DNA of 56,811 nucleotides. Origin: a virus. Lineage: Duplodnaviria > Heunggongvirae > Uroviricota > Caudoviricetes. The DNA is taken from the IMG/VR virus record IMGVR_UViG_2698536317_000003. One strand, given 5' to 3'. Made by a program: the position numbers and the translations under genes. Of the stretch, positions 1 through 56,811 are shown one piece after another (positions within the stretch are counted from its first letter, which is position 1; every line of letters starts with the position of its first letter). The notes under the pieces are model-generated. The model had not been told where the DNA came from. It saw only the letters and a program-made list of their open reading frames with translations, and did no database searches.

Positions 1-1446
1 ATGAGTATGTCATCCATACCGTCGTCCTCCCAATCCGGGAAGCTCTATGGCTGGGTCGAAAGAATTGGTAACAAGGTTCCCCATCCTTTTTTGCTCTTTA
101 TCTATTTGATAATCGTACTCATGGTGACGACGGCAATTTTGTCAGCCTTTGGCGTCAGTGCGAAAAACCCGACCGATGGTACGCCGGTGGTGGTGAAAAA
201 CCTGCTCAGTGTGGAAGGATTACACTGGTTTTTACCCAATGTGATTAAAAACTTTAGCGGTTTTGCTCCACTTGGAGCGATCCTGGCGCTGGTTTTAGGT
301 GCCGGTCTGGCGGAGCGCGTCGGCTTACTGCCAGCGCTAATGGTTAAAATGGCATCGCATGTTAATGCCCGCTACGCCAGTTATATGGTGCTGTTTATTG
401 CTTTTTTCAGCCACATTTCTTCCGATGCGGCGTTAGTGATCATGCCACCGATGGGTGCGCTGATTTTTCTGGCGGTGGGCAGGCATCCAGTTGCAGGTTT
501 ACTGGCTGCCATTGCAGGCGTAGGTTGCGGCTTTACGGCTAATTTACTGATTGTCACAACCGACGTGTTGCTGTCGGGGATCAGCACGGAAGCGGCGGCT
601 GCGTTCAATCCGCAAATGCACGTCAGTGTAATTGATAACTGGTATTTTATGGCCAGCTCCGTAGTCGTACTGACGATTGTTGGCGGCCTGATAACCGACA
701 AAATCATCGAGCCACGATTAGGTCAATGGCAGGGAAACAGCGATGAGAAACTGCAGACATTGACCGAAAGTCAGCGTTTTGGTTTACGCATAGCAGGTGT
801 CGTATCGCTACTTTTTATTGCTGCGATCGCGCTGATGGTGATCCCGGAAAACGGGATATTGCGCGATCCGATTAATCACACCGTGATGCCATCACCCTTT
901 ATTAAAGGTATCGTGCCACTGATCATTCTTTTTTTCTTTGTTGTCTCGCTGGCTTATGGCATCGCTACCCGCACAATTCGACGTCAGGCGGATTTACCGC
1001 ATTTAATGATTGAACCGATGAAAGAGATGGCGGGATTTATCGTGATGGTTTTTCCCCTCGCCCAATTTGTCGCCATGTTTAACTGGAGCAACATGGGGAA
1101 ATTCATCGCCGTGGGGCTGACCGATATACTGGAAAGTTCAGGGCTTAGCGGCATACCGGCGTTTGTCGGTCTGGCGTTGCTTTCCTCTTTCTTATGCATG
1201 TTTATTGCCAGCGGTTCCGCAATCTGGTCGATTCTGGCCCCCATTTTCGTACCAATGTTTATGCTACTTGGCTTTCACCCGGCATTTGCGCAAATCCTCT
1301 TTCGTATTGCCGACTCATCCGTATTGCCTTTAGCGCCGGTATCTCCTTTTGTCCCACTGTTTCTTGGATTCCTGCAACGCTACAAACCAGACGCGAAACT
1401 GGGTACTTACTATTCGTTAGTCTTGCCCTATCCGCTTATCTTTTGA
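1..1446 (+). CDS. abgT: AbgT-family transporter (p-aminobenzoyl-glutamate transporter-like); host gene flanking the prophage, C-terminus possibly altered
   Basis: 481-aa polytopic membrane ORF starting at window position 1; sequence recalled as AbgT-like; ORF ends about 150 bp before phage tail-fibre gene. Confidence 0.7.
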   Translation: MSMSSIPSSSQSGKLYGWVERIGNKVPHPFLLFIYLIIVLMVTTAILSAFGVSAKNPTDGTPVVVKNLLSVEGLHWFLPNVIKNFSGFAPLGAILALVLGAGLAERVGLLPALMVKMASHVNARYASYMVLFIAFFSHISSDAALVIMPPMGALIFLAVGRHPVAGLLAAIAGVGCGFTANLLIVTTDVLLSGISTEAAAAFNPQMHVSVIDNWYFMASSVVVLTIVGGLITDKIIEPRLGQWQGNSDEKLQTLTESQRFGLRIAGVVSLLFIAAIALMVIPENGILRDPINHTVMPSPFIKGIVPLIILFFFVVSLAYGIATRTIRRQADLPHLMIEPMKEMAGFIVMVFPLAQFVAMFNWSNMGKFIAVGLTDILESSGLSGIPAFVGLALLSSFLCMFIASGSAIWSILAPIFVPMFMLLGFHPAFAQILFRIADSSVLPLAPVSPFVPLFLGFLQRYKPDAKLGTYYSLVLPYPLIF

Positions 1447-1529
1447 ATGGGTGGGCTGGCGAAAAACTAATTTGTATTCAACATTTTATGTTTTGTTTTG
1501 TTTTTGATTTATCAATTTGGTCACTATTT

Positions 1530-1563
1530 GGTACACAAAAAGAAACGAGGCGTTAGCCTCGTT
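1530..1563 (-). terminator. Rho-independent terminator downstream of tail-fibre gene
   Basis: Hairpin AACGAGGC-GTTA-GCCTCGTT; on the minus strand it is followed by TTTCTTTTTGTGT. Confidence 0.6.
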
Positions 1564-1594
1564 TCGCGCGGCGATGTTCTGCGCACATCACCTC

Positions 1595-4264
1595 TTATTT
1601 TTCGCTTCCAGTCAACTTACTGACAAGCGCTTCAAGTTTTGCGATACGCTCATCCATTGCGGCAATGTTGGCGCGTAGGCTGGCGTTTTCTTCTTCCAGT
1701 TCGGTTACGCGGTTATCCGTTTCGCGTGCCACCTGGACAAGTAAACCAGTCACTGCGGCGTAGTCAACATTGAGGTAACGCGTTTCCTCGCGTAACTCGT
1801 TGCCGTCAGTGGTCGGGCCTTGTAACGCTTCACCGTAATGAGTAAACGATCCCACAGCTTCCGGCAGCGCCTCCATTACCTCCTGAGCGATAACGCCAGC
1901 GTAAGGCAGGCCGTTTTCCTTGAGGGTGTAGGTGTACCCGTTCATTTTACGGATGGCTTCAGTTGCATCACCTATAACCTGAATGTTGTCTTTTAAGTCC
2001 CTGTCTGATGATTGGGTAACTGAAGTGCATGTGATAGTGCCTTCAACCGCAAGCGAAGCAGAACCATCGGAAAGGTATTTAGCCACAAACAGCGTTTTTA
2101 ATGATGTTTGTGCGCCGTTTGTATCAACAGCTTTAACCTCATAATTCAGCGGGGATGATGAACCGCCCCATGTCATCACCTGTACGTTTGCCGAGGTTGT
2201 TGCGTAAGCAATATGCCTTATGAAACGTGTGTGCGTGCTATCAAAGATATAATGACCACTAAAATGATTGTCTGCTGTCCATACGTTTGCTGTATTAAGC
2301 GTTGCAAGTTGACACCAATCCTTGATCGTTCCATTTTCAATACTTCTTGCATAGAATGATGAGTTGCGCCCGGCGAACTGGGTAGCATAGTTACCGCTAA
2401 AGGTGACATGAAAACCACCCGCAACGCCAATACCCAAAGGACCATTGTCACTGCCTGCGATTGGCTTAAACTTCTCTACAGCATCCGTATGCTGATCGTT
2501 CCAGTTTTGCCCAGCATTTATGGCGTAACCTTTAGATGATCCTATCAGGCCATTTATGGTTAGTTTGGGCATCGTCATTGATATGTCTTCACCAACGGTA
2601 ATTCCGTTAAACAGACCTACGCGAGCACCACTACAAATATAATGGAGTCCTTCAGTTGTTGCAGAATAAAAACCACAACGCCCCATTCTGAAATCAAACA
2701 TAACCTGTAGGTTTTTATATGAACCTAAGGGGTCTGATACACCCCACGGTATGATCGTTTCTGTATCTTTACCACTATTATATACAACCTGGGCGGTTGG
2801 TACTTGTACTGTTACGCCCACAGGCAAGCGCATTTTAATAGGGAATGCCCTTGCTTCAACAAAAACAAAGAGCAGGTTATCTTTGTCTTTGCTGGAACTA
2901 CAGATAGAATGTAAAGCGATTTCTTTGTCGGTATAACGATTGTAAAAACCGTAACCTGCATCCTTTCTGTCACTCCACCCGCCAGTCCTTACATACCCGG
3001 AAAAGGTGTTACAGTTCATTGGGTAATTACCAGCGCCAGACACTGTAACAATATCGATCTGATAGCCAGTCAGGTAAGCGTTGTAATAATTGGCGTTTAT
3101 AATTATAGGGTAATACTTACCATCCTCAACGCCTTCCGGGGCTTCGATTGTTATTATCTCGCCACCGCCTATGGTTGGGATATTGATGTTTCTCCTTGTC
3201 TGTTCAGCGTTTTTAGGTTTGAAAGAGTCGGCTATAAATTCGCCGTTTATGTTGAGGCTTGCGTATTTGCTCACGCCGCCAGATCTTAAATGCATTGTTA
3301 ACTGGTCTGGCGAAGAAAGGTTTGTCTCAGGGTATAGTGCACCATAAATACGCTCCGATCCTGATGTACCAACCAAAACGCTGGAAAGAATACCTCCCGC
3401 AACCCATCCGGTAGTCACGTCAGTAGCTCTTTTTAGCGATACATTAGCAAACTGAGGACTATTTGAAGACCCAACGCCCAGGTTTGTTCTTGCTGTGTCT
3501 GCATCTCCTGCACCAGTGCCGCCAGCAGAAATTGAAAGCGGTAGATATTTACTAGCCTCTGAGTCGAAACAACCCCACGTTCCTGAATCATAGACGGTAA
3601 GGAATTTATTTGCGTTTTGAGAGCATACGCGTGTTTCTCCTGTTCTTTGAATAAGCCTGTTTACTTCATCCTTGCGTGCGTGACGTGTCCAGTTCGGTCC
3701 TGATGTTGCGACCCATGTGTAAGTATAAAGTGATCGCGTAGACCAACCGACAAAGACGCCTGCATACGAAGGCGATGTATCCTGCTGACAGATAAATCCA
3801 CTCAAAAATGATTCACCAGCCGCTACGGAAGGAAAACCCTTAGTCGTTTCCTTTATGCGCAAAAAGCCAACGTAAGAAGACGGATTGCCTGATATATCGA
3901 CGCAATCTCGCGGCTCTGGACCCAAGCCAATATTGCTGCCATCTATTGCGCTTGATATTTCATCTTCCTTTTCCTGATAAAAACGAAGCGTTTCTGCTAC
4001 ATCCTGGGCAAGTCCATCAACTGAGATCGAGTCAGAAAGCAGAATGCTAAATTTTGTCCCGGCGGCGATTGCGGGGTTAGCCGCTGGCGTTACTGACAGT
4101 TCAGTACCGCTCTTGATTTCTGTGATGGTAAAGATCTGAATGGGGTTGCTAATAGCAATAAGCGTGCAACCTACACGAATGAGAGAAAGCGGCGCGGAGA
4201 AGTTTGTGCCCGTGCCTTTAACAGTATTGCCGTTGATGGCAATTGTTCCAGTTGTGTAAATCAT
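1595..4264 (-). CDS. Phage tail fibre protein with C-terminal intramolecular-chaperone (peptidase S74-like) domain and terminal coiled coil
   Basis: 889-aa ORF; C-terminal region contains SSDRDLKDNI-type Ser/Lys motif and heptad-rich tail (ELEEENASLRANIAAMDERIAKLEALV) typical of auto-cleaving tail fibre/endosialidase chaperone domains. Confidence 0.65.
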   Translation of the reverse strand: MIYTTGTIAINGNTVKGTGTNFSAPLSLIRVGCTLIAISNPIQIFTITEIKSGTELSVTPAANPAIAAGTKFSILLSDSISVDGLAQDVAETLRFYQEKEDEISSAIDGSNIGLGPEPRDCVDISGNPSSYVGFLRIKETTKGFPSVAAGESFLSGFICQQDTSPSYAGVFVGWSTRSLYTYTWVATSGPNWTRHARKDEVNRLIQRTGETRVCSQNANKFLTVYDSGTWGCFDSEASKYLPLSISAGGTGAGDADTARTNLGVGSSNSPQFANVSLKRATDVTTGWVAGGILSSVLVGTSGSERIYGALYPETNLSSPDQLTMHLRSGGVSKYASLNINGEFIADSFKPKNAEQTRRNINIPTIGGGEIITIEAPEGVEDGKYYPIIINANYYNAYLTGYQIDIVTVSGAGNYPMNCNTFSGYVRTGGWSDRKDAGYGFYNRYTDKEIALHSICSSSKDKDNLLFVFVEARAFPIKMRLPVGVTVQVPTAQVVYNSGKDTETIIPWGVSDPLGSYKNLQVMFDFRMGRCGFYSATTEGLHYICSGARVGLFNGITVGEDISMTMPKLTINGLIGSSKGYAINAGQNWNDQHTDAVEKFKPIAGSDNGPLGIGVAGGFHVTFSGNYATQFAGRNSSFYARSIENGTIKDWCQLATLNTANVWTADNHFSGHYIFDSTHTRFIRHIAYATTSANVQVMTWGGSSSPLNYEVKAVDTNGAQTSLKTLFVAKYLSDGSASLAVEGTITCTSVTQSSDRDLKDNIQVIGDATEAIRKMNGYTYTLKENGLPYAGVIAQEVMEALPEAVGSFTHYGEALQGPTTDGNELREETRYLNVDYAAVTGLLVQVARETDNRVTELEEENASLRANIAAMDERIAKLEALVSKLTGSEK

Positions 4265-4423
4265 CGCAATGACTCCATTATGTTAATTAACGGAATAATT
4301 CTACCATTTTGTGATCTTTGTTGCATTTTCTGCTTACACAAAATGTATTTGTTGATTTATGTCAATGTTGCGTAAATGCGGTTTATGGATACTACAAACA
4401 ACGAAACAACGGAGGGTAAGACA

Positions 4424-4663
4424 ATGAAAGGCTTTAAAAATATAGCTATCGCTGCAATGGTTGCTGGTCTGGTTGGTTGTGCTGATATGCCGAAACGTGA
4501 ATGCACGGCAACTTACCAAACTGGCGGTAATGAGTATGCGGTTGCAGTCTTCGGTGTCGCGGATGTTGGCGGTCATAAAATGGTTAAGGCCGGGTATCCG
4601 TTTAACTTCCAATGGGTAAGCGTTGACAACTTCAATAAAACGGATTGCCCGGAACTAAATTAA
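4424..4663 (+). CDS. Small lipoprotein (signal peptide plus lipobox LVGC), opposite strand to tail genes; candidate Cor/Llp-like superinfection-exclusion protein
   Basis: GGAGGG RBS 8 nt before ATG at 4424; MKGFKNIAIAAMVAGLVGC signal/lipobox. Confidence 0.55.
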   Translation: MKGFKNIAIAAMVAGLVGCADMPKRECTATYQTGGNEYAVAVFGVADVGGHKMVKAGYPFNFQWVSVDNFNKTDCPELN

Positions 4664-5292
4664 TCATAGGCATCGGTTTTGATGGCGGTTATGGCGTTAC
4701 CGTGGTTTATATAGCCAGTAGGATTATATACGCCACCAGCCGTAACGCCATAGATTCTTGTTTTGCTGCCGTTATAGTATGCGGCAGCATAAATAGACGC
4801 TGAACCTTGCCCAACAACCGCGCCCAACAATTGCGGGCAAATTGCGTATGATCCTGAAAGTGTCTGATCTATATTTATACCCCCACTATTACCTGGTGAA
4901 CCGACTGTAACAATGTCCGTTAATATTCTTGATTCATTAGTTAGCACCAGTTCCCCCGAAGCGTTCCAGATAGCCATGCCCCACTTAGGGAGCGAAGGTG
5001 GGAAAATAGAAAACACATATACAGTAGCAGTATAGGTATTCTTAGTGTCCCTACCAAAAGCGCAAAGTATCTGCCCAGAGTTGGCCCTGCTAACGCTTGC
5101 TGTGACACCGCCTATACTTGTTTTTACGAATACCATTACAGGCTTGTTTGTTGGGACTGCAATGTATCTTGATGTGTTTTGCGTTGGTGGGCAAGAAATA
5201 TCTTGCCTTGTGTATAGACATATGGGCGTCGCTTCCGGTGTAACGAAAATATTCCCGTTACTTAATCTTAAATAAGCTCCGAATGTTGCCAT
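4660..5292 (-). CDS. Hypothetical tail-associated protein (MATFG paralogue, 210 aa)
   Basis: ORF between J and tail fibre; shares N-terminal MATFG motif with upstream neighbour. Confidence 0.4.
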   Translation of the reverse strand: MATFGAYLRLSNGNIFVTPEATPICLYTRQDISCPPTQNTSRYIAVPTNKPVMVFVKTSIGGVTASVSRANSGQILCAFGRDTKNTYTATVYVFSIFPPSLPKWGMAIWNASGELVLTNESRILTDIVTVGSPGNSGGINIDQTLSGSYAICPQLLGAVVGQGSASIYAAAYYNGSKTRIYGVTAGGVYNPTGYINHGNAITAIKTDAYD

Positions 5293-5603
5293 TAAGCCGC
5301 CTCCGCAAATATAACAATTTCACACTGTGATGCGGGCCATATATTGGCTCCTACTGTATTACCTGCCGATGAAATTGATACGGTTCCGCCAGAAATTGTA
5401 ATCCTTCTACGCGTCGTTGATAACGTACCATGATCAAGCGTCATGCCGTATGATAATTTGCATCCGGTAGGAACGGTAAAGCTATATGTGCCTGATACTT
5501 GTCCTGAGGATAGCGAAATATAACCAACAACTACTGAAGGTTTGATTCCGTAGTTATTTGGATTTCCGTTGGCATCCCAGGTGGCTATGCCGAAAGTAGC
5601 CAT
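5292..5603 (-). CDS. Hypothetical tail-associated protein (MATFG paralogue, 103 aa)
   Basis: ORF immediately downstream of J; N-terminus MATFGIATWDANGN. Confidence 0.4.
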   Translation of the reverse strand: MATFGIATWDANGNPNNYGIKPSVVVGYISLSSGQVSGTYSFTVPTGCKLSYGMTLDHGTLSTTRRRITISGGTVSISSAGNTVGANIWPASQCEIVIFAEAA

Positions 5604-5654
5604 AATTGCACCTCCTTAATAAAACTGAGGCCGAACAAATTCGGCCCCTTAATT

Positions 5655-8600
5655 TTACCATGATCCGGTAATTCGTCCAATTTGGACGCGCAACCTACCG
5701 TTTCCATCCCTAACGGAAATGGTTGTATTTGTTAGTTTCATCGCGCCCTCACCACTTACAGAACCGTAGTTTTCAAATGTGCCTGATTTATCCAGCTTCC
5801 AGCCTGTGCTATTGGAAACATAGTTGTTTGATTGAATGTATGAACCAATTTTTGCATTAGTGATTGACGCGTCTTTAATAAACGCCTCGCGCACATACAT
5901 TGCACCGTTAGACACATAGAAAGGCGTTGTATATGTGCCGTTTGCTGCGGTCATCAATACGAAGCGGTCAACAAGGAAGATACACTGCGATTGAACGTTA
6001 GTACCGTTTCCAGTCAGCCCAAGCGACATACCTGTTGCATACTTCATGCCGTTGTTGTCGGTTGCCAGCTTGATGGAATACGTCGCATCGACATTACCTT
6101 TGAAGTCGGTTAACGCTTTTGACGTCGTTTCTATCGCTGTTGTGTTCCCGTTAACGGTCACTGTTAGCTGATCGATTTTGCTTGATAATGCCTCGTCAGC
6201 CGTTGCCATAGACTGTGACCATTCTGTAATACTTGAGTTTACGGAATCGAAAGACGCTGAGATCTGGACGAATTTTTCAGCGCTTGATGCTTCATGCGTA
6301 GAAAGCGCCGTTGATACCTCAGACACCTTCGAGTTAATCGTACTGGTAAGCGATGAGTTAAGGCTACTTATCGCGTCAGTGCGTGCCTTCGTTTCGTCTG
6401 CAATTGCCTTGTCAATACGGGTCACGTTGCTTGTAACTTTGCCATCAAGGGTTGAAATTGACGCATTCACGCCACTGATGGCTTGTGCTCTGGCGCTGGC
6501 CTCATCAGCAATCGCCTGGTCCAGTCTGCTAACTTCGGATTCAGTGTTGCTTTCGAGGGTGTTAATGCTCGCATTCACTCCACTGATAGCTTCGGTTCTT
6601 GCGCTGGTTTCGTTGGCAATAGCCTGATCCAAACGTTTAACGCTGGCGTCGGTTTTCTTGTCGAGCGCTGAAATGCTTGCGTTAACGTCGCTCACTGCCT
6701 GGCTGCGTGCGCTGGTTTCGTCGGCGATGGCCTGATCAAGGCGGGAAACACTCGCTTCGGTTTTCTTATCAAGATCCGTGATCGATGCTTTTACCACGCT
6801 AACCGCTTCCGCTGTAGCCTTTTTCTCTTCAGCGATAACATTGTCAATACGGTCAATTTGCGCGTTGGTTTCTTTGCGTCCTTTCTTGTATTGGGCAGTA
6901 AGAGTAACACGCGTGTTGGTTTGAGCGATTGAGTTGTTAATCAGAGCAATCGAGGCGTTTTGCAGGCTTGCTTTGGTCTGGCTTATTTCGTCGCTGTTCT
7001 TGTCAACGTTGTTTTCAACCTTACCCAGTTCGGCGCTGATTCCAGATATAGCCTGCGCACGGGCGCTTGACTCGTCAGCAATAGCCTGGTCCAAGCGTTT
7101 GACGCTGGCGTTTGTGTTACTTTCGAGCGTTGTTAAATCAGCTTTGACCTCTGTTATTGCGTCGCTTCTTGCCTGAGTTTCGTCAGATATTGCCTTATCG
7201 AGTCTGCTCACGCTGGCGTCGGTTTTGCTTTCAAGATTGCTTATTGAGGCATTAACGCCGCTGATTGCCTGCGCACGGGCGCTTGATTCGTCGGCAATTG
7301 CTTGATCAAGACGGTTCACGCTGGCGTCAGTTTTCTTGTCAAGATCAGCGATCGATGCGTTCACGTTATTAATTGCTTCTGCGCGGGCGCTTGATTCGTC
7401 TGCCACTGCGCGTTCCACGCTGGAGATCTGACCCTTAAGGTTGGAATCCATCGTGTTCATTTCTGCCGTGATGGTTTTCAGCGATTCAGCCGTGGCCCGC
7501 TTCTCTTCGGCAATAACGTTGTCGATGCTGTCAATCTGCGCGTTTGTTTCTGATTGCCATTTCTTGTACTGTGCAGTGAGCGTAACCCGCGTGTTGGTCT
7601 GCGCGAGAGAGTTATTAATCAGCGCCAAAGATGCGTTTTGCAGGCTTGCTTTTGCTTGCGCCAGTTCGCTGTCGATTCTTTCGCTGGATACCTCTAGCGA
7701 GTCAATCCTTACCTCATGTTGCCCAATACCATCGGTGTTTTCACCAACCTTTTTATAAAGATCTTCCGTCTCTTTTTTCAGCGTGTCAGTGTCAGCTTTT
7801 ATTTCACCTGTTTCTGTGATTAAGCTGTCAGTGTCAGTCCTCAATTCGTCAGTGATGTTTGTCAGGTTGTCAGTTGCAGTTTTTAGGTTGTCAGTAGCGT
7901 TTTTAAGGTCATTTGTGGCGCTTTCGATAAGGTCGGCACGGTCGCCAAGATCTTTAATGTCGCCAATCATGTCCTTGAACTGTTCTGACTCCATGACATC
8001 CTTCATCACGTAGTCGCTGATTTCGTCGAAGTTTTCAGTCGGTTTTCCTGATGCCTCAACGAAGTCTGACACACCGAAAGCGTTACGCGTGCGCACATAA
8101 ACGTAATATTTATGGCCCGTGTTCATGCCGCCAAAAGTCCATTGGTAGCCTCGCCCGGTGAATTGCGCCAAAGTTGTTACTTTTGACGGGTCAGTGATCT
8201 GATTTTCACCTGAGTAGTAAAACTCATATGCTGTATCAGTTGTCAGGGTTGTTTTGCTGATCGGATACACTGTTGCCTGGAAAACGCCAGGAACCCAATT
8301 AACACCAATCGGGGCGGCTGGCGCACCAATGACCAGATCCACAATACTTTCCGCACCCTTCATGCCAGTGTCATTACGCCCGCGAATACCAAGCGTGTAG
8401 CTGCCAGCGTCGAGGCCATAAAAATCATAGCGGTAGTTCGTGGTTTCATAAGTTGCCACTACACGCCCATCGGCGTTATATACGCGAATTTCAAAGGTCA
8501 GGCGATGCGTTGTTGTCTGTGTTTCCCACGTTGCGCGACATTGAACAGTTTCAGAACCAACATTTAACACCTTCAGGTTTTCGATGTTCGGCACGCGGAA

Positions 8601-10439
8601 GTGATTAAGCGTGTCGTTGTTTACCTCAAAGATTGCGCCTTCATCGACTACAGCCTGTTTGTGAGGATCGTGCTGTGCAGCCTCAATGGTGTACACGCTG
8701 TTGTTTTCGGTTTCCGCTACGCTGGTAATTCGACACAGAACGGGTTTTGCAGATTCAGTCGATACGGCAAATACGGTTCCGTTACGAATCCATGCGGGCG
8801 CTGCCGCAAGGGTAATATTGTTTCCGTTAACTCCAGTGATCTGATGTTTTTTAAACTTGCCGTCGCTGTCCAGTAAGCTGATAGTGTCACCAGTCGCCAC
8901 CAGGTCAGAATCAACCTTGTCTACAGTTATCACCTTCCCGTTATTCGCCACGACGCGACCGCCTAAACGAGCGCCAGCGCGGTTATTGTCGAGTATCTCG
9001 ATAATATCCCCTGGCGTAAAGTGAATCGCGTCACGCGCCATTTTAAACGTGAATTTTGACGGCTCGCGTTTTGCTGTTTCTATCAGCCACTTGCCCGCGC
9101 GGTATGCTTGCCCGCGTGATGTGCACCCGAACGCCTCTAACGTGGTTTCGTTGTAACCATCACGGGCGATCAGTTCATCGTCTGCTACATACTCTTTTGA
9201 TTGCTCCCATCCGTTTTCCGGGTCAGTCCATGATACGATCACGGCGTTGTAGCATTCTGCGCGGGCGATACTTGAACGAGTAAACGCGCCATCAACGACA
9301 TTTGCATTTGTAATGGTGGCGATCGGGTCTAGTGGTGCATCAATCATCACGGTAAGGCGTTGCCCGTCCCATAACGCGATACCCCTGAACATCCCGGCGA
9401 TATTGTCCAGTAAGTCGCGGGCGCTCATTTGCTCTGTGATGTAAGCGTTAAGCGTCATGCGAGGCTCAAGGCCGCCGTAGCCATCATCAACCAACTGGTC
9501 GCAGTATTGAGAAAGCGTATATAATGCGCCGTCGTCAACGTCAATATAACCAGCGTGACGAGCAAGGCCGAAACGCTCGTTTTTAACCAGATAGCGGAAG
9601 ATCCATGCTGGGTTATTGGTGTACGCCTGTTTGAAGCCGCCAAGCCACAAACCGGAATAAGTGCGCTTTTCCGGGTCGTAGTTATCAGGAATATCAACAA
9701 TCAGCCCGCGAAGGTGATAGGTGCGGGTAGGCGTGTCAGCGTACTGATCATGGTCAATTACCGCGCCAGCTACAGCGGTGTGAGGATAAGACAAATTATC
9801 GTCGATTATTTCGCTGTAGCTACTCCATCGCGTATCATTCTGCAACAGATCGCTTGTGCTATCAGCGGTTACACGGCGAACGCGAATATCAAACGGTTTT
9901 TCATCTGGTGCATTGATAATATGCGCTTCAAGATATTCTCCGCTGATCTTACCTGGGCCTATAGTAACGTCTTTAACAAGCGTCCACGTAGAAGAAGACG
10001 AAGGCTTCACGTCAATCATCATCATAACCGATGTGTTATGTTGATTGCTTTGCTCGTCAGATTGTACAAGTGAATCGACGCCGATATTCAGGCGAACGCG
10101 GTTTACGTTAGGATCGGAAACGGTCCTGATTATTGGTGTATCGTGTTTAACCTGTGCGTTAACAATAACGGTTGATTCAATGGCGTTAAAACCGTTAATC
10201 GGTGATTGATCTATCGTACCATTGCGCCACGCTACGCTAATACCGGGGATGCTGGTATTGCCGTTCGCGTCAGTTACAGGGGTGTCATTAAGCATTACGC
10301 TGTTTAATGGCGCATTGGTATTAACAGGACCATAAATCGGACCTTCTGAAATAATGTCGAGTACACGATAAAACTGTTTGTGATATAGATTATCGTTAAT
10401 TAAAGTTGGTGTTTTTGCTTTGCCGCCGCCACTACTCAT
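5655..10439 (-). CDS. J: Host specificity / central tail fibre protein, lambda J-like, with long internal coiled-coil repeat region
   Basis: 1594-aa ORF downstream of I/K/L homologues; N-terminal region J-like; central tandem peptide repeats (RLDQAIADESSARAQAISGVNASI...). Confidence 0.85.
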   Translation of the reverse strand: MSSGGGKAKTPTLINDNLYHKQFYRVLDIISEGPIYGPVNTNAPLNSVMLNDTPVTDANGNTSIPGISVAWRNGTIDQSPINGFNAIESTVIVNAQVKHDTPIIRTVSDPNVNRVRLNIGVDSLVQSDEQSNQHNTSVMMMIDVKPSSSSTWTLVKDVTIGPGKISGEYLEAHIINAPDEKPFDIRVRRVTADSTSDLLQNDTRWSSYSEIIDDNLSYPHTAVAGAVIDHDQYADTPTRTYHLRGLIVDIPDNYDPEKRTYSGLWLGGFKQAYTNNPAWIFRYLVKNERFGLARHAGYIDVDDGALYTLSQYCDQLVDDGYGGLEPRMTLNAYITEQMSARDLLDNIAGMFRGIALWDGQRLTVMIDAPLDPIATITNANVVDGAFTRSSIARAECYNAVIVSWTDPENGWEQSKEYVADDELIARDGYNETTLEAFGCTSRGQAYRAGKWLIETAKREPSKFTFKMARDAIHFTPGDIIEILDNNRAGARLGGRVVANNGKVITVDKVDSDLVATGDTISLLDSDGKFKKHQITGVNGNNITLAAAPAWIRNGTVFAVSTESAKPVLCRITSVAETENNSVYTIEAAQHDPHKQAVVDEGAIFEVNNDTLNHFRVPNIENLKVLNVGSETVQCRATWETQTTTHRLTFEIRVYNADGRVVATYETTNYRYDFYGLDAGSYTLGIRGRNDTGMKGAESIVDLVIGAPAAPIGVNWVPGVFQATVYPISKTTLTTDTAYEFYYSGENQITDPSKVTTLAQFTGRGYQWTFGGMNTGHKYYVYVRTRNAFGVSDFVEASGKPTENFDEISDYVMKDVMESEQFKDMIGDIKDLGDRADLIESATNDLKNATDNLKTATDNLTNITDELRTDTDSLITETGEIKADTDTLKKETEDLYKKVGENTDGIGQHEVRIDSLEVSSERIDSELAQAKASLQNASLALINNSLAQTNTRVTLTAQYKKWQSETNAQIDSIDNVIAEEKRATAESLKTITAEMNTMDSNLKGQISSVERAVADESSARAEAINNVNASIADLDKKTDASVNRLDQAIADESSARAQAISGVNASISNLESKTDASVSRLDKAISDETQARSDAITEVKADLTTLESNTNASVKRLDQAIADESSARAQAISGISAELGKVENNVDKNSDEISQTKASLQNASIALINNSIAQTNTRVTLTAQYKKGRKETNAQIDRIDNVIAEEKKATAEAVSVVKASITDLDKKTEASVSRLDQAIADETSARSQAVSDVNASISALDKKTDASVKRLDQAIANETSARTEAISGVNASINTLESNTESEVSRLDQAIADEASARAQAISGVNASISTLDGKVTSNVTRIDKAIADETKARTDAISSLNSSLTSTINSKVSEVSTALSTHEASSAEKFVQISASFDSVNSSITEWSQSMATADEALSSKIDQLTVTVNGNTTAIETTSKALTDFKGNVDATYSIKLATDNNGMKYATGMSLGLTGNGTNVQSQCIFLVDRFVLMTAANGTYTTPFYVSNGAMYVREAFIKDASITNAKIGSYIQSNNYVSNSTGWKLDKSGTFENYGSVSGEGAMKLTNTTISVRDGNGRLRVQIGRITGSW
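6290..7700. repeat. Tandem in-frame coding repeats inside J-like gene (short units nested in a longer duplication)
   Basis: Repeated DNA blocks such as gcgcttgattcgtcggcaattgc...; protein blocks ASLQNAS(L/I)ALINNS(L/I)AQTNTRVTLTAQYKK occur twice. Confidence 0.7.
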
Positions 10440-10453
10440 GGTTATTTCTCCTG

Positions 10454-10984
10454 TTAACTTACAACGTCTAAGGCGTCTTTATTGTTTGTTGTGTCTATGC
10501 CTAACGATCCGACGTTTGAACCTACTTTCATTTCACCCAATAAAATTGGCACTGGTCTACCCTGGCCCACCCTGTTTTCTATGCTGGTGTATGTGTTGTT
10601 AGATATGGTGTTATCTTGTGCGCTTTCTGCTGATGTTTTTATCTTCATGTTGCGAGACATAAAGATCGAGAACGCAACGCTAACAACCGAAACACCGATC
10701 AAGATCCAGCCTACAACGCCAATCCCTGCAATACCGCCTTCCACCACTGGCGCAACAATGACGGTAGTCCCTTCATGGTATTTACTGTTAACCGCTGCGG
10801 GAGCGGTCTTTTCGTCATAATCTTTTCCGGCAATTCGCAAGCACAATGGGGTGCTTAAAAAAGCCTTCTTGAACTCCTGATTCTGTGCGGTTAATAAGCG
10901 AAGTCCTTGCGCTGGCGTATCAACGTTTAAACACACCTTGCCGTAATATCTTCGAAGATTGCCCGTAAATCTAAATTTGAGCAT
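10454..10984 (-). CDS. I: Tail assembly protein I
   Basis: Matches recalled lambda gpI motifs (RIAGKD, LLGEMKVGSNV); overlaps K as in lambda. Confidence 0.85.
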   Translation of the reverse strand: MLKFRFTGNLRRYYGKVCLNVDTPAQGLRLLTAQNQEFKKAFLSTPLCLRIAGKDYDEKTAPAAVNSKYHEGTTVIVAPVVEGGIAGIGVVGWILIGVSVVSVAFSIFMSRNMKIKTSAESAQDNTISNNTYTSIENRVGQGRPVPILLGEMKVGSNVGSLGIDTTNNKDALDVVS

Positions 10985-11658
10985 TTGTCAGATCTCCATA
11001 TTGAATGAGTTTGCCTAACATAAGCGGGCCGCATTTGCTCGCGGCGGCTTAACAGTCCGGCATTGTCATGATGCAAAACGGTGTTATCGCCCAGGTAAAT
11101 CATCGCGTGGCATGGGTCAGCGCCTTTGAACGGCTGCCTGATTATTACGTCACCTGGCTGGATGCTTTGCGCGTCAACCTGATAAAACCCGTTTAGCGGC
11201 AAGTTTTTTAAATACAGGTTTTCCCCACGCATCCACCACCCATCAAGGCGCTCGAAGTCAGGCAGATCCACGCCGCAAAGGTGATATGCGTCACGGAAAA
11301 GCGAGTAACAGTCTGTTTTCCCGTGTTCAAATTTACGGCCCAACAGGTGCGCCACAGGGCGGAATTTTCTAACCCTGCCACCGGAACACAAATACCACGG
11401 CAGGCCGGAAATAACCTGCTGTTGTCGATCCCGCGCTGACAGTACCAACGAATTGTCAGTATGGGAGTGAAAAACAGCAGTTATAACGCCTAATTCGTCA
11501 GCTTTGATATAATCGTCAGGCGATATTTTAAAGCTGTTGTGCGGCGTTTCAGACACGTTATCGCACGGGTAAAAATAATCGTTATCTATCACCAGCCCGC
11601 AAACTTCCTCGCGAGGGTGAGCGGCGGCATAACGAACCATTTTGTCTTCAAGTGCCAT
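10927..11658 (-). CDS. K: Tail assembly protein K (JAMM/NlpC-P60-like)
   Basis: 243-aa ORF with HSHTD and Cys/His motifs; position between L and I. Confidence 0.8.
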   Translation of the reverse strand: MALEDKMVRYAAAHPREEVCGLVIDNDYFYPCDNVSETPHNSFKISPDDYIKADELGVITAVFHSHTDNSLVLSARDRQQQVISGLPWYLCSGGRVRKFRPVAHLLGRKFEHGKTDCYSLFRDAYHLCGVDLPDFERLDGWWMRGENLYLKNLPLNGFYQVDAQSIQPGDVIIRQPFKGADPCHAMIYLGDNTVLHHDNAGLLSRREQMRPAYVRQTHSIWRSDKCSNLDLRAIFEDITARCV

Positions 11659-11660
11659 AA

Positions 11661-12365
11661 TCAGCCAACCTTACTTGATCCGGGGAAACATGAAATTGGT
11701 AACGAATTAGGGCGCGGGAAACGCAAACGGCAACCGCTGAGGCGGTGACTGCATTTATCTAACGTTGGATCGCTGGTCGGCGCGTCTTTATCAGTCGCTA
11801 CCGGACCGCCACTATATCCGCAACCGTCTCCGCGATATTGCCACTGGCAAACGTCAGCAAGGATGGTGCGCCCAGGGATAACAGCCTTATCTGCGTCTAC
11901 TGGCGTGGATAGTTCGTACTGTACTTGCTCCGCCGTTTCTTCACTCATTGCCTCGACAACGTAAACAGATACCGCCTCAATAGAAGGATCAGCATCTGGA
12001 TTGCCGTTAGGGAAGTTAACGGCGTCCAGGTATTTCACCTCCACCTGGTGGCGGGTTACTTTCATGCCGCGCAGGTCGTTAAAGTCGTTGTTCATTCCGG
12101 TAATAAGCCCGCCAATATTGGCTACTGCCATTTGAGGCCGCGCGTATACCCCCTCGTTTTTCATTTCGAAGCCGCTAACTTCGATCGGGTAGCTGTTGTA
12201 AGCGATACCCTTCCAGATAACATTCCCGTAATAGCCATTAGCGCCGGAATGGAAGCGGACAACATCGCCACCCAGGGGCGTGAGATCTAACTCAAACAAA
12301 TCAATGACCGCGCCGACTCCGGCATCAACGGAATCAATAATCATCTCTCTCGGAATATTGCGCAT
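11661..12365 (-). CDS. L: Minor tail protein L
   Basis: 234-aa ORF with C-terminal Cys cluster; position upstream of K. Confidence 0.8.
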   Translation of the reverse strand: MRNIPREMIIDSVDAGVGAVIDLFELDLTPLGGDVVRFHSGANGYYGNVIWKGIAYNSYPIEVSGFEMKNEGVYARPQMAVANIGGLITGMNNDFNDLRGMKVTRHQVEVKYLDAVNFPNGNPDADPSIEAVSVYVVEAMSEETAEQVQYELSTPVDADKAVIPGRTILADVCQWQYRGDGCGYSGGPVATDKDAPTSDPTLDKCSHRLSGCRLRFPRPNSLPISCFPGSSKVG

Positions 12366-12384
12366 TTTCTCACCTTGTCATTTT

Positions 12385-12400
12385 GTGATCTGTGTCACGC
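12385..12400 (+). promoter_or_regulatory. CRP-like palindrome TGTGA-N6-TCACG upstream of the L/M moron
   Basis: tgtgatctgtgtcacg read directly; TATACAAT -10-like hexamer about 35 bp downstream. Confidence 0.4.
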
Positions 12401-12494
12401 TAAATCATACCAAAATGGATTGATCGCGGTTTATACAATATGTATATTTTACTCAAACGGAAGCACAGTTAACAAAATGGCGCGGAGGTGTGAG

Positions 12495-12650
12495 ATGGCT
12501 GATAAGGTGTGGAGGTTGAAGGTATTCCTGTCAGGTGGCAGGGAAATGACTGTAGCTCTGTATAAAGACGAAGGCGAGGCACTGACTGACGCGCTATTAC
12601 TCGCTGAAGACGAACGCGTTTTGGGGTACAGAATCGAACCTGTCAAATGA
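12495..12650 (+). CDS. Small moron protein A (51 aa), paralogous to N-terminus of next ORF
   Basis: GGAGG RBS 6 nt before ATG 12495; motif VFLSGGREM...DEGEAL resembles VWLSGCKEC...SEEAAL in the next ORF. Confidence 0.45.
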   Translation: MADKVWRLKVFLSGGREMTVALYKDEGEALTDALLLAEDERVLGYRIEPVK

Positions 12651-12662
12651 GAGGTTAACGAA

Positions 12663-13010
12663 ATGCAAAAATATAGTCTTGATGTGTGGTTAAGTGGTTG
12701 CAAGGAGTGTTTCGGATTATTTGATAGCGAAGAGGCAGCTTTGGAAGAAGGAAGGATTCTTGAATGTAGTTTAGGCCATCCAGTGAAATATGCCGCTAAT
12801 CCGGTGCAGATAATTGATGAGGTGGAAAACATGAATCCGAAAGATATTAACTTTAACGTCAATGTTGAATTTGCTGATTCTATGGATCAGTCTTGCCCTG
12901 GTGAAATACACGCAAAAGGTTTCCCGGCAGACGATCCGCAAGCAAAACGCGAATACGAAAAAGCTGCGAAAGACTTCTGCATAGATAACCTGGGCGCATT
13001 CTATAAATAA
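12663..13010 (+). CDS. Moron protein B (115 aa), unknown function
   Basis: GAGG RBS; opposite strand to tail operon; followed by co-directional ORFs and a terminator. Confidence 0.55.
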   Translation: MQKYSLDVWLSGCKECFGLFDSEEAALEEGRILECSLGHPVKYAANPVQIIDEVENMNPKDINFNVNVEFADSMDQSCPGEIHAKGFPADDPQAKREYEKAAKDFCIDNLGAFYK

Positions 13011-13019
13011 GGCGGCAAC

Positions 13020-13268
13020 ATGGGGCGGCGCAATCACGGCGATTATGTGTACACGTTGAAACAAGCCGCCCGCCTCGTCGGTTATCATGAGCACGAATTT
13101 ATTGATTTGCTGATTGAGCGCGGGATACTGTACCAGGTCTGTTTAACGCTGTACCCAAAAGCGAAATACCTACAGGAAAAGTCATTCATCATCATGACGG
13201 ATGAAAACCAGGTCAATCATTCATTCGTTACTGATAAAGGTGTCAATTATCTGCGTGATAACTTATAG
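13020..13268 (+). CDS. Moron protein C (82 aa), probable HTH DNA-binding protein
   Basis: Segment YTLKQAARLVGYHEHEFIDLLIERGIL is HTH-like. Confidence 0.45.
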   Translation: MGRRNHGDYVYTLKQAARLVGYHEHEFIDLLIERGILYQVCLTLYPKAKYLQEKSFIIMTDENQVNHSFVTDKGVNYLRDNL

Positions 13269-13278
13269 GTGGCAGATT

Positions 13279-13416
13279 ATGAAAATAGAAGTTTTGGCGC
13301 TAATAATAATGGGCTTGATCGTATTTGGTGTTCACGCTGCTGGTTGGGACTGGGCGGCAATAGCAAACAACATGGCGCACGCTCACCCAATGAGTTTGAT
13401 GCACATTAACTACTGA
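13279..13416 (+). CDS. Moron micro-protein D (45 aa), predicted membrane peptide
   Basis: MKIEVLALIIMGLIVFGVHAAGW hydrophobic helix; ATG 13279. Confidence 0.35.
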   Translation: MKIEVLALIIMGLIVFGVHAAGWDWAAIANNMAHAHPMSLMHINY

Positions 13417-13421
13417 TAAGA

Positions 13422-13450
13422 AAACCCCGCGCGAAGCGGGGTTGTTATTA
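13422..13450 (+). terminator. Rho-independent terminator ending the L/M moron
   Basis: CCCCGC-GCGAA-GCGGGG hairpin followed by TTGTTATTA. Confidence 0.6.
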
Positions 13451-13645
13451 TACGCCATCAACCAAAAATAAAACCTCCTTGCCTTCCCTGGATCTGCATC
13501 CCACATAACCATCACCAACATCATGAAGATACCATGTATCGCCATTGTCAGCCTTTACAGTAAGGTCGTTGATCTCATAGTCTTCAAATAATGTAAATGC
13601 GTCAGTTTTGTCAACTACACAAGTCCCGTACATATTAACCCCCAC
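13448..13645 (-). CDS. Hypothetical small protein (65 aa) downstream of M
   Basis: ORF co-oriented with tail operon; no recognisable motif. Confidence 0.3.
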   Translation of the reverse strand: MGVNMYGTCVVDKTDAFTLFEDYEINDLTVKADNGDTWYLHDVGDGYVGCRSREGKEVLFLVDGV

Positions 13646-13998
13646 TAGCTGACAACTTGCTCAAATGTTGCGTTTAGCGTGTATACAGGCCCGTCTTTTG
13701 TCATACTCCAGCTACGACAAACAAAAAGCCTTTGCACTCCATCCATCGACGGCGTCCAGTAGAAAGCCTCGACAGCGCCGCGCGCCCTCAAAAATGCTTC
13801 AGCCTGGATCGCCACGTTTCCACCATCACCGCATCCCGCGCTACTGCCTTTAAAAACCAGGGTATAGCTATCAAGCAACGTGTTAATCCCTTTCGCCTGG
13901 CGCTGTTCATAACCATCACCAAGTTTAACGACCGACACATTTGGTTCCCTGGTCACGCTGTAGCTTCTTTGCGGCGTCCATTTGAAAACTTCTGGCAT
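13645..13998 (-). CDS. M: Minor tail protein M
   Basis: 117-aa ORF between tape measure and L, size and position as lambda gpM. Confidence 0.75.
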   Translation of the reverse strand: MPEVFKWTPQRSYSVTREPNVSVVKLGDGYEQRQAKGINTLLDSYTLVFKGSSAGCGDGGNVAIQAEAFLRARGAVEAFYWTPSMDGVQRLFVCRSWSMTKDGPVYTLNATFEQVVS

Positions 13999-14023
13999 GA
14001 TTCCCCCTATAAGTTACATATTG

Positions 14024-14055
14024 TATACATCTTTACGCGTTGCTACGCGAAAAAT
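14024..14055. promoter_or_regulatory. Conserved 31-bp element ATACATnTTTACGCGTTGCTACGCGAAAAAT, copy 1 (upstream of M / moron E)
   Basis: Near-identical copy at 26650-26680 upstream of portal; contains inverted repeat CGCGT-AGCA-ACGCG on the minus strand. Confidence 0.4.
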
Positions 14056-14167
14056 GATAAATTCGTCACAAGAATTATACCCAGTTTACGAAATGGCTTC
14101 ACACAGGACGCAACAAGATGTATATAGAAAGCAAGAAGAGAAAGCAGTACCAACAAAGGGGGCCAAT

Positions 14168-14323
14168 ATGGAACGCTATGTAGTGGTAATGCTGAACAAA
14201 GCATTCGAACAGGTGGAAGTTGCGATTGTGAAGGGTTTTGATGATGCATTCAAATACGGTCAATTCATGATGAATGCAAAAGAAGATGAATACCGTGATT
14301 TCTTCCTGAAAGTGGTCAACTGA
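14168..14323 (+). CDS. Moron protein E (51 aa), unknown
   Basis: AAGGGGG RBS before ATG 14168; opposite strand to tail genes. Confidence 0.4.
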   Translation: MERYVVVMLNKAFEQVEVAIVKGFDDAFKYGQFMMNAKEDEYRDFFLKVVN

Positions 14324-14343
14324 TTGATTGCGTGGGGTGAGTT

Positions 14344-14598
14344 ATGAAATTGGTGGCGATTGGCAAAAACCTGAAAGCACAGAAAAACGCACAGGACCGG
14401 ATCATCAAAAAGGGCAAGGCTTTATTAAATGCTTTCCTGAGAAAAGAGGCCACCCCCAAAAAATTACGCGATGGCTACGGTTATAAATTTGATATTAACC
14501 CCGACTGGCGGTTATTCAGCGAAGATTTAAAGGCGTGGTTAATTATCGACCATCTGGAATATAACAGACACTGTGGGGTTAAAGGGGCGCATAAGTAA
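14344..14598 (+). CDS. Moron protein F (84 aa), basic, unknown
   Basis: ORF co-directional with E between M and tape-measure genes. Confidence 0.45.
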   Translation: MKLVAIGKNLKAQKNAQDRIIKKGKALLNAFLRKEATPKKLRDGYGYKFDINPDWRLFSEDLKAWLIIDHLEYNRHCGVKGAHK

Positions 14599-14732
14599 GG
14601 CGGGCATGAAGGGCGATAAATTCACCCGGCGGGGAACTGGAATGTTTGACAGGTAATTTTGGATAGGGTGTATCGCGCGGAATGGTTGTTTATAAATACG
14701 AAAATAGCCCCGGCATTGTACCGGGGTTTGGT

Positions 14733-17700
14733 TTATTTGCGGCGAGGTTGCAACATTCCTCCCGGTCTGGATGATTCGCGGTGTATCAGGCCCATACAGA
14801 TCTTTTCCATATCCTGCTGTAGTTTTTTGGCGTCCTCATCACTCCATCCATTTTGTGGGTAAACACTAATCGGTGCGTTTATACTAACGTTACCGCCGCC
14901 CGCACCACCAATGTCGCGATTTGATATTATCCTGCCGTTGTCACCCGGAATCATGTACTGCTCGCCGTTTCGAGATTGGAAGATCTCTGGCTTGCCGTGC
15001 TCGCCAACCCTATAAAGATTGCCGCCATTAACCGCGCCGCCGTTATAGCGAGCACCCGCCAGGCCAAGCGCTTTTGCCCCAGCTAATCCGGTAGCCATCG
15101 CCGCTGACCCCGCCGTCGCTGCGCCGCCCATTGTTGCCACGCTTGCCAGGTATGCCGGGGTGGACCATGCAGAACTTAACGCCACCGCCTCGCCCATTGC
15201 CTTTGCTGTTGCGGCGGCACTGGCAGCCTCCCCTATTAATTGCTGCTTGACCCATTCAGCGCCCATCTGAACAAGCGTACCGATCACGGATGACAGAATT
15301 GTATTGCCAATGTTAGCAAGCGCCTGTTGCCAACTCTGAGTGCCGTTAACCAGTCCGACAAGCGCGTTTGTTGCGGAACCACTCATTGCATCAACAGTAT
15401 CACCTAACAATTGGTTGCTCATTGACTGCGCTTTATATCGTTCCCATTCAAGGGAAAGCATTTCCTGTGCGTGCGCTTTTTCTTGCTCCCTCATATATTG
15501 CTCGGTAGCGCCTAAATCGGTAAGCATTTGTTTGCGAACAGCCCATTCGTTTTGCGCCTGCTGGATTGGGTCTACCTGCCCGCGCACTTGTAGCTCTTTG
15601 TTTACCAGATTATCCCAGCTAGCCTGACGTTTGCGTTGTTCCTCGGTTCCAATTAATTCTTTCCATGCCTTATTGTATTGTTCCGCGCTTATTTTCCCGC
15701 TTTTAAGTGCGGCGTTTAGCGCCTCCTGATCCTCTTTTAATTTCCGTTGTGCTGCAGCTTCTACGTTGTATTTGTCTGCAACATTCTGGCCCCGCTTCTC
15801 AAGCTCTTTGCGCAGGCGTTCAGCCTCTTTTAGACGTTTTTTCTCCTCGCTTTCGCCAGTTTTTTTCCCATGACTGGCCTTTCTTTCAGCTTCGGCGCGT
15901 TTCTGCTCGGTGTCGTATGCTTTGGTCATTGTAGCCATGTATTTTTCATACGCTTCCCCGGTCAGGTTTGCTTTCTCAGCCTCACGCTTAAACCCATCAA
16001 TCGCCTTTTCCCTGCTGGCTGTTTTGGAGTCGAGTTTTGCCAGTTCCAGGCGGCGGTTTGCCAGATCCATTAGCTCTTGCTGATCTGCGTTAAGTGCGGC
16101 TGAAGCGTGTTGCGTTGCTGCTGCTGCGCGTTCTGCTTCTGTGGTGATTCTTCCGTATGCGTCTGCCACCAACCCTAATGAAGTGGCAAGGGTCTTCATT
16201 AGCGGATCTGTATCCTGCATAAGCAAAATATATTTGCGCTGCATTTGATTAAGGCGGTCGAGAATATCCTCACGCTGCGCCTCTTCCCTGGTCAGGCGGG
16301 CTGTGATTTCCTGATTAGCTTTCGATAGGTTGGCGTAAGCGCGTGACCCCTCCTCTGCTTTCTCCAGTGCCTGTTTATTCAGCTCTAGCGCCTGCGTGTC
16401 CTGGTCAATCTGTTTGTTGAGACTGGCAACGTCTTCCTCTAACTGACCCATTGATATTTGTAGTTTATCTGCGCCAGCCAGTTTAGCCGCCTTGCTCATT
16501 CGCTCCAGTGATTCGGTACTAACATCCACTGAATCAGCAAGGTTGCGGTTTGCCTCTGCCGTTTGATCTACGTGATCTACATATGCTGTCAACCCGTAAA
16601 CAGCAAGCATTAACGCGCCAGGGATACCACCAATCGCGCCCAGAGTAGCGCTAAATGCTGTTTTTAGTAGTCCCGCATTAGTCGCCGCCGCAGTGTGGGC
16701 CGCAGCAAGGCGCTGCTCTGCCGCAGTAAGGGCGTTTGATGCCGCCGTGTTCTGTGCTTTGGCTACAGCCAATTCTTTCAGCGTCTGAACTTCGAATTTT
16801 GTTCCGGCGTTTGCCGCAGCATAAGCCTGCGCCTCTCTCAGCCTTGCCGCCGCCGCCGCTGCTGATTGCCGTGCTGATACCACCTGAGCGTTAGCTAGCG
16901 CCAATTCACTCTGAGCGGCCTGCCGTGCCGCTGCCGTTTGTGCCCTGGTTGCCTGAGCGTTAGTTAATGCCTCTGCTGTTGCAGCTACGAATTTATTTAC
17001 CACTCTGCCACCCATCACAGTGGCAAGGCCAATAAATGCAGTAGCTATTTCGTTAAGGTTTTCTGACAGGGTTACAACTGCCGAATTAAAAGCACCAATC
17101 CCGCCCATAATTGACGAATTGCTGCCGAAAAATTTAGCTGCGTTGTTGCCTGCAACAGTGAAAGCCTCCTGCATAGTTGGGGTGAGTTTAGAAAACTCAG
17201 CATCAACCTCCGCTTTCATTTCCTTAAGGGCTTTAATGATAGCTTCACGGGTGATCTTCCCTTCTGCTGCCATCTTGCGCATTTCTGCCGACGATACGCC
17301 CAATGATTTAGCCAAACCCTCTGACAGCCTGGTAGCGTTTTCTGTAACGGAGTTAAATTCATCGCCATTCAAAACACCTTTGGCGAGGGATTGACCCAAC
17401 TGACGGATCCCGCCTTCTGCTTCAGCGGCAGAAGCGCCAGAAATGCGGAATGTTTTGTTAATGGTTTCAACCATATCACCAAGTGCTTGCGTCGATAAAC
17501 CAGCGTCGCGCGTCGAGCGCTCTAATTTACCGTAAAGATCTGCCGTAGCATCAAGATCGCTTCGTGAATTTTGCGCGATCTGAAATACACGCTGATTAAC
17601 GTCTGCCAGTGATTCACCAGCACGAACGCTATTGATTAGCCTGTTATTCACCTCCTGCCAGGCGTTTGCATACTCAATGATTTTTTTTGCTGCCATTGCA

Positions 17701-17888
17701 GCACCCAGGGCACTGGCAATCGAGGATAGCTTTGACAGTGACTTACTTGCCTGAGTGGCGGCACTATCCACGCGCTCCAAATCCTTTTCCATTTTGCCAG
17801 TTGCGCGATCTACCTCGCGCTGAACAGTCAGAAGCTGACCCGTTTTTGCATCAACCTCGTAATAAATTGTGCCTAAATTTGTTGACAT
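14733..17888 (-). CDS. H: Tail tape measure protein
   Basis: 1051-aa Ala/Gln-rich coiled-coil ORF upstream of M-L-K-I-J. Confidence 0.9.
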   Translation of the reverse strand: MSTNLGTIYYEVDAKTGQLLTVQREVDRATGKMEKDLERVDSAATQASKSLSKLSSIASALGAAMAAKKIIEYANAWQEVNNRLINSVRAGESLADVNQRVFQIAQNSRSDLDATADLYGKLERSTRDAGLSTQALGDMVETINKTFRISGASAAEAEGGIRQLGQSLAKGVLNGDEFNSVTENATRLSEGLAKSLGVSSAEMRKMAAEGKITREAIIKALKEMKAEVDAEFSKLTPTMQEAFTVAGNNAAKFFGSNSSIMGGIGAFNSAVVTLSENLNEIATAFIGLATVMGGRVVNKFVAATAEALTNAQATRAQTAAARQAAQSELALANAQVVSARQSAAAAAARLREAQAYAAANAGTKFEVQTLKELAVAKAQNTAASNALTAAEQRLAAAHTAAATNAGLLKTAFSATLGAIGGIPGALMLAVYGLTAYVDHVDQTAEANRNLADSVDVSTESLERMSKAAKLAGADKLQISMGQLEEDVASLNKQIDQDTQALELNKQALEKAEEGSRAYANLSKANQEITARLTREEAQREDILDRLNQMQRKYILLMQDTDPLMKTLATSLGLVADAYGRITTEAERAAAATQHASAALNADQQELMDLANRRLELAKLDSKTASREKAIDGFKREAEKANLTGEAYEKYMATMTKAYDTEQKRAEAERKASHGKKTGESEEKKRLKEAERLRKELEKRGQNVADKYNVEAAAQRKLKEDQEALNAALKSGKISAEQYNKAWKELIGTEEQRKRQASWDNLVNKELQVRGQVDPIQQAQNEWAVRKQMLTDLGATEQYMREQEKAHAQEMLSLEWERYKAQSMSNQLLGDTVDAMSGSATNALVGLVNGTQSWQQALANIGNTILSSVIGTLVQMGAEWVKQQLIGEAASAAATAKAMGEAVALSSAWSTPAYLASVATMGGAATAGSAAMATGLAGAKALGLAGARYNGGAVNGGNLYRVGEHGKPEIFQSRNGEQYMIPGDNGRIISNRDIGGAGGGNVSINAPISVYPQNGWSDEDAKKLQQDMEKICMGLIHRESSRPGGMLQPRRK

Positions 17889-18147
17889 GATTTAACCTCA
17901 TACAAAATATGATCTATGCCTCTATTTTATACAAAATGGATTTACCTCAGTGAACACATTTTGTATAAAGAAGCCAAAGGAAAGGGATAGAGCGAAGGGA
18001 CTTAAAAGGCCGGATTGACCGGAGGAAGCAAAAGAGGATAAGAAAATGAAAAACGTAAACTACCACCCCAACGAACATGAGCGCTATGCTGACTTTATCG
18101 AGCAAATGTTAAAAGCGCTGAAAAACAAAAACTAAGCGGGGTGAAAT

Positions 18148-18507
18148 ATGAAAAGTCTGGCAAAAATCTTAATCGTGGCGGTACTTGCAGGAGTTGCGCT
18201 TAATGCTAATGCTGAGCACTCTCCGTCCGCAAAATACATACTTCGTGAATGTGCGCATAATGCTCAGTTGTACGATATAAAGCATGGTGACGGTAATGGT
18301 GATCTGGAAATGCCATTTAACGTTGGCTGTATTCATTACGCAATGAAGCCAGTATTAGAAAAAACCGCTGAATGGAAAGATCTTAATAGCAAGTACAATG
18401 AATTAAAAGAGGCGGCAAAAAACAATAAAGCGTCACTAAATGCGTTTAAGGATGGCGAGTCTTATGGTGTAAACGTGGCCCACAGAGTTGATGCGTATTT
18501 CAACTAA
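18148..18507 (+). CDS. Secreted (signal-peptide) moron protein, 119 aa
   Basis: MKSLAKILIVAVLAGVALNANA signal peptide; opposite strand to tail operon; own terminator. Confidence 0.55.
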   Translation: MKSLAKILIVAVLAGVALNANAEHSPSAKYILRECAHNAQLYDIKHGDGNGDLEMPFNVGCIHYAMKPVLEKTAEWKDLNSKYNELKEAAKNNKASLNAFKDGESYGVNVAHRVDAYFN

Positions 18508-18522
18508 CACAGAATTTTAGAG

Positions 18523-18548
18523 GCCCGGCTAATCCCGGGCTTTTTCTT
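18523..18548 (+). terminator. Rho-independent terminator after secreted-protein moron
   Basis: GCCCGG-CTAATC-CCGGGC hairpin followed by TTTTTCTT. Confidence 0.6.
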
Positions 18549-19218
18549 GCTCGCTATTTTCCATTCTTTTTAGTATCTCCATAGCCTCCCTCATTCCATC
18601 GTCATAAGCCTTTTTATCCAGTAATACATCTGGTCGTTTTTGTTTGTTTCTTGCTTCTGGTGGCGTTTTAGCACGCACAGCGGCCCTATATCCGGTCATT
18701 GTCATATTCCACGCTTCTGATTCTGATAACCCCAGGTGAGCAACGGCAGAATAAACAAACTCCAGTATGTCGAACGTTGGTTTGTATTCACCTTCCTGTC
18801 TATCGCTTGCGACCTCTTCAGGGCCATCACCAATTAAGCCGTGGTACATGCAGTGTTGCGCCAGCGTAATAACATCATCAACCGGCATTATTCCCGGTTT
18901 TAATCTCAATTTACCCGAAGGAGTGAACCAGCATTCGCCTAACAACGGGCCTGTTTCGTCGTCTGAGCAACATTTCAGGATGTGTATAGACGTTTGCACT
19001 ATCTCACCATAACACCGCGCCATAATGCGATTGCGGAGGTCTGGATCTGTAGGTAATCGTGAAGGGTATTCGCTACCGTGGATGGTTGCGAAACATTCCA
19101 CAAGCTCCCTGTCATTGCCGATTTTAGCCATCGCAGCAAAGCAAGGATTAAACTTATAGCGCTTACCGTTCACCACAGCCGCAAATTGTCCTGTACGAAC
19201 ATGGATCATAGTATTCAC
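18529..19218 (-). CDS. Putative tail assembly chaperone
   Basis: 229-aa ORF between major tail and tape measure genes; call is positional only. Confidence 0.35.
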   Translation of the reverse strand: MNTMIHVRTGQFAAVVNGKRYKFNPCFAAMAKIGNDRELVECFATIHGSEYPSRLPTDPDLRNRIMARCYGEIVQTSIHILKCCSDDETGPLLGECWFTPSGKLRLKPGIMPVDDVITLAQHCMYHGLIGDGPEEVASDRQEGEYKPTFDILEFVYSAVAHLGLSESEAWNMTMTGYRAAVRAKTPPEARNKQKRPDVLLDKKAYDDGMREAMEILKRMENSEQEKARD

Positions 19219-19253
19219 CCTAAAAGGAAGGGGCTAAATAGCCCCTTTATTGT

Positions 19254-19730
19254 TTATGCGGCAACCGGATCGGTTACAGTTACCTGGCCCGCGCTTTCGC
19301 ACTCAATGGACCAGGTTGTCACATCATCGTGCGGCGCCTCTTCTTCGAAAGATGTGCAAAGGAATGGACCCTCAGTCACATCGGTGGGAGTGACGATTTT
19401 TAGCCACACGTATGGCTGATTTCCGGTAGCAGTGCCCGGTGACATTACATGACGCTTTAGTTCTTTCTGGTTGTGTAGAGCATCACTACGTGATACGCCG
19501 TCGCCGGAGAAAGAAACAGATTTGTAAGTGACCAGGGATTCTTTGGTATAGTCGGCGGATTTATCAGCGGTGGCGTCTGCGGTTTCCCATTCTACGGAAA
19601 GTGTTTTACCGCGCATCATGCCTAACGCCTTGTACGCTCCAGTTTCCGGTTTGGCATTAGGGCAAGCGATAGCAAAGAATACAGCAACGTCACGGCCTGT
19701 AAATGAGCCATTTTCGCAAGTCTGAGACAT
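19254..19730 (-). CDS. Major tail protein
   Basis: 158-aa ORF at canonical position upstream of chaperone/tape measure. Confidence 0.7.
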   Translation of the reverse strand: MSQTCENGSFTGRDVAVFFAIACPNAKPETGAYKALGMMRGKTLSVEWETADATADKSADYTKESLVTYKSVSFSGDGVSRSDALHNQKELKRHVMSPGTATGNQPYVWLKIVTPTDVTEGPFLCTSFEEEAPHDDVTTWSIECESAGQVTVTDPVAA

Positions 19731-19743
19731 GTTTTGTTACCTC

Positions 19744-20130
19744 TTATCTAGATATGATGGTTTGAAAAGCTACGGTAAAAATAAAGCGCCCTTCTTTTGT
19801 CTGCATTGCAGGAATAGCGCCTACTGGCTTCATGTGTGTAATTTTATCAGTTTTATACTCTGTTATCATACTTTGCCGTATTGCGTCGGCGAGGTCTTCC
19901 ACTTCACTAATATTTGCGTCATTACGCGCTGAAATAATCAGGATGCGAAAATAGTCACGGGTTATCGCCTCTTCTCCCGCCGCGCCGCCGTTTTGCTGTA
20001 TGACAATATATCTGCTGTTATTCGAATTGGATCGCTCATTCCAGAAACGGGCCTGCAAAATATAACCTTCGTCGTACCCGTGGGATTTAATCCAATCCCT
20101 TATTTCGTCGTATACTTCGCTGCGTTTCAT
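19744..20130 (-). CDS. Putative tail terminator / tail completion protein
   Basis: 128-aa ORF between head-tail joining genes and major tail gene. Confidence 0.4.
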   Translation of the reverse strand: MKRSEVYDEIRDWIKSHGYDEGYILQARFWNERSNSNNSRYIVIQQNGGAAGEEAITRDYFRILIISARNDANISEVEDLADAIRQSMITEYKTDKITHMKPVGAIPAMQTKEGRFIFTVAFQTIISR

Positions 20131-20567
20131 GTTTTGTAACCTTCTACAATCGTTTTATAAATATCGTCGGCGTTATCTGGTTCTTCGAATGCCTTGCGCA
20201 AAAATTCCGGTTCCGCGTTTGGATCCCAGTAATCACCCTTACCAGTACCGCCGCCAAATTCGACGCCTTCTCTTGTTTTGCCGAAATGTTCGCGCGGCTG
20301 GCCTTTTAATGTGCCTGGCATATTGTGTACCCATTCAGCGTAACGGGCCGTATATCCCAGCCGTAACTGCATACCCTCAGCCGTGCTACCTATGTACTGG
20401 AATTGACTGTTAATTAAAAAACCAGTATCGATCGGTGTCATGTTCGCAGCGAATCCACCAGCAACAAGCCCCACTCGCCATAATACATCGTGCGTTTTTC
20501 TGTCTGTAATTTCCTTTATTTCCTGCTTCAATCGCTCCCTGACGCGTTTAACACCCTTAATAGGCAT
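20127..20567 (-). CDS. HK97 gp10-like head-tail joining protein
   Basis: 146-aa ORF with gp10-family-like sequence, synteny. Confidence 0.55.
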   Translation of the reverse strand: MPIKGVKRVRERLKQEIKEITDRKTHDVLWRVGLVAGGFAANMTPIDTGFLINSQFQYIGSTAEGMQLRLGYTARYAEWVHNMPGTLKGQPREHFGKTREGVEFGGGTGKGDYWDPNAEPEFLRKAFEEPDNADDIYKTIVEGYKT

Positions 20568-20569
20568 GA

Positions 20570-20944
20570 TTAACCCCCTGTCACGATCTTATAATCCGGC
20601 GCGTCATTAAACATGCTCATGTCCCATTCAACGATCCCGGTTATAAAGTTGGCCCCAGCCGCCAGCGGGTCGGCAATAGCAGTAGTGTCACCAGTGGCAA
20701 GCATCCATCCTTTTTCCGGGCGCTGTACTGGCTGCATCTTGTGAAGCAGTTCGGTATATACGGTTATCGCGTTGCTAACCTCATTACCGTTTGCGTCTGT
20801 TGCGGTTCCGTCAGTGCGTTCCCATGCACAATCAATCAGGTATGGCGTTCCGTATACATCTGAGTTTGTCCAGTCGTCACGCGTTACGGGGTAAATGGTG
20901 GCTAATGCCTTGTAGCTGAATCTCGCGATCTTACTCATAGCCAT
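20570..20944 (-). CDS. Putative head-tail adaptor / head closure protein
   Basis: 124-aa ORF by synteny. Confidence 0.45.
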   Translation of the reverse strand: MAMSKIARFSYKALATIYPVTRDDWTNSDVYGTPYLIDCAWERTDGTATDANGNEVSNAITVYTELLHKMQPVQRPEKGWMLATGDTTAIADPLAAGANFITGIVEWDMSMFNDAPDYKIVTGG

Positions 20945-21116
20945 AGCTCCATTTAACGATTTTCGGATGGGTTTTCGCCACGCGCGGGCACAGAATTACC
21001 CATTCACCAGCATCATTAAGATAGGCCGCCACCTGTCGCCCGGTGTCAGTTTTCACCCACACGCGGGTAAACAGTTTCGGCAATAGCGGATCCGGTAATG
21101 TCAGGTCGTTCCACAT
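20931..21116 (-). CDS. Hypothetical small protein (61 aa)
   Basis: ORF in head-tail joining block. Confidence 0.3.
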   Translation of the reverse strand: MWNDLTLPDPLLPKLFTRVWVKTDTGRQVAAYLNDAGEWVILCPRVAKTHPKIVKWSYGYE

Positions 21117-21118
21117 TG

Positions 21119-21505
21119 TTACATCCTCCCGCTTTTACCTATCCAAAGCCCAGCGTGTGCGGTGTTTTCTGGATCTGGTGGAATCAGTTCGGCTGTACAG
21201 TGATGTTTATCAAGGGAGTAAAGCAACGAGCAGGCTGCCTTCCATTTTTTATTAAAATCGACATAGCGGTATGACTGGCCTGCACCGTTCGGACCAGTTT
21301 GCGAGGAAACGTACTTGTTAGCCTGGGTGAGTCCTAACAGGCCAATCAGGTAAAGTTGAATTAATGTTGCAGTGGAGGCCGGATAGTTGGCATCAAGGCA
21401 TTCGTTAACGCTGTTTGCCTGCTCCACCAGCAAAGATAAGATAACGTCTGGCAGGTCAATACCCTGGCTTTCAAGATATTCCCGCGCCTGTTCTGTAGTG
21501 ACCAT
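21119..21505 (-). CDS. gp6-like head-tail connector protein
   Basis: ORF directly downstream of major capsid gene; probable start MVTTEQAREYLESQGI. Confidence 0.55.
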   Translation of the reverse strand: MVTTEQAREYLESQGIDLPDVILSLLVEQANSVNECLDANYPASTATLIQLYLIGLLGLTQANKYVSSQTGPNGAGQSYRYVDFNKKWKAACSLLYSLDKHHCTAELIPPDPENTAHAGLWIGKSGRM

Positions 21506-21570
21506 TTTGTTTTCTCCACATACAAAAAAAATCCCCGGCATCGCGCCGGGGAGTTACAGGAAATAAGAAA

Positions 21571-22620
21571 TTATTTGTGACCGTAAACTACACCGGAACG
21601 GCCCAGCATGTCGCAGGTGATTTGTAAGCCTTCGGCAGACATGATTTTGAAGTTGTAGTTATCAGTAGGCATCATGCGCGGAACAGGAACTACACCAGTA
21701 GTCATACCGATCAGCGGGGTGATGACATCACGGCGGCGCTGATAAGCAATGATTTCGTTGCCTTTCAGTGCAAAGGTCTGACGGATATCACCAACAGGGG
21801 CGAACGGCATAACCGTGTTGAGTACGCTACCAACGACAGCACCGTTAACGATGTGCGGACGTGCCAGGTTAGCCATGATTTCAGGTGATACCCACATCAC
21901 ATCATATTTTGCAACGAAGTTATTGCGGGCCAGAACACCAAATTCACCAACGGTGAAGAAGTCGATCAGTGCGTCAAATTTTGCAGTGGTAAGGTCAGTG
22001 GTCAGAGTCAGTTGCTGGGTGTTTTTATGTTTTTTAATACCCATAGCTTTATGACCATCAACCACGATGTTTTCGTTACCTTCAAGGTAGAATTTAACGC
22101 GTGCTTTGTTGAATTTTTTCAGTTTCAGGCGCTGACTGTCCAGGGCAAGGTCGATGCCTACAGTATTTAAGCCCTGGGCTAAACGCCAGTTAACACCGTA
22201 ACCCGCTGCGAACATCGGGATCGGGTCGCCATCGCTGCCGTATTCGGTGTGATCATAGCCGTGCGGCGCCTGACCATCCATAGACATTACGACTTCATCG
22301 TTGATGTCGCCGGATACGCTGTACATTTTCAGTGTTTTACCGATAGGCAGTACGGTTTGTACACCCATCAGGTCATTTACGATTTCAATGCCGATTTCTT
22401 CGGTGTTCAGTTCGATGATCTGGTTATCGATTTCTTTCCAGAACTCTTTTGCAAAGCCACCAACGGCGTTACAGGCAATCATTTCAGCGGTCATGTTTGC
22501 TTTATTTGCTGCAATCATGGCGTCATGCTGATCGTTGAAGATGTTGCGTTGCGCCCACAGTTCTTTCCAATGGCCCTGCATACGGGCATTGGTGGCGAGG
22601 TTTTCTTTAGTAAAGTACAT
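21571..22620 (-). CDS. Major capsid protein
   Basis: 349-aa ORF downstream of decoration gene; size and position. Confidence 0.8.
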   Translation of the reverse strand: MYFTKENLATNARMQGHWKELWAQRNIFNDQHDAMIAANKANMTAEMIACNAVGGFAKEFWKEIDNQIIELNTEEIGIEIVNDLMGVQTVLPIGKTLKMYSVSGDINDEVVMSMDGQAPHGYDHTEYGSDGDPIPMFAAGYGVNWRLAQGLNTVGIDLALDSQRLKLKKFNKARVKFYLEGNENIVVDGHKAMGIKKHKNTQQLTLTTDLTTAKFDALIDFFTVGEFGVLARNNFVAKYDVMWVSPEIMANLARPHIVNGAVVGSVLNTVMPFAPVGDIRQTFALKGNEIIAYQRRRDVITPLIGMTTGVVPVPRMMPTDNYNFKIMSAEGLQITCDMLGRSGVVYGHK

Positions 22621-22637
22621 GTTTTTCCCCTTTTAAA

Positions 22638-23066
22638 TTAAGCTACGCGAACGCGAATGAAGTCTTCCGCTTCCAGGGTTACGTCTTCCTGGCAGTATGC
22701 GATGATTGGGTCCGCAGTACCCTCATCACTCGGCGCGGTAAACAGCTTGACGCCAGTAGCAGAAAGAGCGATAGCCGCGCCTTTGGTGTAAGTGGCAGCG
22801 GGAACACGAAGAGCAAACTCACGGCCCTGTTCTACATAATCAGCAACAGCCGTAGCATTAGCTGCAATTGCATCAGCAATGGTTTTACCTTCATGGAATG
22901 CCGGGTTAACGACAAACAGTTGAGTTGCGCCCACATCAGTTGGGGTGGCTTTAGCAAATTTACCGCTAGCCAGTTTAACCAGTTCACCCGGTTTTAATTC
23001 AGCACCAGCAAGGCGGGTTTCGGTGATGGACTTACCATCAATATTTACACGACGAAAACGAAACAT
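22638..23066 (-). CDS. Head decoration protein (gpD-like)
   Basis: 142-aa Ala-rich ORF immediately upstream of capsid gene. Confidence 0.6.
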   Translation of the reverse strand: MFRFRRVNIDGKSITETRLAGAELKPGELVKLASGKFAKATPTDVGATQLFVVNPAFHEGKTIADAIAANATAVADYVEQGREFALRVPAATYTKGAAIALSATGVKLFTAPSDEGTADPIIAYCQEDVTLEAEDFIRVRVA

Positions 23067-23082
23067 TGTGATCCCCTTTTAA

Positions 23083-24387
23083 TTAGAAATAAGTGTTAAA
23101 GTCTGGTACTTCGCCTTTTTTACCTTCGCTTGCTGCATTGGTTGCCATCGGCGCGGGTTTGCCCAGGGATTTAAACATCGCTTCTAACGCTTCACCGCTT
23201 AATGCGTTAGCAACAATTTCGCCGTGTACTTTTGCTACTGCGGCGCGTTTTTCTGCTACTTCTTTATTTGCGTTTGCTGCGATCTCTTCTTTGATCGCTT
23301 TCTGGTTGGTCTGCAATTCTTTTTGGTTGGTCTGTAATTCTTCAACGCTTGCCTGTACTGGTTTTAATGCCTCTGCTACTGCATTAGCGATATTAGCGGC
23401 TAAACCTTCGTTAATTTCTTTTACCAGTTCGGCGCGTTCTTCTTTGGTCAAAGGCATGGGATCGTCCTCCGATTTATTGGCCTTAATTTTTTCATTCAGG
23501 GAGAAAAGATTAGAAAGGTGTTCGGCGAACTGAGCGAACCATGATTTACTTTCCTCATTGGTTGCAAGCTCGCCATTATTGAGAATAATTTTATCAGCCT
23601 GTTTCTGGTAGTTGTATTTTTCCGCGTAATTTTTGTTGGTTGCAATTGTCACTTCTTTATCAGTGAAGTCCACAACATAGACATAATCGGCATCAGGAAG
23701 TAATTCACGCGCCGCTTCCGTCAGTTGTCTTTCAAGCGTGCGATAGCTGTTTTCTTTCATTGCCACAGCCATTAAAGGCTTCGCCTGGTCAGTGTTAACC
23801 ATCAGGCCAACGCCCTGCTCTGGCGATGCGGCTGGCGGTTCATGCAGTAAGATAGCGTCATGGTCGATCGACATGATTTTAACAACGCTATCAGCACCCT
23901 GGGCCTTCATCTCTTCAGTAGCTGGCATACGCTGACGATATACGGCTACGGATGACCAGATAGGATCTTTGCTTTCGCCTTTTTCCAGTGCTTCGAGTCG
24001 GCTTAGCAATTCGCGCCCCTGTTCTGAATGGCTGGCGGTTTCAACATCCACCCATTTTTCCACATAAACACGGTTGCCACGTAATTCAACATTTCTGTTC
24101 CATGCACCACAAAAGCCAATATTCAGACCTTCCGGGCTAAATGCGGAAACAAATTCACCGTCAACCGTAGGATGTCCCAGCGGTGCGAGCGTGCCTTCCA
24201 GAGATTGATAATTAGCAATGATTTCAGCTTCCGGGTAATATTCCCGATTCATAACGATATTGAAGGGCAATGTATATGACGGAACAACAATATGCTCACG
24301 CCCGTTATACGTTTCCCGGCGTATGGTGTTAGCGGTTAATTTGGTATTAACCTGAATCAATTCTTTATTCACGATTTTTACTCCCAA
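23083..24387 (-). CDS. Putative prohead protease / scaffolding protein
   Basis: 434-aa ORF between head-morphogenesis and decoration genes; C-terminal coiled coil with in-frame 7-aa duplication ELQTNQK. Confidence 0.45.
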   Translation of the reverse strand: MGVKIVNKELIQVNTKLTANTIRRETYNGREHIVVPSYTLPFNIVMNREYYPEAEIIANYQSLEGTLAPLGHPTVDGEFVSAFSPEGLNIGFCGAWNRNVELRGNRVYVEKWVDVETASHSEQGRELLSRLEALEKGESKDPIWSSVAVYRQRMPATEEMKAQGADSVVKIMSIDHDAILLHEPPAASPEQGVGLMVNTDQAKPLMAVAMKENSYRTLERQLTEAARELLPDADYVYVVDFTDKEVTIATNKNYAEKYNYQKQADKIILNNGELATNEESKSWFAQFAEHLSNLFSLNEKIKANKSEDDPMPLTKEERAELVKEINEGLAANIANAVAEALKPVQASVEELQTNQKELQTNQKAIKEEIAANANKEVAEKRAAVAKVHGEIVANALSGEALEAMFKSLGKPAPMATNAASEGKKGEVPDFNTYF

Positions 24388-25322
24388 TCTTCGCCATATT
24401 TAGCGTGCGCAACCTTATAGTTTTCTTGCGCCCGTTCTAATATTCGTTTGTTTAATATATTACCGTCTTCGTCAACTAATACGGTAATAGTGCTGCATTT
24501 GCAGTTAATTGAATTAGGGGATCTACTCCACCATTCGCGCTGCTCTTCTATGGTGTATGTTTTCCCGTGTCGCTGTGCGTGTGATAGCCTGGTAGTCGGT
24601 GACAATGCCGAAATGTGCATTTGCATAGTGCGCAAGTTAAGCTCATCCGATGCGGCTTCTGCCTCATCCATACGCGCTGTGCGTAACGCTGTGCATATTT
24701 CAGTACGGGCAATACGTTTGCACCTGTATAGCGGTAATTGCGTTTCCTGCTGCAATGTGCGCGCTATTTCTAGTGGGTTTAGGCCACGGGCCATGCCTTC
24801 GGTTAATCGGCGGGCCATATCCTTCTTGATCTGTGCGGTAAGCCCGCGCATCTCTTCAAATACACGGGTACGAACCAGGGCAAGGCGTGTGCGATATGTC
24901 TGACTGGTTAATACCGCAGACACTTCAGGGTAAGCCCTGGAATATGTGACTGACTGGTTAGCGAGGTTGGCATATTCCTGAGAAGTGCCGCGCTGATATG
25001 CCACCTTCACGTATTCCTGCCAGAACCAGAAGTTTTCCGGGTCTGTTAACTCGAATATTTCATCAATCATGTCGCTGGCGTCTTCCAGCAAATCATGTAA
25101 TTCGTCGATGTAGATCTGGAAGGTGTATTTTTTATTAACAGCCAGGGTATATTGTATTCTGTCCAGTATGGCGATATATGGATCGGCTACTTTCTTCAGG
25201 CAGGCTTTAAAACGCTTGATAGCACCAGACCTTAACTTCCCTGTCATGGTCGGGTCTTCGGTGTTAGATGGCATTATCGCGGCTGGAGGTATTCGCCTGA
25301 TTATCTTCTTCACCCTCATCAT
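24378..25322 (-). CDS. Head morphogenesis protein (SPP1 gp7 / Mu F-like)
   Basis: 314-aa ORF downstream of portal. Confidence 0.65.
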   Translation of the reverse strand: MMRVKKIIRRIPPAAIMPSNTEDPTMTGKLRSGAIKRFKACLKKVADPYIAILDRIQYTLAVNKKYTFQIYIDELHDLLEDASDMIDEIFELTDPENFWFWQEYVKVAYQRGTSQEYANLANQSVTYSRAYPEVSAVLTSQTYRTRLALVRTRVFEEMRGLTAQIKKDMARRLTEGMARGLNPLEIARTLQQETQLPLYRCKRIARTEICTALRTARMDEAEAASDELNLRTMQMHISALSPTTRLSHAQRHGKTYTIEEQREWWSRSPNSINCKCSTITVLVDEDGNILNKRILERAQENYKVAHAKYGEDWE

Positions 25323-26655
25323 CGTCCTCCTCTTCCGTTTCTACTTCACTGGCTGGGCCATCGTATCCGGCAGCCTCGCGGATCTCGTCACCGCTAAATA
25401 TTTCTTCACCAGTAGCCAGACAAGCCTGATTGATTTGTGCCATTTTGTCTGCGGCTTCCAGTAGCTCTGCTTTGGTCATGGCGTTAAGGTCGTCCCATAG
25501 CACTGATACATCTACTGGCATACTGATAAGGCGTAGATCTGCCATCTTGCGGAACAGATCTTCAATCTCGCCACCGATTTCCTCCCTGCGGGTCATGCAG
25601 CGGCTGTTGAAGTAACGCAGGTCTTCGGTTGATGCACGCTCTCCCTGTTGGTTCCCAACCAGGATGCGGGTTGGAATATCAACACCAGCGGCGGCGGTTT
25701 GCAGGTTTACATCATAGGTTGATGACGGGTCAGACACGGCAGTAACCAGCGGGCTTACTGTCGCACCCTGTAACGCCATCATTACGTCATTACCCTTATT
25801 CATTTCAGCCGTAGCCTCATTGAATCTTTCGCGTAACTCTGTAACGTCGCAATCGTATGTTGCAGCCAGGGAACGGAAGTCAATCTCTTTATCGAACGAA
25901 ATAGCAAGCTGACGCGCTGCGTTTTTCAGGAATGATTCACCACTACCGCCTTCCACTTTTTCCAGTGATACGAATGCGTTGTAGGAAGGTTCAAGGAAAG
26001 CGATGACATCATCAGAATAGTCGCCAAAGATGAATATGCGGTCAGGGTGGATCTTTCTGGCAATGGTCTTACTGTTAATGCGTTCTTTGTATTCCCACCA
26101 TGTCGGCAGGCCATAATTTTCACTGTCCGGGTCTTCTTCGAACTCCTTCGGTGTAAGAGCGCCAGCCCACACAGGGGTAAATTTGGCAATACCTACGCCT
26201 TTTGTCACTGGCTGATCCCACGGCTGGTTATCTCTGACATGAATCAACAGACCAGCATAACGACCAATGAGGCGGCGGCGATCACATTCAGCAACAGTGC
26301 GCCAAAATCTGTTGTTAAATTTCTTCTTGATTTCTCTTTCCCACGGTGTTTCCTTTTTCGCTTTCTCGTCTTCAGTTCCCTCAATCATCTTTGGCTTGGT
26401 GCGCCAGCAAGTCGTAACAATCTTTTCTACAGCACCGTGAGCGATGCCGCCGCGTCTGTACAGTTTGTATAGATCGTGGTACGTGATCTCTTCTTTGAAT
26501 CCGTATTCACTCCACGCAGCATCACGTTTGGCATCTATCCCCATAGTGAATGGGTTGGCTGCGGCATAGCGGGCGTAGGCCGCCTGGCGTTGTGACAAGG
26601 CAGCATTAACCGCCAATTCTAAATTGGATGGCATAATGTTTACTCCTGAATACAT
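25264..26655 (-). CDS. Portal protein
   Basis: 463-aa ORF after large terminase, acidic C-terminus; likely true start at internal ATG 26634 after AGGAG. Confidence 0.8.
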   Translation of the reverse strand: MYSGVNIMPSNLELAVNAALSQRQAAYARYAAANPFTMGIDAKRDAAWSEYGFKEEITYHDLYKLYRRGGIAHGAVEKIVTTCWRTKPKMIEGTEDEKAKKETPWEREIKKKFNNRFWRTVAECDRRRLIGRYAGLLIHVRDNQPWDQPVTKGVGIAKFTPVWAGALTPKEFEEDPDSENYGLPTWWEYKERINSKTIARKIHPDRIFIFGDYSDDVIAFLEPSYNAFVSLEKVEGGSGESFLKNAARQLAISFDKEIDFRSLAATYDCDVTELRERFNEATAEMNKGNDVMMALQGATVSPLVTAVSDPSSTYDVNLQTAAAGVDIPTRILVGNQQGERASTEDLRYFNSRCMTRREEIGGEIEDLFRKMADLRLISMPVDVSVLWDDLNAMTKAELLEAADKMAQINQACLATGEEIFSGDEIREAAGYDGPASEVETEEEDDDEGEEDNQANTSSRDNAI

Positions 26656-26680
26656 GTTTACGCGTTGCTACGCGAAAAAT
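26650..26680. promoter_or_regulatory. Conserved 31-bp element, copy 2 (upstream of portal start)
   Basis: tacatgtttacgcgttgctacgcgaaaaat matches 14024-14055 with one mismatch. Confidence 0.4.
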
Positions 26681-26712
26681 AGAAAAACTTGTGGGGGATT
26701 GTGGGATGGTTT

Positions 26713-28197
26713 TTAAAATCCGCGCAGGCGCTTCGGTAACATGAGGCCTATCGCCTGTGGCTGGCTTAGTTCGGTAATACCCCATACCATTGCGTCCATA
26801 CGGTCAGGGGATTTTTTAGCGGTGGCTGGCACATATTCCATCATTTGATTTTCCAGCGTGTACAGGCTGCCAGTGTGGGCCACCCTTCCCTGCGCATATA
26901 GTGCCGATATTGGCTCTGCACGGGCGAATTTACCTTTGCTTGCGTGCACCTTAACAATGCGGCCTTTGAATCCGGCATTGCGTAGCGTGGCCTCTGCCAT
27001 GTCACCGCCCTGGTTGGTTTCGATAACCATCGCGTCAGCTTCATGGATGTCATATGCTTTCATGGATGCTTGCGCCCAGTCGTTAGGCGACATGCGGCCT
27101 GAATAGTCACCATCAACAGAATACTGAGCATTCTTACCGCCACCATATGCGGAACACGCCACGATCCCCGTTTCGTCAGATTCATCAGATGACGTTGTCG
27201 CCGGGTCGATGGCTATTACCGTGCGGATCTTGTCCTGCGTTATCTGCATCCGGTGCGCTGCGGTTATCATCGCTTCAGTCCACAATGCACCCTCTTCGTC
27301 GAATTTACGCGGGCGCTGCATGTACTGGGCCTCAAATGACCGCCTGTGTGCTTTCAGTCCAGCTTCATGGGCGTCATTGTGCTTTTTAGGCCATAGCCAG
27401 CCGTCTGGCAGGTTGTGAGGAATAGGGATAGCGAACTCGTTTTCAGGATACAAATCCCGGTAGTCAACGCTGTTGTCGATCTTCACTGGCAGGTTCAGGT
27501 GATACCATTTCTCCCCGCTTCCACCACGTAGCAGGTAGCCGGACAAATCATCGTAGTGGATGCGCTGCATGATGACGATAACAGGCGTCGTTTGCACTGC
27601 CAGACGTGAAGCAAGCGTGTCGTTATAGTTAGTGTTTACCTGCTTTCTCACCACGTCAGAGTAAGCGTCGGCGGGCTTTAATGGGTCGTCGATGATTAAC
27701 GCGCCGTTAAATCCTGGTTCCATATACCCCGCACGGAACCCAGTAACCTGGCCAAGCGATGAAGTTGCATACACGCCGCCACCGTATTCAGTCCACCACA
27801 TCGATTTTGAGTTTGCATCGTTGCGGATCTTCATGGGCCACATTGCCTGATACTCAGGCGTACAGATCATGTTTCTTACAGTTGAGGAGTTGAGTAGCGC
27901 CAGGTTGTTGGAATAGGAAACGTGAAGGAATCGTGTGCGGGGATTTATTGCGAGGGACCGCGCCATCATATTGATAGTAGCGATCATGGTTTTGCCGTAC
28001 CCTGGGGGGATGTTGATGATGAGTCGGGTTATCTCACCATTGACAACGCGTTGTAGTGCGTCGCGGATAGCTAAATGATGGCCTGAGATTAACATCTTCG
28101 TTCCGTTCGCTTGCTTGTAAAAGTAGCGATTGAAAAACAGGCCATCGTTTTCACATTTGGACTGAATAACTCGTTCTTTGATTGTCAGCATAATCAC
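26713..28197 (-). CDS. Terminase large subunit
   Basis: 494-aa ORF with Walker A PPGYGKT and C-terminal nuclease-like region. Confidence 0.9.
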   Translation of the reverse strand: MIMLTIKERVIQSKCENDGLFFNRYFYKQANGTKMLISGHHLAIRDALQRVVNGEITRLIINIPPGYGKTMIATINMMARSLAINPRTRFLHVSYSNNLALLNSSTVRNMICTPEYQAMWPMKIRNDANSKSMWWTEYGGGVYATSSLGQVTGFRAGYMEPGFNGALIIDDPLKPADAYSDVVRKQVNTNYNDTLASRLAVQTTPVIVIMQRIHYDDLSGYLLRGGSGEKWYHLNLPVKIDNSVDYRDLYPENEFAIPIPHNLPDGWLWPKKHNDAHEAGLKAHRRSFEAQYMQRPRKFDEEGALWTEAMITAAHRMQITQDKIRTVIAIDPATTSSDESDETGIVACSAYGGGKNAQYSVDGDYSGRMSPNDWAQASMKAYDIHEADAMVIETNQGGDMAEATLRNAGFKGRIVKVHASKGKFARAEPISALYAQGRVAHTGSLYTLENQMMEYVPATAKKSPDRMDAMVWGITELSQPQAIGLMLPKRLRGF

Positions 28198-28679
28198 ACC
28201 TCATCTTCTACTTCCTGAACGATGCGGGCGATTTCTTCTTTCGTTACTTCCACCTGGACGGGTGCTTCTTCCTTGTTACCTACAATCTCCTGTGTAACGC
28301 GTTCACCATATTTGCGCGGTTGCAGTTTTGCCAATAGCCATTTACGGGTTTCAATCATCAGTTGATGTCTGCGGCATTGGTCTTTATCGGTGTTCTCCGC
28401 TGCGTCGGCTATATCGATAATCTCATCAGCCAACACCTCAAATCCGATCTCCTTCGCGCGCGCGTACATGGTGGAAAACTCGGGCACATCACGGAACCAT
28501 TTGAGGATTGTTGAACGGTTCGGCATGTCAGGCATCTTCGAGATTTTGTTAATACTCTGACCGTCCGCCACCAGCTCACAGATCTCTAATGCCTTTTCTT
28601 CGGTATAGCCATGCGGACGGCCCGTCTTTTTGGCTGCTGGCTTTTTATCGTCAGCCTTTGCCTTTTTCGTGCGGGCCAT
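28194..28679 (-). CDS. Terminase small subunit
   Basis: 161-aa ORF with N-terminal basic/HTH region, overlapping large terminase start. Confidence 0.7.
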   Translation of the reverse strand: MARTKKAKADDKKPAAKKTGRPHGYTEEKALEICELVADGQSINKISKMPDMPNRSTILKWFRDVPEFSTMYARAKEIGFEVLADEIIDIADAAENTDKDQCRRHQLMIETRKWLLAKLQPRKYGERVTQEIVGNKEEAPVQVEVTKEEIARIVQEVEDEV

Positions 28680-28689
28680 AATTCACCTC

Positions 28690-28773
28690 TTAAAATTTAT
28701 TCACTATATATAAACACTCAATTAATGTTGCGAAGTATATTGATACACCCAACAAGCTGGATAGATCTTTCAT
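28690..28773 (-). CDS. Micro-ORF a (27 aa), MKDLSSLLGVSIYFATLIECLYIVNKF
   Basis: AAGGAAA RBS; last member of array before small terminase. Confidence 0.35.
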   Translation of the reverse strand: MKDLSSLLGVSIYFATLIECLYIVNKF

Positions 28774-28783
28774 TTTTTCCTTA

Positions 28784-28849
28784 TTACGATAAAGCCACCA
28801 TAGTGATAACAATCGCAACAACCAGGAAAAAGAAATCAAGCCATTTCAT
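28784..28849 (-). CDS. Micro-ORF b (21 aa) single-TM peptide MKWLDFFFLVVAIVITMVALS
   Basis: AGGAG RBS 7 nt upstream. Confidence 0.4.
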   Translation of the reverse strand: MKWLDFFFLVVAIVITMVALS

Positions 28850-28866
28850 TTTTTAACTCCTGCGAT

Positions 28867-28938
28867 TCAGTTAACACTTAAAAGCACCGCAACGATGACG
28901 ATCACTATAATCATGCAAAAGAAGTCTGCCTCTCTCAT
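28867..28938 (-). CDS. Micro-ORF c (23 aa) single-TM peptide MREADFFCMIIVIVIVAVLLSVN
   Basis: ATGA start/stop overlap with ORF d. Confidence 0.4.
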   Translation of the reverse strand: MREADFFCMIIVIVIVAVLLSVN

Positions 28939-29015
28939 CTTTTTAACCCTCGATAAAAATCAACGGCAATAACCGCAATAACAGCCACCAGCAATAGCAT
29001 TTCGTATGCGTTCAT
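28935..29015 (-). CDS. Micro-ORF d (26 aa) single-TM peptide MNAYEMLLLVAVIAVIAVDFYRGLKR
   Basis: ATGA overlap with ORF e. Confidence 0.4.
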   Translation of the reverse strand: MNAYEMLLLVAVIAVIAVDFYRGLKR

Positions 29016-29110
29016 TTGATGCTACCCATAACAAGGCCGATGATGATAATTATGGCGATAATGCCCAACATCATCCCGCACATAATCGCCAGTAATTCGA
29101 ATATATCCAT
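29012..29110 (-). CDS. Micro-ORF e (32 aa) single-TM peptide MDIFELLAIMCGMMLGIIAIIIIIGLVMGSIK
   Basis: AGGTGA RBS; internal ATG of 67-aa track ORF. Confidence 0.4.
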   Translation of the reverse strand: MDIFELLAIMCGMMLGIIAIIIIIGLVMGSIK

Positions 29111-29118
29111 GCCGTCAC

Positions 29119-29193
29119 CTATACAACATTCTTCCACCAGAAATAGATAATGACGGCGACCAACGACCACCAGATGAGATCGTAAATACCCAT
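29119..29193 (-). CDS. Micro-ORF f2 (24 aa) Trp-rich single-TM peptide MGIYDLIWWSLVAVIIYFWWKNVV
   Basis: GAAGG RBS. Confidence 0.4.
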   Translation of the reverse strand: MGIYDLIWWSLVAVIIYFWWKNVV

Positions 29194-29204
29194 TGCGAAT
29201 ACCT

Positions 29205-29279
29205 TCAGCTTTCAATGAATATCATGATCGCCAGCCATACAGCGACGCAGGCAGAAAGTATAATTAGCGGGTCAATCAT
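29205..29279 (-). CDS. Micro-ORF f1 (24 aa) single-TM peptide MIDPLIILSACVAVWLAIMIFIES
   Basis: GGGGTGA RBS. Confidence 0.4.
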   Translation of the reverse strand: MIDPLIILSACVAVWLAIMIFIES

Positions 29280-29292
29280 ATTGTCACCCCAT

Positions 29293-29394
29293 TTAATACT
29301 TGCTCATTACGGTTATCAGTACGGCTATAATAAAACCCACCAGAAATGCAGAAATACCGATTAATCCGGCAATGATGTAAGCGTCCATAATCAT
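29293..29394 (-). CDS. Micro-ORF h (33 aa) single-TM peptide MIMDAYIIAGLIGISAFLVGFIIAVLITVMSKY
   Basis: Start shares one nucleotide with stop of ORF i (TAATG). Confidence 0.4.
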   Translation of the reverse strand: MIMDAYIIAGLIGISAFLVGFIIAVLITVMSKY

Positions 29395-29456
29395 TACTTC
29401 CACAACAAAAACAATATTACAGCCGCCGCCATTCCGATAAATAAATAAGCGTCCAT
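29394..29456 (-). CDS. Micro-ORF i (20 aa) single-TM peptide MDAYLFIGMAAAVILFLLWK
   Basis: GAGGGTG RBS inside the 3-prime end of the HExxH gene. Confidence 0.4.
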   Translation of the reverse strand: MDAYLFIGMAAAVILFLLWK

Positions 29457-29458
29457 AA

Positions 29459-30010
29459 TCACCCTCGTTTAAAGCTCATCACACGCGGTACAAGCGCTTC
29501 TTTTGCTTTAGGCTTACGTTTGCCTTTCTTAGTGGGTTTTTCTTCTTCCTTCGGGTGTTCTGCCTGTTCTAACTGATCAAGTGTCTTCTCCACTACTTCA
29601 GCCGCCTGCATTGCTGCAACCTCCGCTTCGTTTGATTCAGCCAAGATCGGGAAGAATGCATCAAACATGCGCCCAATCAGGTAAGCATAAGTCTCGTTTG
29701 CGGGGTGGCTGTCATCAGTGGTAGCCAGCACACCGACATCACTTAAACAGTGAAAGGTAGCGTGGGCCACTTCATGGACCAGCGTGCCTAATTCATGGTC
29801 AAATACAGCAACAACATAGAAGTTACCGCCGCCTTCACCAGTACAGGTTAACGTTAATCCACCAGCAAGCTCGAAGCCGGGATCGATTGGAATTCCTGCC
29901 TTTTCGCAAAACTCGTAGAACATGTCGCGGGTCGGGCAGAAGAAAACTGTTGTATGCTCAAAAAGCGGAATCTTGAATTGAGGCAACTTAATGCCTTTAG
30001 CCTTAGCCAT
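29459..30010 (-). CDS. HExxH-motif protein (putative zinc metallopeptidase-like), 183 aa, basic C-terminal tail
   Basis: Motif LVHEVAHATFH; located directly downstream of Rz/Rz1. Confidence 0.5.
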   Translation of the reverse strand: MAKAKGIKLPQFKIPLFEHTTVFFCPTRDMFYEFCEKAGIPIDPGFELAGGLTLTCTGEGGGNFYVVAVFDHELGTLVHEVAHATFHCLSDVGVLATTDDSHPANETYAYLIGRMFDAFFPILAESNEAEVAAMQAAEVVEKTLDQLEQAEHPKEEEKPTKKGKRKPKAKEALVPRVMSFKRG

Positions 30011-30346
30011 CAGAATATTCCTCTATCCTGAAAAATATAACCCCCGCAAAACTGGACACCGCAGGGAGTGAAAACAGCTATAAAACACTGAAAACGGCGC
30101 TGCGTGAGTACCGTTTCCAGAATTTTATAAAACTGGACCTGCTCAACATCTCTGGTAAACAGATCCGAACGCTCTTCCTACGCTTGGCAGGTGAGTAATG
30201 GCGCTTTCTTCTACCCAGGTAGCGCCTGACCTGTTAATGGGACTGTTGATCCGGTATTACGTGTTTTTGAATTTCCGCCGTCGCTCGCGGGAAGGATTGG
30301 CCCGGTTATGGCTGGCTAGCAGAAACGGCGACACGTCCACGCGCTG

Positions 30347-30817
30347 TTATTCTTTGCGTAAGCACTGCGTTTTGATGTAGCCCTGAAGCGCGGTTATCTT
30401 CGCGTCTTTCTCTTTTAGTTGTTCTCTGAGGGATAAATAAGATTGTCGAGCAGAGGCATCAAGTTCGCAGGTGGCTCCATCAATGCGGCTGGCGGTTCCG
30501 GCGGGGTCGGACACTCGCACGGGTATTGCGTTGACGCGCAACCGGATAGTACCGTTATCAATGCCAGTGCGCAGATCGGCAATGTCAGATCTGATAGCTT
30601 TAATCTCATCGTGATACCTCTTATCAAGTTTTGACAGTTCGGCGTTTCGCTCCTTCATCTGCTGAATAGTGTTACTTGCCGTTTTCAGTGCGCCTTTCGT
30701 TACCGTGACTTCTTCCTGCAACCTTGCCGCCTCACCCTGGTAATAACATGTTACGGCGGTCAGTCCGGCAATAATGCAAACAACAACGGCGATGATTAAC
30801 GTCTTCACCTTGTCCAT
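30347..30817 (-). CDS. i-spanin (Rz)
   Basis: N-terminal TM plus periplasmic coiled coil; resembles recalled lambda Rz; contains embedded Rz1. Confidence 0.8.
30415..30609 (-). CDS. o-spanin (Rz1), lipoprotein embedded in Rz in another frame
   Basis: MRLKL...VLSGCAS lipobox and proline-rich [23 protein letters not shown] resembling lambda Rz1. Confidence 0.75.
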   Translation of the reverse strand: MRLKLSDLTLPICALALITVLSGCASTQYPCECPTPPEPPAALMEPPANLMPLLDNLIYPSENN

Positions 30818-31296
30818 TTCTCACCCCATTCGCAAACGGCATATTCAACCTCGCGGCGGTTTACCAGGCCTTGCCACTTCTTACCGCCAGCGTATACCCA
30901 GCGTTTAAGCTGTGCGCACGCTTCTGATTTCTTGCCGTCATTGAGTAGCTTTAATAAGGTTGATGTTTTGAAGTTGGTTGCGCCTACGTTATAGGCGAAT
31001 GAATAAAGTGCTGCGCGGGTAAAATCTGATATTTCGACTTTAATATAGGGATCGATAGCTTTTGCGGTTTTATGCAGATCTTTGTTTAACAAAGCATCGC
31101 ATTCTGATTGCGTGTAAGTTTTACCAAGCATGATGTCTTTTCCGGTGTGACCATGACAAACAGTCCACACACCAACAACATCACGATAAGGATCGTACTC
31201 CACGCCCTCTAATGGCTTAATCATCACCGCCGCAATTGCTATCGCCCCACCAGCCGCCGCCGCAACAATCTTGTTTTTCAGCGATTGGCTAATCAT
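30805..31296 (-). CDS. SAR endolysin (phage lysozyme with N-terminal signal-anchor-release domain)
   Basis: N-terminal Gly/Ala-rich TM followed by E...D...T lysozyme catalytic motif. Confidence 0.85.
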
Positions 31297-31497
31297 TTAC
31301 TTGTTCCCCATTCGCGCGTCGTGTTCCTCTTGCGCTCGCTTGTTCTCCTGTGATTTAAAGTAATAATTAACGGCAAATGTGCCTACGGTTGATAAAATAC
31401 CCACAAAGACGGCAATGTCATTGATGGTTATCGCGCCGAAAAAAGCAGTTACGGCCCCAGTCACATACGCGCACGCCTCCCGTATTCTGTCGAACAT
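31297..31497 (-). CDS. Holin (small two-TM, pinholin-like)
   Basis: 66-aa ORF with two hydrophobic helices and charged C-terminus, immediately upstream of endolysin. Confidence 0.75.
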   Translation of the reverse strand: MFDRIREACAYVTGAVTAFFGAITINDIAVFVGILSTVGTFAVNYYFKSQENKRAQEEHDARMGNK

Positions 31498-31504
31498 AGA
31501 TTTT

Positions 31505-31540
31505 CCTCCAACAAAGCAAAAACCCGGCGCGGGGCCGGGT
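31505..31540 (-). terminator. Intrinsic terminator immediately upstream of holin RBS (tR-prime-like position)
   Basis: ACCCGGC-GCGGG-GCCGGGT hairpin followed on the minus strand by TTTTTGCTTTGTT. Confidence 0.55.
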
Positions 31541-31604
31541 AATTACAATTTCGCATTGTTAGGAAATATTTTAATCTGTTTGTTTGCGCTCTACAAATAC
31601 GGCG

Positions 31605-31832
31605 TTAACGATAAGGTCCAAGCAAACGAACAAGCCATTCTTTGTATTTGACGGCAACGTGTTTTGGTGCAAAATATCCTTGCACTTCCTTACCGCCTCG
31701 CCACTCCCTTCTAAATTCGCACTCGTTTTGATACTCCTTTCCGCTTTTACTATCCAGCCAGCAAGCAGGTGAGTAACCTTTTTCACTTCCGAACCGATGC
31801 CATATTGATGACAGTAAAACCCTTTCTTCCAT
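31605..31832 (-). CDS. Hypothetical protein (75 aa, Trp-rich, basic)
   Basis: ATG-initiated ORF upstream of holin terminator; overlaps alternative-frame ORF 31571-31786. Confidence 0.3.
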   Translation of the reverse strand: MEERVLLSSIWHRFGSEKGYSPACWLDSKSGKEYQNECEFRREWRGGKEVQGYFAPKHVAVKYKEWLVRLLGPYR

Positions 31833-32204
31833 ATTGCCCCCCCAACAAATACGGCTTTACGCTGTTCTGTATATCAGTCCGTTATCAAGCAATGTTTGCA
31901 TGTGTTCGCGATCCATGTCGCTTAATTCCCAATAAGGAACATCTTCATTCCTTATCATCACCTCTTCGCCTCTTACCAAATAGGCGATGTCAAATACCTT
32001 ATGCAAATAGATGCCATCTTCGATCTCGTTCATAGGTCGCTAGCCTTTACCAGTTCACCAGCATCAAGAAATATTTTAATTGTTTCTCGCGTCGTCTTAA
32101 TGATTGGCGCTACCCACTCGCCACCGCCAACGCGGATACGAATATCATCGCCTTCTACGCGGTAAAACAGCCTGTCGACTACTGTTGCTGCGTACACGCC
32201 ATCT

Positions 32205-32405
32205 TCAATCATTTTTGCGCTCCTTAATGGCTCGCATGATGTTAATACGCATAGCGTCACTGAATGCGTATATCGTAATGAAAGGCCAGAAGACTAGCTC
32301 GAACCAAATAATGCCGTCACTATCAACAGCTTTCTGAAAAGCGCCCATTAAAATGACACCAGCCAGGTAAATTATAACTACCGCAACAATAATGCATTCA
32401 ATCAT
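32205..32405 (-). CDS. Small membrane protein (MIECIIVAVVIIYLAGVILMGAF...), full-length copy
   Basis: Starts inside 227-bp duplication copy 1 and extends into unique sequence. Confidence 0.4.
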   Translation of the reverse strand: MIECIIVAVVIIYLAGVILMGAFQKAVDSDGIIWFELVFWPFITIYAFSDAMRINIMRAIKERKND

Positions 32406-32529
32406 CTTCACCCCCAAGATCATGATAAATATCGTTAGGGTCTTCACCATGTTCCTCGCAAAAACGCTCAAATAGCGCCCAATTTTCAGAAAGAAACATG
32501 ATTAATAAATTTTTATACCACTCTTCCAT
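32398..32529 (-). CDS. Acidic small protein MEEWYKN...GGEDD (43 aa), copy 1
   Basis: GAGGA RBS; identical copy at 32625-32756. Confidence 0.4.
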   Translation of the reverse strand: MEEWYKNLLIMFLSENWALFERFCEEHGEDPNDIYHDLGGEDD

Positions 32530-32539
32530 TTAATCATCC

Positions 32540-32632
32540 TCAGTCACTATCAACAGCTTTCTGAAAAGCGCCCATTAAAATGACACCAGCCAGGTAAATT
32601 ATAACTACCGCAACAATAATGCATTCAATCAT
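32540..32632 (-). CDS. Truncated small membrane peptide (30 aa) created by the duplication junction
   Basis: Same N-terminus as 32205-32405 ORF, stop created at repeat junction. Confidence 0.3.
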   Translation of the reverse strand: MIECIIVAVVIIYLAGVILMGAFQKAVDSD

Positions 32633-32756
32633 CTTCACCCCCAAGATCATGATAAATATCGTTAGGGTCTTCACCATGTTCCTCGCAAAAACGCTCAAAT
32701 AGCGCCCAATTTTCAGAAAGAAACATGATTAATAAATTTTTATACCACTCTTCCAT
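32625..32756 (-). CDS. Acidic small protein MEEWYKN...GGEDD (43 aa), copy 2
   Basis: Identical to copy 1; start abuts stop of upstream ORF. Confidence 0.4.
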   Translation of the reverse strand: MEEWYKNLLIMFLSENWALFERFCEEHGEDPNDIYHDLGGEDD

Positions 32757-33011
32757 TTAATCATCCTCATCGTCTTCATGTTCAGCCAGGAACTCATCAA
32801 CCACGCGGCAAGTCACTGGCGGGATGTATTCGAAATCATCAGAATCAAGATCAAGCGTCCGGCTGTCGCCGTCATCGTCCAGCGTATTCATCCCTAACTC
32901 ACCGAAAGGGCCATACCCAATATGGCCCAGGTATTCGCATCCAGTAGTAAAGCCAGGGTATTCGCCTTTGCACCAGATCTTGTATAGCTTACTTGATGCG
33001 CTCAATTTCAA
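32757..33011 (-). CDS. Hypothetical protein (84 aa, acidic C-terminus)
   Basis: ORF in small-gene block. Confidence 0.35.
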   Translation of the reverse strand: MKLSASSKLYKIWCKGEYPGFTTGCEYLGHIGYGPFGELGMNTLDDDGDSRTLDLDSDDFEYIPPVTCRVVDEFLAEHEDDEDD

Positions 33012-33312
33012 TTCCCCCTTCTACCCCTTCAGTCATTTTGTATTCCGCAAACAGTTCAGCGCCAAGTAATTCGACATCAGTATCACCAATACCAGGGAAC
33101 GCCAGATAAGCAAAAATAAGGCTTTTAATTCTATTCAGGTCTTCAAGATGGTCTGCATTAAAAGGCGGTTCAGTTACATGGAAGCATTTAACGTGCGCGT
33201 CGTCTTCAGTGGCTACACGGAAACATGCGCCAGGTTGTCCGGCGAATTGCCCTAATGTTTCCTTGCTCGGTAAAGTGCCACGAAAAACTTTAACGCTAAT
33301 AAATTTAGACAT
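32989..33312 (-). CDS. Hypothetical protein (107 aa)
   Basis: ORF in small-gene block. Confidence 0.35.
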   Translation of the reverse strand: MSKFISVKVFRGTLPSKETLGQFAGQPGACFRVATEDDAHVKCFHVTEPPFNADHLEDLNRIKSLIFAYLAFPGIGDTDVELLGAELFAEYKMTEGVEGGIEIERIK

Positions 33313-33315
33313 TTA

Positions 33316-33573
33316 TTATTCTCCTTCATAAAGAATTGCCACCAGTTCGGCATCTGTTAGCGTGTTGTGATCTTTATAAGTACCGTAGCGGGCAACGAAA
33401 GCTATTTCGCCAGCTATTTTCCGCCACATAGGGATAGACTCATTAAAATAGGTATTCTCCATTGCCTCCCTGTACGCCAGTTCATAAAAACGCCCGCTAT
33501 TTACATCTTCAATAACGCGGCTGTATGTGCCATCAACGCTACTAACGCCGCGCCACAGCCTGAACACAACCAT
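33316..33573 (-). CDS. Hypothetical protein (85 aa)
   Basis: ORF in small-gene block. Confidence 0.35.
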   Translation of the reverse strand: MVVFRLWRGVSSVDGTYSRVIEDVNSGRFYELAYREAMENTYFNESIPMWRKIAGEIAFVARYGTYKDHNTLTDAELVAILYEGE

Positions 33574-33575
33574 AA

Positions 33576-33875
33576 TTAAAACTCCGCACCAGGTAAGCTA
33601 CGCGCTTTATTTACAACATCTTGTTTTAACAATAATAGTGAGTGATAATGCATGTTAAACATTCTGCAAAGTGGTGTTTCACTATTTTCTGACTTAATTT
33701 TGAATAACTGGTTTGCAGTAAAAATCATGTCGTCGTCTGTTATGTATAACCAGTCGCCGCGCTTACCAACAACAATATGAGATTTTCCCCAGCTATCTTT
33801 AAATTCATAATTGCAGAAAACATCACCTTTAGGCACTTCAACAAAACAGCACGCTATGAATTTATCGCTTTTCAT
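33576..33875 (-). CDS. Hypothetical protein (99 aa)
   Basis: ORF in small-gene block. Confidence 0.35.
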   Translation of the reverse strand: MKSDKFIACCFVEVPKGDVFCNYEFKDSWGKSHIVVGKRGDWLYITDDDMIFTANQLFKIKSENSETPLCRMFNMHYHSLLLLKQDVVNKARSLPGAEF

Positions 33876-33917
33876 GATTCAACCCTTCTGGTTTGATGGG
33901 CCATCCGACCCCGTGCT

Positions 33918-34127
33918 TTATCCTTCTTTGCCTCCCTTGAACCCCAAACACTCCGCGTATTCGTCAATGCTTAATGCTTCTTCACCTGGTGCCAGTAGTT
34001 CGAAGTATCTGGCATATAACTCAAACACCCAGGCAGGATATTTTGCGTTTGCGTTCATCTTCTTGCCCCCCCATCCGTCTTTCTGTGGCTTATATATAAC
34101 AAAATGGCACTGCCGAAACAATGCCAT
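33918..34127 (-). CDS. Hypothetical protein (69 aa)
   Basis: Start ATG lies inside a CCATTTTGTATAC motif. Confidence 0.3.
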   Translation of the reverse strand: MALFRQCHFVIYKPQKDGWGGKKMNANAKYPAWVFELYARYFELLAPGEEALSIDEYAECLGFKGGKEG

Positions 34128-34174
34128 TTTGTATACATTGTGATACGAGTCACATTTTGCGCAATTAACTTTTA

Positions 34175-34441
34175 TCAGAAAGCCCCTTTATAATCGACCG
34201 TGTATTTTGCCACCAATTTCCATTCACAATAATTTTCCATGTCGCGCGGTTGCCAGCCTTTCATCCCGACAGCACTCCGCGCAGCGTGACGGCGACAATT
34301 GTCGTTAAGATCTACAACACACCACGGCTGAAGGATAAACATGTATTGCGCCTCGTTAACAAGGATCGCCATCTGCTTTCCTGTTGCCTTATCTTTCGCC
34401 CGGAAATAACTTACCCCGATTTTCATTTTTAATAACCTCAA
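34175..34441 (-). CDS. Hypothetical protein (88 aa)
   Basis: ORF in small-gene block. Confidence 0.35.
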   Translation of the reverse strand: MRLLKMKIGVSYFRAKDKATGKQMAILVNEAQYMFILQPWCVVDLNDNCRRHAARSAVGMKGWQPRDMENYCEWKLVAKYTVDYKGAF

Positions 34442-34637
34442 TCAACATTTCTTCTTCCAGGTTAGCCGGACGTTTACGAAATATCCCGGCAAAAACCAGA
34501 TCGTCGAGTAGGTCTTTACGCTTAAATAACCACTCCTTCATTATTACCCCGTCGTCGCTGCGATATACGACGCCGTTTTTCAGAAAATAAAAAGTACGGG
34601 TGTTTGTCTGGAGGTATAGATCTTCGTAAACGTCCAT
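34389..34637 (-). CDS. Hypothetical protein (82 aa)
   Basis: ORF in small-gene block. Confidence 0.3.
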   Translation of the reverse strand: MDVYEDLYLQTNTRTFYFLKNGVVYRSDDGVIMKEWLFKRKDLLDDLVFAGIFRKRPANLEEEMLIEVIKNENRGKLFPGER

Positions 34638-34641
34638 GATG

Positions 34642-34869
34642 TTAACCCTCGACTACTTCCAGCCCGCGACCCTTGTCGCCTACGAACTCTGCCAGGCTGA
34701 ATGTATACGACCACGCCGGATTTATGTGATGGTCATCAGCGCCAGCGGCAATTAGGTCAGCACCGTTAATCATGCAAGTGACACCATCGCTATGAACGAC
34801 GTTAACCACCTTACCAACAACCTGTTTCAGTGACGGATAACCGTGATCATGCAAGAATTTGACTTTCAT
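34642..34869 (-). CDS. Hypothetical protein (75 aa)
   Basis: ORF in small-gene block. Confidence 0.35.
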   Translation of the reverse strand: MKVKFLHDHGYPSLKQVVGKVVNVVHSDGVTCMINGADLIAAGADDHHINPAWSYTFSLAEFVGDKGRGLEVVEG

Positions 34870-34871
34870 CT

Positions 34872-35150
34872 TTACCTCTTATAAGTAACAGCATCAGAGA
34901 TCAATAACACCGCCAACATCTCACCGTTATGTAACGGATCTGGAATACCAAAAAATATATCGCTTTTACTGTCAGGCACTACTACGCACATATTGCCTTG
35001 TTTATCTTCATGTACAAACCACGGCTTTTCGTGTGGCTCAAACATTCCAAAAAGCAATTTAAGATCTATCTCTTCACCCTTCGTGAATAACGATACATCC
35101 GTTGTAGCGATAACTAACGCTTTCTGATCTGCTGTTTTCTTTGTTCTCAT
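34872..35150 (-). CDS. Hypothetical protein (92 aa)
   Basis: ORF in small-gene block. Confidence 0.35.
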   Translation of the reverse strand: MRTKKTADQKALVIATTDVSLFTKGEEIDLKLLFGMFEPHEKPWFVHEDKQGNMCVVVPDSKSDIFFGIPDPLHNGEMLAVLLISDAVTYKR

Positions 35151-35425
35151 TACTCTGTACCCCAGCGGTCTATGCTGATTAAAAAGTCACGGATAGCGCG
35201 GCGTTCGTCGCGCGTTGGCTTGCGCTTCCGGTAAATCTTGAAATCAAACCATTCTTTTTCTTGTTCGAAATCCAGGTCGTAAGCAAGTGCCTCAATGTAT
35301 CCGCACTCGTGATACTGGTACGCCACGCCAGCACGAACAAAAAAGCGGGTTTTATCCCGCTTGTGTTCATAGATACGCATATTCACCCCGTTAAGCAGTT
35401 GTGTAGCTGTCCACCAGCTTTTCAT
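35150..35425 (-). CDS. Hypothetical protein (91 aa)
   Basis: ORF in small-gene block. Confidence 0.35.
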   Translation of the reverse strand: MKSWWTATQLLNGVNMRIYEHKRDKTRFFVRAGVAYQYHECGYIEALAYDLDFEQEKEWFDFKIYRKRKPTRDERRAIRDFLISIDRWGTE

Positions 35426-35621
35426 CTTTCATTCTGGCAAGCTGGGCGATGTTCATCGTGTAGCCGCCATCGGAGAAAAGCCACTCTGCCGTCTTGCGAC
35501 GAAAAGAAATATCATCATAGTTGCGCGTCCATGTAGTGATCGCTACGCGTTTCCCATCAGTGGCGAACATAGATAACGCGTTATCAACTACGTCGATAGC
35601 CTGCCAGATTTTTAGATCCAT
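35391..35621 (-). CDS. Hypothetical protein (76 aa)
   Basis: ORF in small-gene block. Confidence 0.3.
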   Translation of the reverse strand: MDLKIWQAIDVVDNALSMFATDGKRVAITTWTRNYDDISFRRKTAEWLFSDGGYTMNIAQLARMKDEKLVDSYTTA

Positions 35622-35977
35622 GATTTATCCCCGTAAATTTTGAATAATTCCCGCGCTTCCTGATCTTCGAATAGCTTTATATGCAGATCATGCAGGCGGC
35701 GCATAGTGCGGAAGCGCGGTCTGAATTCCTGGTTTCTTTTAATGTACTTACCACCAATTGAATAAATATGACCGTATGCATACCATCTATTACCCACCCA
35801 AATTAGATATTCTTCACCCTCATAATTAAATCTGATTGTAAGCTCGTCAACCTCCATTATTAATCCTTTGTCGAGGATGTCGTTTAGCATATCATCCCAT
35901 TCTTTGAGAAACGGTCGTTGATACATACCGAAAATTGTATTTGCAGCGTGGCAAAGGTAATCAATGATTATCTGCAT
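35612..35977 (-). CDS. Hypothetical protein (121 aa)
   Basis: ORF in small-gene block. Confidence 0.35.
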   Translation of the reverse strand: MQIIIDYLCHAANTIFGMYQRPFLKEWDDMLNDILDKGLIMEVDELTIRFNYEGEEYLIWVGNRWYAYGHIYSIGGKYIKRNQEFRPRFRTMRRLHDLHIKLFEDQEARELFKIYGDKSWI

Positions 35978-35981
35978 ATTA

Positions 35982-36197
35982 TCACCACATCATATAGTAA
36001 ACGTTATCGTAAGCTAATTGATCCGCGTCTTCTTGCGTCATGTGCCGCGCTTCCAGAAAGAAATCTTCGTTATGCCATTCACTAACAAGCATTCGCGCCC
36101 ATTTGCGGCGCTGGCGCTTATTGCGTCGCAGATCATCAAAAGCCTTTAATGCTTTGTCGTATGCCCTTACAAGGCGTTTGCGGTTACTTTTCATCAT
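35982..36197 (-). CDS. Hypothetical protein (71 aa)
   Basis: ORF in small-gene block. Confidence 0.35.
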   Translation of the reverse strand: MMKSNRKRLVRAYDKALKAFDDLRRNKRQRRKWARMLVSEWHNEDFFLEARHMTQEDADQLAYDNVYYMMW

Positions 36198-36462
36198 TGT
36201 GATCCTTTAAACAGTCGTTATAGCCTTCAATGTATCCGGTTAATCCAGTGTTACTAACCGACCAGTCAGCCGAACGGCGCTTGATGGCCTTGTCCATAGT
36301 CATAGCATCAACCGGATCTGTTAAGTCTATATATTTCCGCAATTCCGTAACTATTACCGCCCTTAATTGTTGTGCATTTGAGTACGTCCTTGCTTTGTCA
36401 GTTATTCCGTTTACAAGCTCTCTAAATTCATGATCCTTTAATTTAGGCTTCATTATCGTCAC
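36184..36462 (-). CDS. Hypothetical protein (92 aa)
   Basis: ORF in small-gene block. Confidence 0.35.
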   Translation of the reverse strand: MTIMKPKLKDHEFRELVNGITDKARTYSNAQQLRAVIVTELRKYIDLTDPVDAMTMDKAIKRRSADWSVSNTGLTGYIEGYNDCLKDHNDEK

Positions 36463-36646
36463 CCCGCTTGTAAATTTTGACAGGCTTAATAGGTATGGCA
36501 GGTAATTCTCCCTCGTTTAATGCGCTTGCCATGCCCAATATTAAACGCGCTTCTGCACCAGTTACTTTTTTACACCATGCACCGCCCGTTTTATCTTCGA
36601 ACAAGATAACAGCAAACTGATCGTTTATTTCCAGCTTATCCATCAT
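36443..36646 (-). CDS. Hypothetical protein (67 aa)
   Basis: Overlaps stop of upstream Q-like gene. Confidence 0.35.
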   Translation of the reverse strand: MMDKLEINDQFAVILFEDKTGGAWCKKVTGAEARLILGMASALNEGELPAIPIKPVKIYKRGDDNEA

Positions 36647-37365
36647 TCACCCCGTGTAACTCGTTTAATTTCGTTATCAGCACGCGCCTCTTCTTTGAAC
36701 AATTCGGCAATGGCGTCTTCATAGAAAGCACGGTATTTCTTCCACCACGTTGATCGGCTTACCGGGAAAACAAGCTGATTAACCGCCTGCCGTACAAGAT
36801 CTACAGGGAAACGCGAGTACCCGCGCCCGCCGCAATGCTGGCACGTTTTGAACACTGGCATTTCCGCCGCTTCACTGGCTGCTTTATCCGGTACTTCGCC
36901 ACGGCCCTTGCATTGTTTACAATGATTGCGAACTGTCCCATGCCCCTTGCATTTTTTGCAAAGGTGTTTTTCTCCGTATTCGTCAAACGTAAATTTATAT
37001 CCGCCGCACTCCATACAAGTTTTTTCCGTCGCGGCGCTTTGGCAATAATCCCGAAACGCGAAAACGGCAACAAGAATAATGAGATCATTGCGTTTGGCCT
37101 CGTCCAGTTCCATAACGTATTCATAATCTTTTGCCATAGCCCTTAAACGCTCTGTAAGCAAAACTACGGCCTTATGTTTTTCGGCTTGTGATAGCTCCAT
37201 CTTTCCCAAAAAAGCGCTATAGCCAAGCTCTACGCGCGATTGCGCCATACCCGCAGCGGTTAGCGCATCCGTCGTATTAAGAGCTTCCGGGGACGTGCCC
37301 CGGCTTTCGTCAGATAATCGCGGTGATTTAGGAAAGTGGAATTTTAGAATGGATTCTAAATTCAT
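36643..37365 (-). CDS. Putative antitermination protein Q-like with four DnaJ-type CxxCxGxG zinc-finger repeats
   Basis: 240-aa ORF downstream of rusA; repeats CMECGGY, CKKCKGHG, CKQCKGRG, CQHCGGRG; assignment tentative. Confidence 0.4.
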   Translation of the reverse strand: MNLESILKFHFPKSPRLSDESRGTSPEALNTTDALTAAGMAQSRVELGYSAFLGKMELSQAEKHKAVVLLTERLRAMAKDYEYVMELDEAKRNDLIILVAVFAFRDYCQSAATEKTCMECGGYKFTFDEYGEKHLCKKCKGHGTVRNHCKQCKGRGEVPDKAASEAAEMPVFKTCQHCGGRGYSRFPVDLVRQAVNQLVFPVSRSTWWKKYRAFYEDAIAELFKEEARADNEIKRVTRGE

Positions 37366-37547
37366 TATTTGCCCTCATAACGTGCCGCCAGCCGTTTACG
37401 ATCAGAAATGGATTGCACCAGCTTTCTTTCGAACTCTTTCAGCGCAAGTAATTCGCGCATGTGGAAAGCCTGGATTTGTCGGACCGTCTCTAAATCACGC
37501 TCGTCGCGCTGAATATCTATTTGCAGATCTTTAACTTCGTTTTTCAT
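37365..37547 (-). CDS. Hypothetical coiled-coil protein (60 aa)
   Basis: ORF between rusA and Q-like gene. Confidence 0.3.
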   Translation of the reverse strand: MKNEVKDLQIDIQRDERDLETVRQIQAFHMRELLALKEFERKLVQSISDRKRLAARYEGK

Positions 37548-37951
37548 TGCTCACCCCACATATTAGTCGCGTATTCGTCAATATCCGGTAGTAGGTCGCC
37601 GCGTTCGCGGATCTTAATAAACAAGCGTCCGCCTTTTACCTTCCGGCAGCGAACAATTTTTATTGAGTCGATTTGCCCGTCATCCTTCCAGAATCCGGCA
37701 TAAGTAAGGCTGTCAAAAAGGCATTTAGGGATATTGTCCAGATCTCTGATCCGGTTATCCGGCGGCGCGGCGTAAATGGCAATTGCCAGTCGGCAAGGTA
37801 GGTTAATATTTAAATTTAATAGCTCGATGATGTCTCTTACCTGCTCCCTGTATTCTTTTCCAACCTTGCTGATATAGTGAAAACCTCGTGAATGTCGGTA
37901 ATAGCGGTTATTCGATGGCGGGTAAGGCAGGCTAAATGTATACTCGTTCAT
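37544..37951 (-). CDS. rusA: Holliday-junction resolvase RusA
   Basis: N-terminus MNEYTFSLPYPPSNNRYYRH and LDNIPK motif match recalled RusA. Confidence 0.85.
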   Translation of the reverse strand: MNEYTFSLPYPPSNNRYYRHSRGFHYISKVGKEYREQVRDIIELLNLNINLPCRLAIAIYAAPPDNRIRDLDNIPKCLFDSLTYAGFWKDDGQIDSIKIVRCRKVKGGRLFIKIRERGDLLPDIDEYATNMWGEQ

Positions 37952-37964
37952 GCCGCCTTTCTCC

Positions 37965-38441
37965 TTATTTTCCGTGATTTGGATGAAAACCATATTTAAT
38001 TTCAGCTTCTTGTCTCGCTTTGATTGCGTCCTCCATTCTGTCGAATCTGCCTAAAGTAATACATTTATAATTTACCCAAATTTGCGAATACCATTTCTTG
38101 CGCTCTTTATCCCAATAAACACCAATATAACCACTGGTATTGTTTTTGTTTTTTGGTCTATTCTTCGCGTTCTCCTTGCCTAACACCAATCTAAAATTAT
38201 TAAGCCTGTTATTGCTAGGGTCATGATCCAAATGATCTATCTCGTACCCTTCCGGGATTGGGCCGTTGTGCATTTCCCATATAATACGGTGCGCTTTATA
38301 CCATCTACCAAAAAGCCTAACGCGTATGCGACCAGTATCATTTGGACACCCAGCAATACTCCCGGCTTTCATTCTACCGCGTGACTTTTTCCATATCAGG
38401 TTAATACCATCGTAACAAAACCATTCGTGCCAGTTCATCAT
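37965..38441 (-). CDS. HNH homing-type endonuclease
   Basis: Motif HRIIWEMHNGPIPEGYEIDHLDHDPSNNRLNN plus AP2-like C-terminus; AT-richer than neighbours. Confidence 0.7.
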   Translation of the reverse strand: MMNWHEWFCYDGINLIWKKSRGRMKAGSIAGCPNDTGRIRVRLFGRWYKAHRIIWEMHNGPIPEGYEIDHLDHDPSNNRLNNFRLVLGKENAKNRPKNKNNTSGYIGVYWDKERKKWYSQIWVNYKCITLGRFDRMEDAIKARQEAEIKYGFHPNHGK

Positions 38442-38456
38442 GCAATACACTCCCAA

Positions 38457-39071
38457 TCATGCGCATTGCGCTCTCTCCTTCCTTAATGTGTCTAATTTAC
38501 GCTGATATATATTTATTATTTCTTTGCATTCTTCGATTGTCCATTTGTGAGTCTCGTTATTATTTTCTAATGCCTCCACCCTTTCTAATCCTATTTTTTT
38601 TATTAAATTTATTCTGTATAACTCAACATTGCCGTCCAATACCTGATTGCAATGTCGGCATTGTAGGTTTACGTTATCCTCGTTAAAGCGAAGGTGTCCG
38701 GCTGCCGCTACTGTGCGCCAGTGTCCAGCATCAGCGCCGCATTGTTCGTAATAATAAGTCCCGCACGATATACACGGCTGACCCGCGTCACGTTCGCGGA
38801 TATAGGCATTAAATACAGCTTGTGCCTGCTTTAACCAATAACTACGCGGATTTAACTGCTTCCGCTTCCGGTTGCGCTCTTCCCGCTGGCTATCACGGCG
38901 TCTCTTCCGCTCCATAGCCTTCATAGCCTTCTCACGGTCGCGGCATAGCTGATCAAACTTCAGCTCTTCCAGACATTCATCGCTGCACCATGTTTGATTG
39001 TGATATTTAGGCTCAAAAAAAACGCCGCAGCATTTGCAACGGCGTCTTATGGGTTTTTTAGGGTTCTGCAT
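38457..39071 (-). CDS. ninG: Recombination protein NinG
   Basis: Cys-rich motifs and C-terminal HKWTIEECK resemble recalled lambda NinG. Confidence 0.8.
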   Translation of the reverse strand: MQNPKKPIRRRCKCCGVFFEPKYHNQTWCSDECLEELKFDQLCRDREKAMKAMERKRRRDSQREERNRKRKQLNPRSYWLKQAQAVFNAYIRERDAGQPCISCGTYYYEQCGADAGHWRTVAAAGHLRFNEDNVNLQCRHCNQVLDGNVELYRINLIKKIGLERVEALENNNETHKWTIEECKEIINIYQRKLDTLRKERAQCA

Positions 39072-39085
39072 AAAAACCACCCCGA

Positions 39086-39262
39086 TTATTTTTGATTCTC
39101 TGTTTCGTTCAGCCTTTCGGCGTGTCCGGCCCTTAGCCAATGTTCTAAGCATTCGTTGCACTCGTTACAGCCTCCTTTCTTCGTGCTGCATACATTGCAC
39201 ATTGCACGCATGACGCTCTCTCGTTCATAGTCGTCATGCCATTGGTAATTATCAAAAGGCAT
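39086..39262 (-). CDS. NinF-like zinc-ribbon protein
   Basis: 58-aa ORF with CNVCS...CNECNEC Cys cluster. Confidence 0.4.
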   Translation of the reverse strand: MPFDNYQWHDDYERESVMRAMCNVCSTKKGGCNECNECLEHWLRAGHAERLNETENQK

Positions 39263-39383
39263 AATGCTCTCTCCTTTTAAGGTGATTTCTACGCATTTCA
39301 GCGCTGCCGGATTTTTAAAGAGCATTTTGCTTGCTTGAAGTATACAAAATGGATACGTGTAAACAAGACGAATAGCGCCATTA

Positions 39384-39399
39384 TGTGATCCACATCACG
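39384..39399. promoter_or_regulatory. CRP-like palindrome TGTGA-N6-TCACG nested in a 29-bp palindrome
   Basis: ccattatgtgatccacatcacgcaatgg read directly (39378-39406). Confidence 0.4.
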
Positions 39400-39421
39400 C
39401 AATGGCGCCATTTTGTAAATT

Positions 39422-40210
39422 TCAGTCCGGCAAAACGCGGTTGAGCGTAGTACGATTGATGGCCCTGTCGTTAGCCAGGAACACAGCACGGGCAAAGCCG
39501 CGCGGCGTTAGTGAGCGGATCATCTTAGTGCGTTTCGACTTTCCTCCCAACTTCGCGTGCTGCTTACTGTCTTCCCATTCGTCCGGCATTGGCACAGGCC
39601 GGAACAGCGGCTGTTTAAATCCGTTGCCGCACCAAATACAAGTTTTCTTCGTGTATGCGTCGCGGGCCGCTATGTATTCAGGGAAGGCAGGATGTTTGTC
39701 ATCTTCCGGCAGGTAGCCACCGTAAGCGCACGGGTTGAAAATAAAATCAGGTTTACGCCATAGCGTTGACAGTGCGCCCACCGGATTTTCCACCATCCAC
39801 GGCACGTTATACATATTCGCCAGTTTTTCTACCAATTTTGCGTTATACGCCGCCTTTACCTGGAAAGCAGGATCTTTTTTTCGCTTATCAGCGAACCAGC
39901 GAGCACCAGACACAGCGAGATCGTCGCACGGCGGAAAGCCCAATATAATGTCAGGTGCTGGATAAGAAGATAATTCAGGTGAGAACATTGCCAGGAAATG
40001 GCTGTCAATCCATACGTTAACGTATTCAATATTCGGATGAATGATTTTAACGCCTTCATAATCGCCGTGGTTTGCGCCGTCATAGTTGAAGCAATAGCAC
40101 TTATACCCAGCTTCCGCCCAGTCTTTAACGGCGTACCCGCTGCCGTCGTACAGCGACCACACAACCCAACTTCTAAGCCAATTATTTAACCAGTGTTTAG
40201 CCTTGCTCAT
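39422..40210 (-). CDS. Divergent DNA cytosine-C5 methyltransferase-like protein
   Basis: Motif I-like LYDGSGY, motif IV-like GFPPCDDLAVSG, motif VI-like ENPVG. Confidence 0.45.
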   Translation of the reverse strand: MSKAKHWLNNWLRSWVVWSLYDGSGYAVKDWAEAGYKCYCFNYDGANHGDYEGVKIIHPNIEYVNVWIDSHFLAMFSPELSSYPAPDIILGFPPCDDLAVSGARWFADKRKKDPAFQVKAAYNAKLVEKLANMYNVPWMVENPVGALSTLWRKPDFIFNPCAYGGYLPEDDKHPAFPEYIAARDAYTKKTCIWCGNGFKQPLFRPVPMPDEWEDSKQHAKLGGKSKRTKMIRSLTPRGFARAVFLANDRAINRTTLNRVLPD

Positions 40211-40710
40211 TTTCTGCCCTCAAACGTGAAATAGCGGCGCATGATGATAGTGATCACCGTTACCGCTGCCATTTTTGAGATGAATTGCATCGCTGATATT
40301 TCCGGCATAAACGCCATAAACGATAGCGTCGGGAAAATTAACGCATCCCCGATGGCTGAAGCTATATTTGCAGGCCAGCGTTTCGAATCAAAATCACCAG
40401 GCAAAACCCGGTAAACGCCGCCAGAAATAAGCGCACCGGAAACAACAGCAACGAATGACGCGATCGCCACCATTCCGGCGTCGTAATTTATCAGCACAGT
40501 GATTGCGCCAGCGGCGGCGCATGTTGTAGCCGACCATTTCAGGCCGCCGTCATATAACAGAAAGTCGCGGATCATCATATTTACACACACTGCGGCTACC
40601 GTAGTGACCGGAATCACCCACGGGCCGCAATGGTTAACAATAAGGTTGATGATCACGAAAACGGCGACATAAACGCAGGCCAGTAACCTGTCAATTGCCA
40701 CCTTTTCCAT
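40207..40710 (-). CDS. Polytopic inner-membrane protein, unknown function
   Basis: Four or more hydrophobic helices; between the two methyltransferase genes. Confidence 0.5.
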   Translation of the reverse strand: MEKVAIDRLLACVYVAVFVIINLIVNHCGPWVIPVTTVAAVCVNMMIRDFLLYDGGLKWSATTCAAAGAITVLINYDAGMVAIASFVAVVSGALISGGVYRVLPGDFDSKRWPANIASAIGDALIFPTLSFMAFMPEISAMQFISKMAAVTVITIIMRRYFTFEGRK

Positions 40711-40714
40711 TTTG

Positions 40715-41176
40715 CTATCCCTCTTCTGACTGATACCCAAAATTCAAATCAAGCAAATCAGTAGCGCAACGACATTGAGGGTTAATCTCTGAAGGAGATA
40801 AGCCATTACAGGATATTATAACTCCATCATTTACCATCCCATCATTAATATTGGCGGCAGTGAACTGATTTTTCTTTTGCTCATTCTCCCGATCATTTAA
40901 TATTTGCTCCGCTTTTAGTGCGCTGTAGCTGATTAAGTCAACCAAAGTATCAGTAGGGTCAGAACCATTAGCCAAAATTGCCTCTAAACGCGCCTCCTTA
41001 AGACAAATCAACAGATCCCATACATCAAGTGGGGTTAAATTTGCGCCCTTCTTAGCGTTGTAAATGGTGGCTATTTTTGGCGCTGATTTTTCTTCTTTTC
41101 TGTCGTAGCCGTTTTGTTTACCTCTTTGCTCTATTGTTTCTGCTGCAAGTCGTAATAAATCTGCTGCACTAGTCAT
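40715..41176 (-). CDS. Hypothetical protein (about 153 aa)
   Basis: ORF between Dam-like gene and membrane protein gene. Confidence 0.35.
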   Translation of the reverse strand: MTSAADLLRLAAETIEQRGKQNGYDRKEEKSAPKIATIYNAKKGANLTPLDVWDLLICLKEARLEAILANGSDPTDTLVDLISYSALKAEQILNDRENEQKKNQFTAANINDGMVNDGVIISCNGLSPSEINPQCRCATDLLDLNFGYQSEEG

Positions 41177-41717
41177 TTTCTGCACCTCTTGCATATAGCT
41201 CTTTACGTGTTATCTGCGTGAAAATACATTCATGTCTGCACCGTGGATGCCAGATCAAAAACAAGCTCCCTTTGTTGTTTCCGCTCACTGGCTTACCAGT
41301 CGCAGCATTTATAAAAGCCAGCCGCCCGCGCGTTATTAATCTGCATTCGTTTGCCGTCTCAACGCCGTTCATAAACCAGCTAACAGAAATGTCAGCGGGC
41401 AATAACATTACGCAACCGATGTGGTTTCGGCTGTGTTCAAGCGCCGCTTTATCAACGAATGGCCCCGGGTTCGAATATGGTGGATTCATCCAGACATACT
41501 CACCAGGCATTGCCACCGCTCCCCACGGATAATGCAGCGTGTCCATTTCTTCGGTTATATATCGCGGGATTAATGCGTTTGCCTTGTTTGCCGCCACGTC
41601 AGCGACAAATTCAAACTCACGATCCATTCCTCTAAAAACTGGTTTAGGTGTCTGCCACAGGTCTTTAATTTCCTTCGGCGTACTGCTGCCTCCAAAATCA
41701 TTTTTCATTATGACCAC
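41169..41717 (-). CDS. Phage DNA N6-adenine methyltransferase (Dam-like)
   Basis: Catalytic NPPY motif in VWMNPPYSNP; size typical of phage Dam family. Confidence 0.8.
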   Translation of the reverse strand: MVIMKNDFGGSSTPKEIKDLWQTPKPVFRGMDREFEFVADVAANKANALIPRYITEEMDTLHYPWGAVAMPGEYVWMNPPYSNPGPFVDKAALEHSRNHIGCVMLLPADISVSWFMNGVETANECRLITRGRLAFINAATGKPVSGNNKGSLFLIWHPRCRHECIFTQITRKELYARGAEND

Positions 41718-41720
41718 CCA

Positions 41721-41972
41721 CTAGAAATAGTCCTGTTCCGTTCCCCAACGGTTGTTCAAATATCCCACCAACCAGATAAAACGCTCAATACTGATTAGTG
41801 GGGCGACCTTGCGATAATGCTTTTCTAATATCAGCCGCGTAGCTTTATCGCTGTAGCCGTTTCTTTCTACCTCCGCTTTGCAGGCAGAAAGCGCTGCGCG
41901 GGCGGCAGCTTTTACGGCATTAAATTGCAGTTCTGACATATTGAACAAAGCCATAGGATCACCATTCATCAC
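41721..41972 (-). CDS. Hypothetical protein (83 aa)
   Basis: ORF in early-left small-gene block. Confidence 0.35.
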   Translation of the reverse strand: MMNGDPMALFNMSELQFNAVKAAARAALSACKAEVERNGYSDKATRLILEKHYRKVAPLISIERFIWLVGYLNNRWGTEQDYF

Positions 41973-42195
41973 CCCAATCAGGCGCTACAGTCCAGCAAAA
42001 ACCAATGAATGCGCTAACAGCCAATAAAGCGCGGGCTGCAAAAAGAATATTCCCAATGTCGTTAAATTCAGGCAGCGACCACGTAATAAACATATCCCCC
42101 AGCATGATAACACCGATAACAGTCAGGGCCGCCAGGAAAACAAAAAGCGTAGCCAAAAGCCACACCCCCAACCAGTTAAAAAAGCTCTTAACCAT
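41959..42195 (-). CDS. Small two-TM membrane protein (78 aa)
   Basis: Two hydrophobic helices. Confidence 0.4.
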   Translation of the reverse strand: MVKSFFNWLGVWLLATLFVFLAALTVIGVIMLGDMFITWSLPEFNDIGNILFAARALLAVSAFIGFCWTVAPDWGDEW

Positions 42196-42196
42196 T

Positions 42197-42400
42197 TTAA
42201 ACCTCGTCTATTACACCGCCTTGCACGCGTTCCTTAATATCCCACACGTGAGGCAAGCATATTTCTTGATAATAGTGATCCGGCCTGCTGCCGAAATACC
42301 ATTTACCATCCATATAAAAATAAACGCCAGAAAAATCTCCCGGCGCTGCTTTTGTTGCTGCTTCTGGAATTTTCCATTCTTTATAGCGTTTATACTTCAT
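42197..42400 (-). CDS. Hypothetical protein (67 aa)
   Basis: ORF in early-left block. Confidence 0.3.
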   Translation of the reverse strand: MKYKRYKEWKIPEAATKAAPGDFSGVYFYMDGKWYFGSRPDHYYQEICLPHVWDIKERVQGGVIDEV

Positions 42401-42581
42401 ACATTTTTACCGTCTGTTTTAGATCTTTTAATGTGCAAGGCATCAAGCGAAAATGCTGAACGCCTTTAATGATGCAGATTAGGTAAATGTCACCGATTGA
42501 GTTGTAGTAATAACATCCGCAATAACCGACACCAGCTAATTTGGCGTTGTCCGGTAACTTATATTCTCCAACGCACTTCAT
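42390..42581 (-). CDS. Hypothetical Cys-rich protein (63 aa)
   Basis: ORF in early-left block. Confidence 0.3.
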   Translation of the reverse strand: MKCVGEYKLPDNAKLAGVGYCGCYYYNSIGDIYLICIIKGVQHFRLMPCTLKDLKQTVKMYEV

Positions 42582-42679
42582 AAATCACCTCATATGGTAT
42601 TCAATAAACCACCTGATAAACAGGCATAAGGCAATAAAACCCCAGCAACAGCACATATAAAACAATGTGTCGTCCATAA

Positions 42680-42898
42680 TTAAGCCTCAATAACACCGTA
42701 ATCAAACGTGCCTAAATACCGTTCGATGCTTACAACCTCAATACCATCAATGCACCGTTTCCACACAGACACCCGGCTTTCATTTTCCCGGAAGTGCATA
42801 TTAGAAAGCACTTCATCGGCTGGATAGCCTTTCCCGGCGACGTAGGCATCGTGACCTACTCCACCCTCAACACAATAAAGCATTAATTCGCGGGCCAT
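42680..42898 (-). CDS. Hypothetical protein (72 aa)
   Basis: Preceded by CRP-like site at 42980-42995. Confidence 0.35.
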   Translation of the reverse strand: MARELMLYCVEGGVGHDAYVAGKGYPADEVLSNMHFRENESRVSVWKRCIDGIEVVSIERYLGTFDYGVIEA

Positions 42899-42998
42899 CT
42901 TGTTTTTCCTCCGCGCCGTAAACCTTTTGATTTCAGTTCACAAAACGGATTTACGATCACAACACAAAATGTATTTCTATGTGATCGCCATCACTATG

Positions 42999-43619
42999 TT
43001 AATGAAGTACGCGTTTTTCAGGTTCTGGCATTAGCTGTGCGTCTTTCCGCGCGTCATTAAGCACAGCTATAGCTACCTGTACACCTAAATCATTTGCGCG
43101 CATATTATTGCCAACCATTTCGCTGTAAAATAATGGCATGATCGCCTTTACTTCTTCCTCTGTGTGACCTTCATCAATACACTTCTGTAACGCTTTAGCC
43201 TCGAATACTTTTTTCATTACGCCGCGCACAGAATACAGCGCAACGCTACCCATATGATTTTCATCTAACGGGAAAATAACAGCACTTCCGAACGCCAGCG
43301 GGTCAATCTCTTCCGGTACTGGTACTCGCCCAAATTCTTCTTCCATTCGTTTTACGAAAGTGAGGCAGAAGACATAACGAGCTACGGCAGTTTTTTCTTC
43401 AGCGTTTAAAGACACATAATCGCGGATCGACGCGTCCATCACAATATCAACAATCTGTAACGCCAGATTCAAATCAGCGTCATACGCACCAGCTTCCATA
43501 TCTTTTAATACTTCGTGATAATCCTTCGTTTCCACTTCATGAAAACTTGCATCTTCAGCATAACGAGTGATTAACATGCCATCGCTGCCGAGTGAATAAG
43601 CTGTTTTGATGTCGTTCAT
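42999..43619 (-). CDS. Hypothetical protein (206 aa)
   Basis: ORF in early-left block. Confidence 0.45.
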   Translation of the reverse strand: MNDIKTAYSLGSDGMLITRYAEDASFHEVETKDYHEVLKDMEAGAYDADLNLALQIVDIVMDASIRDYVSLNAEEKTAVARYVFCLTFVKRMEEEFGRVPVPEEIDPLAFGSAVIFPLDENHMGSVALYSVRGVMKKVFEAKALQKCIDEGHTEEEVKAIMPLFYSEMVGNNMRANDLGVQVAIAVLNDARKDAQLMPEPEKRVLH

Positions 43620-43631
43620 GATATTTATCCT

Positions 43632-43964
43632 TTATAGTGGGTGATGCCATTTCATTTCAGTTTCTGGATTGAACGGGTTTCCTTCACTTGAAAGGAATAA
43701 ATCACGCTCCCGTTTTAGCTCTTCCTGGCTTATTTCTATTTCATCAATCTGACCGAACGATCCAGGCATCATCCGTTTTAAATCAGATAGCGGGCGCATA
43801 AGGCCGCAACCACGTAACAACATGTCTAACGCGAACTGTCTCCGCCCTGCCGCATCATTAAAGCGCCGAGAATAAGGAACAACCACGATCCTGCGCTCGA
43901 ACTCAATAAATAGCGATAGCTTGTTAGTAGCTGAATCATAGCCTTTATGGAATTTAATTTTCAT
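43632..43964 (-). CDS. Hypothetical protein (110 aa)
   Basis: ORF in early-left block. Confidence 0.35.
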   Translation of the reverse strand: MKIKFHKGYDSATNKLSLFIEFERRIVVVPYSRRFNDAAGRRQFALDMLLRGCGLMRPLSDLKRMMPGSFGQIDEIEISQEELKRERDLFLSSEGNPFNPETEMKWHHPL

Positions 43965-44145
43965 TTAACACCTCGACGTATTGCTCAAGATGCCATTTAC
44001 CAACCTCGTCATCTTCCTCATCAAATAATGTTACCTGACCACCTGGCCCAAAAGAAAAGGCAGCTATAATAAATTTATACCCATACCACGTGCGGATCTT
44101 TTCGCCGCCTTTTAAATCTTTAACTTTCACTAATTTTATAGCCAT
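43954..44145 (-). CDS. Hypothetical protein (63 aa)
   Basis: ORF in early-left block. Confidence 0.3.
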   Translation of the reverse strand: MAIKLVKVKDLKGGEKIRTWYGYKFIIAAFSFGPGGQVTLFDEEDDEVGKWHLEQYVEVLNEN

Positions 44146-44411
44146 ACACCGAACATCCCATTCAGTCCGGCGAACAATTTCCGCCAGTGGTTTTCAGCAT
44201 AAGCCCGGAACGGCTTAACGCGAACATTGCGGGCCTTCAGTTCAATATCATCAAAGTAGCGCGGTTCGATGATTGTTCCGTCCAGGTATTTAACCACTAG
44301 CGGGCGCTCTAGATCGTCATACATCTTATTCAGTACAACCAGGCCAGGGTCATCACGATATTCAGGCAACACAACAAGATCACCAGCCTTTGCATCCCAT
44401 GTTTTCATCAC
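44136..44411 (-). CDS. Hypothetical protein (91 aa)
   Basis: ORF in early-left block. Confidence 0.35.
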   Translation of the reverse strand: MMKTWDAKAGDLVVLPEYRDDPGLVVLNKMYDDLERPLVVKYLDGTIIEPRYFDDIELKARNVRVKPFRAYAENHWRKLFAGLNGMFGVWL

Positions 44412-44645
44412 AGCAATCCTCTGAAAATAAAGCTAACCAGCGCAGCAAATGCGCCACAAGAAACAACCACAAACAGGAAGCAAATAATGCAAAACGCGAC
44501 AGTCACAATATCCTTACCGACTTTCATGATTGGCCTCACATGTTAGTAATGAGTTTAATGATCGCTACCGTGATATAAAGAGATACGCTGAGATACAGCA
44601 CGGCGATAGATAAAGCCGCAAGCAATGCGGCAATTTTTGCAAAGC

Positions 44646-44885
44646 TCATTTGCCACCCTCCGCAATTAACTTATCAAGCCATTTGTTATTAGCCAGCCGT
44701 TCTTTGTCACTACCAAAACTGTTTCTGCTTAGAAGCTCCTCTTTTGTTAATTGCGGCCACTTATCCGTCCACCCAGCCGACGTATCGAACTCATACAGAC
44801 CGCCGTCAAAAGTAACAAAGTCATCAGCCGTGTCAGGCACTTCTTTATCAACTTCTTTTTCTTCGATCATGATTTGATACCTCAT
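44646..44885 (-). CDS. Hypothetical acidic protein (79 aa)
   Basis: ORF in early-left block. Confidence 0.35.
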   Translation of the reverse strand: MRYQIMIEEKEVDKEVPDTADDFVTFDGGLYEFDTSAGWTDKWPQLTKEELLSRNSFGSDKERLANNKWLDKLIAEGGK

Positions 44886-45163
44886 TAATCGTTAATGACC
44901 TGGCCCATACGCCCGCGATATTTGCGCATACGTGGATCGACATATTCAGGCCAGTGCATATCCGGTTTTCTTTGCAGTGGGTAAAAACTTGCCTGCCAGT
45001 TGTCGAACCATATTTGTTTTGCGTACAGGTCACTAAATCTTTTTGCCATCCGTTCCGCTGCCGTGCCGCATAAAAAAAGCCCGCGATCGATTTGATCACG
45101 GGCTTCTTTTAATACTTGCTCTTTTGTTCGTGGTTGCGGTGGCGGTTTTAGATAATCACTCAT
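44885..45163 (-). CDS. Hypothetical protein (about 92 aa; start MSDYLKPP)
   Basis: ORF downstream of ssb. Confidence 0.35.
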   Translation of the reverse strand: MSDYLKPPPQPRTKEQVLKEARDQIDRGLFLCGTAAERMAKRFSDLYAKQIWFDNWQASFYPLQRKPDMHWPEYVDPRMRKYRGRMGQVIND

Positions 45164-45179
45164 CGCTAACACATTGATT

Positions 45180-45599
45180 CTAAAAAGGAATATCGTCGTC
45201 AAAGTCCATCGAAGGCGGATTATTCCCGTTATTATTCTGCTGCTGCGGCGGCGCTTTCTGCTGCTGTCCTTGCTGCTGGCCTTGTTGGTTAACATTCATG
45301 AATTCAAATTCGTTAACCGCCACTTCTACCGCAGTCCCCTTCGTGCCGTCGTTCCGGTCATATTGCCGAACATCCAGGCGACCGCTTACCACTATTTTTC
45401 CACCCTTACGGATATGTGGCGCTAATTTTTCCGCACGCTCGCCAAATATCAGGCAAGTGATCCACATTACCCGCTTATTATCACCGTAGCCATTCGTTAC
45501 AGCTAACGGAAAACTACCAATCGCTTTTCCGTTTTGCGTGTAGCGAACTTCCATATCATTCCCGATATTACCGCCCAGTGTGATTGAATTTAAGCTCAT
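45180..45599 (-). CDS. ssb: Single-stranded DNA-binding protein
   Basis: OB-fold-like N-terminus, Gln/Gly-rich linker, C-terminal DDDIPF tail. Confidence 0.9.
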   Translation of the reverse strand: MSLNSITLGGNIGNDMEVRYTQNGKAIGSFPLAVTNGYGDNKRVMWITCLIFGERAEKLAPHIRKGGKIVVSGRLDVRQYDRNDGTKGTAVEVAVNEFEFMNVNQQGQQQGQQQKAPPQQQNNNGNNPPSMDFDDDIPF

Positions 45600-46252
45600 T
45601 AACCGATCTCCCCGTTAAGCTCTTTTAAGCGAATGTCATAAACGTCTTTCGCTTTCTGTTGCTGTTCTGAATCTTTAGGCAGTAGTTTCCAGCACTTCCC
45701 GAAGATCTCGCGTAACTTGTTAGCGTCCTGCGCTTTCGCTGCCGCATCACAGAAACGCGCTAACACCTCATCAGGATTTGGCGGCGCTTTCTGCTGCTGT
45801 GGTTTCTGATTAGGTTGTTGTTTTGGTGGGGTTTTCTGCTGGCGAGGCTGCTGCCCTGTCTGCTTAGCGTATGCGTCAGTATCAGGATCTCGCGCATCGT
45901 CAATACAGAACAATCCGTTCAAAGCATATTTACGCGCGTAACTTGATGTTGCTCCTGTTAACTGGCTTGCGTCCATTCCCTTCTTGCTTTCTTCCTCCCT
46001 GGCGTAAGCCGTTACCGCTATCTCATTCTCACCGTCGCTTAGTGTCGCAGTGGCTTTCACATAATAGCGATTGCCGATCAGGATAATTTCATCACTTACA
46101 GTCAGCGTAATACTTTGAAGCAGTGGTTTGACCGCTTCTAAAATATCCTCCGCCGACCTGTAATTGTATCCGCCGAAATTATTACGCTGATTTTTCGGCG
46201 CGTTCAGCGTTTGCTGAATCGTCCACAGTTTTTTATGTAACTCTGTTTTCAC
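45599..46252 (-). CDS. Erf-family single-strand annealing recombinase
   Basis: GYNYRSAEDILEAV-type N-terminal region; adjacent to ssb. Confidence 0.75.
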   Translation of the reverse strand: MKTELHKKLWTIQQTLNAPKNQRNNFGGYNYRSAEDILEAVKPLLQSITLTVSDEIILIGNRYYVKATATLSDGENEIAVTAYAREEESKKGMDASQLTGATSSYARKYALNGLFCIDDARDPDTDAYAKQTGQQPRQQKTPPKQQPNQKPQQQKAPPNPDEVLARFCDAAAKAQDANKLREIFGKCWKLLPKDSEQQQKAKDVYDIRLKELNGEIG

Positions 46253-46401
46253 TCTTTAATCTCCTTCGCTGTTAACACTATGTATAAGGCTTTATTCGCG
46301 GCGCTCCACATTTCGGCATCGTGAAGCATTTCCGCTACCGCAAGTTTGAATTGAAGCGCCTCGATAACCATAATGTAACCTCCGAATGTTTACATTTTGT
46401 A

Positions 46402-46692
46402 TTAATGGTAACGGACTTTATCCAGGGGTTTCCCCCCTAAATGGCGTGGTTGCGTTGCGTGGTAGTAGCTGCCGCTTTCATTTTCCGTATACCATTTTAC
46501 TGATCCTTTGCGACGTTCTTTAATGCTATTTGGTTTGCACCTTTCCTCGTTTGCAAATCGAATAGCTTTATCCACATTGTCTGTTTTATTAATTGCAGGT
46601 GATGATTTTCTTTCGTTTTCTCTTTTTATCCTTCTGCGTTCCCTGGCGTTCATTTTGCTATCACATTTTCCATACATAATTGTAACGCTCAT
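46402..46692 (-). CDS. Arginine-rich N-like putative antitermination protein
   Basis: First gene of leftward operon; N-terminal ARM-like NARERRRIKRENERK; GGAG RBS; downstream of nut-like site. Confidence 0.4.
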   Translation of the reverse strand: MSVTIMYGKCDSKMNARERRRIKRENERKSSPAINKTDNVDKAIRFANEERCKPNSIKERRKGSVKWYTENESGSYYHATQPRHLGGKPLDKVRYH

Positions 46693-46748
46693 AATCTGAT
46701 CTCCGTATATCCTTGATGAAACTTAATAAAAAATCATCTTCGTTAATT

Positions 46749-46786
46749 GCCGCACTTCCAGCGGCTGACCAGATTTTTAATGAGCG
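46749..46786 (-). promoter_or_regulatory. nutL-like site (boxA CGCTCATTAAAAAT plus boxB-like hairpin)
   Basis: Minus-strand reading CGCTCATTAAAAATCTGGTCA-GCCGC-TGGAAGT-GCGGC. Confidence 0.4.
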
Positions 46787-47041
46787 GCTTAACATCTTTC
46801 AACTAATCCCGCAATCATCGCCGTTCCCGGCGTGACCTTGCTCACTCCAAGCAAGCTGACTCGTCGCCTTGCGTGCGGTTTCGTGGGGGATGTAACGCTT
46901 TAAACACCCCATGCGCCTTGTTATCAGTGCCGCTTTCGGTCCCCCCATTGGGGAGTTACTCCACGGTTGACAAGGTGTTAAGCCTGATTTTTAAAGTGCC
47001 AGGAAGCCGCTTTTGTTACCTGCGCCCTTCCTTTGACTCGC

Positions 47042-47070
47042 AATATACGCCCCGTAAAACACCGAGTCAA
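47042..47070 (-). promoter_or_regulatory. Sigma70-like leftward early promoter (pL-like)
   Basis: Minus strand TTGACT-17 nt-TATATT; flanked by 9-bp inverted repeat TTGACTCG/CGAGTCAA and a CCATTTTGTATAC motif. Confidence 0.5.
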
Positions 47071-47160
47071 TCCATTTTGTATACTTTTTTAAAACATTTT
47101 ATATGTTATTGATATTTAAACAATAAATAACGTTTTCTGTTTACGTTTTGGTGCTTTCAT

Positions 47161-47188
47161 GGCAAAGAAAAGCCGCCATCCGGCGGCT
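47161..47188 (-). terminator. Rho-independent terminator downstream of repressor gene
   Basis: AGCCGCC-GGAT-GGCGGCT hairpin followed by TTTCTTTGCC on minus strand. Confidence 0.55.
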
Positions 47189-47193
47189 AATGT

Positions 47194-47841
47194 TTATGGC
47201 AGGTTTACGATCTTCGCATCAACTACCACGCCTATGATTTTTGATTCTGGATTCATAGGGATTGGCGGATACAGCGGATTGAGCGAACGTAAAAGCCTTT
47301 GACCTCCATCAATAATCAACTGTTTAAACGTCGGTATCTGCCCTTCCTCAAGCTGGGCTATAACCAGTTTGCCGTCAATAGCTGGCGCGTGCGGGTCCAC
47401 GAGTATCATCGTCCCCGCCGGGATGCTCAACCCCTGCGGCGCGTTCATTGATTCACCTTTGGCAACCAGCCAGTAACTATCATCTGAACAAATAACGCTA
47501 GTCGTAACGTGTGGTAATGCTGATCGCCTTGTGTCATCCATATTGTTTACTGTATCCTTCCAGTCAATAACCGGGTAACTACCTAAATCACGCGGCGGTG
47601 CGGCCTGAAGTGTATTAGAAACAGAATCATCAATGACCATACCATCATGTGTAACAGTGAACTGCCGACGACCAAGCGCCCGCATAATCCGCGCAATATC
47701 TTCAAGATTTGGCTCGCGGCGACCGTTCAGCCAGTGTGACAGGCCGCCTTTAGTTATCCCCATGAGATCTGCGAGTGAATCCTGACTCATGCCCTGCGCC
47801 CGCATGAGCTGCTTTGCTAAGTCATACCATTTTGTTTTCAT
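47194..47841 (-). CDS. CI-like repressor (HTH_XRE N-terminus, LexA/S24 peptidase-like C-terminus)
   Basis: N-terminal HTH (SQDSLADLMGITKGGLSHWLNG) and C-terminal GESM...K autocleavage-type domain. Confidence 0.85.
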   Translation of the reverse strand: MKTKWYDLAKQLMRAQGMSQDSLADLMGITKGGLSHWLNGRREPNLEDIARIMRALGRRQFTVTHDGMVIDDSVSNTLQAAPPRDLGSYPVIDWKDTVNNMDDTRRSALPHVTTSVICSDDSYWLVAKGESMNAPQGLSIPAGTMILVDPHAPAIDGKLVIAQLEEGQIPTFKQLIIDGGQRLLRSLNPLYPPIPMNPESKIIGVVVDAKIVNLP

Positions 47842-48146
47842 GTCGCTACCCTATAACCTCAAAAAGTTTGATGCAAGTCACAAAACGTGTATTTTAAGCC
47901 TTGATCTTAAAATTCCATTTTGTAAACTTGCAGACAAGGTAAGGCCATACTTGCAAAGACGCAAGGAAAAAGATAACGGAAGGCACAAAAAGGCACATAC
48001 CTTAAGCTCTTTAAAAATCCGGTGTCGCTGCGAAGCGAAAAACAAATATCACGCAACGGCGGGATCTGTTGAGCGGTCAGTCACTGCTATCTAATGCTAA
48101 TGGGATGCCCGCCCGCGCGTTCATTTTAACCATAGGAGAAAATACA
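47842..48146. promoter_or_regulatory. Divergent immunity control region (OR-like) with nutR-like element
   Basis: CTTGCA-type palindromes, CCATTTTGTAAAC motif (47915-47927), boxA-like GCTCTTTAAAAAT with GNRA hairpin TCGCT-GCGA-AGCGA (48001-48029). Confidence 0.4.
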
Positions 48147-48401
48147 ATGAGCATGAACATGATTAGCGAAGTATGGAAAGTAAAACTTAACAGCCCGATT
48201 CAAAAACTGGTCTTAATGGCTCTGGCTGAAAAGGCAGATAACCGCCGTCACGTCATGGTATCACGACAAGAAATTGCAAAAATGTGTGAACTTCCTGTTC
48301 ATACGGTACATGATGCCTTCGCCGCGTTAATGCATAAAGGGTTTGTTTGTCGTCTTGATGCGTTCAGTGATGTCTATGTAGTGATGTTACCGGAGGAATG
48401 A
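48147..48401 (+). CDS. First rightward early gene; small HTH regulator (Cro/CII-position)
   Basis: AGGAG RBS; 84 aa; stop 3 nt before replication gene start. Confidence 0.4.
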   Translation: MSMNMISEVWKVKLNSPIQKLVLMALAEKADNRRHVMVSRQEIAKMCELPVHTVHDAFAALMHKGFVCRLDAFSDVYVVMLPEE

Positions 48402-48404
48402 TCT

Positions 48405-49451
48405 ATGAAGTGGTTTAAGCATGATAGCGATGCGAACCGCGATGAAAAACTTCAAAACGTCTTGCTTGATTATGGCCTGGAAGGGTACGGGCTTTATTGG
48501 TATTGCCTCGAACTAATAACTTATGACGTAGATCAGCACAATCTAACTTTTGACCTACGACATGACGCGAGAATCATTGCGCGAAACGTCGGATCGACTG
48601 AAAAACGTATAGAAGAAATGATGAAATACTTCATCGAAATTGGTTTGTTTGAATGTTCTCAAGGCCACATAACTTGTTTAAAGTTATTGAAAAGGCTGGA
48701 CCAATCAATGACTTCTAAAAGCGCATACAGGGCAGCCATAAACACAGCGAAGGAGCAATTAAAATTAGAAAAGTTAATCAATCCAACACAAAAAGGTCAT
48801 GATAGGGTCATGACCGGGTCAGGAAAGGGTCATGAATTAGAATTAGAAGTAGAAGAAGAAAGAGAAGAAGAAAAGAAAAATATAAAAAGAAAAGAAGTCA
48901 ATCAGGACGGTGATTTCCAGGTAAGCGAGGCGGCTTATCGTTGCTTAGCCTTCTACAACGACAAGGCTGGATGCAAATGTCGTGATGCTAAGCCATTCAT
49001 CGAACTACTGACAGAAACAAAAACACGTAAAGCGTATACGGAGGATGAGATCACATTAGTGATTGAGTGGGCTTTAACGCAATGGCGTAGCCGTGGCGGA
49101 ACACCTAAACCTATCAACATTTGCCGGGTAACTAAATTTGACGGGTATCTTGCTGATGCTGAACAATGGCGCAATCTGTCAGTTACTGTAAACGCTGCCG
49201 ATGTGGTAAATGAGTTTAACATCACGTTTGATGGCCTGTTGCCACCTGCTGAACTGGATCGGGATCTTGAACGTAAAATATATGCGTTCACTGACTACCT
49301 GAAAGACAAAAGCATTAACGGATTTATCGCCTACTTTGAAGCATTCAAGAGCAAGGCTTCAGACTTTTACTTCGGCGATGGCTTCACAGCGACACTTGAT
49401 TTCCTGCTTAAACCAAAAACGCTACGCGATACACGCGCAGGCGCTCTTTGA
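48405..49451 (+). CDS. Phage replisome organiser / replication initiation protein (DUF4373-like N-terminus)
   Basis: N-terminal MKWFKHDSDANRDEKL...GLEGYGLYWYCLE signature; acidic linker. Confidence 0.6.
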   Translation: MKWFKHDSDANRDEKLQNVLLDYGLEGYGLYWYCLELITYDVDQHNLTFDLRHDARIIARNVGSTEKRIEEMMKYFIEIGLFECSQGHITCLKLLKRLDQSMTSKSAYRAAINTAKEQLKLEKLINPTQKGHDRVMTGSGKGHELELEVEEEREEEKKNIKRKEVNQDGDFQVSEAAYRCLAFYNDKAGCKCRDAKPFIELLTETKTRKAYTEDEITLVIEWALTQWRSRGGTPKPINICRVTKFDGYLADAEQWRNLSVTVNAADVVNEFNITFDGLLPPAELDRDLERKIYAFTDYLKDKSINGFIAYFEAFKSKASDFYFGDGFTATLDFLLKPKTLRDTRAGAL

Positions 49452-49818
49452 CCAACCACGATCCACAAAAACCCAAAATAACCCGCAAAACAAGCTCGCC
49501 AGCGAGATAAATCGCATGTGGTGCTACACTTGCTTACCTTTTTGCGATTAGCTCGTTATAGAGCGTTACAGAGAGGATTTCAAAAATGGACGGTAAACAC
49601 GTTTTTGCCCTGGTCTTTGCCATCGCTGCGGCAATCGCTGTTAACGTCGCTTTGTTCGGCGGTTTGTTCCTTCTAGTCAATCCATAACCTACCCACCATT
49701 CTGTAAATCAAAAATTAGCCACCTGAGAGCGTCTATAACGCAATAAGACACTGCAACCTGTGCAAACGGGTTACGCGGTGGAATTTTGCGTTGTAGAGCG
49801 TTTTACGGAGAAAATACA

Positions 49819-50559
49819 ATGTCTGATTTAATGGTTTTTGATGTCGATAGCGAAGTATTAATGATTTCATCGCGTGAAATAGCAGAAGCAACAGGCAAGG
49901 ATCATTCTTCTGTGGTTGTGCGTGATATTAAAAACATGCTGATCGATTTAGGGTTTACTGAGCATGATTTTTATCCTGCAAAAATGCAGGATTATGAATT
50001 TATAGGGTTTTTGTTTAAGTACAAGCACTACAACGGTCGCAACGTCATTGATGAGGTTTTGCTAAATAAAGAGCTAACAATGTGCTTGATCACTGGCTAT
50101 GACGTTAAGCAACGCATGAAGGTAATTAAACGCGTTAAAGAGTTGGAGGAGGCGCAACACAAACTAGCTTTGCCGGATTTCACTGATCCGGTTGCGGCAG
50201 CCCGCGCATGGGCGGATGAGGTAGAGCAAAAATTATTAGTTAAGCAAGAAAATGAACGGCTTACACTGGTTAACAAACAGCTTGCGCCAAAAGCTGCTGT
50301 ATGTGACGCGATAGTCAAAAACGATATGCACCGCACGGCTTCAGAGGTAGCTAAACCGCTGGGAATGTCAGCCGTAAAATTAAACAGAAAACTTTCGGCG
50401 GTTGGTGTTTATGATCTTCGCTGTCGCCGCCGTGTATTCAGTCAGTGGTTTATTGATGAGGGCTACGGTGAAATGAGGGTAACTCACGATGGATATGAGC
50501 AGGCTGTATTCACTGCTAAAGGACAAGTATGGATTACTGAGCTTTTAACTTGTAACTAA
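49819..50559 (+). CDS. Antirepressor (Rha-like N-terminus, KilAC-like C-terminus)
   Basis: About 246-aa ORF with recalled Rha/KilAC-type sequence features. Confidence 0.6.
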   Translation: MSDLMVFDVDSEVLMISSREIAEATGKDHSSVVVRDIKNMLIDLGFTEHDFYPAKMQDYEFIGFLFKYKHYNGRNVIDEVLLNKELTMCLITGYDVKQRMKVIKRVKELEEAQHKLALPDFTDPVAAARAWADEVEQKLLVKQENERLTLVNKQLAPKAAVCDAIVKNDMHRTASEVAKPLGMSAVKLNRKLSAVGVYDLRCRRRVFSQWFIDEGYGEMRVTHDGYEQAVFTAKGQVWITELLTCN

Positions 50560-50593
50560 GTATACAATTTGTTATTCGTGAGGAAATGACACT

Positions 50594-51712
50594 ATGTCAC
50601 AAAGAAAAATCAGCGATGAGCAATTGATCGCTGAATATAACAACGGTTTAACGTACAAGCAGATCGCTGAAAAATATGGCATGTCAAAACGCAACGTCGA
50701 GCGGCTAGGCGCAAAACTGGCGAAACGCGGTTTAATATCCACGCGTCGCGCACCGGGTTTTGGCGTCAATGCTGAGTCATTGCTCGTCGATAAGGATGGC
50801 AATGTGATCATGCGCTGGATTAAAACAGCCCGTGACCGCGACGAAATGGAACAGTTAATGGAAGCGGCCCGCGACGCTTTCACGGATGAAATACCACGCG
50901 CGGAGGCTGTGCCAGTGCCTGAAATTGATTTTCAAAAAAGCCTAGCCCTTTATCCGGTGTTTGATCTGCATATCGGGGCGCTTGCTCATAAAGCTGAATG
51001 CGGCGAGAGCTACGACACTGGGATCGCTGAGCGCGTGTTGAATGACTTCTTTGACTACGCTGTTGGCGCTGCTCCGATGTCTGAAAAAGCCGTACTGCTC
51101 CTCGGTGGCGATCTGCTTCATTCTGACGGTATGGTCCCGGTGACGCCAATAAGTGGGCACATTCTTGATCAAGATAGTCGCTACGCAAAACTTGTTTATG
51201 TGGCGATCCGGTCTGTCCGGCGGGCGGTAGGTAAAATGTTGTTAAATCATAAGGATGTTGAAATCCAGGTGTTATCAGGCAATCACGATCAGTCTGGTAT
51301 GATTTGGCTACGTGCGGCGCTGGCGGCTTTTTACGAAGATGAACCGCGCGTGACGGTTGATGTGTCACCTGCTATCGTCCACCACACGCAGTACGGTAAA
51401 ACATTTCTTGCTTACCACCACGGGCACACTATCAAAAAGCCAGAGAATTTATTGGCTGCTTGCATCTCTGACTGGCGGGATGATTTCGGGAAGTCAGTTG
51501 CTGTTTACGCCCACTGCGGGCACTGGCATCATCAACGGCTGATTGAATCATCGTTGGGCGTTGTTGAGTATCACGGCACGTTAGCCGGTAAAGACGCTTA
51601 CTCAACTAATGGCGGCTGGCGGTCACGTCGTATGGCGGCGGTGATTATTTACAGCCAGGATCATGGGGAGATCGGGCGCTTTGTTTATTACCCTGAATAC
51701 TCCATTTTGTAA
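50594..51712 (+). CDS. HTH-domain protein fused to calcineurin-like metallophosphoesterase domain
   Basis: N-terminal HTH (LTYKQIAEKYGMSKRNVERL); phosphoesterase motifs DLHIG, GGDLLHSDG, GNHDQ, GHWHH. Confidence 0.55.
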   Translation: MSQRKISDEQLIAEYNNGLTYKQIAEKYGMSKRNVERLGAKLAKRGLISTRRAPGFGVNAESLLVDKDGNVIMRWIKTARDRDEMEQLMEAARDAFTDEIPRAEAVPVPEIDFQKSLALYPVFDLHIGALAHKAECGESYDTGIAERVLNDFFDYAVGAAPMSEKAVLLLGGDLLHSDGMVPVTPISGHILDQDSRYAKLVYVAIRSVRRAVGKMLLNHKDVEIQVLSGNHDQSGMIWLRAALAAFYEDEPRVTVDVSPAIVHHTQYGKTFLAYHHGHTIKKPENLLAACISDWRDDFGKSVAVYAHCGHWHHQRLIESSLGVVEYHGTLAGKDAYSTNGGWRSRRMAAVIIYSQDHGEIGRFVYYPEYSIL

Positions 51713-51730
51713 ACCGGAGGTAATGACATA

Positions 51731-53146
51731 ATGGTAACTGAGCAAATGAACTCACTACGGCAGGAACGTGAAGCGTCAGTTATCGGCGGGCTGCTGTTAG
51801 GCGGCCTAACTCCTAACGCACAAGATGTTCTCGCCACTCTTGATCCTGAAGTGTTCACGATTCCGCTGTATAAACGTGCGTTTGAAGTTATCCGGGCGCA
51901 AGCCAGAAACAGAAATCTTATCGACGCGTTATTGGTTGGCGATGAGATTGGCAATGAAAACTTTGTACCGCTAATGCAAACGGCGCGATCGTGCCCGTCT
52001 GCTGCCAACCTGAAGGGATACGCACAGCTACTACGTGAAGAGCACCAGCGGCGGCAGATGTTGGAACTCATCGACGATATGCGCTACAAACTGGAAACGG
52101 GGACGCTTGAGGTCGTCAAAGAGACGATGAAAGACTTTGATTCCCGGTATTCAAAATTGAAGGTAACGAAAGACAAGATCATTCCGGTGTTGTTGCGCGA
52201 TGCGGTACAGGAATACACGGAGGTGTTAAGCAAACGCATGGAATGCGGTGTCAATTCTGACAACATCAAAACAGGGATAGAACCACTCGACGAAATGTTA
52301 GGCGGCATTAACGCTACTGATCTGGTGCTTCTCGCCGGGCGCCCTGGGTCTGGTAAATCTGCGTTGGCGCTGGCAATTGCCCGCGCTGCTGCTGAACGCC
52401 CTTACCCTGGCAGCAAGGATCAGCGGGTTGGCGTTTTGTTCTTCACGCTTGAAATGTCACTCGATCAGATGACTGAACGCGCTATAGCTGGCGCTGGTAA
52501 TTTATCAACCGACTGTCTGCGTAATCCGGTAAAACTTGATGATGAGGGGTGGGCGCATGTTGGTCAGGGTATGAGCGCACTTGCTAATCTTGACGTGTGG
52601 ATCGTTGACGCATCGCAGTTAACGGTTGAGGAAATACGCGCCACAACGGAACGGATGAAACAGGAGCATCCCAACCTGGGTATGGTAATGATTGACTACA
52701 TCGGGTTGATGAAGCTGGCTAAGGCTGAACGTCATGATCTCGCCGTAGGGCAATTATCATGGTCGTTGAAGATGATGGCGAAAGAATTGCGCGTACCGGT
52801 GTTGGCGCTGGCGCAATTATCCCGCCGCGTTGAGGAACGACCGAACAAGCGTCCTAACAATTCTGATCTGCGCGATTCCGGTAATCTTGAGCAGGACGCT
52901 GACAGGATAATCATGGTATACCGCGATGGCTACTACGATGAGCAGTCTGTAGCCCGCGAATATATGGAAATCATTGTATCTAAAAACCGTCACGGCAAAT
53001 CTGGCACTGTTTACCAGCGGTTTGATGACAACGGCAATATCTTACCATGCGACCAGGCCCGCGCGGCTGCGGCGTGTATTCAGTCTATGAATCATCGTAC
53101 AAGCAGATTTAACCAACGAAACAACCAGAATAACGCATCCTTTTAA
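51731..53146 (+). CDS. Replicative DNA helicase (DnaB-like)
   Basis: Walker A GRPGSGKS, SDLRDSG and RecA-fold motifs; 471 aa. Confidence 0.9.
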   Translation: MVTEQMNSLRQEREASVIGGLLLGGLTPNAQDVLATLDPEVFTIPLYKRAFEVIRAQARNRNLIDALLVGDEIGNENFVPLMQTARSCPSAANLKGYAQLLREEHQRRQMLELIDDMRYKLETGTLEVVKETMKDFDSRYSKLKVTKDKIIPVLLRDAVQEYTEVLSKRMECGVNSDNIKTGIEPLDEMLGGINATDLVLLAGRPGSGKSALALAIARAAAERPYPGSKDQRVGVLFFTLEMSLDQMTERAIAGAGNLSTDCLRNPVKLDDEGWAHVGQGMSALANLDVWIVDASQLTVEEIRATTERMKQEHPNLGMVMIDYIGLMKLAKAERHDLAVGQLSWSLKMMAKELRVPVLALAQLSRRVEERPNKRPNNSDLRDSGNLEQDADRIIMVYRDGYYDEQSVAREYMEIIVSKNRHGKSGTVYQRFDDNGNILPCDQARAAAACIQSMNHRTSRFNQRNNQNNASF

Positions 53147-53222
53147 TCAATATGAGCAAACGGCTTACCAGAAAGTTTACCGCTTTCTGGTGGCTGTTAT
53201 CGCGTTTAAAGCGAGGCTGAAA

Positions 53223-53750
53223 ATGAAAACTTCATACCAACAACAAATAATTGATTTTTTAAATGACGCTGTTATTTCAGGTGAGGGAACGATAGTTAAA
53301 TCTATTCCTGGGCCGGAAGGTGAAATAATTTGCGCTTTGGATGCTTTAGTTTCTGATGGCGTTATTATCAAAGTAGATCTAAATAGTAAAAGATTATCAT
53401 ATTGCTTGAAGTCAGTAAGAGAAATGGCGATAAGGGATATAATCCCTTTGTTTTCAAATAGTAGCGGGTATTTTTCAGCGGAAGATGTTAAAAATGAATT
53501 GAATATTAATATAAACAAAGGAAAGGTCGGGAGAATATTGCGGATGTTAGGAAGTGAGAACCTATTAACTGTTAATAAGTTTGACGGTAAATATTTTTTC
53601 AGAAACGCGCGTTTTTATGGTTATTCAAATGTTATCGCATTTAATTTTAGTAACTTATTAAACGAATACCGTAAAAATAACGGCCTGCTACCGGATAAAC
53701 CAATATTTGAGATCGAAAAACTTAACGGCGAAACGGGGTTGGAATTATGA
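53223..53750 (+). CDS. AT-rich hypothetical protein (about 175 aa), possible winged-helix; candidate moron
   Basis: Visibly AT-rich relative to flanks; ORF begins MKTSYQQQIIDFLN. Confidence 0.5.
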   Translation: MKTSYQQQIIDFLNDAVISGEGTIVKSIPGPEGEIICALDALVSDGVIIKVDLNSKRLSYCLKSVREMAIRDIIPLFSNSSGYFSAEDVKNELNININKGKVGRILRMLGSENLLTVNKFDGKYFFRNARFYGYSNVIAFNFSNLLNEYRKNNGLLPDKPIFEIEKLNGETGLEL

Positions 53751-53953
53751 GACGGGTAATTTTTTATTCAGTTGAAACGTTTGTCGACGATACGCGCGTT
53801 TATTATCCGTGGGAAGTATACGACGCAAAGGTGTATACACCGCCACTGATGCGGAAATATAAACACGTAAAATTTAACCGGGTTTTCGTGCCAATGCGCG
53901 ATGCATTACGGGCGCTGCGTGGGGAATTAAGAAACACAATGCGGATTGTGTAA
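53747..53953 (+). CDS. Hypothetical protein (68 aa)
   Basis: ORF overlapping stop of previous gene. Confidence 0.35.
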   Translation: MRRVIFYSVETFVDDTRVYYPWEVYDAKVYTPPLMRKYKHVKFNRVFVPMRDALRALRGELRNTMRIV

Positions 53954-53962
53954 GGGGGAATC

Positions 53963-54190
53963 ATGAACAAGGATTTAGAATTGACCGTGGAGGATTTAAG
54001 CACGATCGCGGAATACAAGCGCGGCGGTGATCCTGATAAACCTGTTACGGTTGATATGAAATATTTAAAAGGCGCTTTTATGACTTCTTCAAGATTGATA
54101 AGTCTTAAAGCAATTATAAAGGCGCGCTGGGAAAGTTGGCAGGAATACAAAGCGAAAAATAAGGTGAAAAGAAATAATGCGGCAAATTAG
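53963..54190 (+). CDS. Hypothetical protein (75 aa)
   Basis: GGGGGAATC RBS; upstream of ninB. Confidence 0.4.
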   Translation: MNKDLELTVEDLSTIAEYKRGGDPDKPVTVDMKYLKGAFMTSSRLISLKAIIKARWESWQEYKAKNKVKRNNAAN

Positions 54191-54605
54191 ATTTGAGATA
54201 GTCAACGACGCCGTGAAAGAAAACGCTATCAGGCAGATAAGAGAGATCCAGCCTGATAGCAAAAGCCCGCTGATAATTACCATCCAGGAGAAAACCCGCT
54301 CGCTAAGCCAAAACGCGTTGCTTTGGGCGCTGTTAACCGACATTAGCGATCAGGTTAATTGGTACGGTAAGAAGCTGTCGCCGGAAGACTGGAAAGCGGT
54401 ATTTACTGCCGGGCTTAAGAAATATGGCGTCGTCCCTAACCTGGATAAATCCGGCTTTGTTGTATTGGGGACATCAACCAGCCGGATGAGTAAATCAGAA
54501 TTCAGTGAACTAATCGAGCTGATCTACTCGTTCGGCGCTGAACATGATGTTCAATGGTCTGGCGATACGAAATTAAACGAGGAATTCATAAAACGCTGGG
54601 GGTAA
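54177..54605 (+). CDS. ninB: Recombination protein NinB
   Basis: Strong similarity to recalled lambda NinB (ITIQEKTRSLSQNALLWALLTDIS...VVPNLDKSGFVVLGTSTSRMSKSEF). Confidence 0.85.
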   Translation: MRQIRFEIVNDAVKENAIRQIREIQPDSKSPLIITIQEKTRSLSQNALLWALLTDISDQVNWYGKKLSPEDWKAVFTAGLKKYGVVPNLDKSGFVVLGTSTSRMSKSEFSELIELIYSFGAEHDVQWSGDTKLNEEFIKRWG

Positions 54606-54607
54606 TA

Positions 54608-54784
54608 ATGGCGCGTTATTACATGGCTAAACCTACAGGAATTTTGTATAAGGTTGATGGCGAATATGTTTATTACTTCCACAACCAGGCGCGGGAGTGG
54701 CGATTGTGTCACGCGCACTTCAAGCACGAAATAGAAAATCACCCTGAATACTTTATCAAAGTTGACAATGTAACGGTGGCGTAA
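54608..54784 (+). CDS. Hypothetical protein (58 aa)
   Basis: ATG 54608 immediately after ninB stop. Confidence 0.4.
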   Translation: MARYYMAKPTGILYKVDGEYVYYFHNQAREWRLCHAHFKHEIENHPEYFIKVDNVTVA

Positions 54785-54785
54785 T

Positions 54786-55436
54786 ATGGCAAATAAAACA
54801 CCTCGTGCAATAGGCACAATGTTCCACCGCTTCCGTGGTGATATTCAGCCTTTTGAAGTAACCACGTTTTCAAGTTATTACGATTTTGGGACGGAGTATT
54901 ACGCCGGATCTAAGGTAGGCGGTGAATCTTATACGCTGATGGCTAATACGTGGCGCTTTGTGCGTTACTCTGAAAAGGATGGTGACGGTATGAATAAAGA
55001 AAGTGAAATCATTGATGAATTAATCGAAGATGAGCGCCATGATTGCGATGCGCCGGAAGTTACGGAATGGAAACCAGGAGAAAAGCCGCCGTGCGGCGTG
55101 TGGCTTGATTGTATTGGATTAGCAAGTGATAGAGTGATTGATGTCGTTAAGTTTTTCTACCTGGGCGATAAGTGGTCTATTGCTCACAGTAAGTTAGAAA
55201 CGGGTATAGAAACACCGATTGCATGGAAACAATACTCATACCGCATTCACATTGACCCGAAAGAAAAAGCAATGACACGAATTGCGTTTGCGCTGGCTGT
55301 TGAGGTTATTGGTGGAGATGCGGCAAAAGAGATTAACTTTAACCGCGACAACGAATTTTCGCGCGATTGGCGCAATATGGCAAAAGCCATTATTAATGGC
55401 GATATTCCTTTTACTAATTACAATGGTGATGAGTAA
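54786..55436 (+). CDS. Hypothetical protein (216 aa)
   Basis: ORF tightly coupled to flanking genes. Confidence 0.5.
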   Translation: MANKTPRAIGTMFHRFRGDIQPFEVTTFSSYYDFGTEYYAGSKVGGESYTLMANTWRFVRYSEKDGDGMNKESEIIDELIEDERHDCDAPEVTEWKPGEKPPCGVWLDCIGLASDRVIDVVKFFYLGDKWSIAHSKLETGIETPIAWKQYSYRIHIDPKEKAMTRIAFALAVEVIGGDAAKEINFNRDNEFSRDWRNMAKAIINGDIPFTNYNGDE

Positions 55437-55654
55437 TGGATAAGATCGGGACAATACTTATTAACCGTGAGCAAGTGCAAAAAATGTTAGGCGGGCTTAG
55501 CAAGTCCGCCTTTTTTAAGCTCGTTAAAAAATGGAAAGAAGCGGGAACTCCTTTCCCTGAACCTGTAAAGGGGATGCCAGCATTAAAGCGCGGGGGATCT
55601 CTTTACCGTTATCAGGACGTTATTTCATTTTGTAAATCGATGGGCTTCATGTAG
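55436..55654 (+). CDS. Excisionase-like / small DNA-binding protein
   Basis: 72-aa ORF adjacent to and converging on the integrase gene. Confidence 0.45.
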   Translation: MDKIGTILINREQVQKMLGGLSKSAFFKLVKKWKEAGTPFPEPVKGMPALKRGGSLYRYQDVISFCKSMGFM

Positions 55655-56811
55655 TAATCAGCCAGTTTATTCATCGCCTCGATTTGTTCCCTCACGTAAT
55701 CATATTGATCATAGATAGCCATCATCCCCGCCAGTTTATGACCCAAAACCTTTTCGGCTACGTGCGGCGCAACGCCAAGCGCTGAAAGGTTTGTCCTTAC
55801 AGTGCGGCGTAGATCGTGACACGACCACGGCTCGCCGCCCATCCTTAGCATCAAATCCCTTGCGGCTGTTTTCGGCACGCTCCTGTCTACCGCTTCATCC
55901 CTTCCAGAAAGCACGGGAACGAAGATAAAATTAAAGCCGTGCAAATCCATAGCCTCACGCAATAAATCAACGCTAACGGCAGATAAACCGCGTTTAAACT
56001 CATTTCTGTTCTTACTCAATGCACCCGGCACGGTCCACACACAATTATCAAGATCAAAATGCTCGCGTTTTGCGTTTGTTAGCTCGCTTGTTCTGCATCC
56101 GGTGAATATAATCAGCTTCATCAATATCTGATTTAGCCGCGCCATTTTTGAGCTATCTATAATGCTGATCAGATGGTGAATCTCTTGTATTGATAAAACG
56201 CGCTTCCTTTGCGCCGGGTTTTTGCCAACGTCTTTCACGCGTAGCAATGATATGTCGTCACGCTCCACGCGGCGGCGGCGCATGGCATATTTTATAACCG
56301 CCTTCATCCTGTTTAAGACTATCCCGGCCTGAACGGGCGCGCCACCATTAGCTACCTTTCTAAAAATTCCCTCCCACATTATGGCGTCCATATCATCAAC
56401 AATATAGCTACCGCATGGTTTGACAATATGCTTGCTTAACATCGCTTCGACTTGCTTATGGTTGACCATGTTTCTTGCCTGCGGTGATTCCATATATTCC
56501 CTGACAATATCTTCAACGGTCGCCCGTGTCGTAACGCGGGAAAGGTGCATTCTTTTTACGATCGATGGATCTCGCCCTGAGTTTAATATTTCCTTATGTT
56601 CCGCCACCGCCGCGCGGGCTTCTTTGAGCGTTATTTCTCCGTAAGTGCCAATCTTCATCCGTCGCGGCTTGCCGTTGAATCGGTAGCGATACTGGAAAGA
56701 TATAACGCCGTGCGGGCTTATCCTGGCAGACAATCCGCCCGCGTCCGGGACTTCTTCCGGGCCGTCATATGGCTTGCCGTGGATGTTTCGTAATTTGGTA
56801 TCTGTAAGCAT
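55612..56811 (-). CDS. Tyrosine integrase, P4-type
   Basis: 399-aa ORF with arm-binding N-terminus (MLTDTKLRN...ISFQYRYRFNGK) and C-terminal catalytic domain; 5-prime end at window edge. Confidence 0.9.
   Translation of the reverse strand: MLTDTKLRNIHGKPYDGPEEVPDAGGLSARISPHGVISFQYRYRFNGKPRRMKIGTYGEITLKEARAAVAEHKEILNSGRDPSIVKRMHLSRVTTRATVEDIVREYMESPQARNMVNHKQVEAMLSKHIVKPCGSYIVDDMDAIMWEGIFRKVANGGAPVQAGIVLNRMKAVIKYAMRRRRVERDDISLLRVKDVGKNPAQRKRVLSIQEIHHLISIIDSSKMARLNQILMKLIIFTGCRTSELTNAKREHFDLDNCVWTVPGALSKNRNEFKRGLSAVSVDLLREAMDLHGFNFIFVPVLSGRDEAVDRSVPKTAARDLMLRMGGEPWSCHDLRRTVRTNLSALGVAPHVAEKVLGHKLAGMMAIYDQYDYVREQIEAMNKLADYYMKPIDLQNEITS

Follow-up and report, generated by a model that had tools for sequence, protein, structure and literature searches.

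In phage lambda, RNA polymerases that have been modified by N cross terminators. The late cassette of lambda runs from the Q gene through the promoter PR', the QBE, a sigma-dependent pause element and the terminator tR' (6S RNA) to the lysis genes S-R-Rz (PMC9388147). The binding site of lambda Q spans 13 bp and lies upstream of the pause element; by the time the transcript has reached 15-16 nt the protein is threaded onto it, and its N-terminal segment forms a torus in the exit channel (PMC9388147). The general scheme of Q loading at a pause element has likewise been described for lambda (PMC9388147). In the PR'-tR' unit of Stx phages, with its sRNA StxS, transcription from a constitutive late promoter is stopped just downstream in lysogens and is released by Q (PMC7547250).

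The phages closest to the locus studied here are those of the mEpimmI group ("Nus-dependent non-lambdoid" coliphages), for which early N-like antitermination alone has been studied; the literature that we reviewed does not describe a site of action for their Q-like protein. The terminators of one member, mEp021, and its Gp17 (N-like)-nutL/nutR1/nutR2 system are reportedly the subject of Valencia-Toxqui et al. 2023, Arch Virol 168:92. According to the available part of a 2025 paper (PMC11893012), mEpimmI phages are found among human faecal isolates as often as lambdoid ones, and abgT is one of four attachment loci described for the group. The legend of Fig. 7 in the same paper gives mEp021 t1, t2 and t5 as experimentally demonstrated terminators and t3 and t4 as predicted ones (PMC11893012). 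The available part sets these terminators in early N-type antitermination and mentions a Q-lambda-like protein in passing; it describes no late promoter or Q loading site beside the mEp021 terminator discussed below, and the supplements have no terminator or promoter content (PMC11893012).

We analysed a window of 56,811 nt (IMG/VR record IMGVR_UViG_2698536317_000003), in which the minus strand is the coding strand for most phage genes, including all those treated here. The window is an mEpimmI-group prophage of E. coli and a relative of mEp021, inserted in abgT, since a truncated host abgT transporter gene lies at one end (1-1446) and the tyrosine integrase at the other (55612-56811). Region 30300-33400 is 89-93% identical to mEp010, MagusPhagus, mEp554, mEp044, mEp013, mEp021 and mEp515. 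The lysis and late block begins with a gene for a 66-aa holin (31297..31497; PF16080, E = 1.6e-14; phrog_20), which the endolysin gene abuts without a gap (30805-31296; PF00959); these are followed by the Rz spanin gene (30347-30817; PF03245), with Rz1 embedded in it (30415-30627, from the ORF list), and by terminase, portal and tail genes. On the other side of the holin gene lies a variable array of accessory ORFs, the last of which encodes 75 aa (31605..31832; phrog_23715); homology between the window and mEp021 ends at its stop codon. The array includes a perfect 227-bp tandem duplication (32316-32542 and 32543-32769, 100% identical), which doubles a 43-aa ORF and the 5' part of the neighbouring ORF, and two adjacent small ORFs of 58 and 76 aa (31857-32260) that are tandem paralogues, since both belong to phrog_15318. 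Between the array and the holin gene is a gap of 107 nt (31498-31604); it is the sole sizeable unoccupied stretch, with ORFs packed from the gap that holds the nutR2-like site (see below) to the holin.

An earlier, sequence-only reading had noted a strong hairpin with a U-tract just before the holin ribosome-binding site (RBS), on the coding strand. We found it exactly where that reading had put it: positions 31505-31540 cover precisely the hairpin, its tail and the RBS, and the minus strand reads TTGTAATT ACCCGGC CCCGC GCCGGGT TTTTGCTTTGTT GGAGG AAAATCT ATG. The hairpin ACCCGGC-CCCGC-GCCGGGT (31522..31540) has a 7-bp stem with six G-C pairs, a 5-nt loop and a folding energy of -14.4 kcal/mol (35 nt folded). 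The sequence 3' of the stem is TTTTTGCTTTGT, with a T-run (TTTTT) at 31522-31518 and a U-rich tail, TTTT GCTTTGT, at 31511..31521; RNA release is predicted around 31516-31513. The T-run is 8 nt from the holin Shine-Dalgarno sequence GGAGG (31505..31509), which is the annotated RBS in mEp021 and lies 7 nt before the ATG at 31497, and 24 nt separate the last paired base of the stem from the ATG. Both a G+C-rich hairpin with a short loop and an adjoining 3' U-rich tract, the features of an intrinsic terminator, are therefore present, and the hairpin is unidirectional, because the plus strand reading has no T-tract.

A generic terminator scan of 11 kb found 18 sites against 10 expected, with the hairpin at 31540-31522 ranking top. 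Since this is just an approximately two-fold enrichment, we applied a strict definition (a perfect stem of at least 7 bp, at least six G-C pairs, and a T-run) to the whole 56.8-kb window, which yielded four sites, all on the minus strand, against 0.06 expected per dinucleotide shuffle; 5 of 100 shuffles contained any site. The three further sites are in places where real terminators make sense: after the minor tail protein gene (13424-13442), after a gene for a 349-aa DUF6260 protein in the head/capsid region (21532-21552), and after the CI-like repressor gene (47171-47188), where the site corresponds to mEp021 TERM_1. These results support the hairpin as a functional intrinsic terminator of the coding strand, with termination predicted from the sequence at 31540-31522. 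An Rfam scan of the window detected no family at threshold; the lone sub-threshold match, to the Pseudomonas rnk leader (RF01772; 31510-31643, minus strand; 24.5 bits against a 55-bit threshold, E = 0.034), was taken as chance and likely reflects the shared terminator hairpin alone.

The identical hairpin is annotated in two relatives. In mEp021 (MH706966) it is "TERM_5; score=100", 13 nt upstream of the annotated RBS of a "putative class II holin", and in mEp010 it is "T9", an ARNold prediction; across all seven related phage genomes, identity over the 103 nt that precede the holin is 90-97%, and it is 97% for mEp021. The GenBank features TERM_1 to TERM_5 of mEp021 follow the same order along the early region as t1 to t5, and TERM_5 is the first terminator downstream of nutR2. 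Because the two orders match, mEp021 t5 is probably TERM_5, and hence the hairpin found in the window. The terminator has thus already been annotated in a 97%-identical relative, where it was probably also tested.

Upstream of the hairpin, the gap contains the sequence TTGTAG-17 nt-TAAAAT-ATTTCCT-AACAATG (31596-31554, minus strand). We regard TAAAAT (31568..31573), a 5/6 match that is invariant in 45 relatives, as a candidate late-promoter -10. TTGTAG (31591..31596) is a weak candidate for the -35, with a 3/6 match and a 17-bp spacer, and is not conserved; 12 of the 45 relatives have TCGCGC in its place, and a more distant relative, L097, has AAGCGC. A promoter scan of the region did not list the TTGTAG/TAAAAT site because just three positions of its -35 match. 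When 28.0-40.3 kb was scored with a simple sigma-70 weight matrix, TTGTAG-17-TAAAAT ranked 7th of 12,270 positions; relatives lacking the -35 would not rank high with this matrix.

With the transcription start predicted at A31560, AACAAT, a -10-like hexamer, would occupy +1..+6. Together with the six invariant bases that follow, it forms the block AACAATGCGAAA (31549..31560), and the initial transcribed region thus has, at the level of sequence, the -10-like hexamer expected of a pause element. AACAAT is accordingly placed as AACGAT is in lambda PR' (TTGACT-17-TAAATT-TGACTC-AACGATG), which we take to be the sigma-70-dependent pause element where Q loads; the hexamer begins 7 nt after the -10 in the window and 6 nt after it in lambda. 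AACAAT is therefore a candidate sigma-dependent pause element, at which polymerase would be expected to pause. The spacer block AAACAAACAGAT (31574..31585; also AAACAAAYRGAT and AAACAAAC) is correctly placed, upstream of the pause element, to be the Q-binding element, a role for which we consider it a candidate. Conservation among the relatives starts at this block, and the -35 region and upstream genes differ. In the predicted transcript, the hairpin extends from +21 to +39, and so begins after the 15-16-nt stage at which lambda Q is threaded; the terminated RNA would be ~45 nt long. The motif TAWAWT-N6-7-AAYRATG was defined after the data had been seen, with 0.2 matches expected per window. 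A second match, TAAAATTATTCTCAATAATG (23574-23593, minus strand), lies within a 434-aa ORF (23083-24387) and is probably due to chance.

Two other accounts of the conserved sequence in the gap were considered. AACAATGCGAAA might be invariant because its RNA pairs with UUUUGCUUUGUU downstream, which does not vary either; this helix was proposed by RNAalifold, in a 20-pair consensus structure without covariation. A nut site was rejected, since there is no boxA-like sequence in 31498-31604 (the window's boxA matches are at 46786 and 39324 only) and the hairpin ACAAT-GCGAA-ATTGT loses pairs, uncompensated, in many relatives. The element thus appears to have neither the boxA nor the conserved boxB hairpin of an N/nut-type site.

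We compared the region in 47 sequences: the window, 44 IMG/VR loci, mEp021 and mEp010. The stem arms are identical in 45 of these, with a G-U closing pair in the other two, and the loop occurs in nine variants. A covariation test in the terminator stem was uninformative because the arms never vary; the information is carried by the variable loop set against the invariant stem. Pairwise diversity, computed on the 45 sequences with the 66-aa holin, is 0.000 for both the -10 TAAAAT and AACAATGCGAAA, 0.006 for the stem arms, 0.022 from the tail to the ATG and 0.054 for the spacer AAACAAACAGAT; the corresponding values are 0.124 for the discriminator ATTTCCT, 0.145 for the linker TTGTAATT and 0.23 for the loop, and third codon positions have values of 0.13 in the holin gene and 0.22 in the endolysin gene. 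The predicted functional elements are frozen, whereas intervening positions change about as fast as synonymous sites. At least three unrelated gene ends abut the block upstream among the relatives, and in two loci (L042 and L043) a different holin follows it, so there are mosaic junctions on both sides. The module therefore looks portable, staying fixed beside the lysis genes as the distance to Q, the upstream gene and even the holin vary.

The window encodes an antiterminator of the lambda Q family (240 aa; 36643..37365; PF03589, E = 1.7e-29, 102 bits; phrog_127), which is 34% identical to lambda Q over its full length (E = 3e-47), with the N-terminal segment conserved. An insertion of 31 aa, carrying two additional CxxC pairs and a weak DnaJ_CXXCXGXG-like match, aligns with the zinc-ribbon 'arm' of lambda Q, the part that contacts the DNA site; the same Q subfamily is found in Citrobacter, Serratia and Xenorhabdus prophages. 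A lambda-like late promoter directly after Q was rejected, since the Q stop codon overlaps the start of the next ORF and closely packed ORFs fill the sequence as far as the 107-nt gap. The Q gene is thus not directly before the PR'-like unit, which lies 5,069 bp downstream of it. Among 40 IMG/VR relatives, Q and the core are separated by 3,027 to 6,725 bp, and the spacing between core and holin is fixed. A Q of the lambda family is kept in every relative examined; the Q search in IMG/VR returned the same phage group alone, and more distant Q relatives were taken from the protein database. Q alleles fall into two groups, which share about 95-100% and 85-90% identity with the Q of the window, and we saw no co-variation of allele with upstream (-35 region) type, both groups occurring with both types.

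The window also encodes a homologue of the N-like antiterminator Gp17 (46405..46692), 92.7% identical to mEp021 Gp17 (tblastn), and has a nutR1-like boxA/boxB site at about 46786. A nutR2-like site (39290..39325), consisting of boxA TGCTCTTTAAAAA (39324) and a boxB hairpin, lies 7.8 kb upstream of the terminator hairpin and is a candidate entry point for N-type antitermination by Gp17. Directly upstream of its boxA is a promoter-like sequence, TTGTTT-16-TATACT (39339-39367, minus strand; TTGTTC in mEp021), suggesting that nutR2 may have its own promoter and not be reached from nutR1 alone.

More distant relatives have their own versions of the module. L097 has an overall similar gene order, a Q that is 48% identical, and a 111-nt gap before the holin, in which TATAAT-TCCCTC-AATAATG is followed by 16 nt, a 10-bp hairpin (AAGGCTGGAA-TTG-TTCCGGCCTT) with a run of seven T, 8 nt, and GGGAGG; this terminator is unrelated in sequence to that of the window and has the same position. 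L101, with a 75% identical Q, combines TAAAAT-ATCCTC-AACAATG (a 6-nt interval) with the window's hairpin. In classical lambdoid prophages with Q proteins of the same subfamily, the cores are TAATCT-GAAACC-AATGATGG (L099), and TAATTT-CTTTCT-AACGATGGG and ...GCTCT-AACGATGGG (L103 and L104). Counterparts of the pause-like block are AACGATGG in L103 and L104, AATGATGG in L099 and AATAATGG in L097, and a shared core, CTAACGATGG in L103 and L104 and CCAATGATGG in L099 as compared to CTCAACGATGG in lambda, in each case follows the -10 and precedes the terminator. The window element also partly resembles Q-lambda-type loading sites in sequence (TTTCCTAACAATG versus TTTCTAACGATGG). From these comparisons, we conclude that the window element is homologous in layout, and partly in sequence, to Q-lambda-type loading sites, and has been uncoupled from Q.

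Another conserved noncoding element, at 30075-30132 (minus strand) between Rz and a 183-aa ORF, corresponds to mEp021 TERM_6. It has the form TTTTATAAAATTCTGGAAACGG-loop-CCGTTTTCAGTGTTTTATAG, with invariant flanks TTTATAAAATTCTG and TTTTATA, and in the L097 counterpart both sides of the stem have changed with pairing kept (GAAAACATCA/TGGTGTTTTT). It could be a second terminator of the late operon, or else a regulatory hairpin of another kind. We rejected it (30132-30075) as a Q site: it has a -10-like sequence, TATAAAAT, and the covarying hairpin, but is without an AAYRATG pause-like element.

The 24 nt between the stem and the ATG contain no -10-like hexamer and are filled by the U-tail and the RBS. 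With neither room for a promoter nor a -10-like sequence between hairpin and RBS, holin mRNA must cross the hairpin. A dedicated holin promoter at this position, which would have spoken against the sequence-only reading, is thus absent from the stretch. That reading had likened the locus to lambda tR' and had proposed that lysis is gated by antitermination from a promoter upstream. The likeness is supported by the quality of the hairpin, the conservation of its arms (45 of 47 sequences), the presence of a Q homologue, and the PR'-like -10 with its pause-like element; the proposed gating is also supported at the level of sequence, with read-through as the sole route to the holin and both Q and an N-like Gp17/nut system encoded in the window.

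On balance, we favour the interpretation that the hairpin is the downstream end of a compact late control module of the lambda PR' type, contained in the 107-nt gap before the holin. Promoter activity, pausing, Q binding and Q-dependent read-through are the properties that such a module would be predicted to have. Delayed-early transcription, protected by Gp17 at nutR1 and nutR2, would cross ninG-rusA-Q and the variable array of small ORFs, such that Q is made. Polymerase from the local promoter (TAAAAT, start at ~A31560) would pause as sigma-70 re-binds AACAAT at +1..+6. Without Q, this polymerase would stop at the hairpin after ~45 nt, directly ahead of the holin RBS, and no holin would be made from these transcripts. 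Q positioned on the spacer block would be loaded onto the paused polymerase, which would then read through the hairpin and the later strong terminators of the late operon, leading to expression of the holin, endolysin, spanins, terminase and virion genes. On this view, the hairpin would also be the end of the early operon. The strong terminators inside the late operon (21552 and 13442) mean that a processive antiterminator loaded at the start of that operon would be needed. By analogy with lambda N, Gp17-modified polymerases from nutR2 should also cross the hairpin. It is likely that both routes exist, with the Gp17 route needed to make Q and the Q/local-promoter route accounting for most late transcription. 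Should t5 be this hairpin, the read-through reported in the available part of the mEp021 work is tied to Gp17, not Q (PMC11893012).

An alternative possibility is that there is no local promoter, and that the hairpin does no more than close the delayed-early operon, being crossed by Gp17-modified polymerases from early promoters by way of nutR1 and nutR2, with Q acting elsewhere or reinforcing. This is conceivable, if on the unlikely side. It would fit the presence in the window of the Gp17 homologue and the nutR1- and nutR2-like sites, with a promoter-like sequence just upstream of the latter, the weakness or absence of a -35 before the hairpin, and the inclusion of t5 among the demonstrated terminators on the Gp17/nut map, as given in the Fig. 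7 legend (PMC11893012). However, it leaves unexplained why, in the stretch 20-50 nt upstream of the hairpin, TAAAAT and AACAATG never vary when their neighbours drift at the synonymous rate, and why the layout of -10, N6, AAYRATG and terminator recurs with a different sequence in L097 and, after Q, in classical prophages. Moreover, a conserved Q of the lambda family needs a loading site, and we found no other candidate between Q and the terminase genes. The opposite extreme, a functionless chance inverted repeat, might be suggested by the abundance of generic terminator-like patterns (18 in 11 kb, where 10 are expected), but only 0.06 sites of this quality are expected per window, L097 has a terminator of another sequence at the same position, and near-invariant arms (45/47) around a freely varying loop effectively refute chance; we consider this explanation negligible.

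The hairpin and its complementary flanks might instead act mainly on the RNA once it has been made, either as a 5' stabiliser of the lysis mRNA or as a long helix that hides the holin RBS in transcripts started upstream but not in those from +1. Minimum-energy and consensus folds do extend the terminator, pairing CUAACAAUGCGAAA with UUUUGCUUUGUUGG and UUCC with the Shine-Dalgarno sequence; Z-scores range from -4.2 to -5.4 in the window, L101 and L097, and all three have a pyrimidine-rich segment resembling an anti-Shine-Dalgarno sequence upstream of the predicted start. Nonetheless, covariation is absent (0 of 20 pairs changed on both sides), and the single candidate pair that varies, T/A at 31564 with A/T at 31504, was scored in 27 of 31 unique sequences, with 13 matches and 14 mismatches. 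Long and short RNAs show no consistent difference in predicted accessibility of the Shine-Dalgarno sequence, and the same pyrimidine-rich discriminator is found in lambda, L103 and L104, whose holin RBS lies hundreds of bases from it; in any case, a perfect GC stem with a U-run suffices for termination. Anti-Shine-Dalgarno pairing that makes holin translation dependent on the start site was rejected as inconsistent among the relatives, the pyrimidine-rich discriminator being general to Q-lambda-type sites. We consider an RNA-level role of this kind very unlikely. More speculatively, and also improbably in our view, the module could serve in lysogens as a constitutive gene for an sRNA of ~45 nt (AACAAUGCGAAAUUGUAAUU, hairpin and U-tail), in which the invariant dozen bases at the 5' end would be a regulatory seed, by analogy with StxS; the terminator would then be at once the early-operon end, the Q gate and the 3' end/Hfq handle of the sRNA, with a 'split' Q cassette spanning the hypervariable array.

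Under the favoured interpretation, that of a compact PR'-type module, the likely Q loading site and late promoter fall within the 107 nt before the holin, which provides a map of the lysis/late switch. If this is true, a Q gene and its target need not adjoin. New with respect to the literature that we reviewed are the pause-element module by the terminator, its extreme compactness, and the variable array of 3.0-6.7 kb between Q and its presumed target; otherwise, this would be textbook lambda-style regulation, ordinary in kind, with a modest architectural twist.

The window shares its region and its hairpin with mEp021, a member of the same group, in which the hairpin is identical, the region is 97% identical and the place before a class II holin is the same; Gp17 (93%) and the nut sites are also common to the two. 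With the lambda cassette it shares a Q protein of family PF03589 (34% identity, including the N-terminal torus segment), a -10 followed after 6-7 nt by a -10-like AAYRATG element at +1..+6, an intrinsic terminator between the (in the window, candidate) promoter and the holin, and downstream lysis and morphogenesis genes with more terminators to read through. The two differ in that Q is 5.07 kb from the module in the window (3.0-6.7 kb in relatives), past packed small ORFs, but about 65 bp in lambda; that the -35 is weak and not conserved, unlike that of lambda; that the terminated RNA is predicted to be ~45 nt, as compared to 194 nt; that the terminator tail is 8 nt from the holin RBS, rather than several hundred; and that the window's Q has the insertion of 31 aa and the extra CxxC pairs in its zinc-ribbon arm. 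The short terminated RNA of the Stx-phage unit, with its hairpin and U-tail, resembles the RNA predicted for the window; unlike in the window, the Stx-phage module adjoins Q, and stx and several kb follow before the holin (PMC7547250). The classical lambdoid prophages L099 (Citrobacter), L103 (Serratia) and L104 (Xenorhabdus), whose Q proteins are 32-41% identical to that of the window, have the core after the -10 and a terminator 30-80 nt downstream, as in the window, whereas their modules lie 45-65 nt after the Q stop codon, with a good -35 (TTTACA, TTTACT, TTGACA) and the holin 0.5-0.9 kb farther on. Indeed, in every characterised Q cassette Q adjoins the module, and in the window it does not. 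Judged by its sequence, then, the window element would work like lambda PR'-qut-tR': of the canonical features of a Q cassette, one, the adjacency of Q, is missing, the -35 matches at 3/6 positions, and the rest are present.

What the first reader, a model, noticed from the sequence alone, without database searches (positions are those of the whole stretch)
31571..36646. Five-kb block of about 20 small unknown ORFs between the Q-like gene and the lysis cassette
Instead of a short Q to late-promoter to holin interval, roughly 5 kb of tightly packed, often overlapping minus-strand ORFs of 43-121 aa lies here. None shows a motif I can assign. In lambdoid phages this interval is a classic cargo site (for example toxin genes), and dense small-ORF blocks in temperate phages are enriched for anti-defence and host-takeover functions.
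Basis: partly seen in the sequence, partly recalled or inferred. Interest (0 to 1): 0.5.

Follow-up and report, generated by a model that had tools for sequence, protein, structure and literature searches.

The report
Small-gene array between Q and late promoter
The 5-kb stretch is a real, tightly packed array of about 20 small phage genes of unknown function that all relatives of coliphage mEp021 carry in variable form, and it appears to lie upstream of the late promoter rather than being toxin-type cargo behind it.

Summary
Between the Q gene (36643-37365, minus strand) and the holin (31297-31497) lie 22 minus-strand ORFs of 43-121 aa: 20 distinct genes, one exact duplicate and one truncated duplicate. 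They cover 96% of the DNA, show dN/dS of 0.04-0.5, and 18 of 20 match PHROG families of unknown function. The window is an mEp021-like (mEpimmI) E. coli prophage. In 58 related genomes the same interval is 2.0-6.8 kb and holds 8-27 genes, drawn from about 26 recurrent families in one colinear order.

No ORF matches Pfam, NCBIfam or PADLOC. The one usable structure model has no fold match. Nothing toxin-like or recognisably anti-defence was found.

The interpretation needs correcting. The only conserved non-coding DNA is a ~100-bp module directly before the holin: TAAAAT, 7 nt, AACAAT, then a strong terminator. It has the layout of the Q-dependent late promoters of lambda, P22, SF10, SfV and HK225, and this Q is a lambda-Q homologue. 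So the array most likely lies between Q and the late promoter and is co-transcribed with Q as delayed-early genes, like a nin region placed after Q. Homologues of one gene sit in early operons of other phages. This is ordinary accessory content in an unusual position, and transcription was not measured.

The parts
36643..37365 (-). Q antiterminator. It is a lambda-Q homologue with a 31-aa insert carrying two extra CxxC pairs.
   Evidence: Pfam PF03589, E=1.7e-29. Matches PDB 7ubm (lambda Q) at E=1.5e-38. 34% identical to lambda Q over the full length.
36443..36646 (-). o01, 67 aa. Its start overlaps the Q stop codon (ATGA).
   Evidence: phrog_35000, E=5e-40. dN/dS 0.15. Present in 44 of 52 distinct versions of the interval.
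36184..36453 (-). o02, 89 aa. Its N-terminal 30-aa motif is shared with several other PHROG families.
   Evidence: phrog_29262, E=1e-51. dN/dS 0.28.
35982..36197 (-). o03, 71 aa, basic (pI 9.8).
   Evidence: phrog_8758, E=2e-26. Homologues at 53-54% identity in Sasha-like siphophages.
35612..35977 (-). o04, 121 aa, with an invariant RPRFRTMRRL motif.
35391..35621 (-). o05, 76 aa, a core gene.
   Evidence: phrog_38280. Present in 52 of 52 versions. dN/dS 0.18.
35150..35425 (-). o06, 76-91 aa, a core gene. It contains a terminator-like hairpin at 35362-35343.
   Evidence: phrog_30442. Hairpin found. The hairpin sequence is identical in 55 of 60 sequences, and one genome carries a compensatory synonymous change.
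34872..35150 (-). o07, 92 aa, a flexible gene.
   Evidence: phrog_33175. Present in 27 of 52 versions.
34642..34869 (-). o08, 75 aa.
   Evidence: phrog_5009. Homologues at 40-42% identity in about 119 phage records of roughly 130-140 kb, most of them E. coli phages, some named rV5.
34389..34637 (-). o09, 82 aa, a core gene. It is the orthologue of mEp021_41, annotated 'virion structural protein'.
   Evidence: 95% identical to mEp021_41. Detected by mass spectrometry in CsCl-purified virions (PMC11893012). Found in E. coli only. AlphaFold2 model pLDDT 57, not usable.
34175..34426 (-). o10, 83 aa, basic, a core gene.
   Evidence: phrog_38609. Present in 52 of 52 versions.
33918..34058 (-). o11, 46 aa. 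The longer 69-aa reading of this ORF is unlikely.
   Evidence: phrog_22232 matches only residues 24-68. dN/dS 0.08.
33576..33875 (-). o12, 99 aa.
   Evidence: No PHROG match. Found only in mEp-group phages. dN/dS 0.24.
33316..33573 (-). o13, 85 aa.
   Evidence: phrog_32200.
32989..33312 (-). o14, 107 aa, acidic.
   Evidence: phrog_23107. No PDB sequence match.
32757..33011 (-). o15, about 82 aa, very acidic (net charge -15). The start codon is uncertain.
   Evidence: phrog_25234. Charge.
32316..32769 (-). Exact 227-bp tandem duplication. It carries two copies of the 43-aa acidic gene (32625-32756 and 32398-32529) and a truncated copy of o19 (32540-32698).
   Evidence: Duplication found. The 99.8%-identical E. 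coli MIN12 prophage region is 219 bp shorter here (5,182 versus 5,401 bp) and annotates a single 43-aa gene.
32205..32471 (-). o19, a small membrane protein of 66-88 aa. The start codon is uncertain.
   Evidence: phrog_10061. Maximum hydropathy 2.9.
32030..32212 (-). o20, 60 aa, a paralogue of o21.
   Evidence: Both o20 and o21 match phrog_15318. In the stricter clustering this family occurs twice in most of the 52 interval versions.
31857..32033 (-). o21, 58 aa, a paralogue of o20.
   Evidence: phrog_15318.
31605..31832 (-). o22, 75 aa, the last gene of the array. It is a flexible gene.
   Evidence: phrog_23715, E=2e-55. dN/dS 0.04, against 0.71 for the overlapping alternative frame.
31555..31596 (-). 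Proposed late promoter PR' and qut site. Elements: -35 TTGTAG (31596-31591), a 17-nt spacer, -10 TAAAAT (31573-31568), 7 nt, then the pause-type element AACAAT (31560-31555). The predicted transcription start is near 31560.
   Evidence: Sequence read. GATTAAAAT and CTAACAATGCGAAA are invariant in all 58 genomes. Lambda, P22, SF10, SfV and HK225 have the same layout. Function is inferred, not shown.
31516..31540 (-). Intrinsic terminator (proposed tR'), ACCCGGC-CCCGC-GCCGGGT followed by a T-run. It lies about 20 nt before the holin ATG.
   Evidence: Terminator scan. RNA fold z-score -4.8. The stem is constant and the loop varies across genomes. Annotated as TERM_5 in mEp021.
31297..31497 (-). 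Holin, the first gene of the lysis and late operon.
   Evidence: Pfam PF16080, E=1.6e-14.

Best explanation
The block is the accessory small-gene array characteristic of the mEp021-like (mEpimmI) temperate coliphages. It contains about 20 translationally coupled genes, drawn from a pool of about 26 recurrent families that always appear in the same order. A small core is present in every genome; the rest come and go through deletion and duplication.

The array sits between the Q gene and a compact late-promoter, pause-site and terminator module that abuts the holin. It is therefore most likely transcribed together with ninF, ninG, rusA and Q from the early rightward promoter, by RNA polymerase modified by the phage's N-like antiterminator Gp17. 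That would make its genes delayed-early genes. In effect it would be a nin-type region placed after Q rather than before it.

Q made from that transcript would then act at the module, letting polymerase that starts there pass the terminator into the holin and late genes.

Shown here:
- the anatomy of the region;
- that the ORFs are coding;
- the colinear presence/absence polymorphism;
- conservation of the module and its architecture.

Inferred:
- the transcription start;
- Q action at this site;
- early timing;
- any protein function. The guess is host-takeover, anti-defence or DNA/RNA-handling modulators.
For: Identity and coding status:
- The region is 85-99.8% identical to mEp phages and to E. 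coli prophages.
- Every ORF has dN/dS of 0.04-0.5, and 18 of 20 match PHROG families.

Polymorphism:
- In 58 genomes the interval is 2,003-6,801 bp, in 52 distinct versions with 8-27 ORFs in one colinear order.

The module:
- About 100 bp before the holin is nearly invariant, whichever gene precedes it.
- DNA just after Q is variable coding sequence, with no conserved non-coding element.
- This Q is a lambda-Q homologue.
- Lambda-family late promoters share the layout of a -10 hexamer, 6-7 nt, AACGAT, then (in P22, SfV and HK225, shortly after) a terminator. This is seen in lambda, P22 (with annotated start site, qut and terminator), SF10, SfV and HK225.
- The module reads TAAAAT, 7 nt, AACAAT, then a terminator. 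It is the only exact match to that pattern in the window, and no site with up to 2 mismatches lies between 31574 and 38592.
- The module occurs only in mEp-like contigs, always directly before this holin.

Other support:
- Promoter-like sites inside the array are no more frequent than chance: 15 found against 13.5 expected.
- o04 homologues sit in early operons elsewhere: between the replication genes and Q in phage Edno5, and between cox/dam and gpA in P2-like prophages.
Against: - There are no transcript data, so the start site and Q dependence are untested.
- The -35 is weak (TTGTAG or TTGTGG). In 13 of 58 genomes the -35 region is replaced by unrelated sequence (ATAATCGCG...).
- The pause element differs from AACGAT by one base.
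- The terminator hairpin begins only about 21 nt after the predicted start. That is closer than in P22, where it begins about 31 nt after the start.
- A promoter hidden inside the conserved 3' part of the Q coding sequence cannot be excluded.
- One array product (the o09 orthologue) was reported in purified virions. That would fit late expression better, although an early protein (Ssb) was found in the same preparation (PMC11893012).
- No function could be assigned to any gene.
Confidence: 0.65

Rival explanations
1. This is the first reader's framing: late-operon cargo. The late promoter lies next to Q, as in lambda. The 5-kb array is then transcribed by Q-modified polymerase ahead of the lysis genes, in the position stx occupies in Shiga-toxin phages. 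The hairpin before the holin is simply the distal terminator.
For: - In the lambda-family relatives where a late promoter or its motif was found (lambda, P22, SF10, SfV, HK225), it starts within about 45-110 bp of the Q stop.
- The o09 orthologue was found in virions (PMC11893012).
- Both terminator-like hairpins would be read through by Q-modified polymerase just as well.
Against: - o01 overlaps the Q stop codon, so there is no intergenic space at that end.
- The sequence after Q is variable.
- No promoter-like site was found on the minus strand from 36000 to 37600.
- The -10 plus AACNAT signature is absent there and present only before the holin.
- About 45 nt upstream of the terminator hairpin are invariant in 58 genomes. 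A terminator-only role does not explain this.
Confidence: 0.15
2. The array is a battery of anti-defence or host-takeover proteins. This concerns protein function and is compatible with either transcription model.
For: - The genes are small and fast-turning-over, and are shared patchily with unrelated phages: a large group of 130-140 kb E. coli phages, Sasha-like phages, P2-like prophages and Edno5.
- Several products are very acidic, with net charge -15 and -11.
- The predicted expression is early.
Against: - No homology to any characterised protein was found: Pfam, NCBIfam and PADLOC gave nothing, and PHROG matches are all to families of unknown function.
- There is no fold match for o04.
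- No dedicated anti-defence profile library was available.
- A core of 5-7 genes is fixed in all relatives, which suggests a housekeeping or regulatory role for those genes.
Confidence: 0.35
3. Most of these ORFs are not genes. They are chance ORFs or decaying remnants in a non-essential spacer.
For: - The ORFs are very short.
- RefSeq leaves some of them unannotated.
- One alternative-frame ORF listed by the ORF finder is indeed spurious.
Against: - dN/dS is 0.04-0.5 for all 22 ORFs.
- PHROG matches are strong for 18 of 20, against 0 of 6 control ORFs.
- Junctions are typical of translational coupling.
- Coding density is 96%.
Confidence: 0.02

Closest known systems
Q-to-holin region of phage mEp021 and the mEpimmI group (MH706966; PP180001-5; PMC11893012)
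   Same: Orthologous locus with the same flanks (Q, terminator, holin). The window's o05, o06, o08, o09, o10, o12, o13 and o21 correspond to mEp021_38 to mEp021_45. The paper notes that variable genes are concentrated in the regulation cluster.
   Different: mEp021 has the minimal version of 8 genes in 2.0 kb. The window has 22 ORFs in 5.1 kb, plus a private 227-bp duplication. In the text searches made here, the paper does not discuss this array, a late promoter or a qut site.
Lambda nin region (delayed-early accessory genes between P and Q)
   Same: A dense run of small, individually dispensable genes in the early rightward operon, containing terminators and dependent on N-type antitermination. 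It shows presence/absence variation among relatives.
   Different: The lambda nin region lies upstream of Q, whereas this array lies downstream of Q. No array gene matches a Pfam Nin family. The true nin homologues (ninF-like, ninG, rusA) are upstream of Q in this window.
Cargo region between PR'/tR' and the holin in lambdoid phages (stx in Shiga-toxin phages; single ORFs in HK225, SF10 and Eho49)
   Same: Accessory DNA located between Q and the lysis genes.
   Different: In those phages the cargo lies downstream of the late promoter and terminator and is under Q control. Here the promoter-like module and terminator abut the holin and the genes lie upstream of them. No toxin homology was found.
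P22 P-late / qut / t-late (annotated in AF527608)
   Same: Q of the lambda family. The -10 hexamer is followed after 6 nt by AACGAT at the start site, and the terminator ends about 59 nt after the start. The leader is similarly compact.
   Different: The P22 module starts 43 bp after gene 23 (its Q). The mEp module is 5.07 kb from Q in this window. The P22 holin follows about 300 bp after the terminator; here it follows after about 20 nt.

Membership tests
Lambda-type Q-dependent late transcription unit (Q + PR'/qut + tR') | An antiterminator homologous to lambda Q. | tested here: met
   PF03589, E=1.7e-29. Matches 7ubm, 4mo1 and 7ubj. 34% identical to lambda Q over the full length.
Lambda-type Q-dependent late transcription unit (Q + PR'/qut + tR') | A promoter -10 hexamer followed after 6-7 nt by a -10-like sigma-70 pause element (AACGAT) at the transcription start. 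| tested here: met
   The window reads TAAAAT, 7 nt, AACAAT (one substitution) at 31573-31555. This is invariant in 58 genomes. The same layout is seen in lambda, P22, SF10, SfV and HK225. The role of AACGAT as a pause element is from established knowledge of lambda PR', not tested here.
Lambda-type Q-dependent late transcription unit (Q + PR'/qut + tR') | An intrinsic terminator shortly downstream of the start site. | tested here: met
   A hairpin of 7 bp (6 G-C pairs) plus a T-run at 31540-31516. The fold z-score is -4.8.
Lambda-type Q-dependent late transcription unit (Q + PR'/qut + tR') | The promoter lies immediately downstream of the Q gene. | tested here: not met
   The module lies within about 45-110 bp of Q in lambda, P22, SF10, SfV and HK225. 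It is about 5.07 kb from Q in this window, and the Q-to-holin interval is 2.0-6.8 kb across the group.
Lambda-type Q-dependent late transcription unit (Q + PR'/qut + tR') | Q-dependent read-through of the terminator, and a Q-binding element. | not testable with these tools
   This needs reporter or in-vitro transcription assays. The conserved stretch AAACAAACAGAT upstream of the -10 is only a candidate Q-binding element.
Late-operon cargo / moron between PR' and the lysis genes | The genes lie downstream of the late promoter and its terminator. | tested here: not met
   Only about 20 nt, including the ribosome-binding site, separate the terminator from the holin ATG. All array genes lie upstream of the module.
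Late-operon cargo / moron between PR' and the lysis genes | Marks of foreign origin: deviant composition, its own promoter and terminator, sporadic presence. | tested here: not met
   G+C is 0.42-0.45 against about 0.46 for the phage. Promoter-like sites are at the chance level. The colinear array is present in all 58 relatives.
Late-operon cargo / moron between PR' and the lysis genes | Homology to a toxin or virulence factor. | tested here: not met
   Pfam, NCBIfam, PADLOC and PHROGs gave no such match.
nin-type delayed-early accessory region | Same strand as the early rightward operon and contiguous with it, with no intervening promoter gap. | tested here: met
   ninF-like, ninG, rusA, a 60-aa ORF, Q and o01 onward all lie on the minus strand with overlapping or abutting junctions. 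Actual co-transcription was not tested.
nin-type delayed-early accessory region | Located between the replication genes and Q. | tested here: not met
   The array lies downstream of Q.
nin-type delayed-early accessory region | Individually dispensable genes with deletion variants among relatives. | tested here: met
   There are 52 distinct versions with 8-27 genes, and mEp021 is viable with 8.
Known anti-defence proteins | Sequence or fold homology to a characterised anti-defence protein. | tested here: inconclusive
Virion structural proteins | The product is part of the virion and has a structural role. | not testable with these tools
   Only o09 qualifies, as a 95% orthologue of mEp021_41, which was detected by mass spectrometry (PMC11893012). 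A profile search of PDB sequences found nothing, including RegA. The model was too poor to compare folds.

The most novel reading that the evidence does not exclude
Two linked readings remain open.

1. In this phage lineage Q and its qut/late promoter have been pulled 2-7 kb apart by an expanding accessory-gene array. The late leader has shrunk to about 44 nt. The array is then a Q-co-expressed delayed-early module.

2. The array encodes several uncharacterised host-takeover or anti-defence proteins. Candidates are two strongly acidic proteins that might act as DNA mimics, the o04 family with its invariant RPRFRTMRRL motif that recurs in early operons of unrelated phages, and o09, which is packaged in virions and could be delivered with the DNA.
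Probability: 0.3. Interest if true: 0.55.

Novelty: new member of a known kind. Interest (0 to 1): 0.3.

Why it matters
mEp021-like phages were reported to be as common as lambdoid phages in a collection of coliphages isolated from human faeces (PMC11893012). About a tenth of their genome is this array of unknown genes.

Knowing that the array probably belongs to the delayed-early class says when and how to look for function. The genes would be co-expressed with Q, repressed in the lysogen, and not under Q control. That points to the period early after induction or infection, not to toxin release at lysis.

The colinear presence/absence pattern gives a ready list of core genes (o05, o06, o09, o10, with o04 and o08 nearly so) and dispensable ones for deletion studies. 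The compact promoter, pause-site and terminator module is a convenient natural test case for how close a terminator can lie to a Q-loading site.

None of this overturns current understanding.

Tried and rejected
- **Family scans.** Pfam, NCBIfam and PADLOC scans of all ORFs gave nothing. PHROG matches were only to unknown-function families.
- **PDB sequence searches.** Searches for o02, o04 and o14, and profile searches for o04 and o09, gave nothing significant.
- **Structure of o09.** The model was too poor (pLDDT 57) to test the published RegA/YorC similarity.
- **RNA features.** Rfam and tRNA scans of the region were negative. There are no tRNA genes of the kind found next to stx.
- **Ipe.** I tested whether the published haemolysis-inducing Ipe protein of mEp021 is encoded in the array. 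No array ORF has its pattern of in-frame starts at 83/82/77/72 aa. The only such ORF in the window is at 41721-41984, in the early region.
- **boxB-like hairpin.** A possible hairpin ACAAU-GCGAA-AUUGU in the leader was rejected, because about half of the genomes break the stem.
- **Co-variation of Q with the module.** The Q allele class does not co-vary with the -35-region variant of the module.
- **Module adjacent to Q.** A search of IMG/VR for the module placed next to Q in other phages found only mEp-like contigs and chance hits in coding sequence.
- **Literature.** I therefore could not confirm that its experimentally shown terminator 't5' is the pre-holin terminator.

Full report
**What is there**

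On the minus strand the window reads ninG (38457-39161), an HNH/AP2 endonuclease gene (37965-38456), rusA (37544-37993), a 60-aa ORF and Q (36643-37365). These are followed by 22 closely packed ORFs of 43-121 aa down to 31605, a strong intrinsic terminator (31540-31516), then the holin (31297-31497), lysozyme and Rz/Rz1. Junctions between the small ORFs are mostly -4 to +4 nt, and most starts have Shine-Dalgarno-like sequences. The ORFs cover 96% of 31605-36646. One correction applies: the low end, 31571, belongs to a spurious alternative-frame ORF.

**Are they genes?**

- Pooled pairwise dN/dS against orthologues in 13 related genomes is 0.04-0.50 for every ORF.
- The overlapping pair at the low end separates cleanly: 31605-31832 gives 0.04 and 31571-31786 gives 0.71.
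- Eighteen of 20 distinct ORFs match a PHROG family, with E-values between 1e-15 and 1e-59, and all of these families are of unknown function.
- As a control, five opposite-strand ORFs and the alternative-frame ORF match nothing.
- ORF 33918-34127 is supported only over its last 46 codons.

**Where the window comes from**

The region is 99.8% identical to a prophage of E. coli MIN12 and 85-95% identical to 34 other E. coli chromosomes. It is 86-89% identical to phages mEp010, mEp013, mEp021, mEp044, mEp515, mEp554 and MagusPhagus. These phages form the mEpimmI group, described as Nus-dependent, non-lambdoid temperate coliphages that are common in the human gut (PMC11893012). That paper notes that variable genes are concentrated in the regulation cluster. 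In the text searches I ran, it does not discuss this interval, a late promoter or a qut site.

**Comparative anatomy**

I compared 14 annotated genomes and 44 IMG/VR contigs retrieved with the Q protein.

- The distance from the Q stop to the holin ATG ranges from 2,003 bp (mEp021, 8 genes) to 6,801 bp, with a median of about 5.5 kb. The window's interval is 5,145 bp.
- There are 52 distinct versions of the interval. They hold 8-27 ORFs from about 26 recurrent families plus rare variants. The families always appear in the same order.
- Three families (o05, o09, o10) are in all 52 versions. o04 and o06 are in 51, and o03 and the o20/o21 family are in 50.
- Identity to the window varies independently from gene to gene, between 45% and 100%, which indicates mosaic recombination.
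- Some families occur two or three times per genome. These are o20/o21 (both phrog_15318), o03, and a family absent from the window. Repeats of this kind offer substrates for the deletions and duplications that would create the polymorphism.
- The window carries a fresh example: an exact 227-bp tandem duplication (32316-32542 and 32543-32769). The MIN12 region is 219 bp shorter and annotates a single 43-aa gene there.
- G+C of the array (0.42-0.45) does not stand out from the rest of the phage.

The array is therefore a lineage-conserved, internally plastic part of the genome and not an inserted island.

**Function of the proteins**

No function could be assigned to any of them.

- Pfam gave no hit at E<=0.01, and NCBIfam and PADLOC gave no hits.
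- PDB sequence and profile searches were negative.
- o09 is 95% identical to mEp021_41. The mEpimmI paper detected that protein by mass spectrometry in CsCl-purified virions and likened it, using a language-model search, to the translational repressor RegA. A profile search did not recover RegA, and the model was too poor to compare folds (pLDDT 57).
- Descriptively, o15 and the duplicated 43-aa protein are very acidic (net charge -15 and -11). o03, o06, o10 and o22 are basic. o19 is a small membrane protein.
- The haemolysis-inducing Ipe protein of mEp021 is not encoded in the array.

**Where the late promoter is**

- o01 overlaps the Q stop codon. The DNA after Q is variable coding sequence, with column entropy of 0.5-0.9 against 0.1-0.2 in the 3' part of Q. 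The minus strand from 36000 to 37600 has no promoter-like site.
- By contrast, the ~100 bp immediately before the holin are nearly invariant in all 58 genomes, although at least three unrelated sequences lie upstream of it.
- The module reads TTGTAG, 17 nt, TAAAAT, ATTTCCT, AACAAT, GCGAAATTGTAATT, ACCCGGC-CCCGC-GCCGGGT, TTTTGC, then the ribosome-binding site and the ATG.
- The stretches GATTAAAAT and CTAACAATGCGAAA never vary. The terminator stem is constant while its loop varies.
- This Q is a lambda-Q homologue: E=1.5e-38 to PDB 7ubm, and 34% identity over the full length with a 31-aa insert carrying two extra CxxC pairs.
- In lambda, the annotated P22 late promoter, SF10, SfV and HK225, the sequence after Q shows a -10 hexamer, 6-7 nt and then AACGAT. 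In P22, SfV and HK225 an intrinsic terminator follows within about 30-55 nt of the predicted start.
- In P22 the annotated start is the first A of AACGAT, and the terminator ends at about +59.
- From established work on lambda PR', AACGAT is the -10-like element that causes the sigma-70-dependent pause at which Q loads. This comes from my own knowledge and was not tested here.
- The mEp module has the same architecture with one substitution (AACAAT).
- It is the only exact match to TAAAAT-N7-AACAAT in the 56.8-kb window. No site with up to two mismatches lies between it and position 38592.
- In IMG/VR the module occurs only in mEp-like contigs and always directly before this holin.

I therefore place PR'/qut at 31596-31555, the start near 31560 and tR' at 31540-31516, giving a leader of about 44 nt.

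Weak points of this assignment:
- The -35 is poor, and it is replaced by unrelated sequence in 13 of 58 genomes.
- The hairpin begins only about 21 nt from the predicted start.
- There are no transcript data.

**Consequence for the array**

If the module is the late promoter, the array lies between Q and PR'. With no intergenic gaps from ninG through Q to o22, and with promoter-like sites at the chance level (15 found against 13.5 expected), the simplest reading is co-transcription with Q. Transcription would start at the early rightward promoter and depend on the N-like antiterminator Gp17, whose nutR2 site lies upstream of the nin genes according to PMC11893012. These would be delayed-early genes, repressed in the lysogen.

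A terminator-like hairpin inside the core gene o06 (35362-35343) has the same sequence in 55 of 60 sequences. In one genome it carries a compensatory pair of synonymous changes. Like the terminators of the lambda nin region, it would make downstream expression depend on antitermination.

Independent support comes from gene context elsewhere. In the lambdoid Edwardsiella phage Edno5, the o04 homologue lies between the replication genes and Q. In P2-like prophages of Salmonella and Enterobacter, it lies in the early operon between cox/dam and gpA. o08 has relatives at 40-42% identity in about 119 phage records of roughly 130-140 kb, mostly E. coli phages, and o03 has relatives in Sasha-like phages. 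This fits promiscuous small accessory genes.

**Comparison with what is known**

- The array works like a nin-type region: dense, dispensable, terminator-containing delayed-early genes. It fails the positional criterion because it is downstream of Q, and it has no Nin-family homology.
- It is not in the cargo position of Shiga-toxin phages. That position is downstream of PR'/tR', and here it is only about 20 nt long.
- The Q/PR'/tR' system meets the sequence criteria of the lambda family, except that Q and the promoter are not adjacent.

**Verdict**

The feature is real and well delimited, and it is already present in published genomes, annotated as hypothetical proteins. Its gene content is ordinary accessory material of unknown function, with no toxin or known anti-defence signal. 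The modestly new point is regulatory topology. A 2-7 kb accessory array separates Q from a very compact late promoter and terminator, so the array is predicted to be early and not Q-controlled cargo. Confidence in that model is about 0.65. Interest is low to moderate.

Noticed in passing
window 32316-32769: An exact 227-bp tandem duplication (100% identical copies). It is not a multiple of 3. It duplicates a 43-aa acidic gene and creates a truncated copy of the neighbouring membrane-protein gene. The 99.8%-identical MIN12 prophage region is 219 bp shorter here and annotates only one 43-aa gene. It is either a very recent event or an assembly artefact.
   Followed up: partly
window 37965-38456 (minus strand): A free-standing HNH_3 + AP2 endonuclease gene (Pfam E=5e-20 and 1.5e-6), probably a homing endonuclease. 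It sits on a ~512-bp insertion between ninG and rusA relative to mEp021, where the two genes abut.
   Followed up: partly
window 35343-35362 (minus strand), inside gene o06: A terminator-like hairpin with a T-run inside a core coding gene. Its sequence is identical in 55 of 60 related sequences. One genome has a compensatory synonymous change (G to C paired with C to G) that keeps the stem. The orthologous gene in mEp554 carries an annotated predicted terminator, T9.
   Followed up: partly
window 41721-41984 (minus strand): The only ORF in the window with in-frame start codons giving 83, 82, 77 and 72 aa. This is the pattern reported for ORF-4/Ipe, the haemolysis-inducing protein of mEp021 (PMC6379469). 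It lies in the early region, outside the array, and matches phrog_303 of unknown function.
   Followed up: partly
window 36643-37365 (Q), residues 117-147: Relative to lambda Q, this Q carries a 31-aa insert with two extra CxxC pairs, probably an additional zinc-binding element. Pfam shows a weak DnaJ_CXXCXGXG match.
   Followed up: no
window 35612-35977 (o04) and homologues P0053-P0097: The family has an invariant arginine-rich motif, RPRFRTMRRL, at the start of a long C-terminal helix. It also has the invariant residues D6, Y7, H10, N13, T14, W27, D28, W60 and N63. This suggests a specific binding function, but there is no fold match.
   Followed up: partly
window 37300-37967 versus L003 (MIN12): The array is 99.8% identical to MIN12, but the adjacent 5' part of Q, the 60-aa ORF and rusA are only 87.6% identical. 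A recombination junction therefore lies within or near Q.
   Followed up: no

Follow-up and report, generated by a model that had tools for sequence, protein, structure and literature searches.

We consider it quite probable that the prophage analyzed here carries a genuine, very recent, and homology-free 227-bp tandem duplication that is most likely neutral or nearly so. The duplication lies in the window, by which we mean the whole stretch of 56,811 nucleotides under analysis (Caudoviricetes; IMG/VR record IMGVR_UViG_2698536317_000003). Direct string comparison showed that the two copies listed in Table 1 are the same base for base, arranged head to tail with 0 gap between them. Tandem Repeats Finder returned a period of 227, 2.0 copies, 100% matches, and 0 indels at 32316-32769, and a second repeat search recovered the same pair of copies with an identity of 100%. 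All three approaches thus bear out the perfect 2 × 227-bp tandem duplication reported in the initial annotation. An exact repeat of 227 nt cannot arise by chance, and this unit is the sole long perfect repeat in the 56.8-kb window, in which the number of N bases is 0. The match extends 0 bases beyond either side of the unit, so microhomology is absent from the junction. Read on the coding strand, the unit begins 13 nt ahead of the ATG of a gene for a 43-aa protein (TGAGGATGATTAA/ATG) and ends after codon 30 of a gene for a 66-aa protein.

The chromosomal gene abgT occupies window positions 1-1446 and matches E. coli chromosomes, while a tyrosine integrase gene is found at 55612-56811. The phage relatives retrieved by megablast were only mEp010, mEp013, mEp044, mEp554, mEp021, mEp515, and MagusPhagus. 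Judging from these matches, the window is an E. coli prophage of the mEpimmI group (mEp021-like) that is integrated at the 3' end of abgT. The mEpimmI phages are a group of Nus-dependent, nonlambdoid coliphages that includes mEp021 and mEp010, and their published integration sites are ydaM, abgT (3' end), or mppA, with a matching integrase; the small genes of the array described below are not discussed in that paper (PMC11893012). The duplication lies within this array, which spans ~5 kb and comprises ~20 small codirectional genes from a Q-like antiterminator gene to the holin gene of the lysis cassette. A terminator scan of the region revealed strong terminator-like hairpins only at 35343-35362 and 31522-31540, the latter at the position of the annotated terminator T9 of mEp010. 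A terminator-like hit at 32313-32330 has a weak stem and was judged to be a chance match.

Table 1 Positions in the window of the repeat copies, their junction, and the surrounding genes (a slash marks the join)
Feature	Position	Strand	Remarks
Repeat copy, upstream by transcription	32543..32769	-	Last 13 nt of gene A, 43-aa gene, and first 30 codons of 66-aa gene
Repeat copy, downstream by transcription	32316..32542	-	Identical to the other copy; the start of the 66-aa gene is followed by its intact remainder
Novel junction between 32542 and 32543	32528..32557	.	Plus strand ATTTAATCATCCTCA/GTCACTATCAACAGC; coding strand ...GATAGTGAC/TGAGGATGATTAAATG; blunt
Novel junction, coding strand, other spans of the same join			GATAGTGAC/TGAGGATGATT; ...GCTGTTGATAGTGAC/TGAGGATGATTAAATGG...
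Gene A, 82-aa acidic protein (84 aa from TTG at 33011)	32757..33005	-	phrog_25234; 82 aa annotated in MIN12
43-aa acidic ORF (MEEWYKN...), upstream copy	32625..32756	-	Native context, immediately following the stop codon of gene A
43-aa acidic ORF, downstream copy	32398..32529	-	Same 13-nt upstream context GAGGATGATTAA kept, ribosome-binding site included
Truncated 30-aa ORF (MIECIIVAVVIIYLAGVILMGAFQKAVDSD, then stop)	32540..32632	-	Corresponds to transmembrane helix 1 of the 66-aa protein; the junction creates its TGA stop
Intact 66-aa ORF	32205..32405	-	phrog_10061, E = 4e-26; two-helix membrane protein by hydrophobicity profile
Q-like antiterminator gene, head of the small-gene array	36643..37365	-	Pfam Antiterm PF03589, E = 1.7e-29
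Holin gene, first of the lysis cassette downstream of the array	31297..31497	-	Pfam holin families
Holin, lysozyme, and Rz cassette	31497 down to 30347	-	

All genes of the region are on the minus strand, and the order of transcription is gene A, the 43-aa gene, the 30-aa stub, the 43-aa gene again, the intact 66-aa gene, and then the small 60-aa and 58-aa genes. The initial annotation had described two identical 43-aa ORFs and a 30-aa truncated copy beside the full 66-aa ORF, and this description is correct. Gene A is intact, with its last 13 nt falling within the unit. Both 43-aa copies keep a GAGGA ribosome-binding site and a stop codon just upstream, and because the ribosome-binding site and the close upstream stop are the same in the two, both copies are probably translated. 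The 43-aa gene ends within the beginning of the 66-aa gene, with an 8-nt overlap of stop and start (ATGATTGA).

Among the loci fetched, seven DNA alleles of the 43-aa ORF were distinguished, with 10 variable sites, eight of them at third codon positions and 0 at second positions, and the number of amino acid changes is one. This distribution of variable sites is a clear coding signature, indicative of purifying selection on the 43-aa gene. The 66-aa ORF is open in three diverged alleles, with conservative changes. On sequence grounds, the duplicated ORFs are real genes. The 43-aa protein has a pI of 4.05 and a charge of -11, and the 66-aa ORF is read as a two-helix membrane protein. While the 43-aa ORF matches phrog_15754 and phrog_21467, both function-unassigned families in PHROGs, the family matched by the 66-aa ORF (phrog_10061) is likewise one to which PHROGs assigns no function. 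Searches with the duplicated genes gave 0 hits in Pfam, NCBIfam, and PADLOC and chance-level matches only in the PDB. The exact 43-aa protein is present in 893 blocks of the public assembly collection, and the 66-aa protein is restricted to the mEpimmI group. The 43-aa family is not limited to temperate phages of the mEpimmI type: tblastn detected homologues in 69 phage records (47-66% identity), with virulent Dhillonvirus coliphages, 74-92-kb Pectobacterium phages, and an Enterobacter jumbo phage among them. In all 69 records, the homologue is annotated as 'hypothetical protein.'

Copy number was compared among relatives of the prophage. Among 5,426 complete E. coli genomes, the region is present in 26, and no complete genome has it at two places. 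The five complete E. coli genomes that cover the whole 901-nt query do so with a span of ~674 nt, which equals one unit. One copy is found in mEp010, whereas MagusPhagus has a partial unit without the 43-aa gene. In the MIN12 prophage, which shares 98-99% identity with the window over 40 kb, both flanking alignments overlap on exactly one 227-nt unit. We fetched 51 loci, 31 of which have a full-length match to the unit; each of these (31/31) contains exactly one copy, at 100% identity to the unit in 21 cases, and the junction sequence is found in 0 of the 51. Two independent assemblies of the same prophage, GCA_014575675.1 (L025) and GCA_001284865.1 (L026), align to window positions 16713-38418 (21.7 kb) with 100.000% identity, 0 mismatches, and 0 gaps, except that they contain a single unit. 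Loci L038 and L039 are likewise identical to the window over 30416-43365, with a single unit only. Given this distribution, a single copy is the ancestral state, and because the second copy is the sole difference from the nearest relatives, the duplication appears to be extremely young. The check proposed in the initial annotation, a comparison with related prophages, therefore yields relatives with one copy or none. That annotation had also left the event as either very recent or an assembly artifact. Recency is strongly supported by the 100%-identical single-unit siblings over 21.7 kb, and the artifact side is weakened, rather than eliminated, by the Logan contig ends discussed below.

If real, the duplication would have formed by a blunt illegitimate join between codon 30 of the 66-aa gene and a site that precedes the 43-aa gene by 13 nt. 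No microhomology is present at the breakpoints (0-base extension), the nearest shared trinucleotides being out of register, and no DNA hairpin is found there beyond those of shuffled sequences (z = 0.19, 0.20, and -1.11). Because the junction is blunt and the breakpoints have no structure beyond shuffled controls, a slipped-strand or microhomology-mediated origin does not fit, and homology-independent illegitimate joining would fit better with these features. In most small duplications that have been characterized, the junction shows microhomology of a few bases. The Ikeda laboratory reportedly described, in E. coli and lambda, a class of illegitimate recombination that is independent of short homology.

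Evidence at the level of reads comes from Logan contigs, in which all 31-mers are distinct within an accession and k-mers seen once are dropped (PMC12424806). By the distinct-31-mer rule, a genome bearing the duplication must give flank contigs that end 30 nt (k-1) inside the unit, whereas a single-copy genome gives one contig through it. Contig SRR17276710_189 (L040) ends exactly at window position 32740, where its terminal 30 nt coincide with the first 30 nt of the unit as read on the coding strand. As this contig differs from the window at three sites, it represents a separate dataset. Contig SRR11658276_125 (L006) has a length of 80,390 nt and is 100% identical to window positions 1-14264; by arithmetic and under assumed collinearity, its end is placed at 32345, 30 nt inside the unit from the other side, and the siblings show the collinearity on which this position relies. 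Contigs of single-copy relatives, those from Logan included, pass through the unit unbroken. These coincidences of contig ends are far too precise for chance and mean that, in the reads of two runs, the unit is flanked by two different sequences on the left and two on the right. Pure invention by an assembler is unlikely. What the graph breaks prove is that two different flanks adjoin the unit in the reads, not that the second of them is the tandem junction. The junction 30-mer had 0 exact hits in genome_contigs, viral_contigs, and metagenome_contigs, and no record was found for the three junction-specific ORF products (52, 30, and 44 aa); contigs built at k = 31 could not span the junction anyway.

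The main competing explanation is an assembly artifact, in which the genome has one real unit and two contigs ending in the same 227 nt were joined without merging their overlap, possibly helped by a dispersed second copy of the unit that broke the contigs at this point. Perfectly identical copies and a blunt junction free of microhomology are also what an unmerged contig overlap would look like, and such a junction is atypical of slippage or template-switch duplications, which counts against a real event. The junction is found in none of the collections searched, and the closest siblings are single copy. A dispersed second copy would give the same Logan contig ends, and the contigs of SRR17276708 and SRR17276710 are fragmented, with breaks at other positions too. 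However, the window has neither N bases nor another long exact repeat, and the site is ~30 kb from either prophage end and hence not a circularization point. In the 100%-identical siblings, the contigs continue across the unit without a break, which argues that it is not a dispersed repeat in this lineage, and the survey of complete E. coli genomes, with no genome carrying the region twice, points in the same direction. The artifact would thus require that a second copy happen to have exactly these boundaries and, as a second coincidence, that contigs were concatenated naively. Moreover, an SNP at 32769 of the type seen in locus L005 would end the contig at 32739, whereas the observed end is 32740. 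Taken together, we regard an assembly artifact as unlikely. An artifact of circularization or of terminal repeats was considered separately and rejected: the prophage is integrated and bounded by abgT and the integrase gene, and the duplication lies 3.6 kb away from the small terminase gene, a position that does not correspond to the genome ends of relatives.

A different question is whether a real duplication is being kept by selection because either additional acidic 43-aa protein or the newly formed 30-aa membrane peptide is advantageous. The purifying selection on the 43-aa gene would be in line with this, and the spread of its family over 69 phage records, virulent phages included, suggests a generally useful function. 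In addition, boundary breaks occur in two nonidentical datasets, so the duplication persisted at least briefly. However, there are two copies only, and recurrence is 0 among the 31 other unit-bearing loci. The 43-aa gene is also dispensable, being absent from MagusPhagus and at least seven other loci, and the breakpoints cut the neighboring gene instead of framing the 43-aa gene. The only families matched are PHROGs families without an assigned function, Pfam, NCBIfam, PADLOC, and the PDB being uninformative for the duplicated genes. No promoter-like site was detected inside the unit, and the count for the region was 16 against 14.5 expected by chance; because neither a promoter nor a terminator within the unit rises above the chance level, it is doubtful that the unit is expressed in the lysogen. 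Maintenance by selection is therefore, in our view, very unlikely. Very unlikely as well, as we see it, is the related proposal that the duplication is a first step of gene birth in the array, kept for a doubled 43-aa dose or for a new one-helix 30-aa peptide. This proposal fits with the diverged pair of 60-aa and 58-aa genes described below and with 43-aa copy numbers of 0, 1, and 2, as if duplication and deletion at short motifs routinely remodel the array.

For a recent and nearly neutral duplication, the expected consequences are limited. A minus-strand transcript would carry gene A, a 43-aa gene, a stub encoding one helix in 30 aa, a 43-aa gene, and the intact 66-aa gene. The effect would at most be a doubled dose of the acidic 43-aa protein together with a new hydrophobic peptide of 30 aa. 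Tandem repeats of identical units are generally unstable and prone to loss by recombination. The duplication would accordingly be carried by a small clone and be expected to collapse to one copy through recombination between its identical units. The initial annotation had gone further and read the duplication as gene-dosage amplification in a moron region, a signature of selection. This interpretation is not upheld by the copy number of two, the absence of recurrence in the 31 loci, the lack of a promoter or terminator within the unit, and the base composition, which is not distinct (GC ~0.38 in the unit versus 0.35-0.49 across the array). The 43-aa gene is, as a moron would be, present or absent between otherwise similar phages. 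Nevertheless, the duplicated genes are codirectional and translationally coupled members of a late-operon array, not a classical moron.

The array region is highly mosaic among relatives, and several further differences were observed in it. Relative to window positions 32625-32769, MagusPhagus (L002) has lost the 43-aa gene by a clean deletion between the near-identical motifs GAGGATGATTAAATG and GAAGATGATTGAATG. The former marks the boundary from gene A to the 43-aa gene, and the latter that from the 43-aa gene to the 66-aa gene. One boundary further on, the same stop-start overlap, ATGATTGA, is seen again. It is possible that such short, conserved junction motifs act as recombination points for the gain and loss of small-gene cassettes. 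Further downstream on the minus strand, the adjacent genes for the 58-aa (31857-32033) and 60-aa (32030-32212) proteins both belong to phrog_15318 and are 30% identical. Their relationship as diverged paralogues points to an older tandem duplication, and in L015, L027, L033, and L047, a further 57-aa gene is called between the 60-aa and 58-aa genes. Because the mosaic region also holds this older tandem pair, tandem duplication appears to be an ordinary route of change in the array. Homopolymer runs vary as well. A G5/G6 run turns the 107-aa gene at window positions 32989-33312 into one of 101 aa in MIN12 (L003), and a C7/C8 run at 34073 differs between the window and the Logan contig L040. 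These differences between near-identical prophages may be either real phase-like variation or sequencing error.

Several observations concern other parts of the prophage. A gene for an endonuclease with HNH_3 and AP2 domains is located at 37965-38456 on the minus strand, between ninG and rusA, and coincides with a gap of 513 nt when the window is aligned with the MIN12 prophage. The gene thus has the appearance of a free-standing homing-endonuclease insertion. In L017 and L019, an HNH_3 gene is found within the lysis cassette instead. At 48791-48836, the 11-nt unit AAAGGGTCATG is repeated 4.2 times inside a Lin1244-like gene (48405-49451); by analogy with lambda O, these repeats may be origin iterons inside an initiator gene. 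The gene for the 1594-aa J-like central tail fiber contains six imperfect repeats of 108 nt (36 codons) at 6393-7394, with 63-71% identity, which probably encode repeated Ig-like domains. A 34-nt element, TGTATACATCTTTACGCGTTGCTACGCGAAAAAT, is present at 14022-14055 and 26647-26680 with 94% identity between the copies, one of which adjoins the start of the portal gene and the other of which lies in an accessory island within the tail region. Finally, positions 12400-14300 form a plus-strand island of small, opposite-strand genes among the minus-strand tail genes. The corresponding MIN12 annotations are a KilAC antirepressor fragment and a ParE-like toxin. Compared with the duplicated region, this island bears a closer resemblance to a classical moron.

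Overall, the duplication is an ordinary, strain-level structural variant produced by a known kind of mutation, and it is probably neutral. It has little import in itself, as a strain-specific variant of a prophage accessory region to which no function is attached. For annotation, it serves as a warning, because the region yields two identical 43-aa genes and a spurious ORF of 30 or 52 aa. It also provides a small, datable case of remodeling in an array of tiny phage genes, with the 43-aa gene at 0, 1, or 2 copies among near-identical phages. In addition, where reads are inaccessible, the exact end positions of Logan contigs at k = 31 can provide evidence at the read level on whether a suspected duplication is real.

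The window and the mEpimmI group share the same module order, with the site at the 3' end of abgT and a tyrosine integrase gene at the other prophage end, and the DNA identity to mEp010 in the duplicated region is 85-97%. However, the duplication is present in none of the sequenced members searched. With poxvirus K3L, reportedly a case of gene-amplification 'accordions' under selection, the window shares the tandem duplication of a viral accessory gene, whereas here there are two copies, the neighboring gene is truncated, and there is neither evidence of selection nor recurrence. Morons of lambdoid phages are independently transcribed accessory genes, often located between Q and the lysis genes, and their description is credited to Hendrix and colleagues. 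The site between a Q-like antiterminator gene and a holin gene and the variable presence of small genes in close relatives are likewise features of the region studied here. However, the unit differs from morons in that it has no promoter or terminator of its own and no distinct composition, and the genes are tightly packed and codirectional with overlapping stop and start codons, as is typical of members of long operons. The duplication also resembles the tandem duplications that arise in bacteria and phages by spontaneous illegitimate recombination. While the absence of microhomology (0 bases) and of a breakpoint hairpin sets the present case apart from most characterized small duplications, it shares with this kind of event the head-to-tail arrangement, the identity of copies when new, the single-copy ancestor, the size of a few hundred base pairs, and the expected instability through recombination between the copies.

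Follow-up and report, generated by a model that had tools for sequence, protein, structure and literature searches.

The gene at positions 36643..37365, on the minus strand of the window (the whole 56,811-nt stretch of viral DNA analysed here), encodes a 240-aa protein that, judging by sequence comparison, is a full-length homologue of Q, the transcription antiterminator of phage lambda (Q-lambda). From the combined analysis, we consider it very probable that this protein is the late-gene antiterminator of a temperate coliphage of the mEpimmI group, that it represents a long-arm form within the Q-lambda family, and that it acts at a promoter-terminator cassette placed before the holin gene. 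The protein has already been named as a Q-family member in public records, and in this respect there is little new in the assignment.

The initial annotation proposed a Q-type late regulator and named a profile search against the Q family as a way to check it. That proposal was borne out by sequence, profile and fold, and by a cassette resembling lambda PR' ahead of the lysis genes. The Pfam scan placed the protein in PF03589 (Antitermination protein Q) with 102.2 bits (E 1.7e-29), above the cut-off of 26.7, and gave no match to the Q21 (PF06530) and Q82 (PF06323) families at E up to 1. Residues 1-238 were matched by phrog_127, 'anti-termination protein Q-like' (2.9e-78), and the best sequence match in the PDB was Q-lambda itself (7UBM/7UBN, chain Q; 1.5e-38, 34% identity). 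The two proteins are colinear over the whole length: residues 1-114 correspond to Q-lambda 1-114 and residues 148-238 to Q-lambda 117-207, including the C-terminal helix, with 55% identity within residues 1-60 and 32-39% in other parts. A structural model was predicted with AlphaFold2 from 23 homologues (mean pLDDT 78.5) and compared with the PDB using Foldseek; only Q-lambda chains were significant (probability 1.0), i.e. 7ubn_Q (E 7.6e-14), 7ubm_Q, 4mo1 and 7ubj-l, with TM-scores of 0.65-0.75 when normalised to target length. The resemblance to Q-lambda thus extends to the fold, a body with a zinc-ribbon arm, and to the identical spacing of four cysteines presumed to bind zinc.

The structure of Q-lambda provides a framework for reading this protein. 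Its four-helix body (residues 61-113 and 153-207) includes a helix-turn-helix, and a zinc ribbon, the 'arm' (residues 114-152), touches the Q-binding element (QBE) at positions 11-13, region 4 of sigma and the zinc-binding domain of the beta' subunit (PMC9388147). The N-terminus is disordered, and residues 1-44, together with NusA, refold into a 'torus' in the RNA-exit channel (PMC9388147). The equivalent of this torus-forming segment, codons 1-44 (37234..37365, minus strand), is conserved in the window protein, and its putative role is taken from the Q-lambda work (PMC9388147). Antitermination by Q-lambda genetically requires V6, G39, C53, H56, L58, L202 and T206 (PMC9388147). Of these, the window protein retains G39, L58 and T206 (as T237), carries I instead of V6, and has its I233 aligned with L202; in a difference from Q-lambda, the flap-tip contacts C53 and H56 are L and M, respectively. 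Residue 1 of the 240-aa protein pairs with residue 1 of Q-lambda in the alignment, which argues that the start codon of the gene is correctly placed. The Q gene is under strong purifying selection, the dN/dS values being 0.02-0.06 in comparison with phages mEp554 and mEp021.

The most conspicuous difference from Q-lambda is an insert of 33 residues with two additional CxxC motifs. The window protein contains four such motifs, beginning at residues 117 (CMECGGYK), 136 (CKKCKGHG), 149 (CKQCKGRG) and 175 (CQHCGGRG). The initial annotation had counted four CxxCxGxG repeats, and this is true only in part: there are indeed four CxxC motifs and three of them fit the longer pattern exactly, but the first, CMECGGYK, is a near miss (CxxCGGxK). 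Four motifs are more than chance would give, since only 5 of 100,000 shuffles of the protein reached at least this number. All eight cysteines are invariant in the 23 homologues, down to about 35% identity. C149, C152, C175 and C178 align with both CxxC pairs of Q-lambda, the 26-residue spacing being identical, and motifs 3 and 4 therefore lie in the counterpart of the zinc-ribbon arm as defined by this alignment (codons 148-183; 36817..36924, minus strand). Motifs 1 and 2 fall within the insert (codons 115-147; 36925..37023, minus strand), which both HMMER and BLASTP alignments to Q-lambda present as one gap of about 31-33 residues at the base of the arm. In the AlphaFold2 model the insert forms two beta-hairpins with zinc knuckles, each CxxC being located at a beta-hairpin knuckle. 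We infer that the four motifs make up two predicted zinc sites, motifs 1 and 2 forming an extra ribbon and motifs 3 and 4 corresponding to the Q-lambda arm. This pairing is favoured because lambda retains motifs 3 and 4 alone, and motifs 1 and 2 come and go together. An interleaved arrangement of the DnaJ kind (1 with 4, 2 with 3) was also considered and seems less likely, given the identical spacing of motifs 3 and 4 in lambda and the co-occurrence of motifs 1 and 2.

The phage background fits an assignment to the Q-lambda family. The region shows about 89% DNA identity to phages mEp021, mEp010, mEp013, mEp044, mEp515, mEp554 and MagusPhagus, which identifies the window, on the basis of nucleotide similarity, as a coliphage of the mEp021 group ("mEpimmI"). 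These are Nus-dependent, non-lambdoid temperate coliphages, which need a Q-lambda-like protein and whose N-like system includes three nut sites, one of them upstream of the Q region (PMC11893012). The window shares with them both the gene order and the cassette before the holin gene, and its Q differs from those of mEp554 and mEp021 by 3 to 12 nonsynonymous changes in 240 codons. The annotation of these orthologues is uneven. The product of mEp021_37 (gp37) is described as "putative late gene regulator Q" and the MagusPhagus orthologue as "anti-termination protein Q-like protein"; the mEp010 copy is recorded as hypothetical, as is the closest public orthologue, mEp554_49 (gp49; 98.8%; mEp554, locus L001, 12001-12723), which still bears the name "hypothetical protein". 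By sequence, the latter is clearly assignable to the Q-lambda family of antiterminators, and the practical value of our analysis lies in the annotation of such mEpimmI phages.

All genes from a DNA methyltransferase to the lysis cassette are located on one strand, the minus strand. The methyltransferase gene (39422-40210) and the NinG gene (38457-39161) are followed by an ORF with HNH_3 and AP2 domains (37965-38456), the RusA gene (37544-37993) and a 60-aa ORF (37365-37547), which directly precedes the Q gene and whose stop codon overlaps the Q gene ATG by one base. The described context, i.e. a gene following ninG and rusA, holds, with the HNH-AP2 and 60-aa ORFs as additions. In mEp554 and mEp021 the RusA gene directly follows that of NinG, with no HNH-AP2 ORF in between, so that this ORF looks like a homing-endonuclease insertion. 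Downstream of the Q gene come some 25 small, closely spaced ORFs of unknown function, and then the genes for holin (31297-31497; PF16080, phrog_20), endolysin (30805-31296; PF00959) and Rz/Rz1 (30347-30817; PF03245). The noted distance of 5 kb between this gene and the lysis genes is likewise correct (5,146 nt separate the Q stop from the holin start).

Such a distance appears at odds with the usual arrangement, in which a Q gene and its target are adjacent (PMC9388147); in the window they would be 5.1 kb apart. The concern raised by this distance is resolved when it is considered that the target cassette, and not the Q gene, adjoins the lysis genes. Scans of the window revealed no Q-utilisation site immediately downstream of the Q gene, nor any in the 5-kb block. 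This block is about 2 kb long in mEp021 and reaches about 6 kb in MagusPhagus, while the cassette stays in place, which makes accessory delayed-early genes the best reading of the small ORFs. With the cassette in this position, a variable accessory block of 2-6 kb, presumably delayed-early and independent of Q, would be set apart from the Q-dependent late operon, which would begin at the holin gene.

The cassette itself is compact. The gap ahead of the terminator measures 64 nt and contains the promoter-like elements, which on the minus strand are arranged as follows: a weak -35-like TTGTAG (31596-31591; 3/6 match), 17 nt, the -10 hexamer TAAAAT (31573-31568), the 7-nt spacer ATTTCCT, a putative -10-like, sigma-dependent pause element AACAAT (31560-31555), 14 nt, the terminator and, after about 13-14 nt, the holin ATG. 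As TTGTAG is weak and not conserved in MagusPhagus, we do not rely on it. Between this hexamer and the -10 lies the conserved block AAACAAACAGAT (31585-31574), including AAACAAAC (31585-31578), which five mEpimmI phages have in common, including MagusPhagus with its different upstream flank. The whole block from AAACAAA through the terminator is preserved in mEp554, mEp021, mEp010 and MagusPhagus, also where the upstream flank is unrelated. We regard the AAACAA block as a candidate Q-binding element, because it lies equally far from the pause element in the window and in the distant relative L003 (Q identity 48%), although each internal spacing differs between the two by one base. The terminator reported at 31505-31540 proved to be real, with a stem at 31540-31522 and a T run. 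It corresponds to an intrinsic terminator equivalent to tR', ACCCGGCcccgcGCCGGGTTTTTGCTTTG (31540-31511, minus strand), composed of a 7-bp GC-rich stem, a 5-nt loop and the T run; its RNA hairpin has a dG of -20.3 kcal/mol (z -3.45), and a terminator before the holin gene is annotated in the mEp021 and mEp010 records.

The similarity to lambda PR' is apparent, as in both cases a -10 hexamer is followed, after 6-7 nt, by a -10-like pause element and then by a terminator ahead of the lysis genes. In lambda, AACGAT of PR' is the sigma70-dependent pause element at which Q loads (PMC9388147). The lambda cassette reads TAAATT, 6 nt, AACGAT, with the -35 TTGACT located 17 nt before the -10, and that of the window TAAAAT, 7 nt, AACAAT, followed by the terminator and holin. 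The L003 counterpart (TATAAT, 6 nt, AATAAT) likewise precedes a terminator and holin. Comparable cassettes, also with 6-nt spacers and terminators, were found directly after the long-arm Q genes of phage mEp460 (TAAGAT and AACGAT), a Serratia prophage (TAATTT and AACGAT) and a Citrobacter prophage (TAATCT and AATGAT); these have the same compact layout as the window cassette, which differs from them in not adjoining its Q gene. Unlike lambda, the window has no TTGACT-like site for sigma R4 beside the pause element. The terminated late RNA of lambda is 194 nt long; in the window the terminator starts about 14-20 nt past the pause element, and the predicted terminated RNA is only about 50 nt.

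By analogy with Q-lambda, the following mechanism may be proposed. The Q protein would be produced from a delayed-early transcript and would bind a DNA element in the late promoter that immediately precedes the holin gene (minus strand, about 31596-31555). There, sigma70 would hold RNA polymerase at the -10-like pause element AACAAT, and Q would load on the paused polymerase. The N-terminal 44 residues of Q would then refold, forming a ring at the RNA-exit channel and blocking the formation of terminator hairpins, so that the polymerase could pass the terminator at 31540-31511 as well as later ones, and transcribe the lysis and virion genes. A strong minus-strand terminator-like hairpin at 21552-21532, with a 9-bp stem (7 GC pairs) and a T8 run, fits with a need for processive antitermination.

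Other explanations for these observations were weighed. The protein might be a true Q antiterminator that loads elsewhere, either within the 5-kb stretch of small ORFs or on polymerase arriving from an early promoter. The adjacency of Q genes and their targets, which is the norm (PMC9388147), speaks for such a site, as do a terminator-like hairpin with a T run at 35362-35343 (minus strand), 1.3 kb downstream of the Q gene, and promoter-like hexamers at 35883-35822. However, the hairpin lies within coding sequence (ORF 35150-35425) and the hexamers are no commoner there than in shuffled sequences. Moreover, the Q stop codon overlaps the start of the next ORF and the ORFs follow one another without gaps, both in the window and in L003, leaving no intergenic space close to Q for a promoter-terminator unit. 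The 31-nt cassette motif is unique in the window, where the combination of a tandem -10/-10-like site and a terminator occurs nowhere but before the holin gene, and among relatives it is this cassette that is constant and the intervening block, of 2 to 6 kb, that changes. We therefore hold loading at another site to be quite improbable. It may also be supposed that the Q gene is a relic, dispensable to a phage whose late genes are reached by read-through from the early operon with the aid of the N-like antiterminator Gp17. The N-like system, with a nut site upstream of this region (PMC11893012), and the single orientation of all genes between the methyltransferase and lysis genes speak for this reading. 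Yet the selection acting on the Q gene is not that of a relic, its eight putative zinc cysteines and torus segment are conserved, and every relative examined has kept promoter, pause element and terminator intact; such a cassette would be purposeless without a Q. A relic thus appears highly unlikely.

The cysteine motifs led to the suggestion that the protein might be a different zinc-finger regulator or a chaperone-like factor, and a profile search against the DnaJ cysteine-rich (CR) domain was named as a further check. Its outcome was negative: DnaJ_CXXCXGXG (PF00684) scored 26.4 bits in the Pfam scan, under the cut-off of 32.7, and the NCBIfam scan gave only sub-threshold hits, i.e. DnaJ equivalogs (9-25 bits against cut-offs of 338-619) and anti-TRAP. 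The resemblance is real for the zinc-knuckle motif, with four motifs of the CxxCxGxG type in a row, three of them exact here and all four exact in the mEp010-type alleles described below, but it goes no further. The motif spacing in the window protein (19, 13 and 26 residues) differs from that of the DnaJ CR domain, and DnaJ pairs motifs 1+4 and 2+3, unlike the pairing that the Q-lambda alignment and motif co-occurrence make likely here. The Pfam and NCBIfam scans of the protein identified no J domain, G/F region or DnaJ C-terminal domain; a sequence search of the PDB, taken to an E of 1, returned no DnaJ chain, nor did any appear among the 50 PDB fold matches listed, in which the best match other than Q-lambda had an E of 0.67. 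Among predicted viral structures, the cysteine-rich stretch did produce weak local matches to CR-type/DnaJ proteins (E at least 0.007), but this stretch comprises about 65 of the 240 residues and the remainder is colinear with the Q-lambda body. That the protein is a zinc-finger chaperone of the DnaJ kind, or some other zinc-finger regulator unconnected to antitermination, is in our opinion barely credible.

The preferred reading, that of a Q-lambda-family antiterminator, places the window protein among numerous similar ones. A search of 1.84 billion representative proteins found 172 relatives. The cluster nearest to the window protein, which comprises 981 sequences and shows 98% identity, bears the name "antitermination protein" and has PF03589 and PF00684 among its precomputed domains. 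The CxxC motifs were counted in 74 full-length proteins taken from two protein searches: 26 contain four motifs, another 26 contain three, with CxC at the third position in those that were aligned, and 11 contain two, as in lambda. The span between motifs 1 and 2 varies in the family from about 14 to about 60 residues. The form with four cysteine pairs is also encoded by lambdoid elements, in which it occupies the classical Q position (mEp460, Serratia and Citrobacter prophages). The mEp460 gp50 protein, for instance, has 250 aa and four CxxC motifs, and is recorded as similar to a putative Qin-prophage Q of E. coli IAI39. This protein and its counterparts from Serratia, Citrobacter and Xenorhabdus prophages share the insert site with the window Q, at 30-41% identity, but the lambdoid inserts have about 35-60 residues versus 33 in the window. 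The long-arm form of Q-lambda is thus widespread and probably binds two zinc ions; a Q with such a presumed zinc-binding insert is common, already annotated as antitermination protein Q, and should be considered ordinary. Our literature searches returned nothing specific on four-CxxC Q proteins, and no structural or biochemical study of the long-arm form. While current understanding is not challenged by it, the long-arm Q would make a reasonable comparative target for studies of Q loading.

The insert behaves as an allelic cassette. In phages mEp010 and MagusPhagus the zinc module is present as another allele: over about 90 nt (approximately 36915-37005, minus strand; codons ~120-150) they are only 36-53% identical to the window at the DNA level, whereas identity in the flanks is 90-100%. 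Both alleles occur with the same late-promoter cassette. The insert occupies the position of the Q-lambda region that touches the beta' zinc-binding domain (residues 110-112, 117 and 122-126). This location, together with its variable length and two sharply different alleles, allows for a further suggestion, which we nevertheless regard as unlikely on balance, that residues 115-147 are a swappable module altering the docking of Q on DNA or RNA polymerase, or else a surface exposed to diversifying pressure. If so, exchange of the module could alter the geometry of the Q-binding element or the requirement for NusA, and the diversifying pressure would stem from a host or rival-phage factor.

Several minor features of the region were also recorded. 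The site equivalent to the 35343-35362 hairpin is a predicted terminator in the mEp554 annotation, and the hairpin at 21532-21552 is situated some 5 kb past the terminase genes, following the course of late transcription. Next to the cassette, on its upstream side, a 15-nt direct repeat, TAA[A/C]GCCGTATTTGT (minus strand), occurs at 31593-31607 and 31845-31859, after the stop codons of two consecutive ORFs, and flanks ORF 31605-31832 (phrog_23715). As this ORF is absent from that position in mEp554, mEp021 and mEp010, the comparison suggests that it is a small gene inserted there by recombination. Within the block of small ORFs, in addition, 227 nt are repeated in perfect tandem (32316-32542 and 32543-32769; 100% identical). 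The duplication could be a real recent event or an assembly artefact; it gives rise to two minus-strand ORFs (32205-32471 and 32540-32698) sharing an identical 52-residue N-terminus.

Follow-up and report, generated by a model that had tools for sequence, protein, structure and literature searches.

In phage lambda, the repressor CI acts at six sites, which form the operators OL and OR, flank the repressor gene, and overlap the early promoters. Each 17-bp site combines a consensus half with a weaker half, adjacent operators are 23-24 bp apart, and CI bound at -41 activates rather than represses. In phage P1, a single immunity repressor, C1, occupies asymmetric 17-bp operators that are scattered over the whole genome and belong to separate operons, including that of the antirepressor; C1 is unrelated in sequence to repressors of the CI/LexA type. 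The stoperators of phage L5 are 13-bp asymmetric sites found genome-wide in short intergenic gaps and in one orientation to transcription, some of them within operons, where they could act as roadblocks only; their binding protein, gp71, is not a CI/S24 protein.

The mEpimmI phages form one immunity group and are reported to be as common as lambdoid phages in E. coli from the human gut. Expressed from a plasmid, their CI-like repressor, Rep021, gives immunity against every mEpimmI phage tested; unlike in lambda, the repressor lacks the Ala-Gly cleavage site and the lysogens are not UV-inducible. Three nut sites (nutL, nutR1, and nutR2) were described in this group, for which the same study names no operators, promoters, or repeated motif (PMC11893012).

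The stretch of DNA analyzed here (56,811 nucleotides; hereafter, the window) is an mEp021-like (mEpimmI) prophage of E. coli. Its immunity region is 88-90% identical to those of mEp021, mEp010, mEp515, mEp044, mEp554, mEp013, and MagusPhagus, and its identity to prophages found in 35 complete E. coli genomes reaches 98.9%. The genes are arranged in a minus-strand block, which contains three small plus-strand islands, and a plus-strand block (Table 1). The product of the repressor gene rep is 100% identical to a LexA-family protein of a related prophage. Domains PF01381 and PF00717 are assigned to Rep homologues, and the best match of Rep among solved structures is the lambda repressor (3bdn, E = 1e-19); thus, Rep clearly belongs to the CI/LexA family, with a helix-turn-helix (HTH) and a C-terminal S24 domain as in lambda CI. 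Unlike in lambda, no Cro-like gene was found opposite rep, in the region 47842-48146. The first gene of the leftward operon encodes an 84-aa winged-helix protein and is preceded by a 220-nt leader containing nutL. The nutR2 site has its own conserved sigma-70-like promoter, beyond read-through from pR; immediately upstream, a terminator (TERM_4) is annotated in the mEp021 record.

The recurrent motif CCATTTTGTA(T/A)AC is strongly overrepresented in the window. The exact word CCATTTTGTAWAC was found five times (0.01 expected in the whole window), the core CCATTTTGT of the motif 15 times (0.82 expected), and copies with up to two mismatches 24 times (4.27 expected); the core is the top overrepresented word of the window at lengths of 8, 9, and 10 nt under an order-3 Markov model. 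The recurrence claimed in the original prediction is therefore real, with counts far above those obtained by shuffling, and the mostly intergenic location proposed there is supported as well. Of the nine copies that deviate from the motif at no more than one position, eight are intergenic (binomial p ~1e-7), as judged from the RefSeq annotation of the closest prophage projected onto the window, whose intergenic share is 10.3%; the ninth copy overlaps the end of a gene and lies 17 nt ahead of the dnaB start. Two of the positions listed earlier are 10 nt off: the copy assigned to 39350-39362 in fact occupies 39340-39352 as a reverse complement, and that assigned to 4294-4306 occupies 4304-4316. 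Among the others, the copy at 17956-17968 has two mismatches, the one at 46392-46404 (ACATTTTGTATTA) is a three-mismatch variant within a near-palindromic 17-mer, and the one at 12378-12390 (TCATTTTGTGATC) overlaps a CRP-like palindrome. Both orientations relative to transcription occur. Most copies aim at a gene start 38-180 nt downstream; for the copies at 47072, 34124, and 39408 there is no gene downstream in the pointing direction, and these three, like the copy at 46392, run counter to the genes around them. A full-text literature search with the motif words and notations of the TAC-N5-GTA style returned only unrelated primers and the like.

Chance, base composition, or coding bias could in principle generate such words, as an A-rich leader followed by ATG and G at a start codon yields ACAAAATGG. 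At least three core matches, located at or just inside start codons, are accidents of this kind (21502, reading ACAAAATGG; 47827, the rep start; and 11637). As a general explanation it is nonetheless practically negligible, since no shuffle reached the observed counts, such as the 15 core matches, good copies are concentrated between genes, and copies are conserved at orthologous sites. A longer mobile repeat was rejected, as the flanks of the copies are unrelated, and an RNA element is unlikely, since Rfam and tRNA scans of the window yielded nothing. The first five codons of rep (47827-47841; ATG AAA ACA AAA TGG, encoding MKTKW, the conserved N-terminal arm) spell the motif-like word CCATTTTGTTTTCAT on the other strand, and the rep start codons of the related P0013 phage, considered below, likewise spell a motif-like word on the other strand; the word in the window might have arisen accidentally from the coding sequence or might serve in autoregulation.

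Related repressor loci suggested a 17-bp site, nnnn(C/A)C-N5-GTAWAC, as the full element, of which the motif forms the conserved part. The site is formed by one strong half (T-GTAWAC), a T-run in the center, and a degenerate half that keeps only C(C)A. A symmetric 17-mer model is modestly enriched (14 observed vs 6.25 in Markov simulations); near-palindromic 17-mers are found at 39340-39356 and 46388-46404, and elsewhere the left half is not conserved. A fully palindromic form, CCATTTTGTATACAAAATGG, was discarded, as the right flank is never AAAATGG, and so was a LexA SOS box (CTGT-N8-ACAG), as the sites read TTGTAWAC and the partner ACAG is missing at the required spacing. Altogether, at least 20 candidate sites were found in at least nine intergenic regions (Table 1). 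They are not confined to the immunity region, with good copies far from rep at 12468, 14084, 17927, 34124, 39340, 39408, and 51702.

Table 1. Genes, candidate 17-bp sites, associated promoters, and other repeated elements of the window (position 1 is its first nucleotide).
Feature	Position	Strand	Sequence	Context
Minus-strand genes	4660-47841	-		tail, head, lysis, Q, nin, dam/dcm, erf/ssb, N-like gp17, rep
Plus-strand genes	48147-55654	+		replication, helicase, antirepressor
rep	47194-47841	-		CI-like repressor, HTH_3 + peptidase S24, 215 aa; putative motif binder
Exact copies of the motif	34124 (+), 39340-39352 (-), 47072 (+), 47915 (+), 51702 (+)		CCATTTTGTAWAC	
pL site, putative operator	47911-47927	+	AATTCC-ATTTT-GTAAAC	covers spacer and -10
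pL promoter	47901-47928	+	-35 TTGATC (47901-47906), N16, -10 TAAACT (47923-47928)	nutL boxA at 48006
Weaker site by putative rep promoter	47877-47893	-	ATACAC-GTTTT-GTGACT	34 bp center to center from pL site
Strong pR site, putative operator	47068-47084	+	CAATCC-ATTTT-GTATAC	centered at ~-41
pR partner site, weaker	47043-47059	-	TTTTAC-GGGGC-GTATAT	covers spacer and -10; 25 bp from -41 site
pR promoter	47070-47042	-	TTGACT-N17-TATATT	
nutR2-promoter site	39340-39356	-	GTATCC-ATTTT-GTATAC	near-palindromic; covers spacer and -10
nutR2 promoter	39366-39339	-	TTGTTT (39366-39361), N16, TATACT (39344-39339)	directly upstream of boxA 39323-39312
Second site near nutR2	39404-39420	+	GGCGCC-ATTTT-GTAAAT	64 bp from first site
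Divergent pair, 42 bp	34111-34095 (-); 34120-34136 (+)		AGTGCC-ATTTT-GTTATA; AATGCC-ATTTT-GTATAC	
Promoter under 34095-34136 pair	34121-34093	-	TTGTTT-N17-TATATA	
Divergent pair, 42 bp	17927-17968			between tape-measure gene (-) and 119-aa gene (+)
Divergent pair, 14084-14125	14100-14084 (-); 14109-14125 (+)		GAAGCC-ATTTC-GTAAAC; CGCAAC-AAGAT-GTATAT	
Promoter at 14084-14125 pair	14098-14126	+	TTCACA-N17-TATATA	small gene + ParE-like gene
Site	12431-12447	+	TTATAC-AATAT-GTATAT	over -10 of TTGATC-N17-TATATT (12420-12448)
Site	12484-12468	-	carries CCATTTTGTTAAC	
Three weaker copies, 4271-4350	4275 (+); 4304 (+); 4346-4334 (-)		CCATTATGTTAAT; CCATTTTGTGATC; ACATTTTGTGTAA	
Two tandem copies, 24 bp apart	42936-42976	-	ACATTTTGTGTTG, CCGTTTTGTGAAC	upstream of small early gene (start 42898)
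Near-palindromic 17-mer	46388-46404	+	GTTTAC-ATTTT-GTATTA	3' end of gp17 (N-like gene)
Copy	49692-49708	+	CCATTCTGTAAAT	111 nt upstream of KilAC antirepressor gene
Exact copy	51698-51714	+		17 nt upstream of dnaB-like helicase start, within leftward operon
Divergent pairs at 25 bp (centers)	14092/14117, 17935/17960, 34103/34128, 47051/47076			
-10-like hexamers	47080-47085, 34133-34138, 39417-39422	+	TATACT, TATACA, TAAATT	
CRP-like palindromes	12385-12398, 34140-34153, 39385-39398, 42981-42994, 46832-46845		(T)GTGA-N6-TCAC(A)	
CRP-like palindromes, coding	9021, 11281, 40604		(T)GTGA-N6-TCAC(A)	
Tandem duplication, 227 bp	32316-32542 / 32543-32769			small-gene cluster upstream of lysis genes
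108-nt-period repeats	6370-7420			tail-tip J-like gene
Direct repeat, 34 nt	14022-14055 / 26647-26680		contains hairpin CGCGTTGCTACGCG	intergenic

In most cases the GTAWAC half, which contains TAWAC(T), also serves as a sigma-70 -10 hexamer: the six bases that follow CCATTTTG are mostly TAnAnT (TAAACT, TATACT, TATAAA, and the like), with a -35-like hexamer 16-17 nt upstream. Promoter hexamers other than those of pR were assigned by eye; a generic promoter scan with a cut-off of 9/12 recovered pR as the sole motif-linked promoter, the others scoring lower. Two arrangements can be distinguished. At pL and the nutR2 promoter, one operator-like site covers the spacer and the -10 hexamer, whereas pR and five further promoters have two sites, at about -16 and -41, mostly divergent and 25 bp apart from center to center. 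An inverted copy ends 1-2 nt upstream of the -35 hexamer at pR and at 12420 (+), 14098 (+), 17954 (-), and 34121 (-); read on the minus strand, the -41 site of pR is GTATACAAAATGG-A-TTGACT, ending 1 nt upstream of the -35 hexamer. A tandem version occurs at 42962 (-), where the upstream copy has the same orientation and is centered at about -40. Among 149 sites of a relaxed model, four divergent pairs are spaced at 25 bp, vs at most one at any other distance between 10 and 69. The recurring unit is thus a 42-bp cassette, in which the strong halves face outward as the -10 hexamers of back-to-back promoters and the -35 hexamers are central.

The regions that carry these sites are functionally diverse. 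Each copy of the 17927-17968 pair overlaps the -10 hexamer (TATAAA) of one of two back-to-back promoters, and the 14084-14125 pair also lies on a promoter that reads leftward into a minor tail gene. The 12431-12484 region is divergent, separating minor tail gene L (-) from an island (+) with a small antirepressor gene at its end, and the 4271-4350 copies lie upstream of a lipoprotein-like gene. Near nutR2, the sites at 39340 and 39404, the second of which falls inside the interval given in the original prediction, flank a CRP-like palindrome and belong to a 31-nt inverted repeat. The only long word common to both sides of rep is TCCATTTTGTA, which at pL covers the -10 hexamer and spacer and at pR directly adjoins the -35 hexamer. 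Hence two copies do flank the repressor gene, as had been proposed, 47072 on the pR side and 47915 on the pL side, with the promoters assigned the other way round. The promoter next to 47072 had been taken for pL-like and is the rightward early promoter in the mEp021 naming, leading into nutR1 and gp17, and the copy at 47915, attributed to an OR-like region, sits on pL. Plus-strand -10-like hexamers accompany three copies aimed away from annotated genes (47080, 34133, and 39417), which could give rise to antisense transcripts, e.g., into the 3' end of rep.

This geometry raises the question of whether the motif is a core-promoter signature only, with TAWACT as the -10 hexamer, the reverse complement ACAAAATGG, whose A-tract spans -43 to -40, serving a back-to-back promoter as a proximal UP-like element, and no dedicated DNA-binding protein. 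The TAnAnT hexamers at a plausible distance from a -35, the five promoters with a reverse complement 1-2 nt upstream of the -35, and the predominant aiming at gene starts all agree with this explanation, which we nonetheless regard as improbable. The conserved CC and the C at -8 of the hexamer are not sigma-70 determinants, and an extended -10 (TGn) was rejected, as in CCATTTTG followed by TAWACT the G abuts the hexamer (-13) and TG, one base out of register, is not at -15/-14. Copies 47072, 34124, and 39408 do not aim at a gene; two exact copies of the P0013 phage are reversed across the ribosome-binding site (RBS) and start of an antirepressor gene; and related site triplets accompany homologous repressors. 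The earlier proposal of a regulator site or a promoter element holds in both its parts: the motif overlaps -10 hexamers, and its CC-ATTTT portion, the fixed -41/-16 geometry, and its conservation exceed promoter features.

Conservation was assessed in 44 IMG/VR loci encoding Rep at 91-100% identity. Copies with at most one mismatch are present at pL in 40 of the 44 loci and at pR in 43. At pR, the block AAAAAAGTATACAAAATG and both the -35 and -10 hexamers are invariant in 35 distinct relatives, and the promoter spacer varies. At pL (26 distinct relatives), TGTAAACTTGCAG is invariant, including TGTAAAC, and the center at m6 (T/C/A), m1-m2, and the left half vary. Nearly all relatives retain the sequence CA...TG-TAWAC, with its inner CA-N3-TG symmetry, and the weaker 47877-47893 site is conserved as AC(G/A)TTTTGTGACTTG. 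The dnaB copy was observed in most of the 44 loci, and both it and the nutR2 pair are present wherever a locus reaches them; in mEp021, the copy stays beside dnaB despite an inserted HNH gene. The 17-mer of the nutR2 promoter, GTATCCATTTTGTATAC, shows single-position changes only, seen in a few of 34 distinct sequences, next to five freely varying spacer bases on its upstream side; conservation of its left half, GTATCC, next to the otherwise variable spacer is a further point against a plain promoter signature. The neighboring 39404-39420 copy keeps TTTACAAAATGG in most of the 34 relatives. In the 42936-42976 region, a CCGTTTTGTAAAC copy occupies the same relative position in approximately 18 of the 44 relatives. 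In five complete relatives, copies recur at orthologous intergenic positions with differing flanks: the tape-measure pair is unchanged in the five genomes except for m1-m2 of the right-hand copy, with 9 of the 16 bases between the copies varying. The 4304 copy is conserved in four relatives.

Homologues of full-length Rep were found at 55%, ~50%, and ~40% identity; a query with the 67-aa DNA-binding domain alone gave five near-identical matches only, so that the full-length query was needed, and the search for Rep relatives in representative bacterial genomes gave no confirmed locus. The P0013 repressor is 55% identical to Rep and has an identical recognition helix (ITKGGLSHWLNGRREP). The P0013 phage is a diverged member of the same lineage with a true HTH_3 Cro gene 124 bp from rep, and this gap contains three copies of the motif, CCATTTCGTATAC, CCAATTCGTAAAC, and CCATTTTGTGACT. 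As at pL of the window, CCAATTCGTAAAC is followed by TAAACTTGCA, and CCATTTTGTGACT adjoins the rep promoter, as does the site at 47877-47889 in the window; CCATTTTGTGACTTGAATCAA of the 47877-47893 site is also found at the equivalent place. At pR of P0013, ATATACAAAATGG lies 2 nt upstream of the -35 hexamer and its partner over the -10 hexamer, with the same 8-bp gap as in the window (ATATAC-AAAAT-GGTATT / CATCAC-AAGGC-GTATAG). Since the P0013 phages have many other genes in common with the window, the P0013 comparison taken alone does not single out Rep, in contrast to the more distant homologues.

Distant homologues with a similar HTH come from unrelated phage backgrounds: phage L c2 (X94331), VT2-Sakai cI, and the repressors of loci L051/L053, L058, and L060. 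In each case, three 17-mers of the form xxxTAC-N5-GTAxxx were found between the repressor gene and cro, vs 0.04-0.27 expected. The sites read GTATAC-N5-GTMTRT in L051/L053; GTATAC-GTTTC-GTATTC in L060, with GTATAC-ATTTT-GTATTG at its pR; and AATAC-N5-GTAnT in L058, VT2-Sakai cI, and phage L, whose C2 is 52% identical to Rep in the DNA-binding domain. The MKTKW N-terminal arm is kept in P0013 and L051/L053 only. By comparison with these loci, the window motif would correspond to the N5 center plus the strong half of a Rep-family operator, the other half of which appears reduced to CC. In a small sample, recognition helices with TKG go with T before ATAC and those with TQG with A, which hints at covariation of helix and site.

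A binder other than Rep, such as the winged-helix protein gp14, an antirepressor, an unrecognized Cro, or a host factor (e.g., an OmpR-like one), might recognize the same sites. The site is asymmetric, the motif word loosely resembles OmpR sites (ACATTTTGAAAC), with partial resemblances to TyrR and GalR sites as well, the window shows no evident Cro gene opposite rep, and in lambda-type switches Cro shares the operators of CI, which makes a second binder plausible. In the P0013 phage, however, the motif persists although gp14 is absent from its position there, and across unrelated phages the site type tracks the HTH family of the repressor. For a host factor, neither the rank of the motif core as top overrepresented word of the prophage nor the fixed -16/-41 positions would be expected. 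We therefore consider recognition primarily by such a protein rather unlikely.

A second recurrent element of the window is a CRP-like palindrome, (T)GTGA-N6-TCAC(A), with eight copies (0.55 expected). Four of them are located in motif-bearing intergenic regions, centered between about -59.5 and -63.5 from predicted promoters. The arms of the 39385 copy are invariant in 34 distinct relatives, in which the 6-nt center varies, and those of the 12385 copy are invariant in five genomes, again with a variable center. This pattern suggests an input of cAMP-CRP, or of another dimeric regulator, at these phage promoters. The palindrome was rejected as the true immunity operator, as it is absent from pL and pR. 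Other repeats of the window are a perfect 227-bp tandem duplication; 108-nt-period repeats of the J-like gene (six to seven copies, 63-82% identical), which fit the J C-terminal repeats noted previously (PMC11893012); and a 34-nt direct repeat (94% identical), located just upstream, in the gene direction, of a minor tail gene and the portal gene.

Taken together, we consider it likely that the Rep021-type, lambda-CI-like repressor recognizes an operator whose conserved core is CCATTTTGTA(T/A)AC. The assignment is based on the observations that the motif is enriched, mostly intergenic, placed characteristically with respect to promoter-like hexamers, conserved, and found together with one family of DNA-binding domains; Rep binding, cooperativity, and the repressive outcome we infer from the geometry of the sites and from the lambda, P1 C1, and L5 precedents. 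Rep dimers would bind the 17-mers. Since GTAWAC contains TAWAC(T) and the strong half doubles as a -10 hexamer, a bound repressor would occlude RNA polymerase; at pL, at the nutR2 promoter, and at the -16 sites, occupancy of the spacer and -10 would exclude the polymerase. At the paired promoters, the strong -41 site would probably recruit a second dimer to the weak -16 site via the C-terminal domains, in a lambda-like manner; the 25-bp spacing, near the 23-24 bp of lambda, would allow such pairwise cooperative binding. The two sites 64 bp apart that flank the CRP-like palindrome at the nutR2 promoter could form a loop. Rep would then silence at least nine intergenic regions, beyond the two early promoters: immunity control would extend prophage-wide through the copies that precede the two antirepressor genes (at 49696 and at island promoter 12420) and through those at the tail-region islands, the lipoprotein gene, and, at 51702, the helicase gene. 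As plasmid-borne Rep021 blocks all tested mEpimmI phages, its operators must be common to the group.

Several observations count against the operator assignment. For a dimeric CI, the scant conservation of the left half-site is unusual. At pR and four other promoters, the strong copy occupies -41, the activating position of lambda CI, so repression at these promoters would rest on the weaker -16 partner. Plain -10 function also explains much of the right half and might by itself account for part of the conservation, and copies are borne by the lipoprotein (exclusion) gene, which is expected to be expressed in lysogens.

In comparison with lambda, and with P22 C2 and phage L C2, the candidate system has in common the 17-bp sites with a consensus half and a weaker half, sites on both sides of the repressor gene that overlap the early promoters, and a similar distance between adjacent sites (24-25 bp). 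It differs from lambda in the number and dispersal of the sites, which extend into the tail-gene region, in the reduction of the left half-site to CC(A), and in the divergent pairs with strong halves outward at -41/-16. Phage P1 offers a parallel for one repressor with many scattered, asymmetric candidate sites and an antirepressor among the targets; the P1 consensus, ATTGCTCTAATAAATTT, is unrelated to the window motif. The copy at 51702, inside an operon and a possible roadblock, resembles the L5 stoperators, from which the present sites are distinguished by their two orientations and by the overlap of most of them with promoters. A more ambitious and decidedly more tentative scenario is that a CI-type repressor has evolved a genome-wide regulon of about 20 operators, in which 42-bp bidirectional -16/-41 cassettes and roadblock-like intra-operon sites converge on silencing of the P1 C1/L5 gp71 type, some island (moron) promoters possibly undergo class-II-type activation from -41, and the CRP-like sites at about -60 add host nutritional input.

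While a CI-type repressor with its operator is a system of a known kind, the candidate novelties are the operator sequence for the mEpimmI family, its dispersal, the degenerate half-site, and the 25-bp divergent bidirectional-promoter cassette. A defined operator is a direct target for EMSA, footprinting, and ChIP, and the Rep021 plasmid exists. Such an operator would explain group-wide immunity from a single repressor, and it predicts that the antirepressor genes, the second nut-linked promoter, and the tail-region islands are under immunity control. The cassettes also offer compact, repressible, bidirectional promoters. If this holds, the mEpimmI group would offer a case among coliphages in which promoters throughout a prophage are silenced by a repressor of the CI type.
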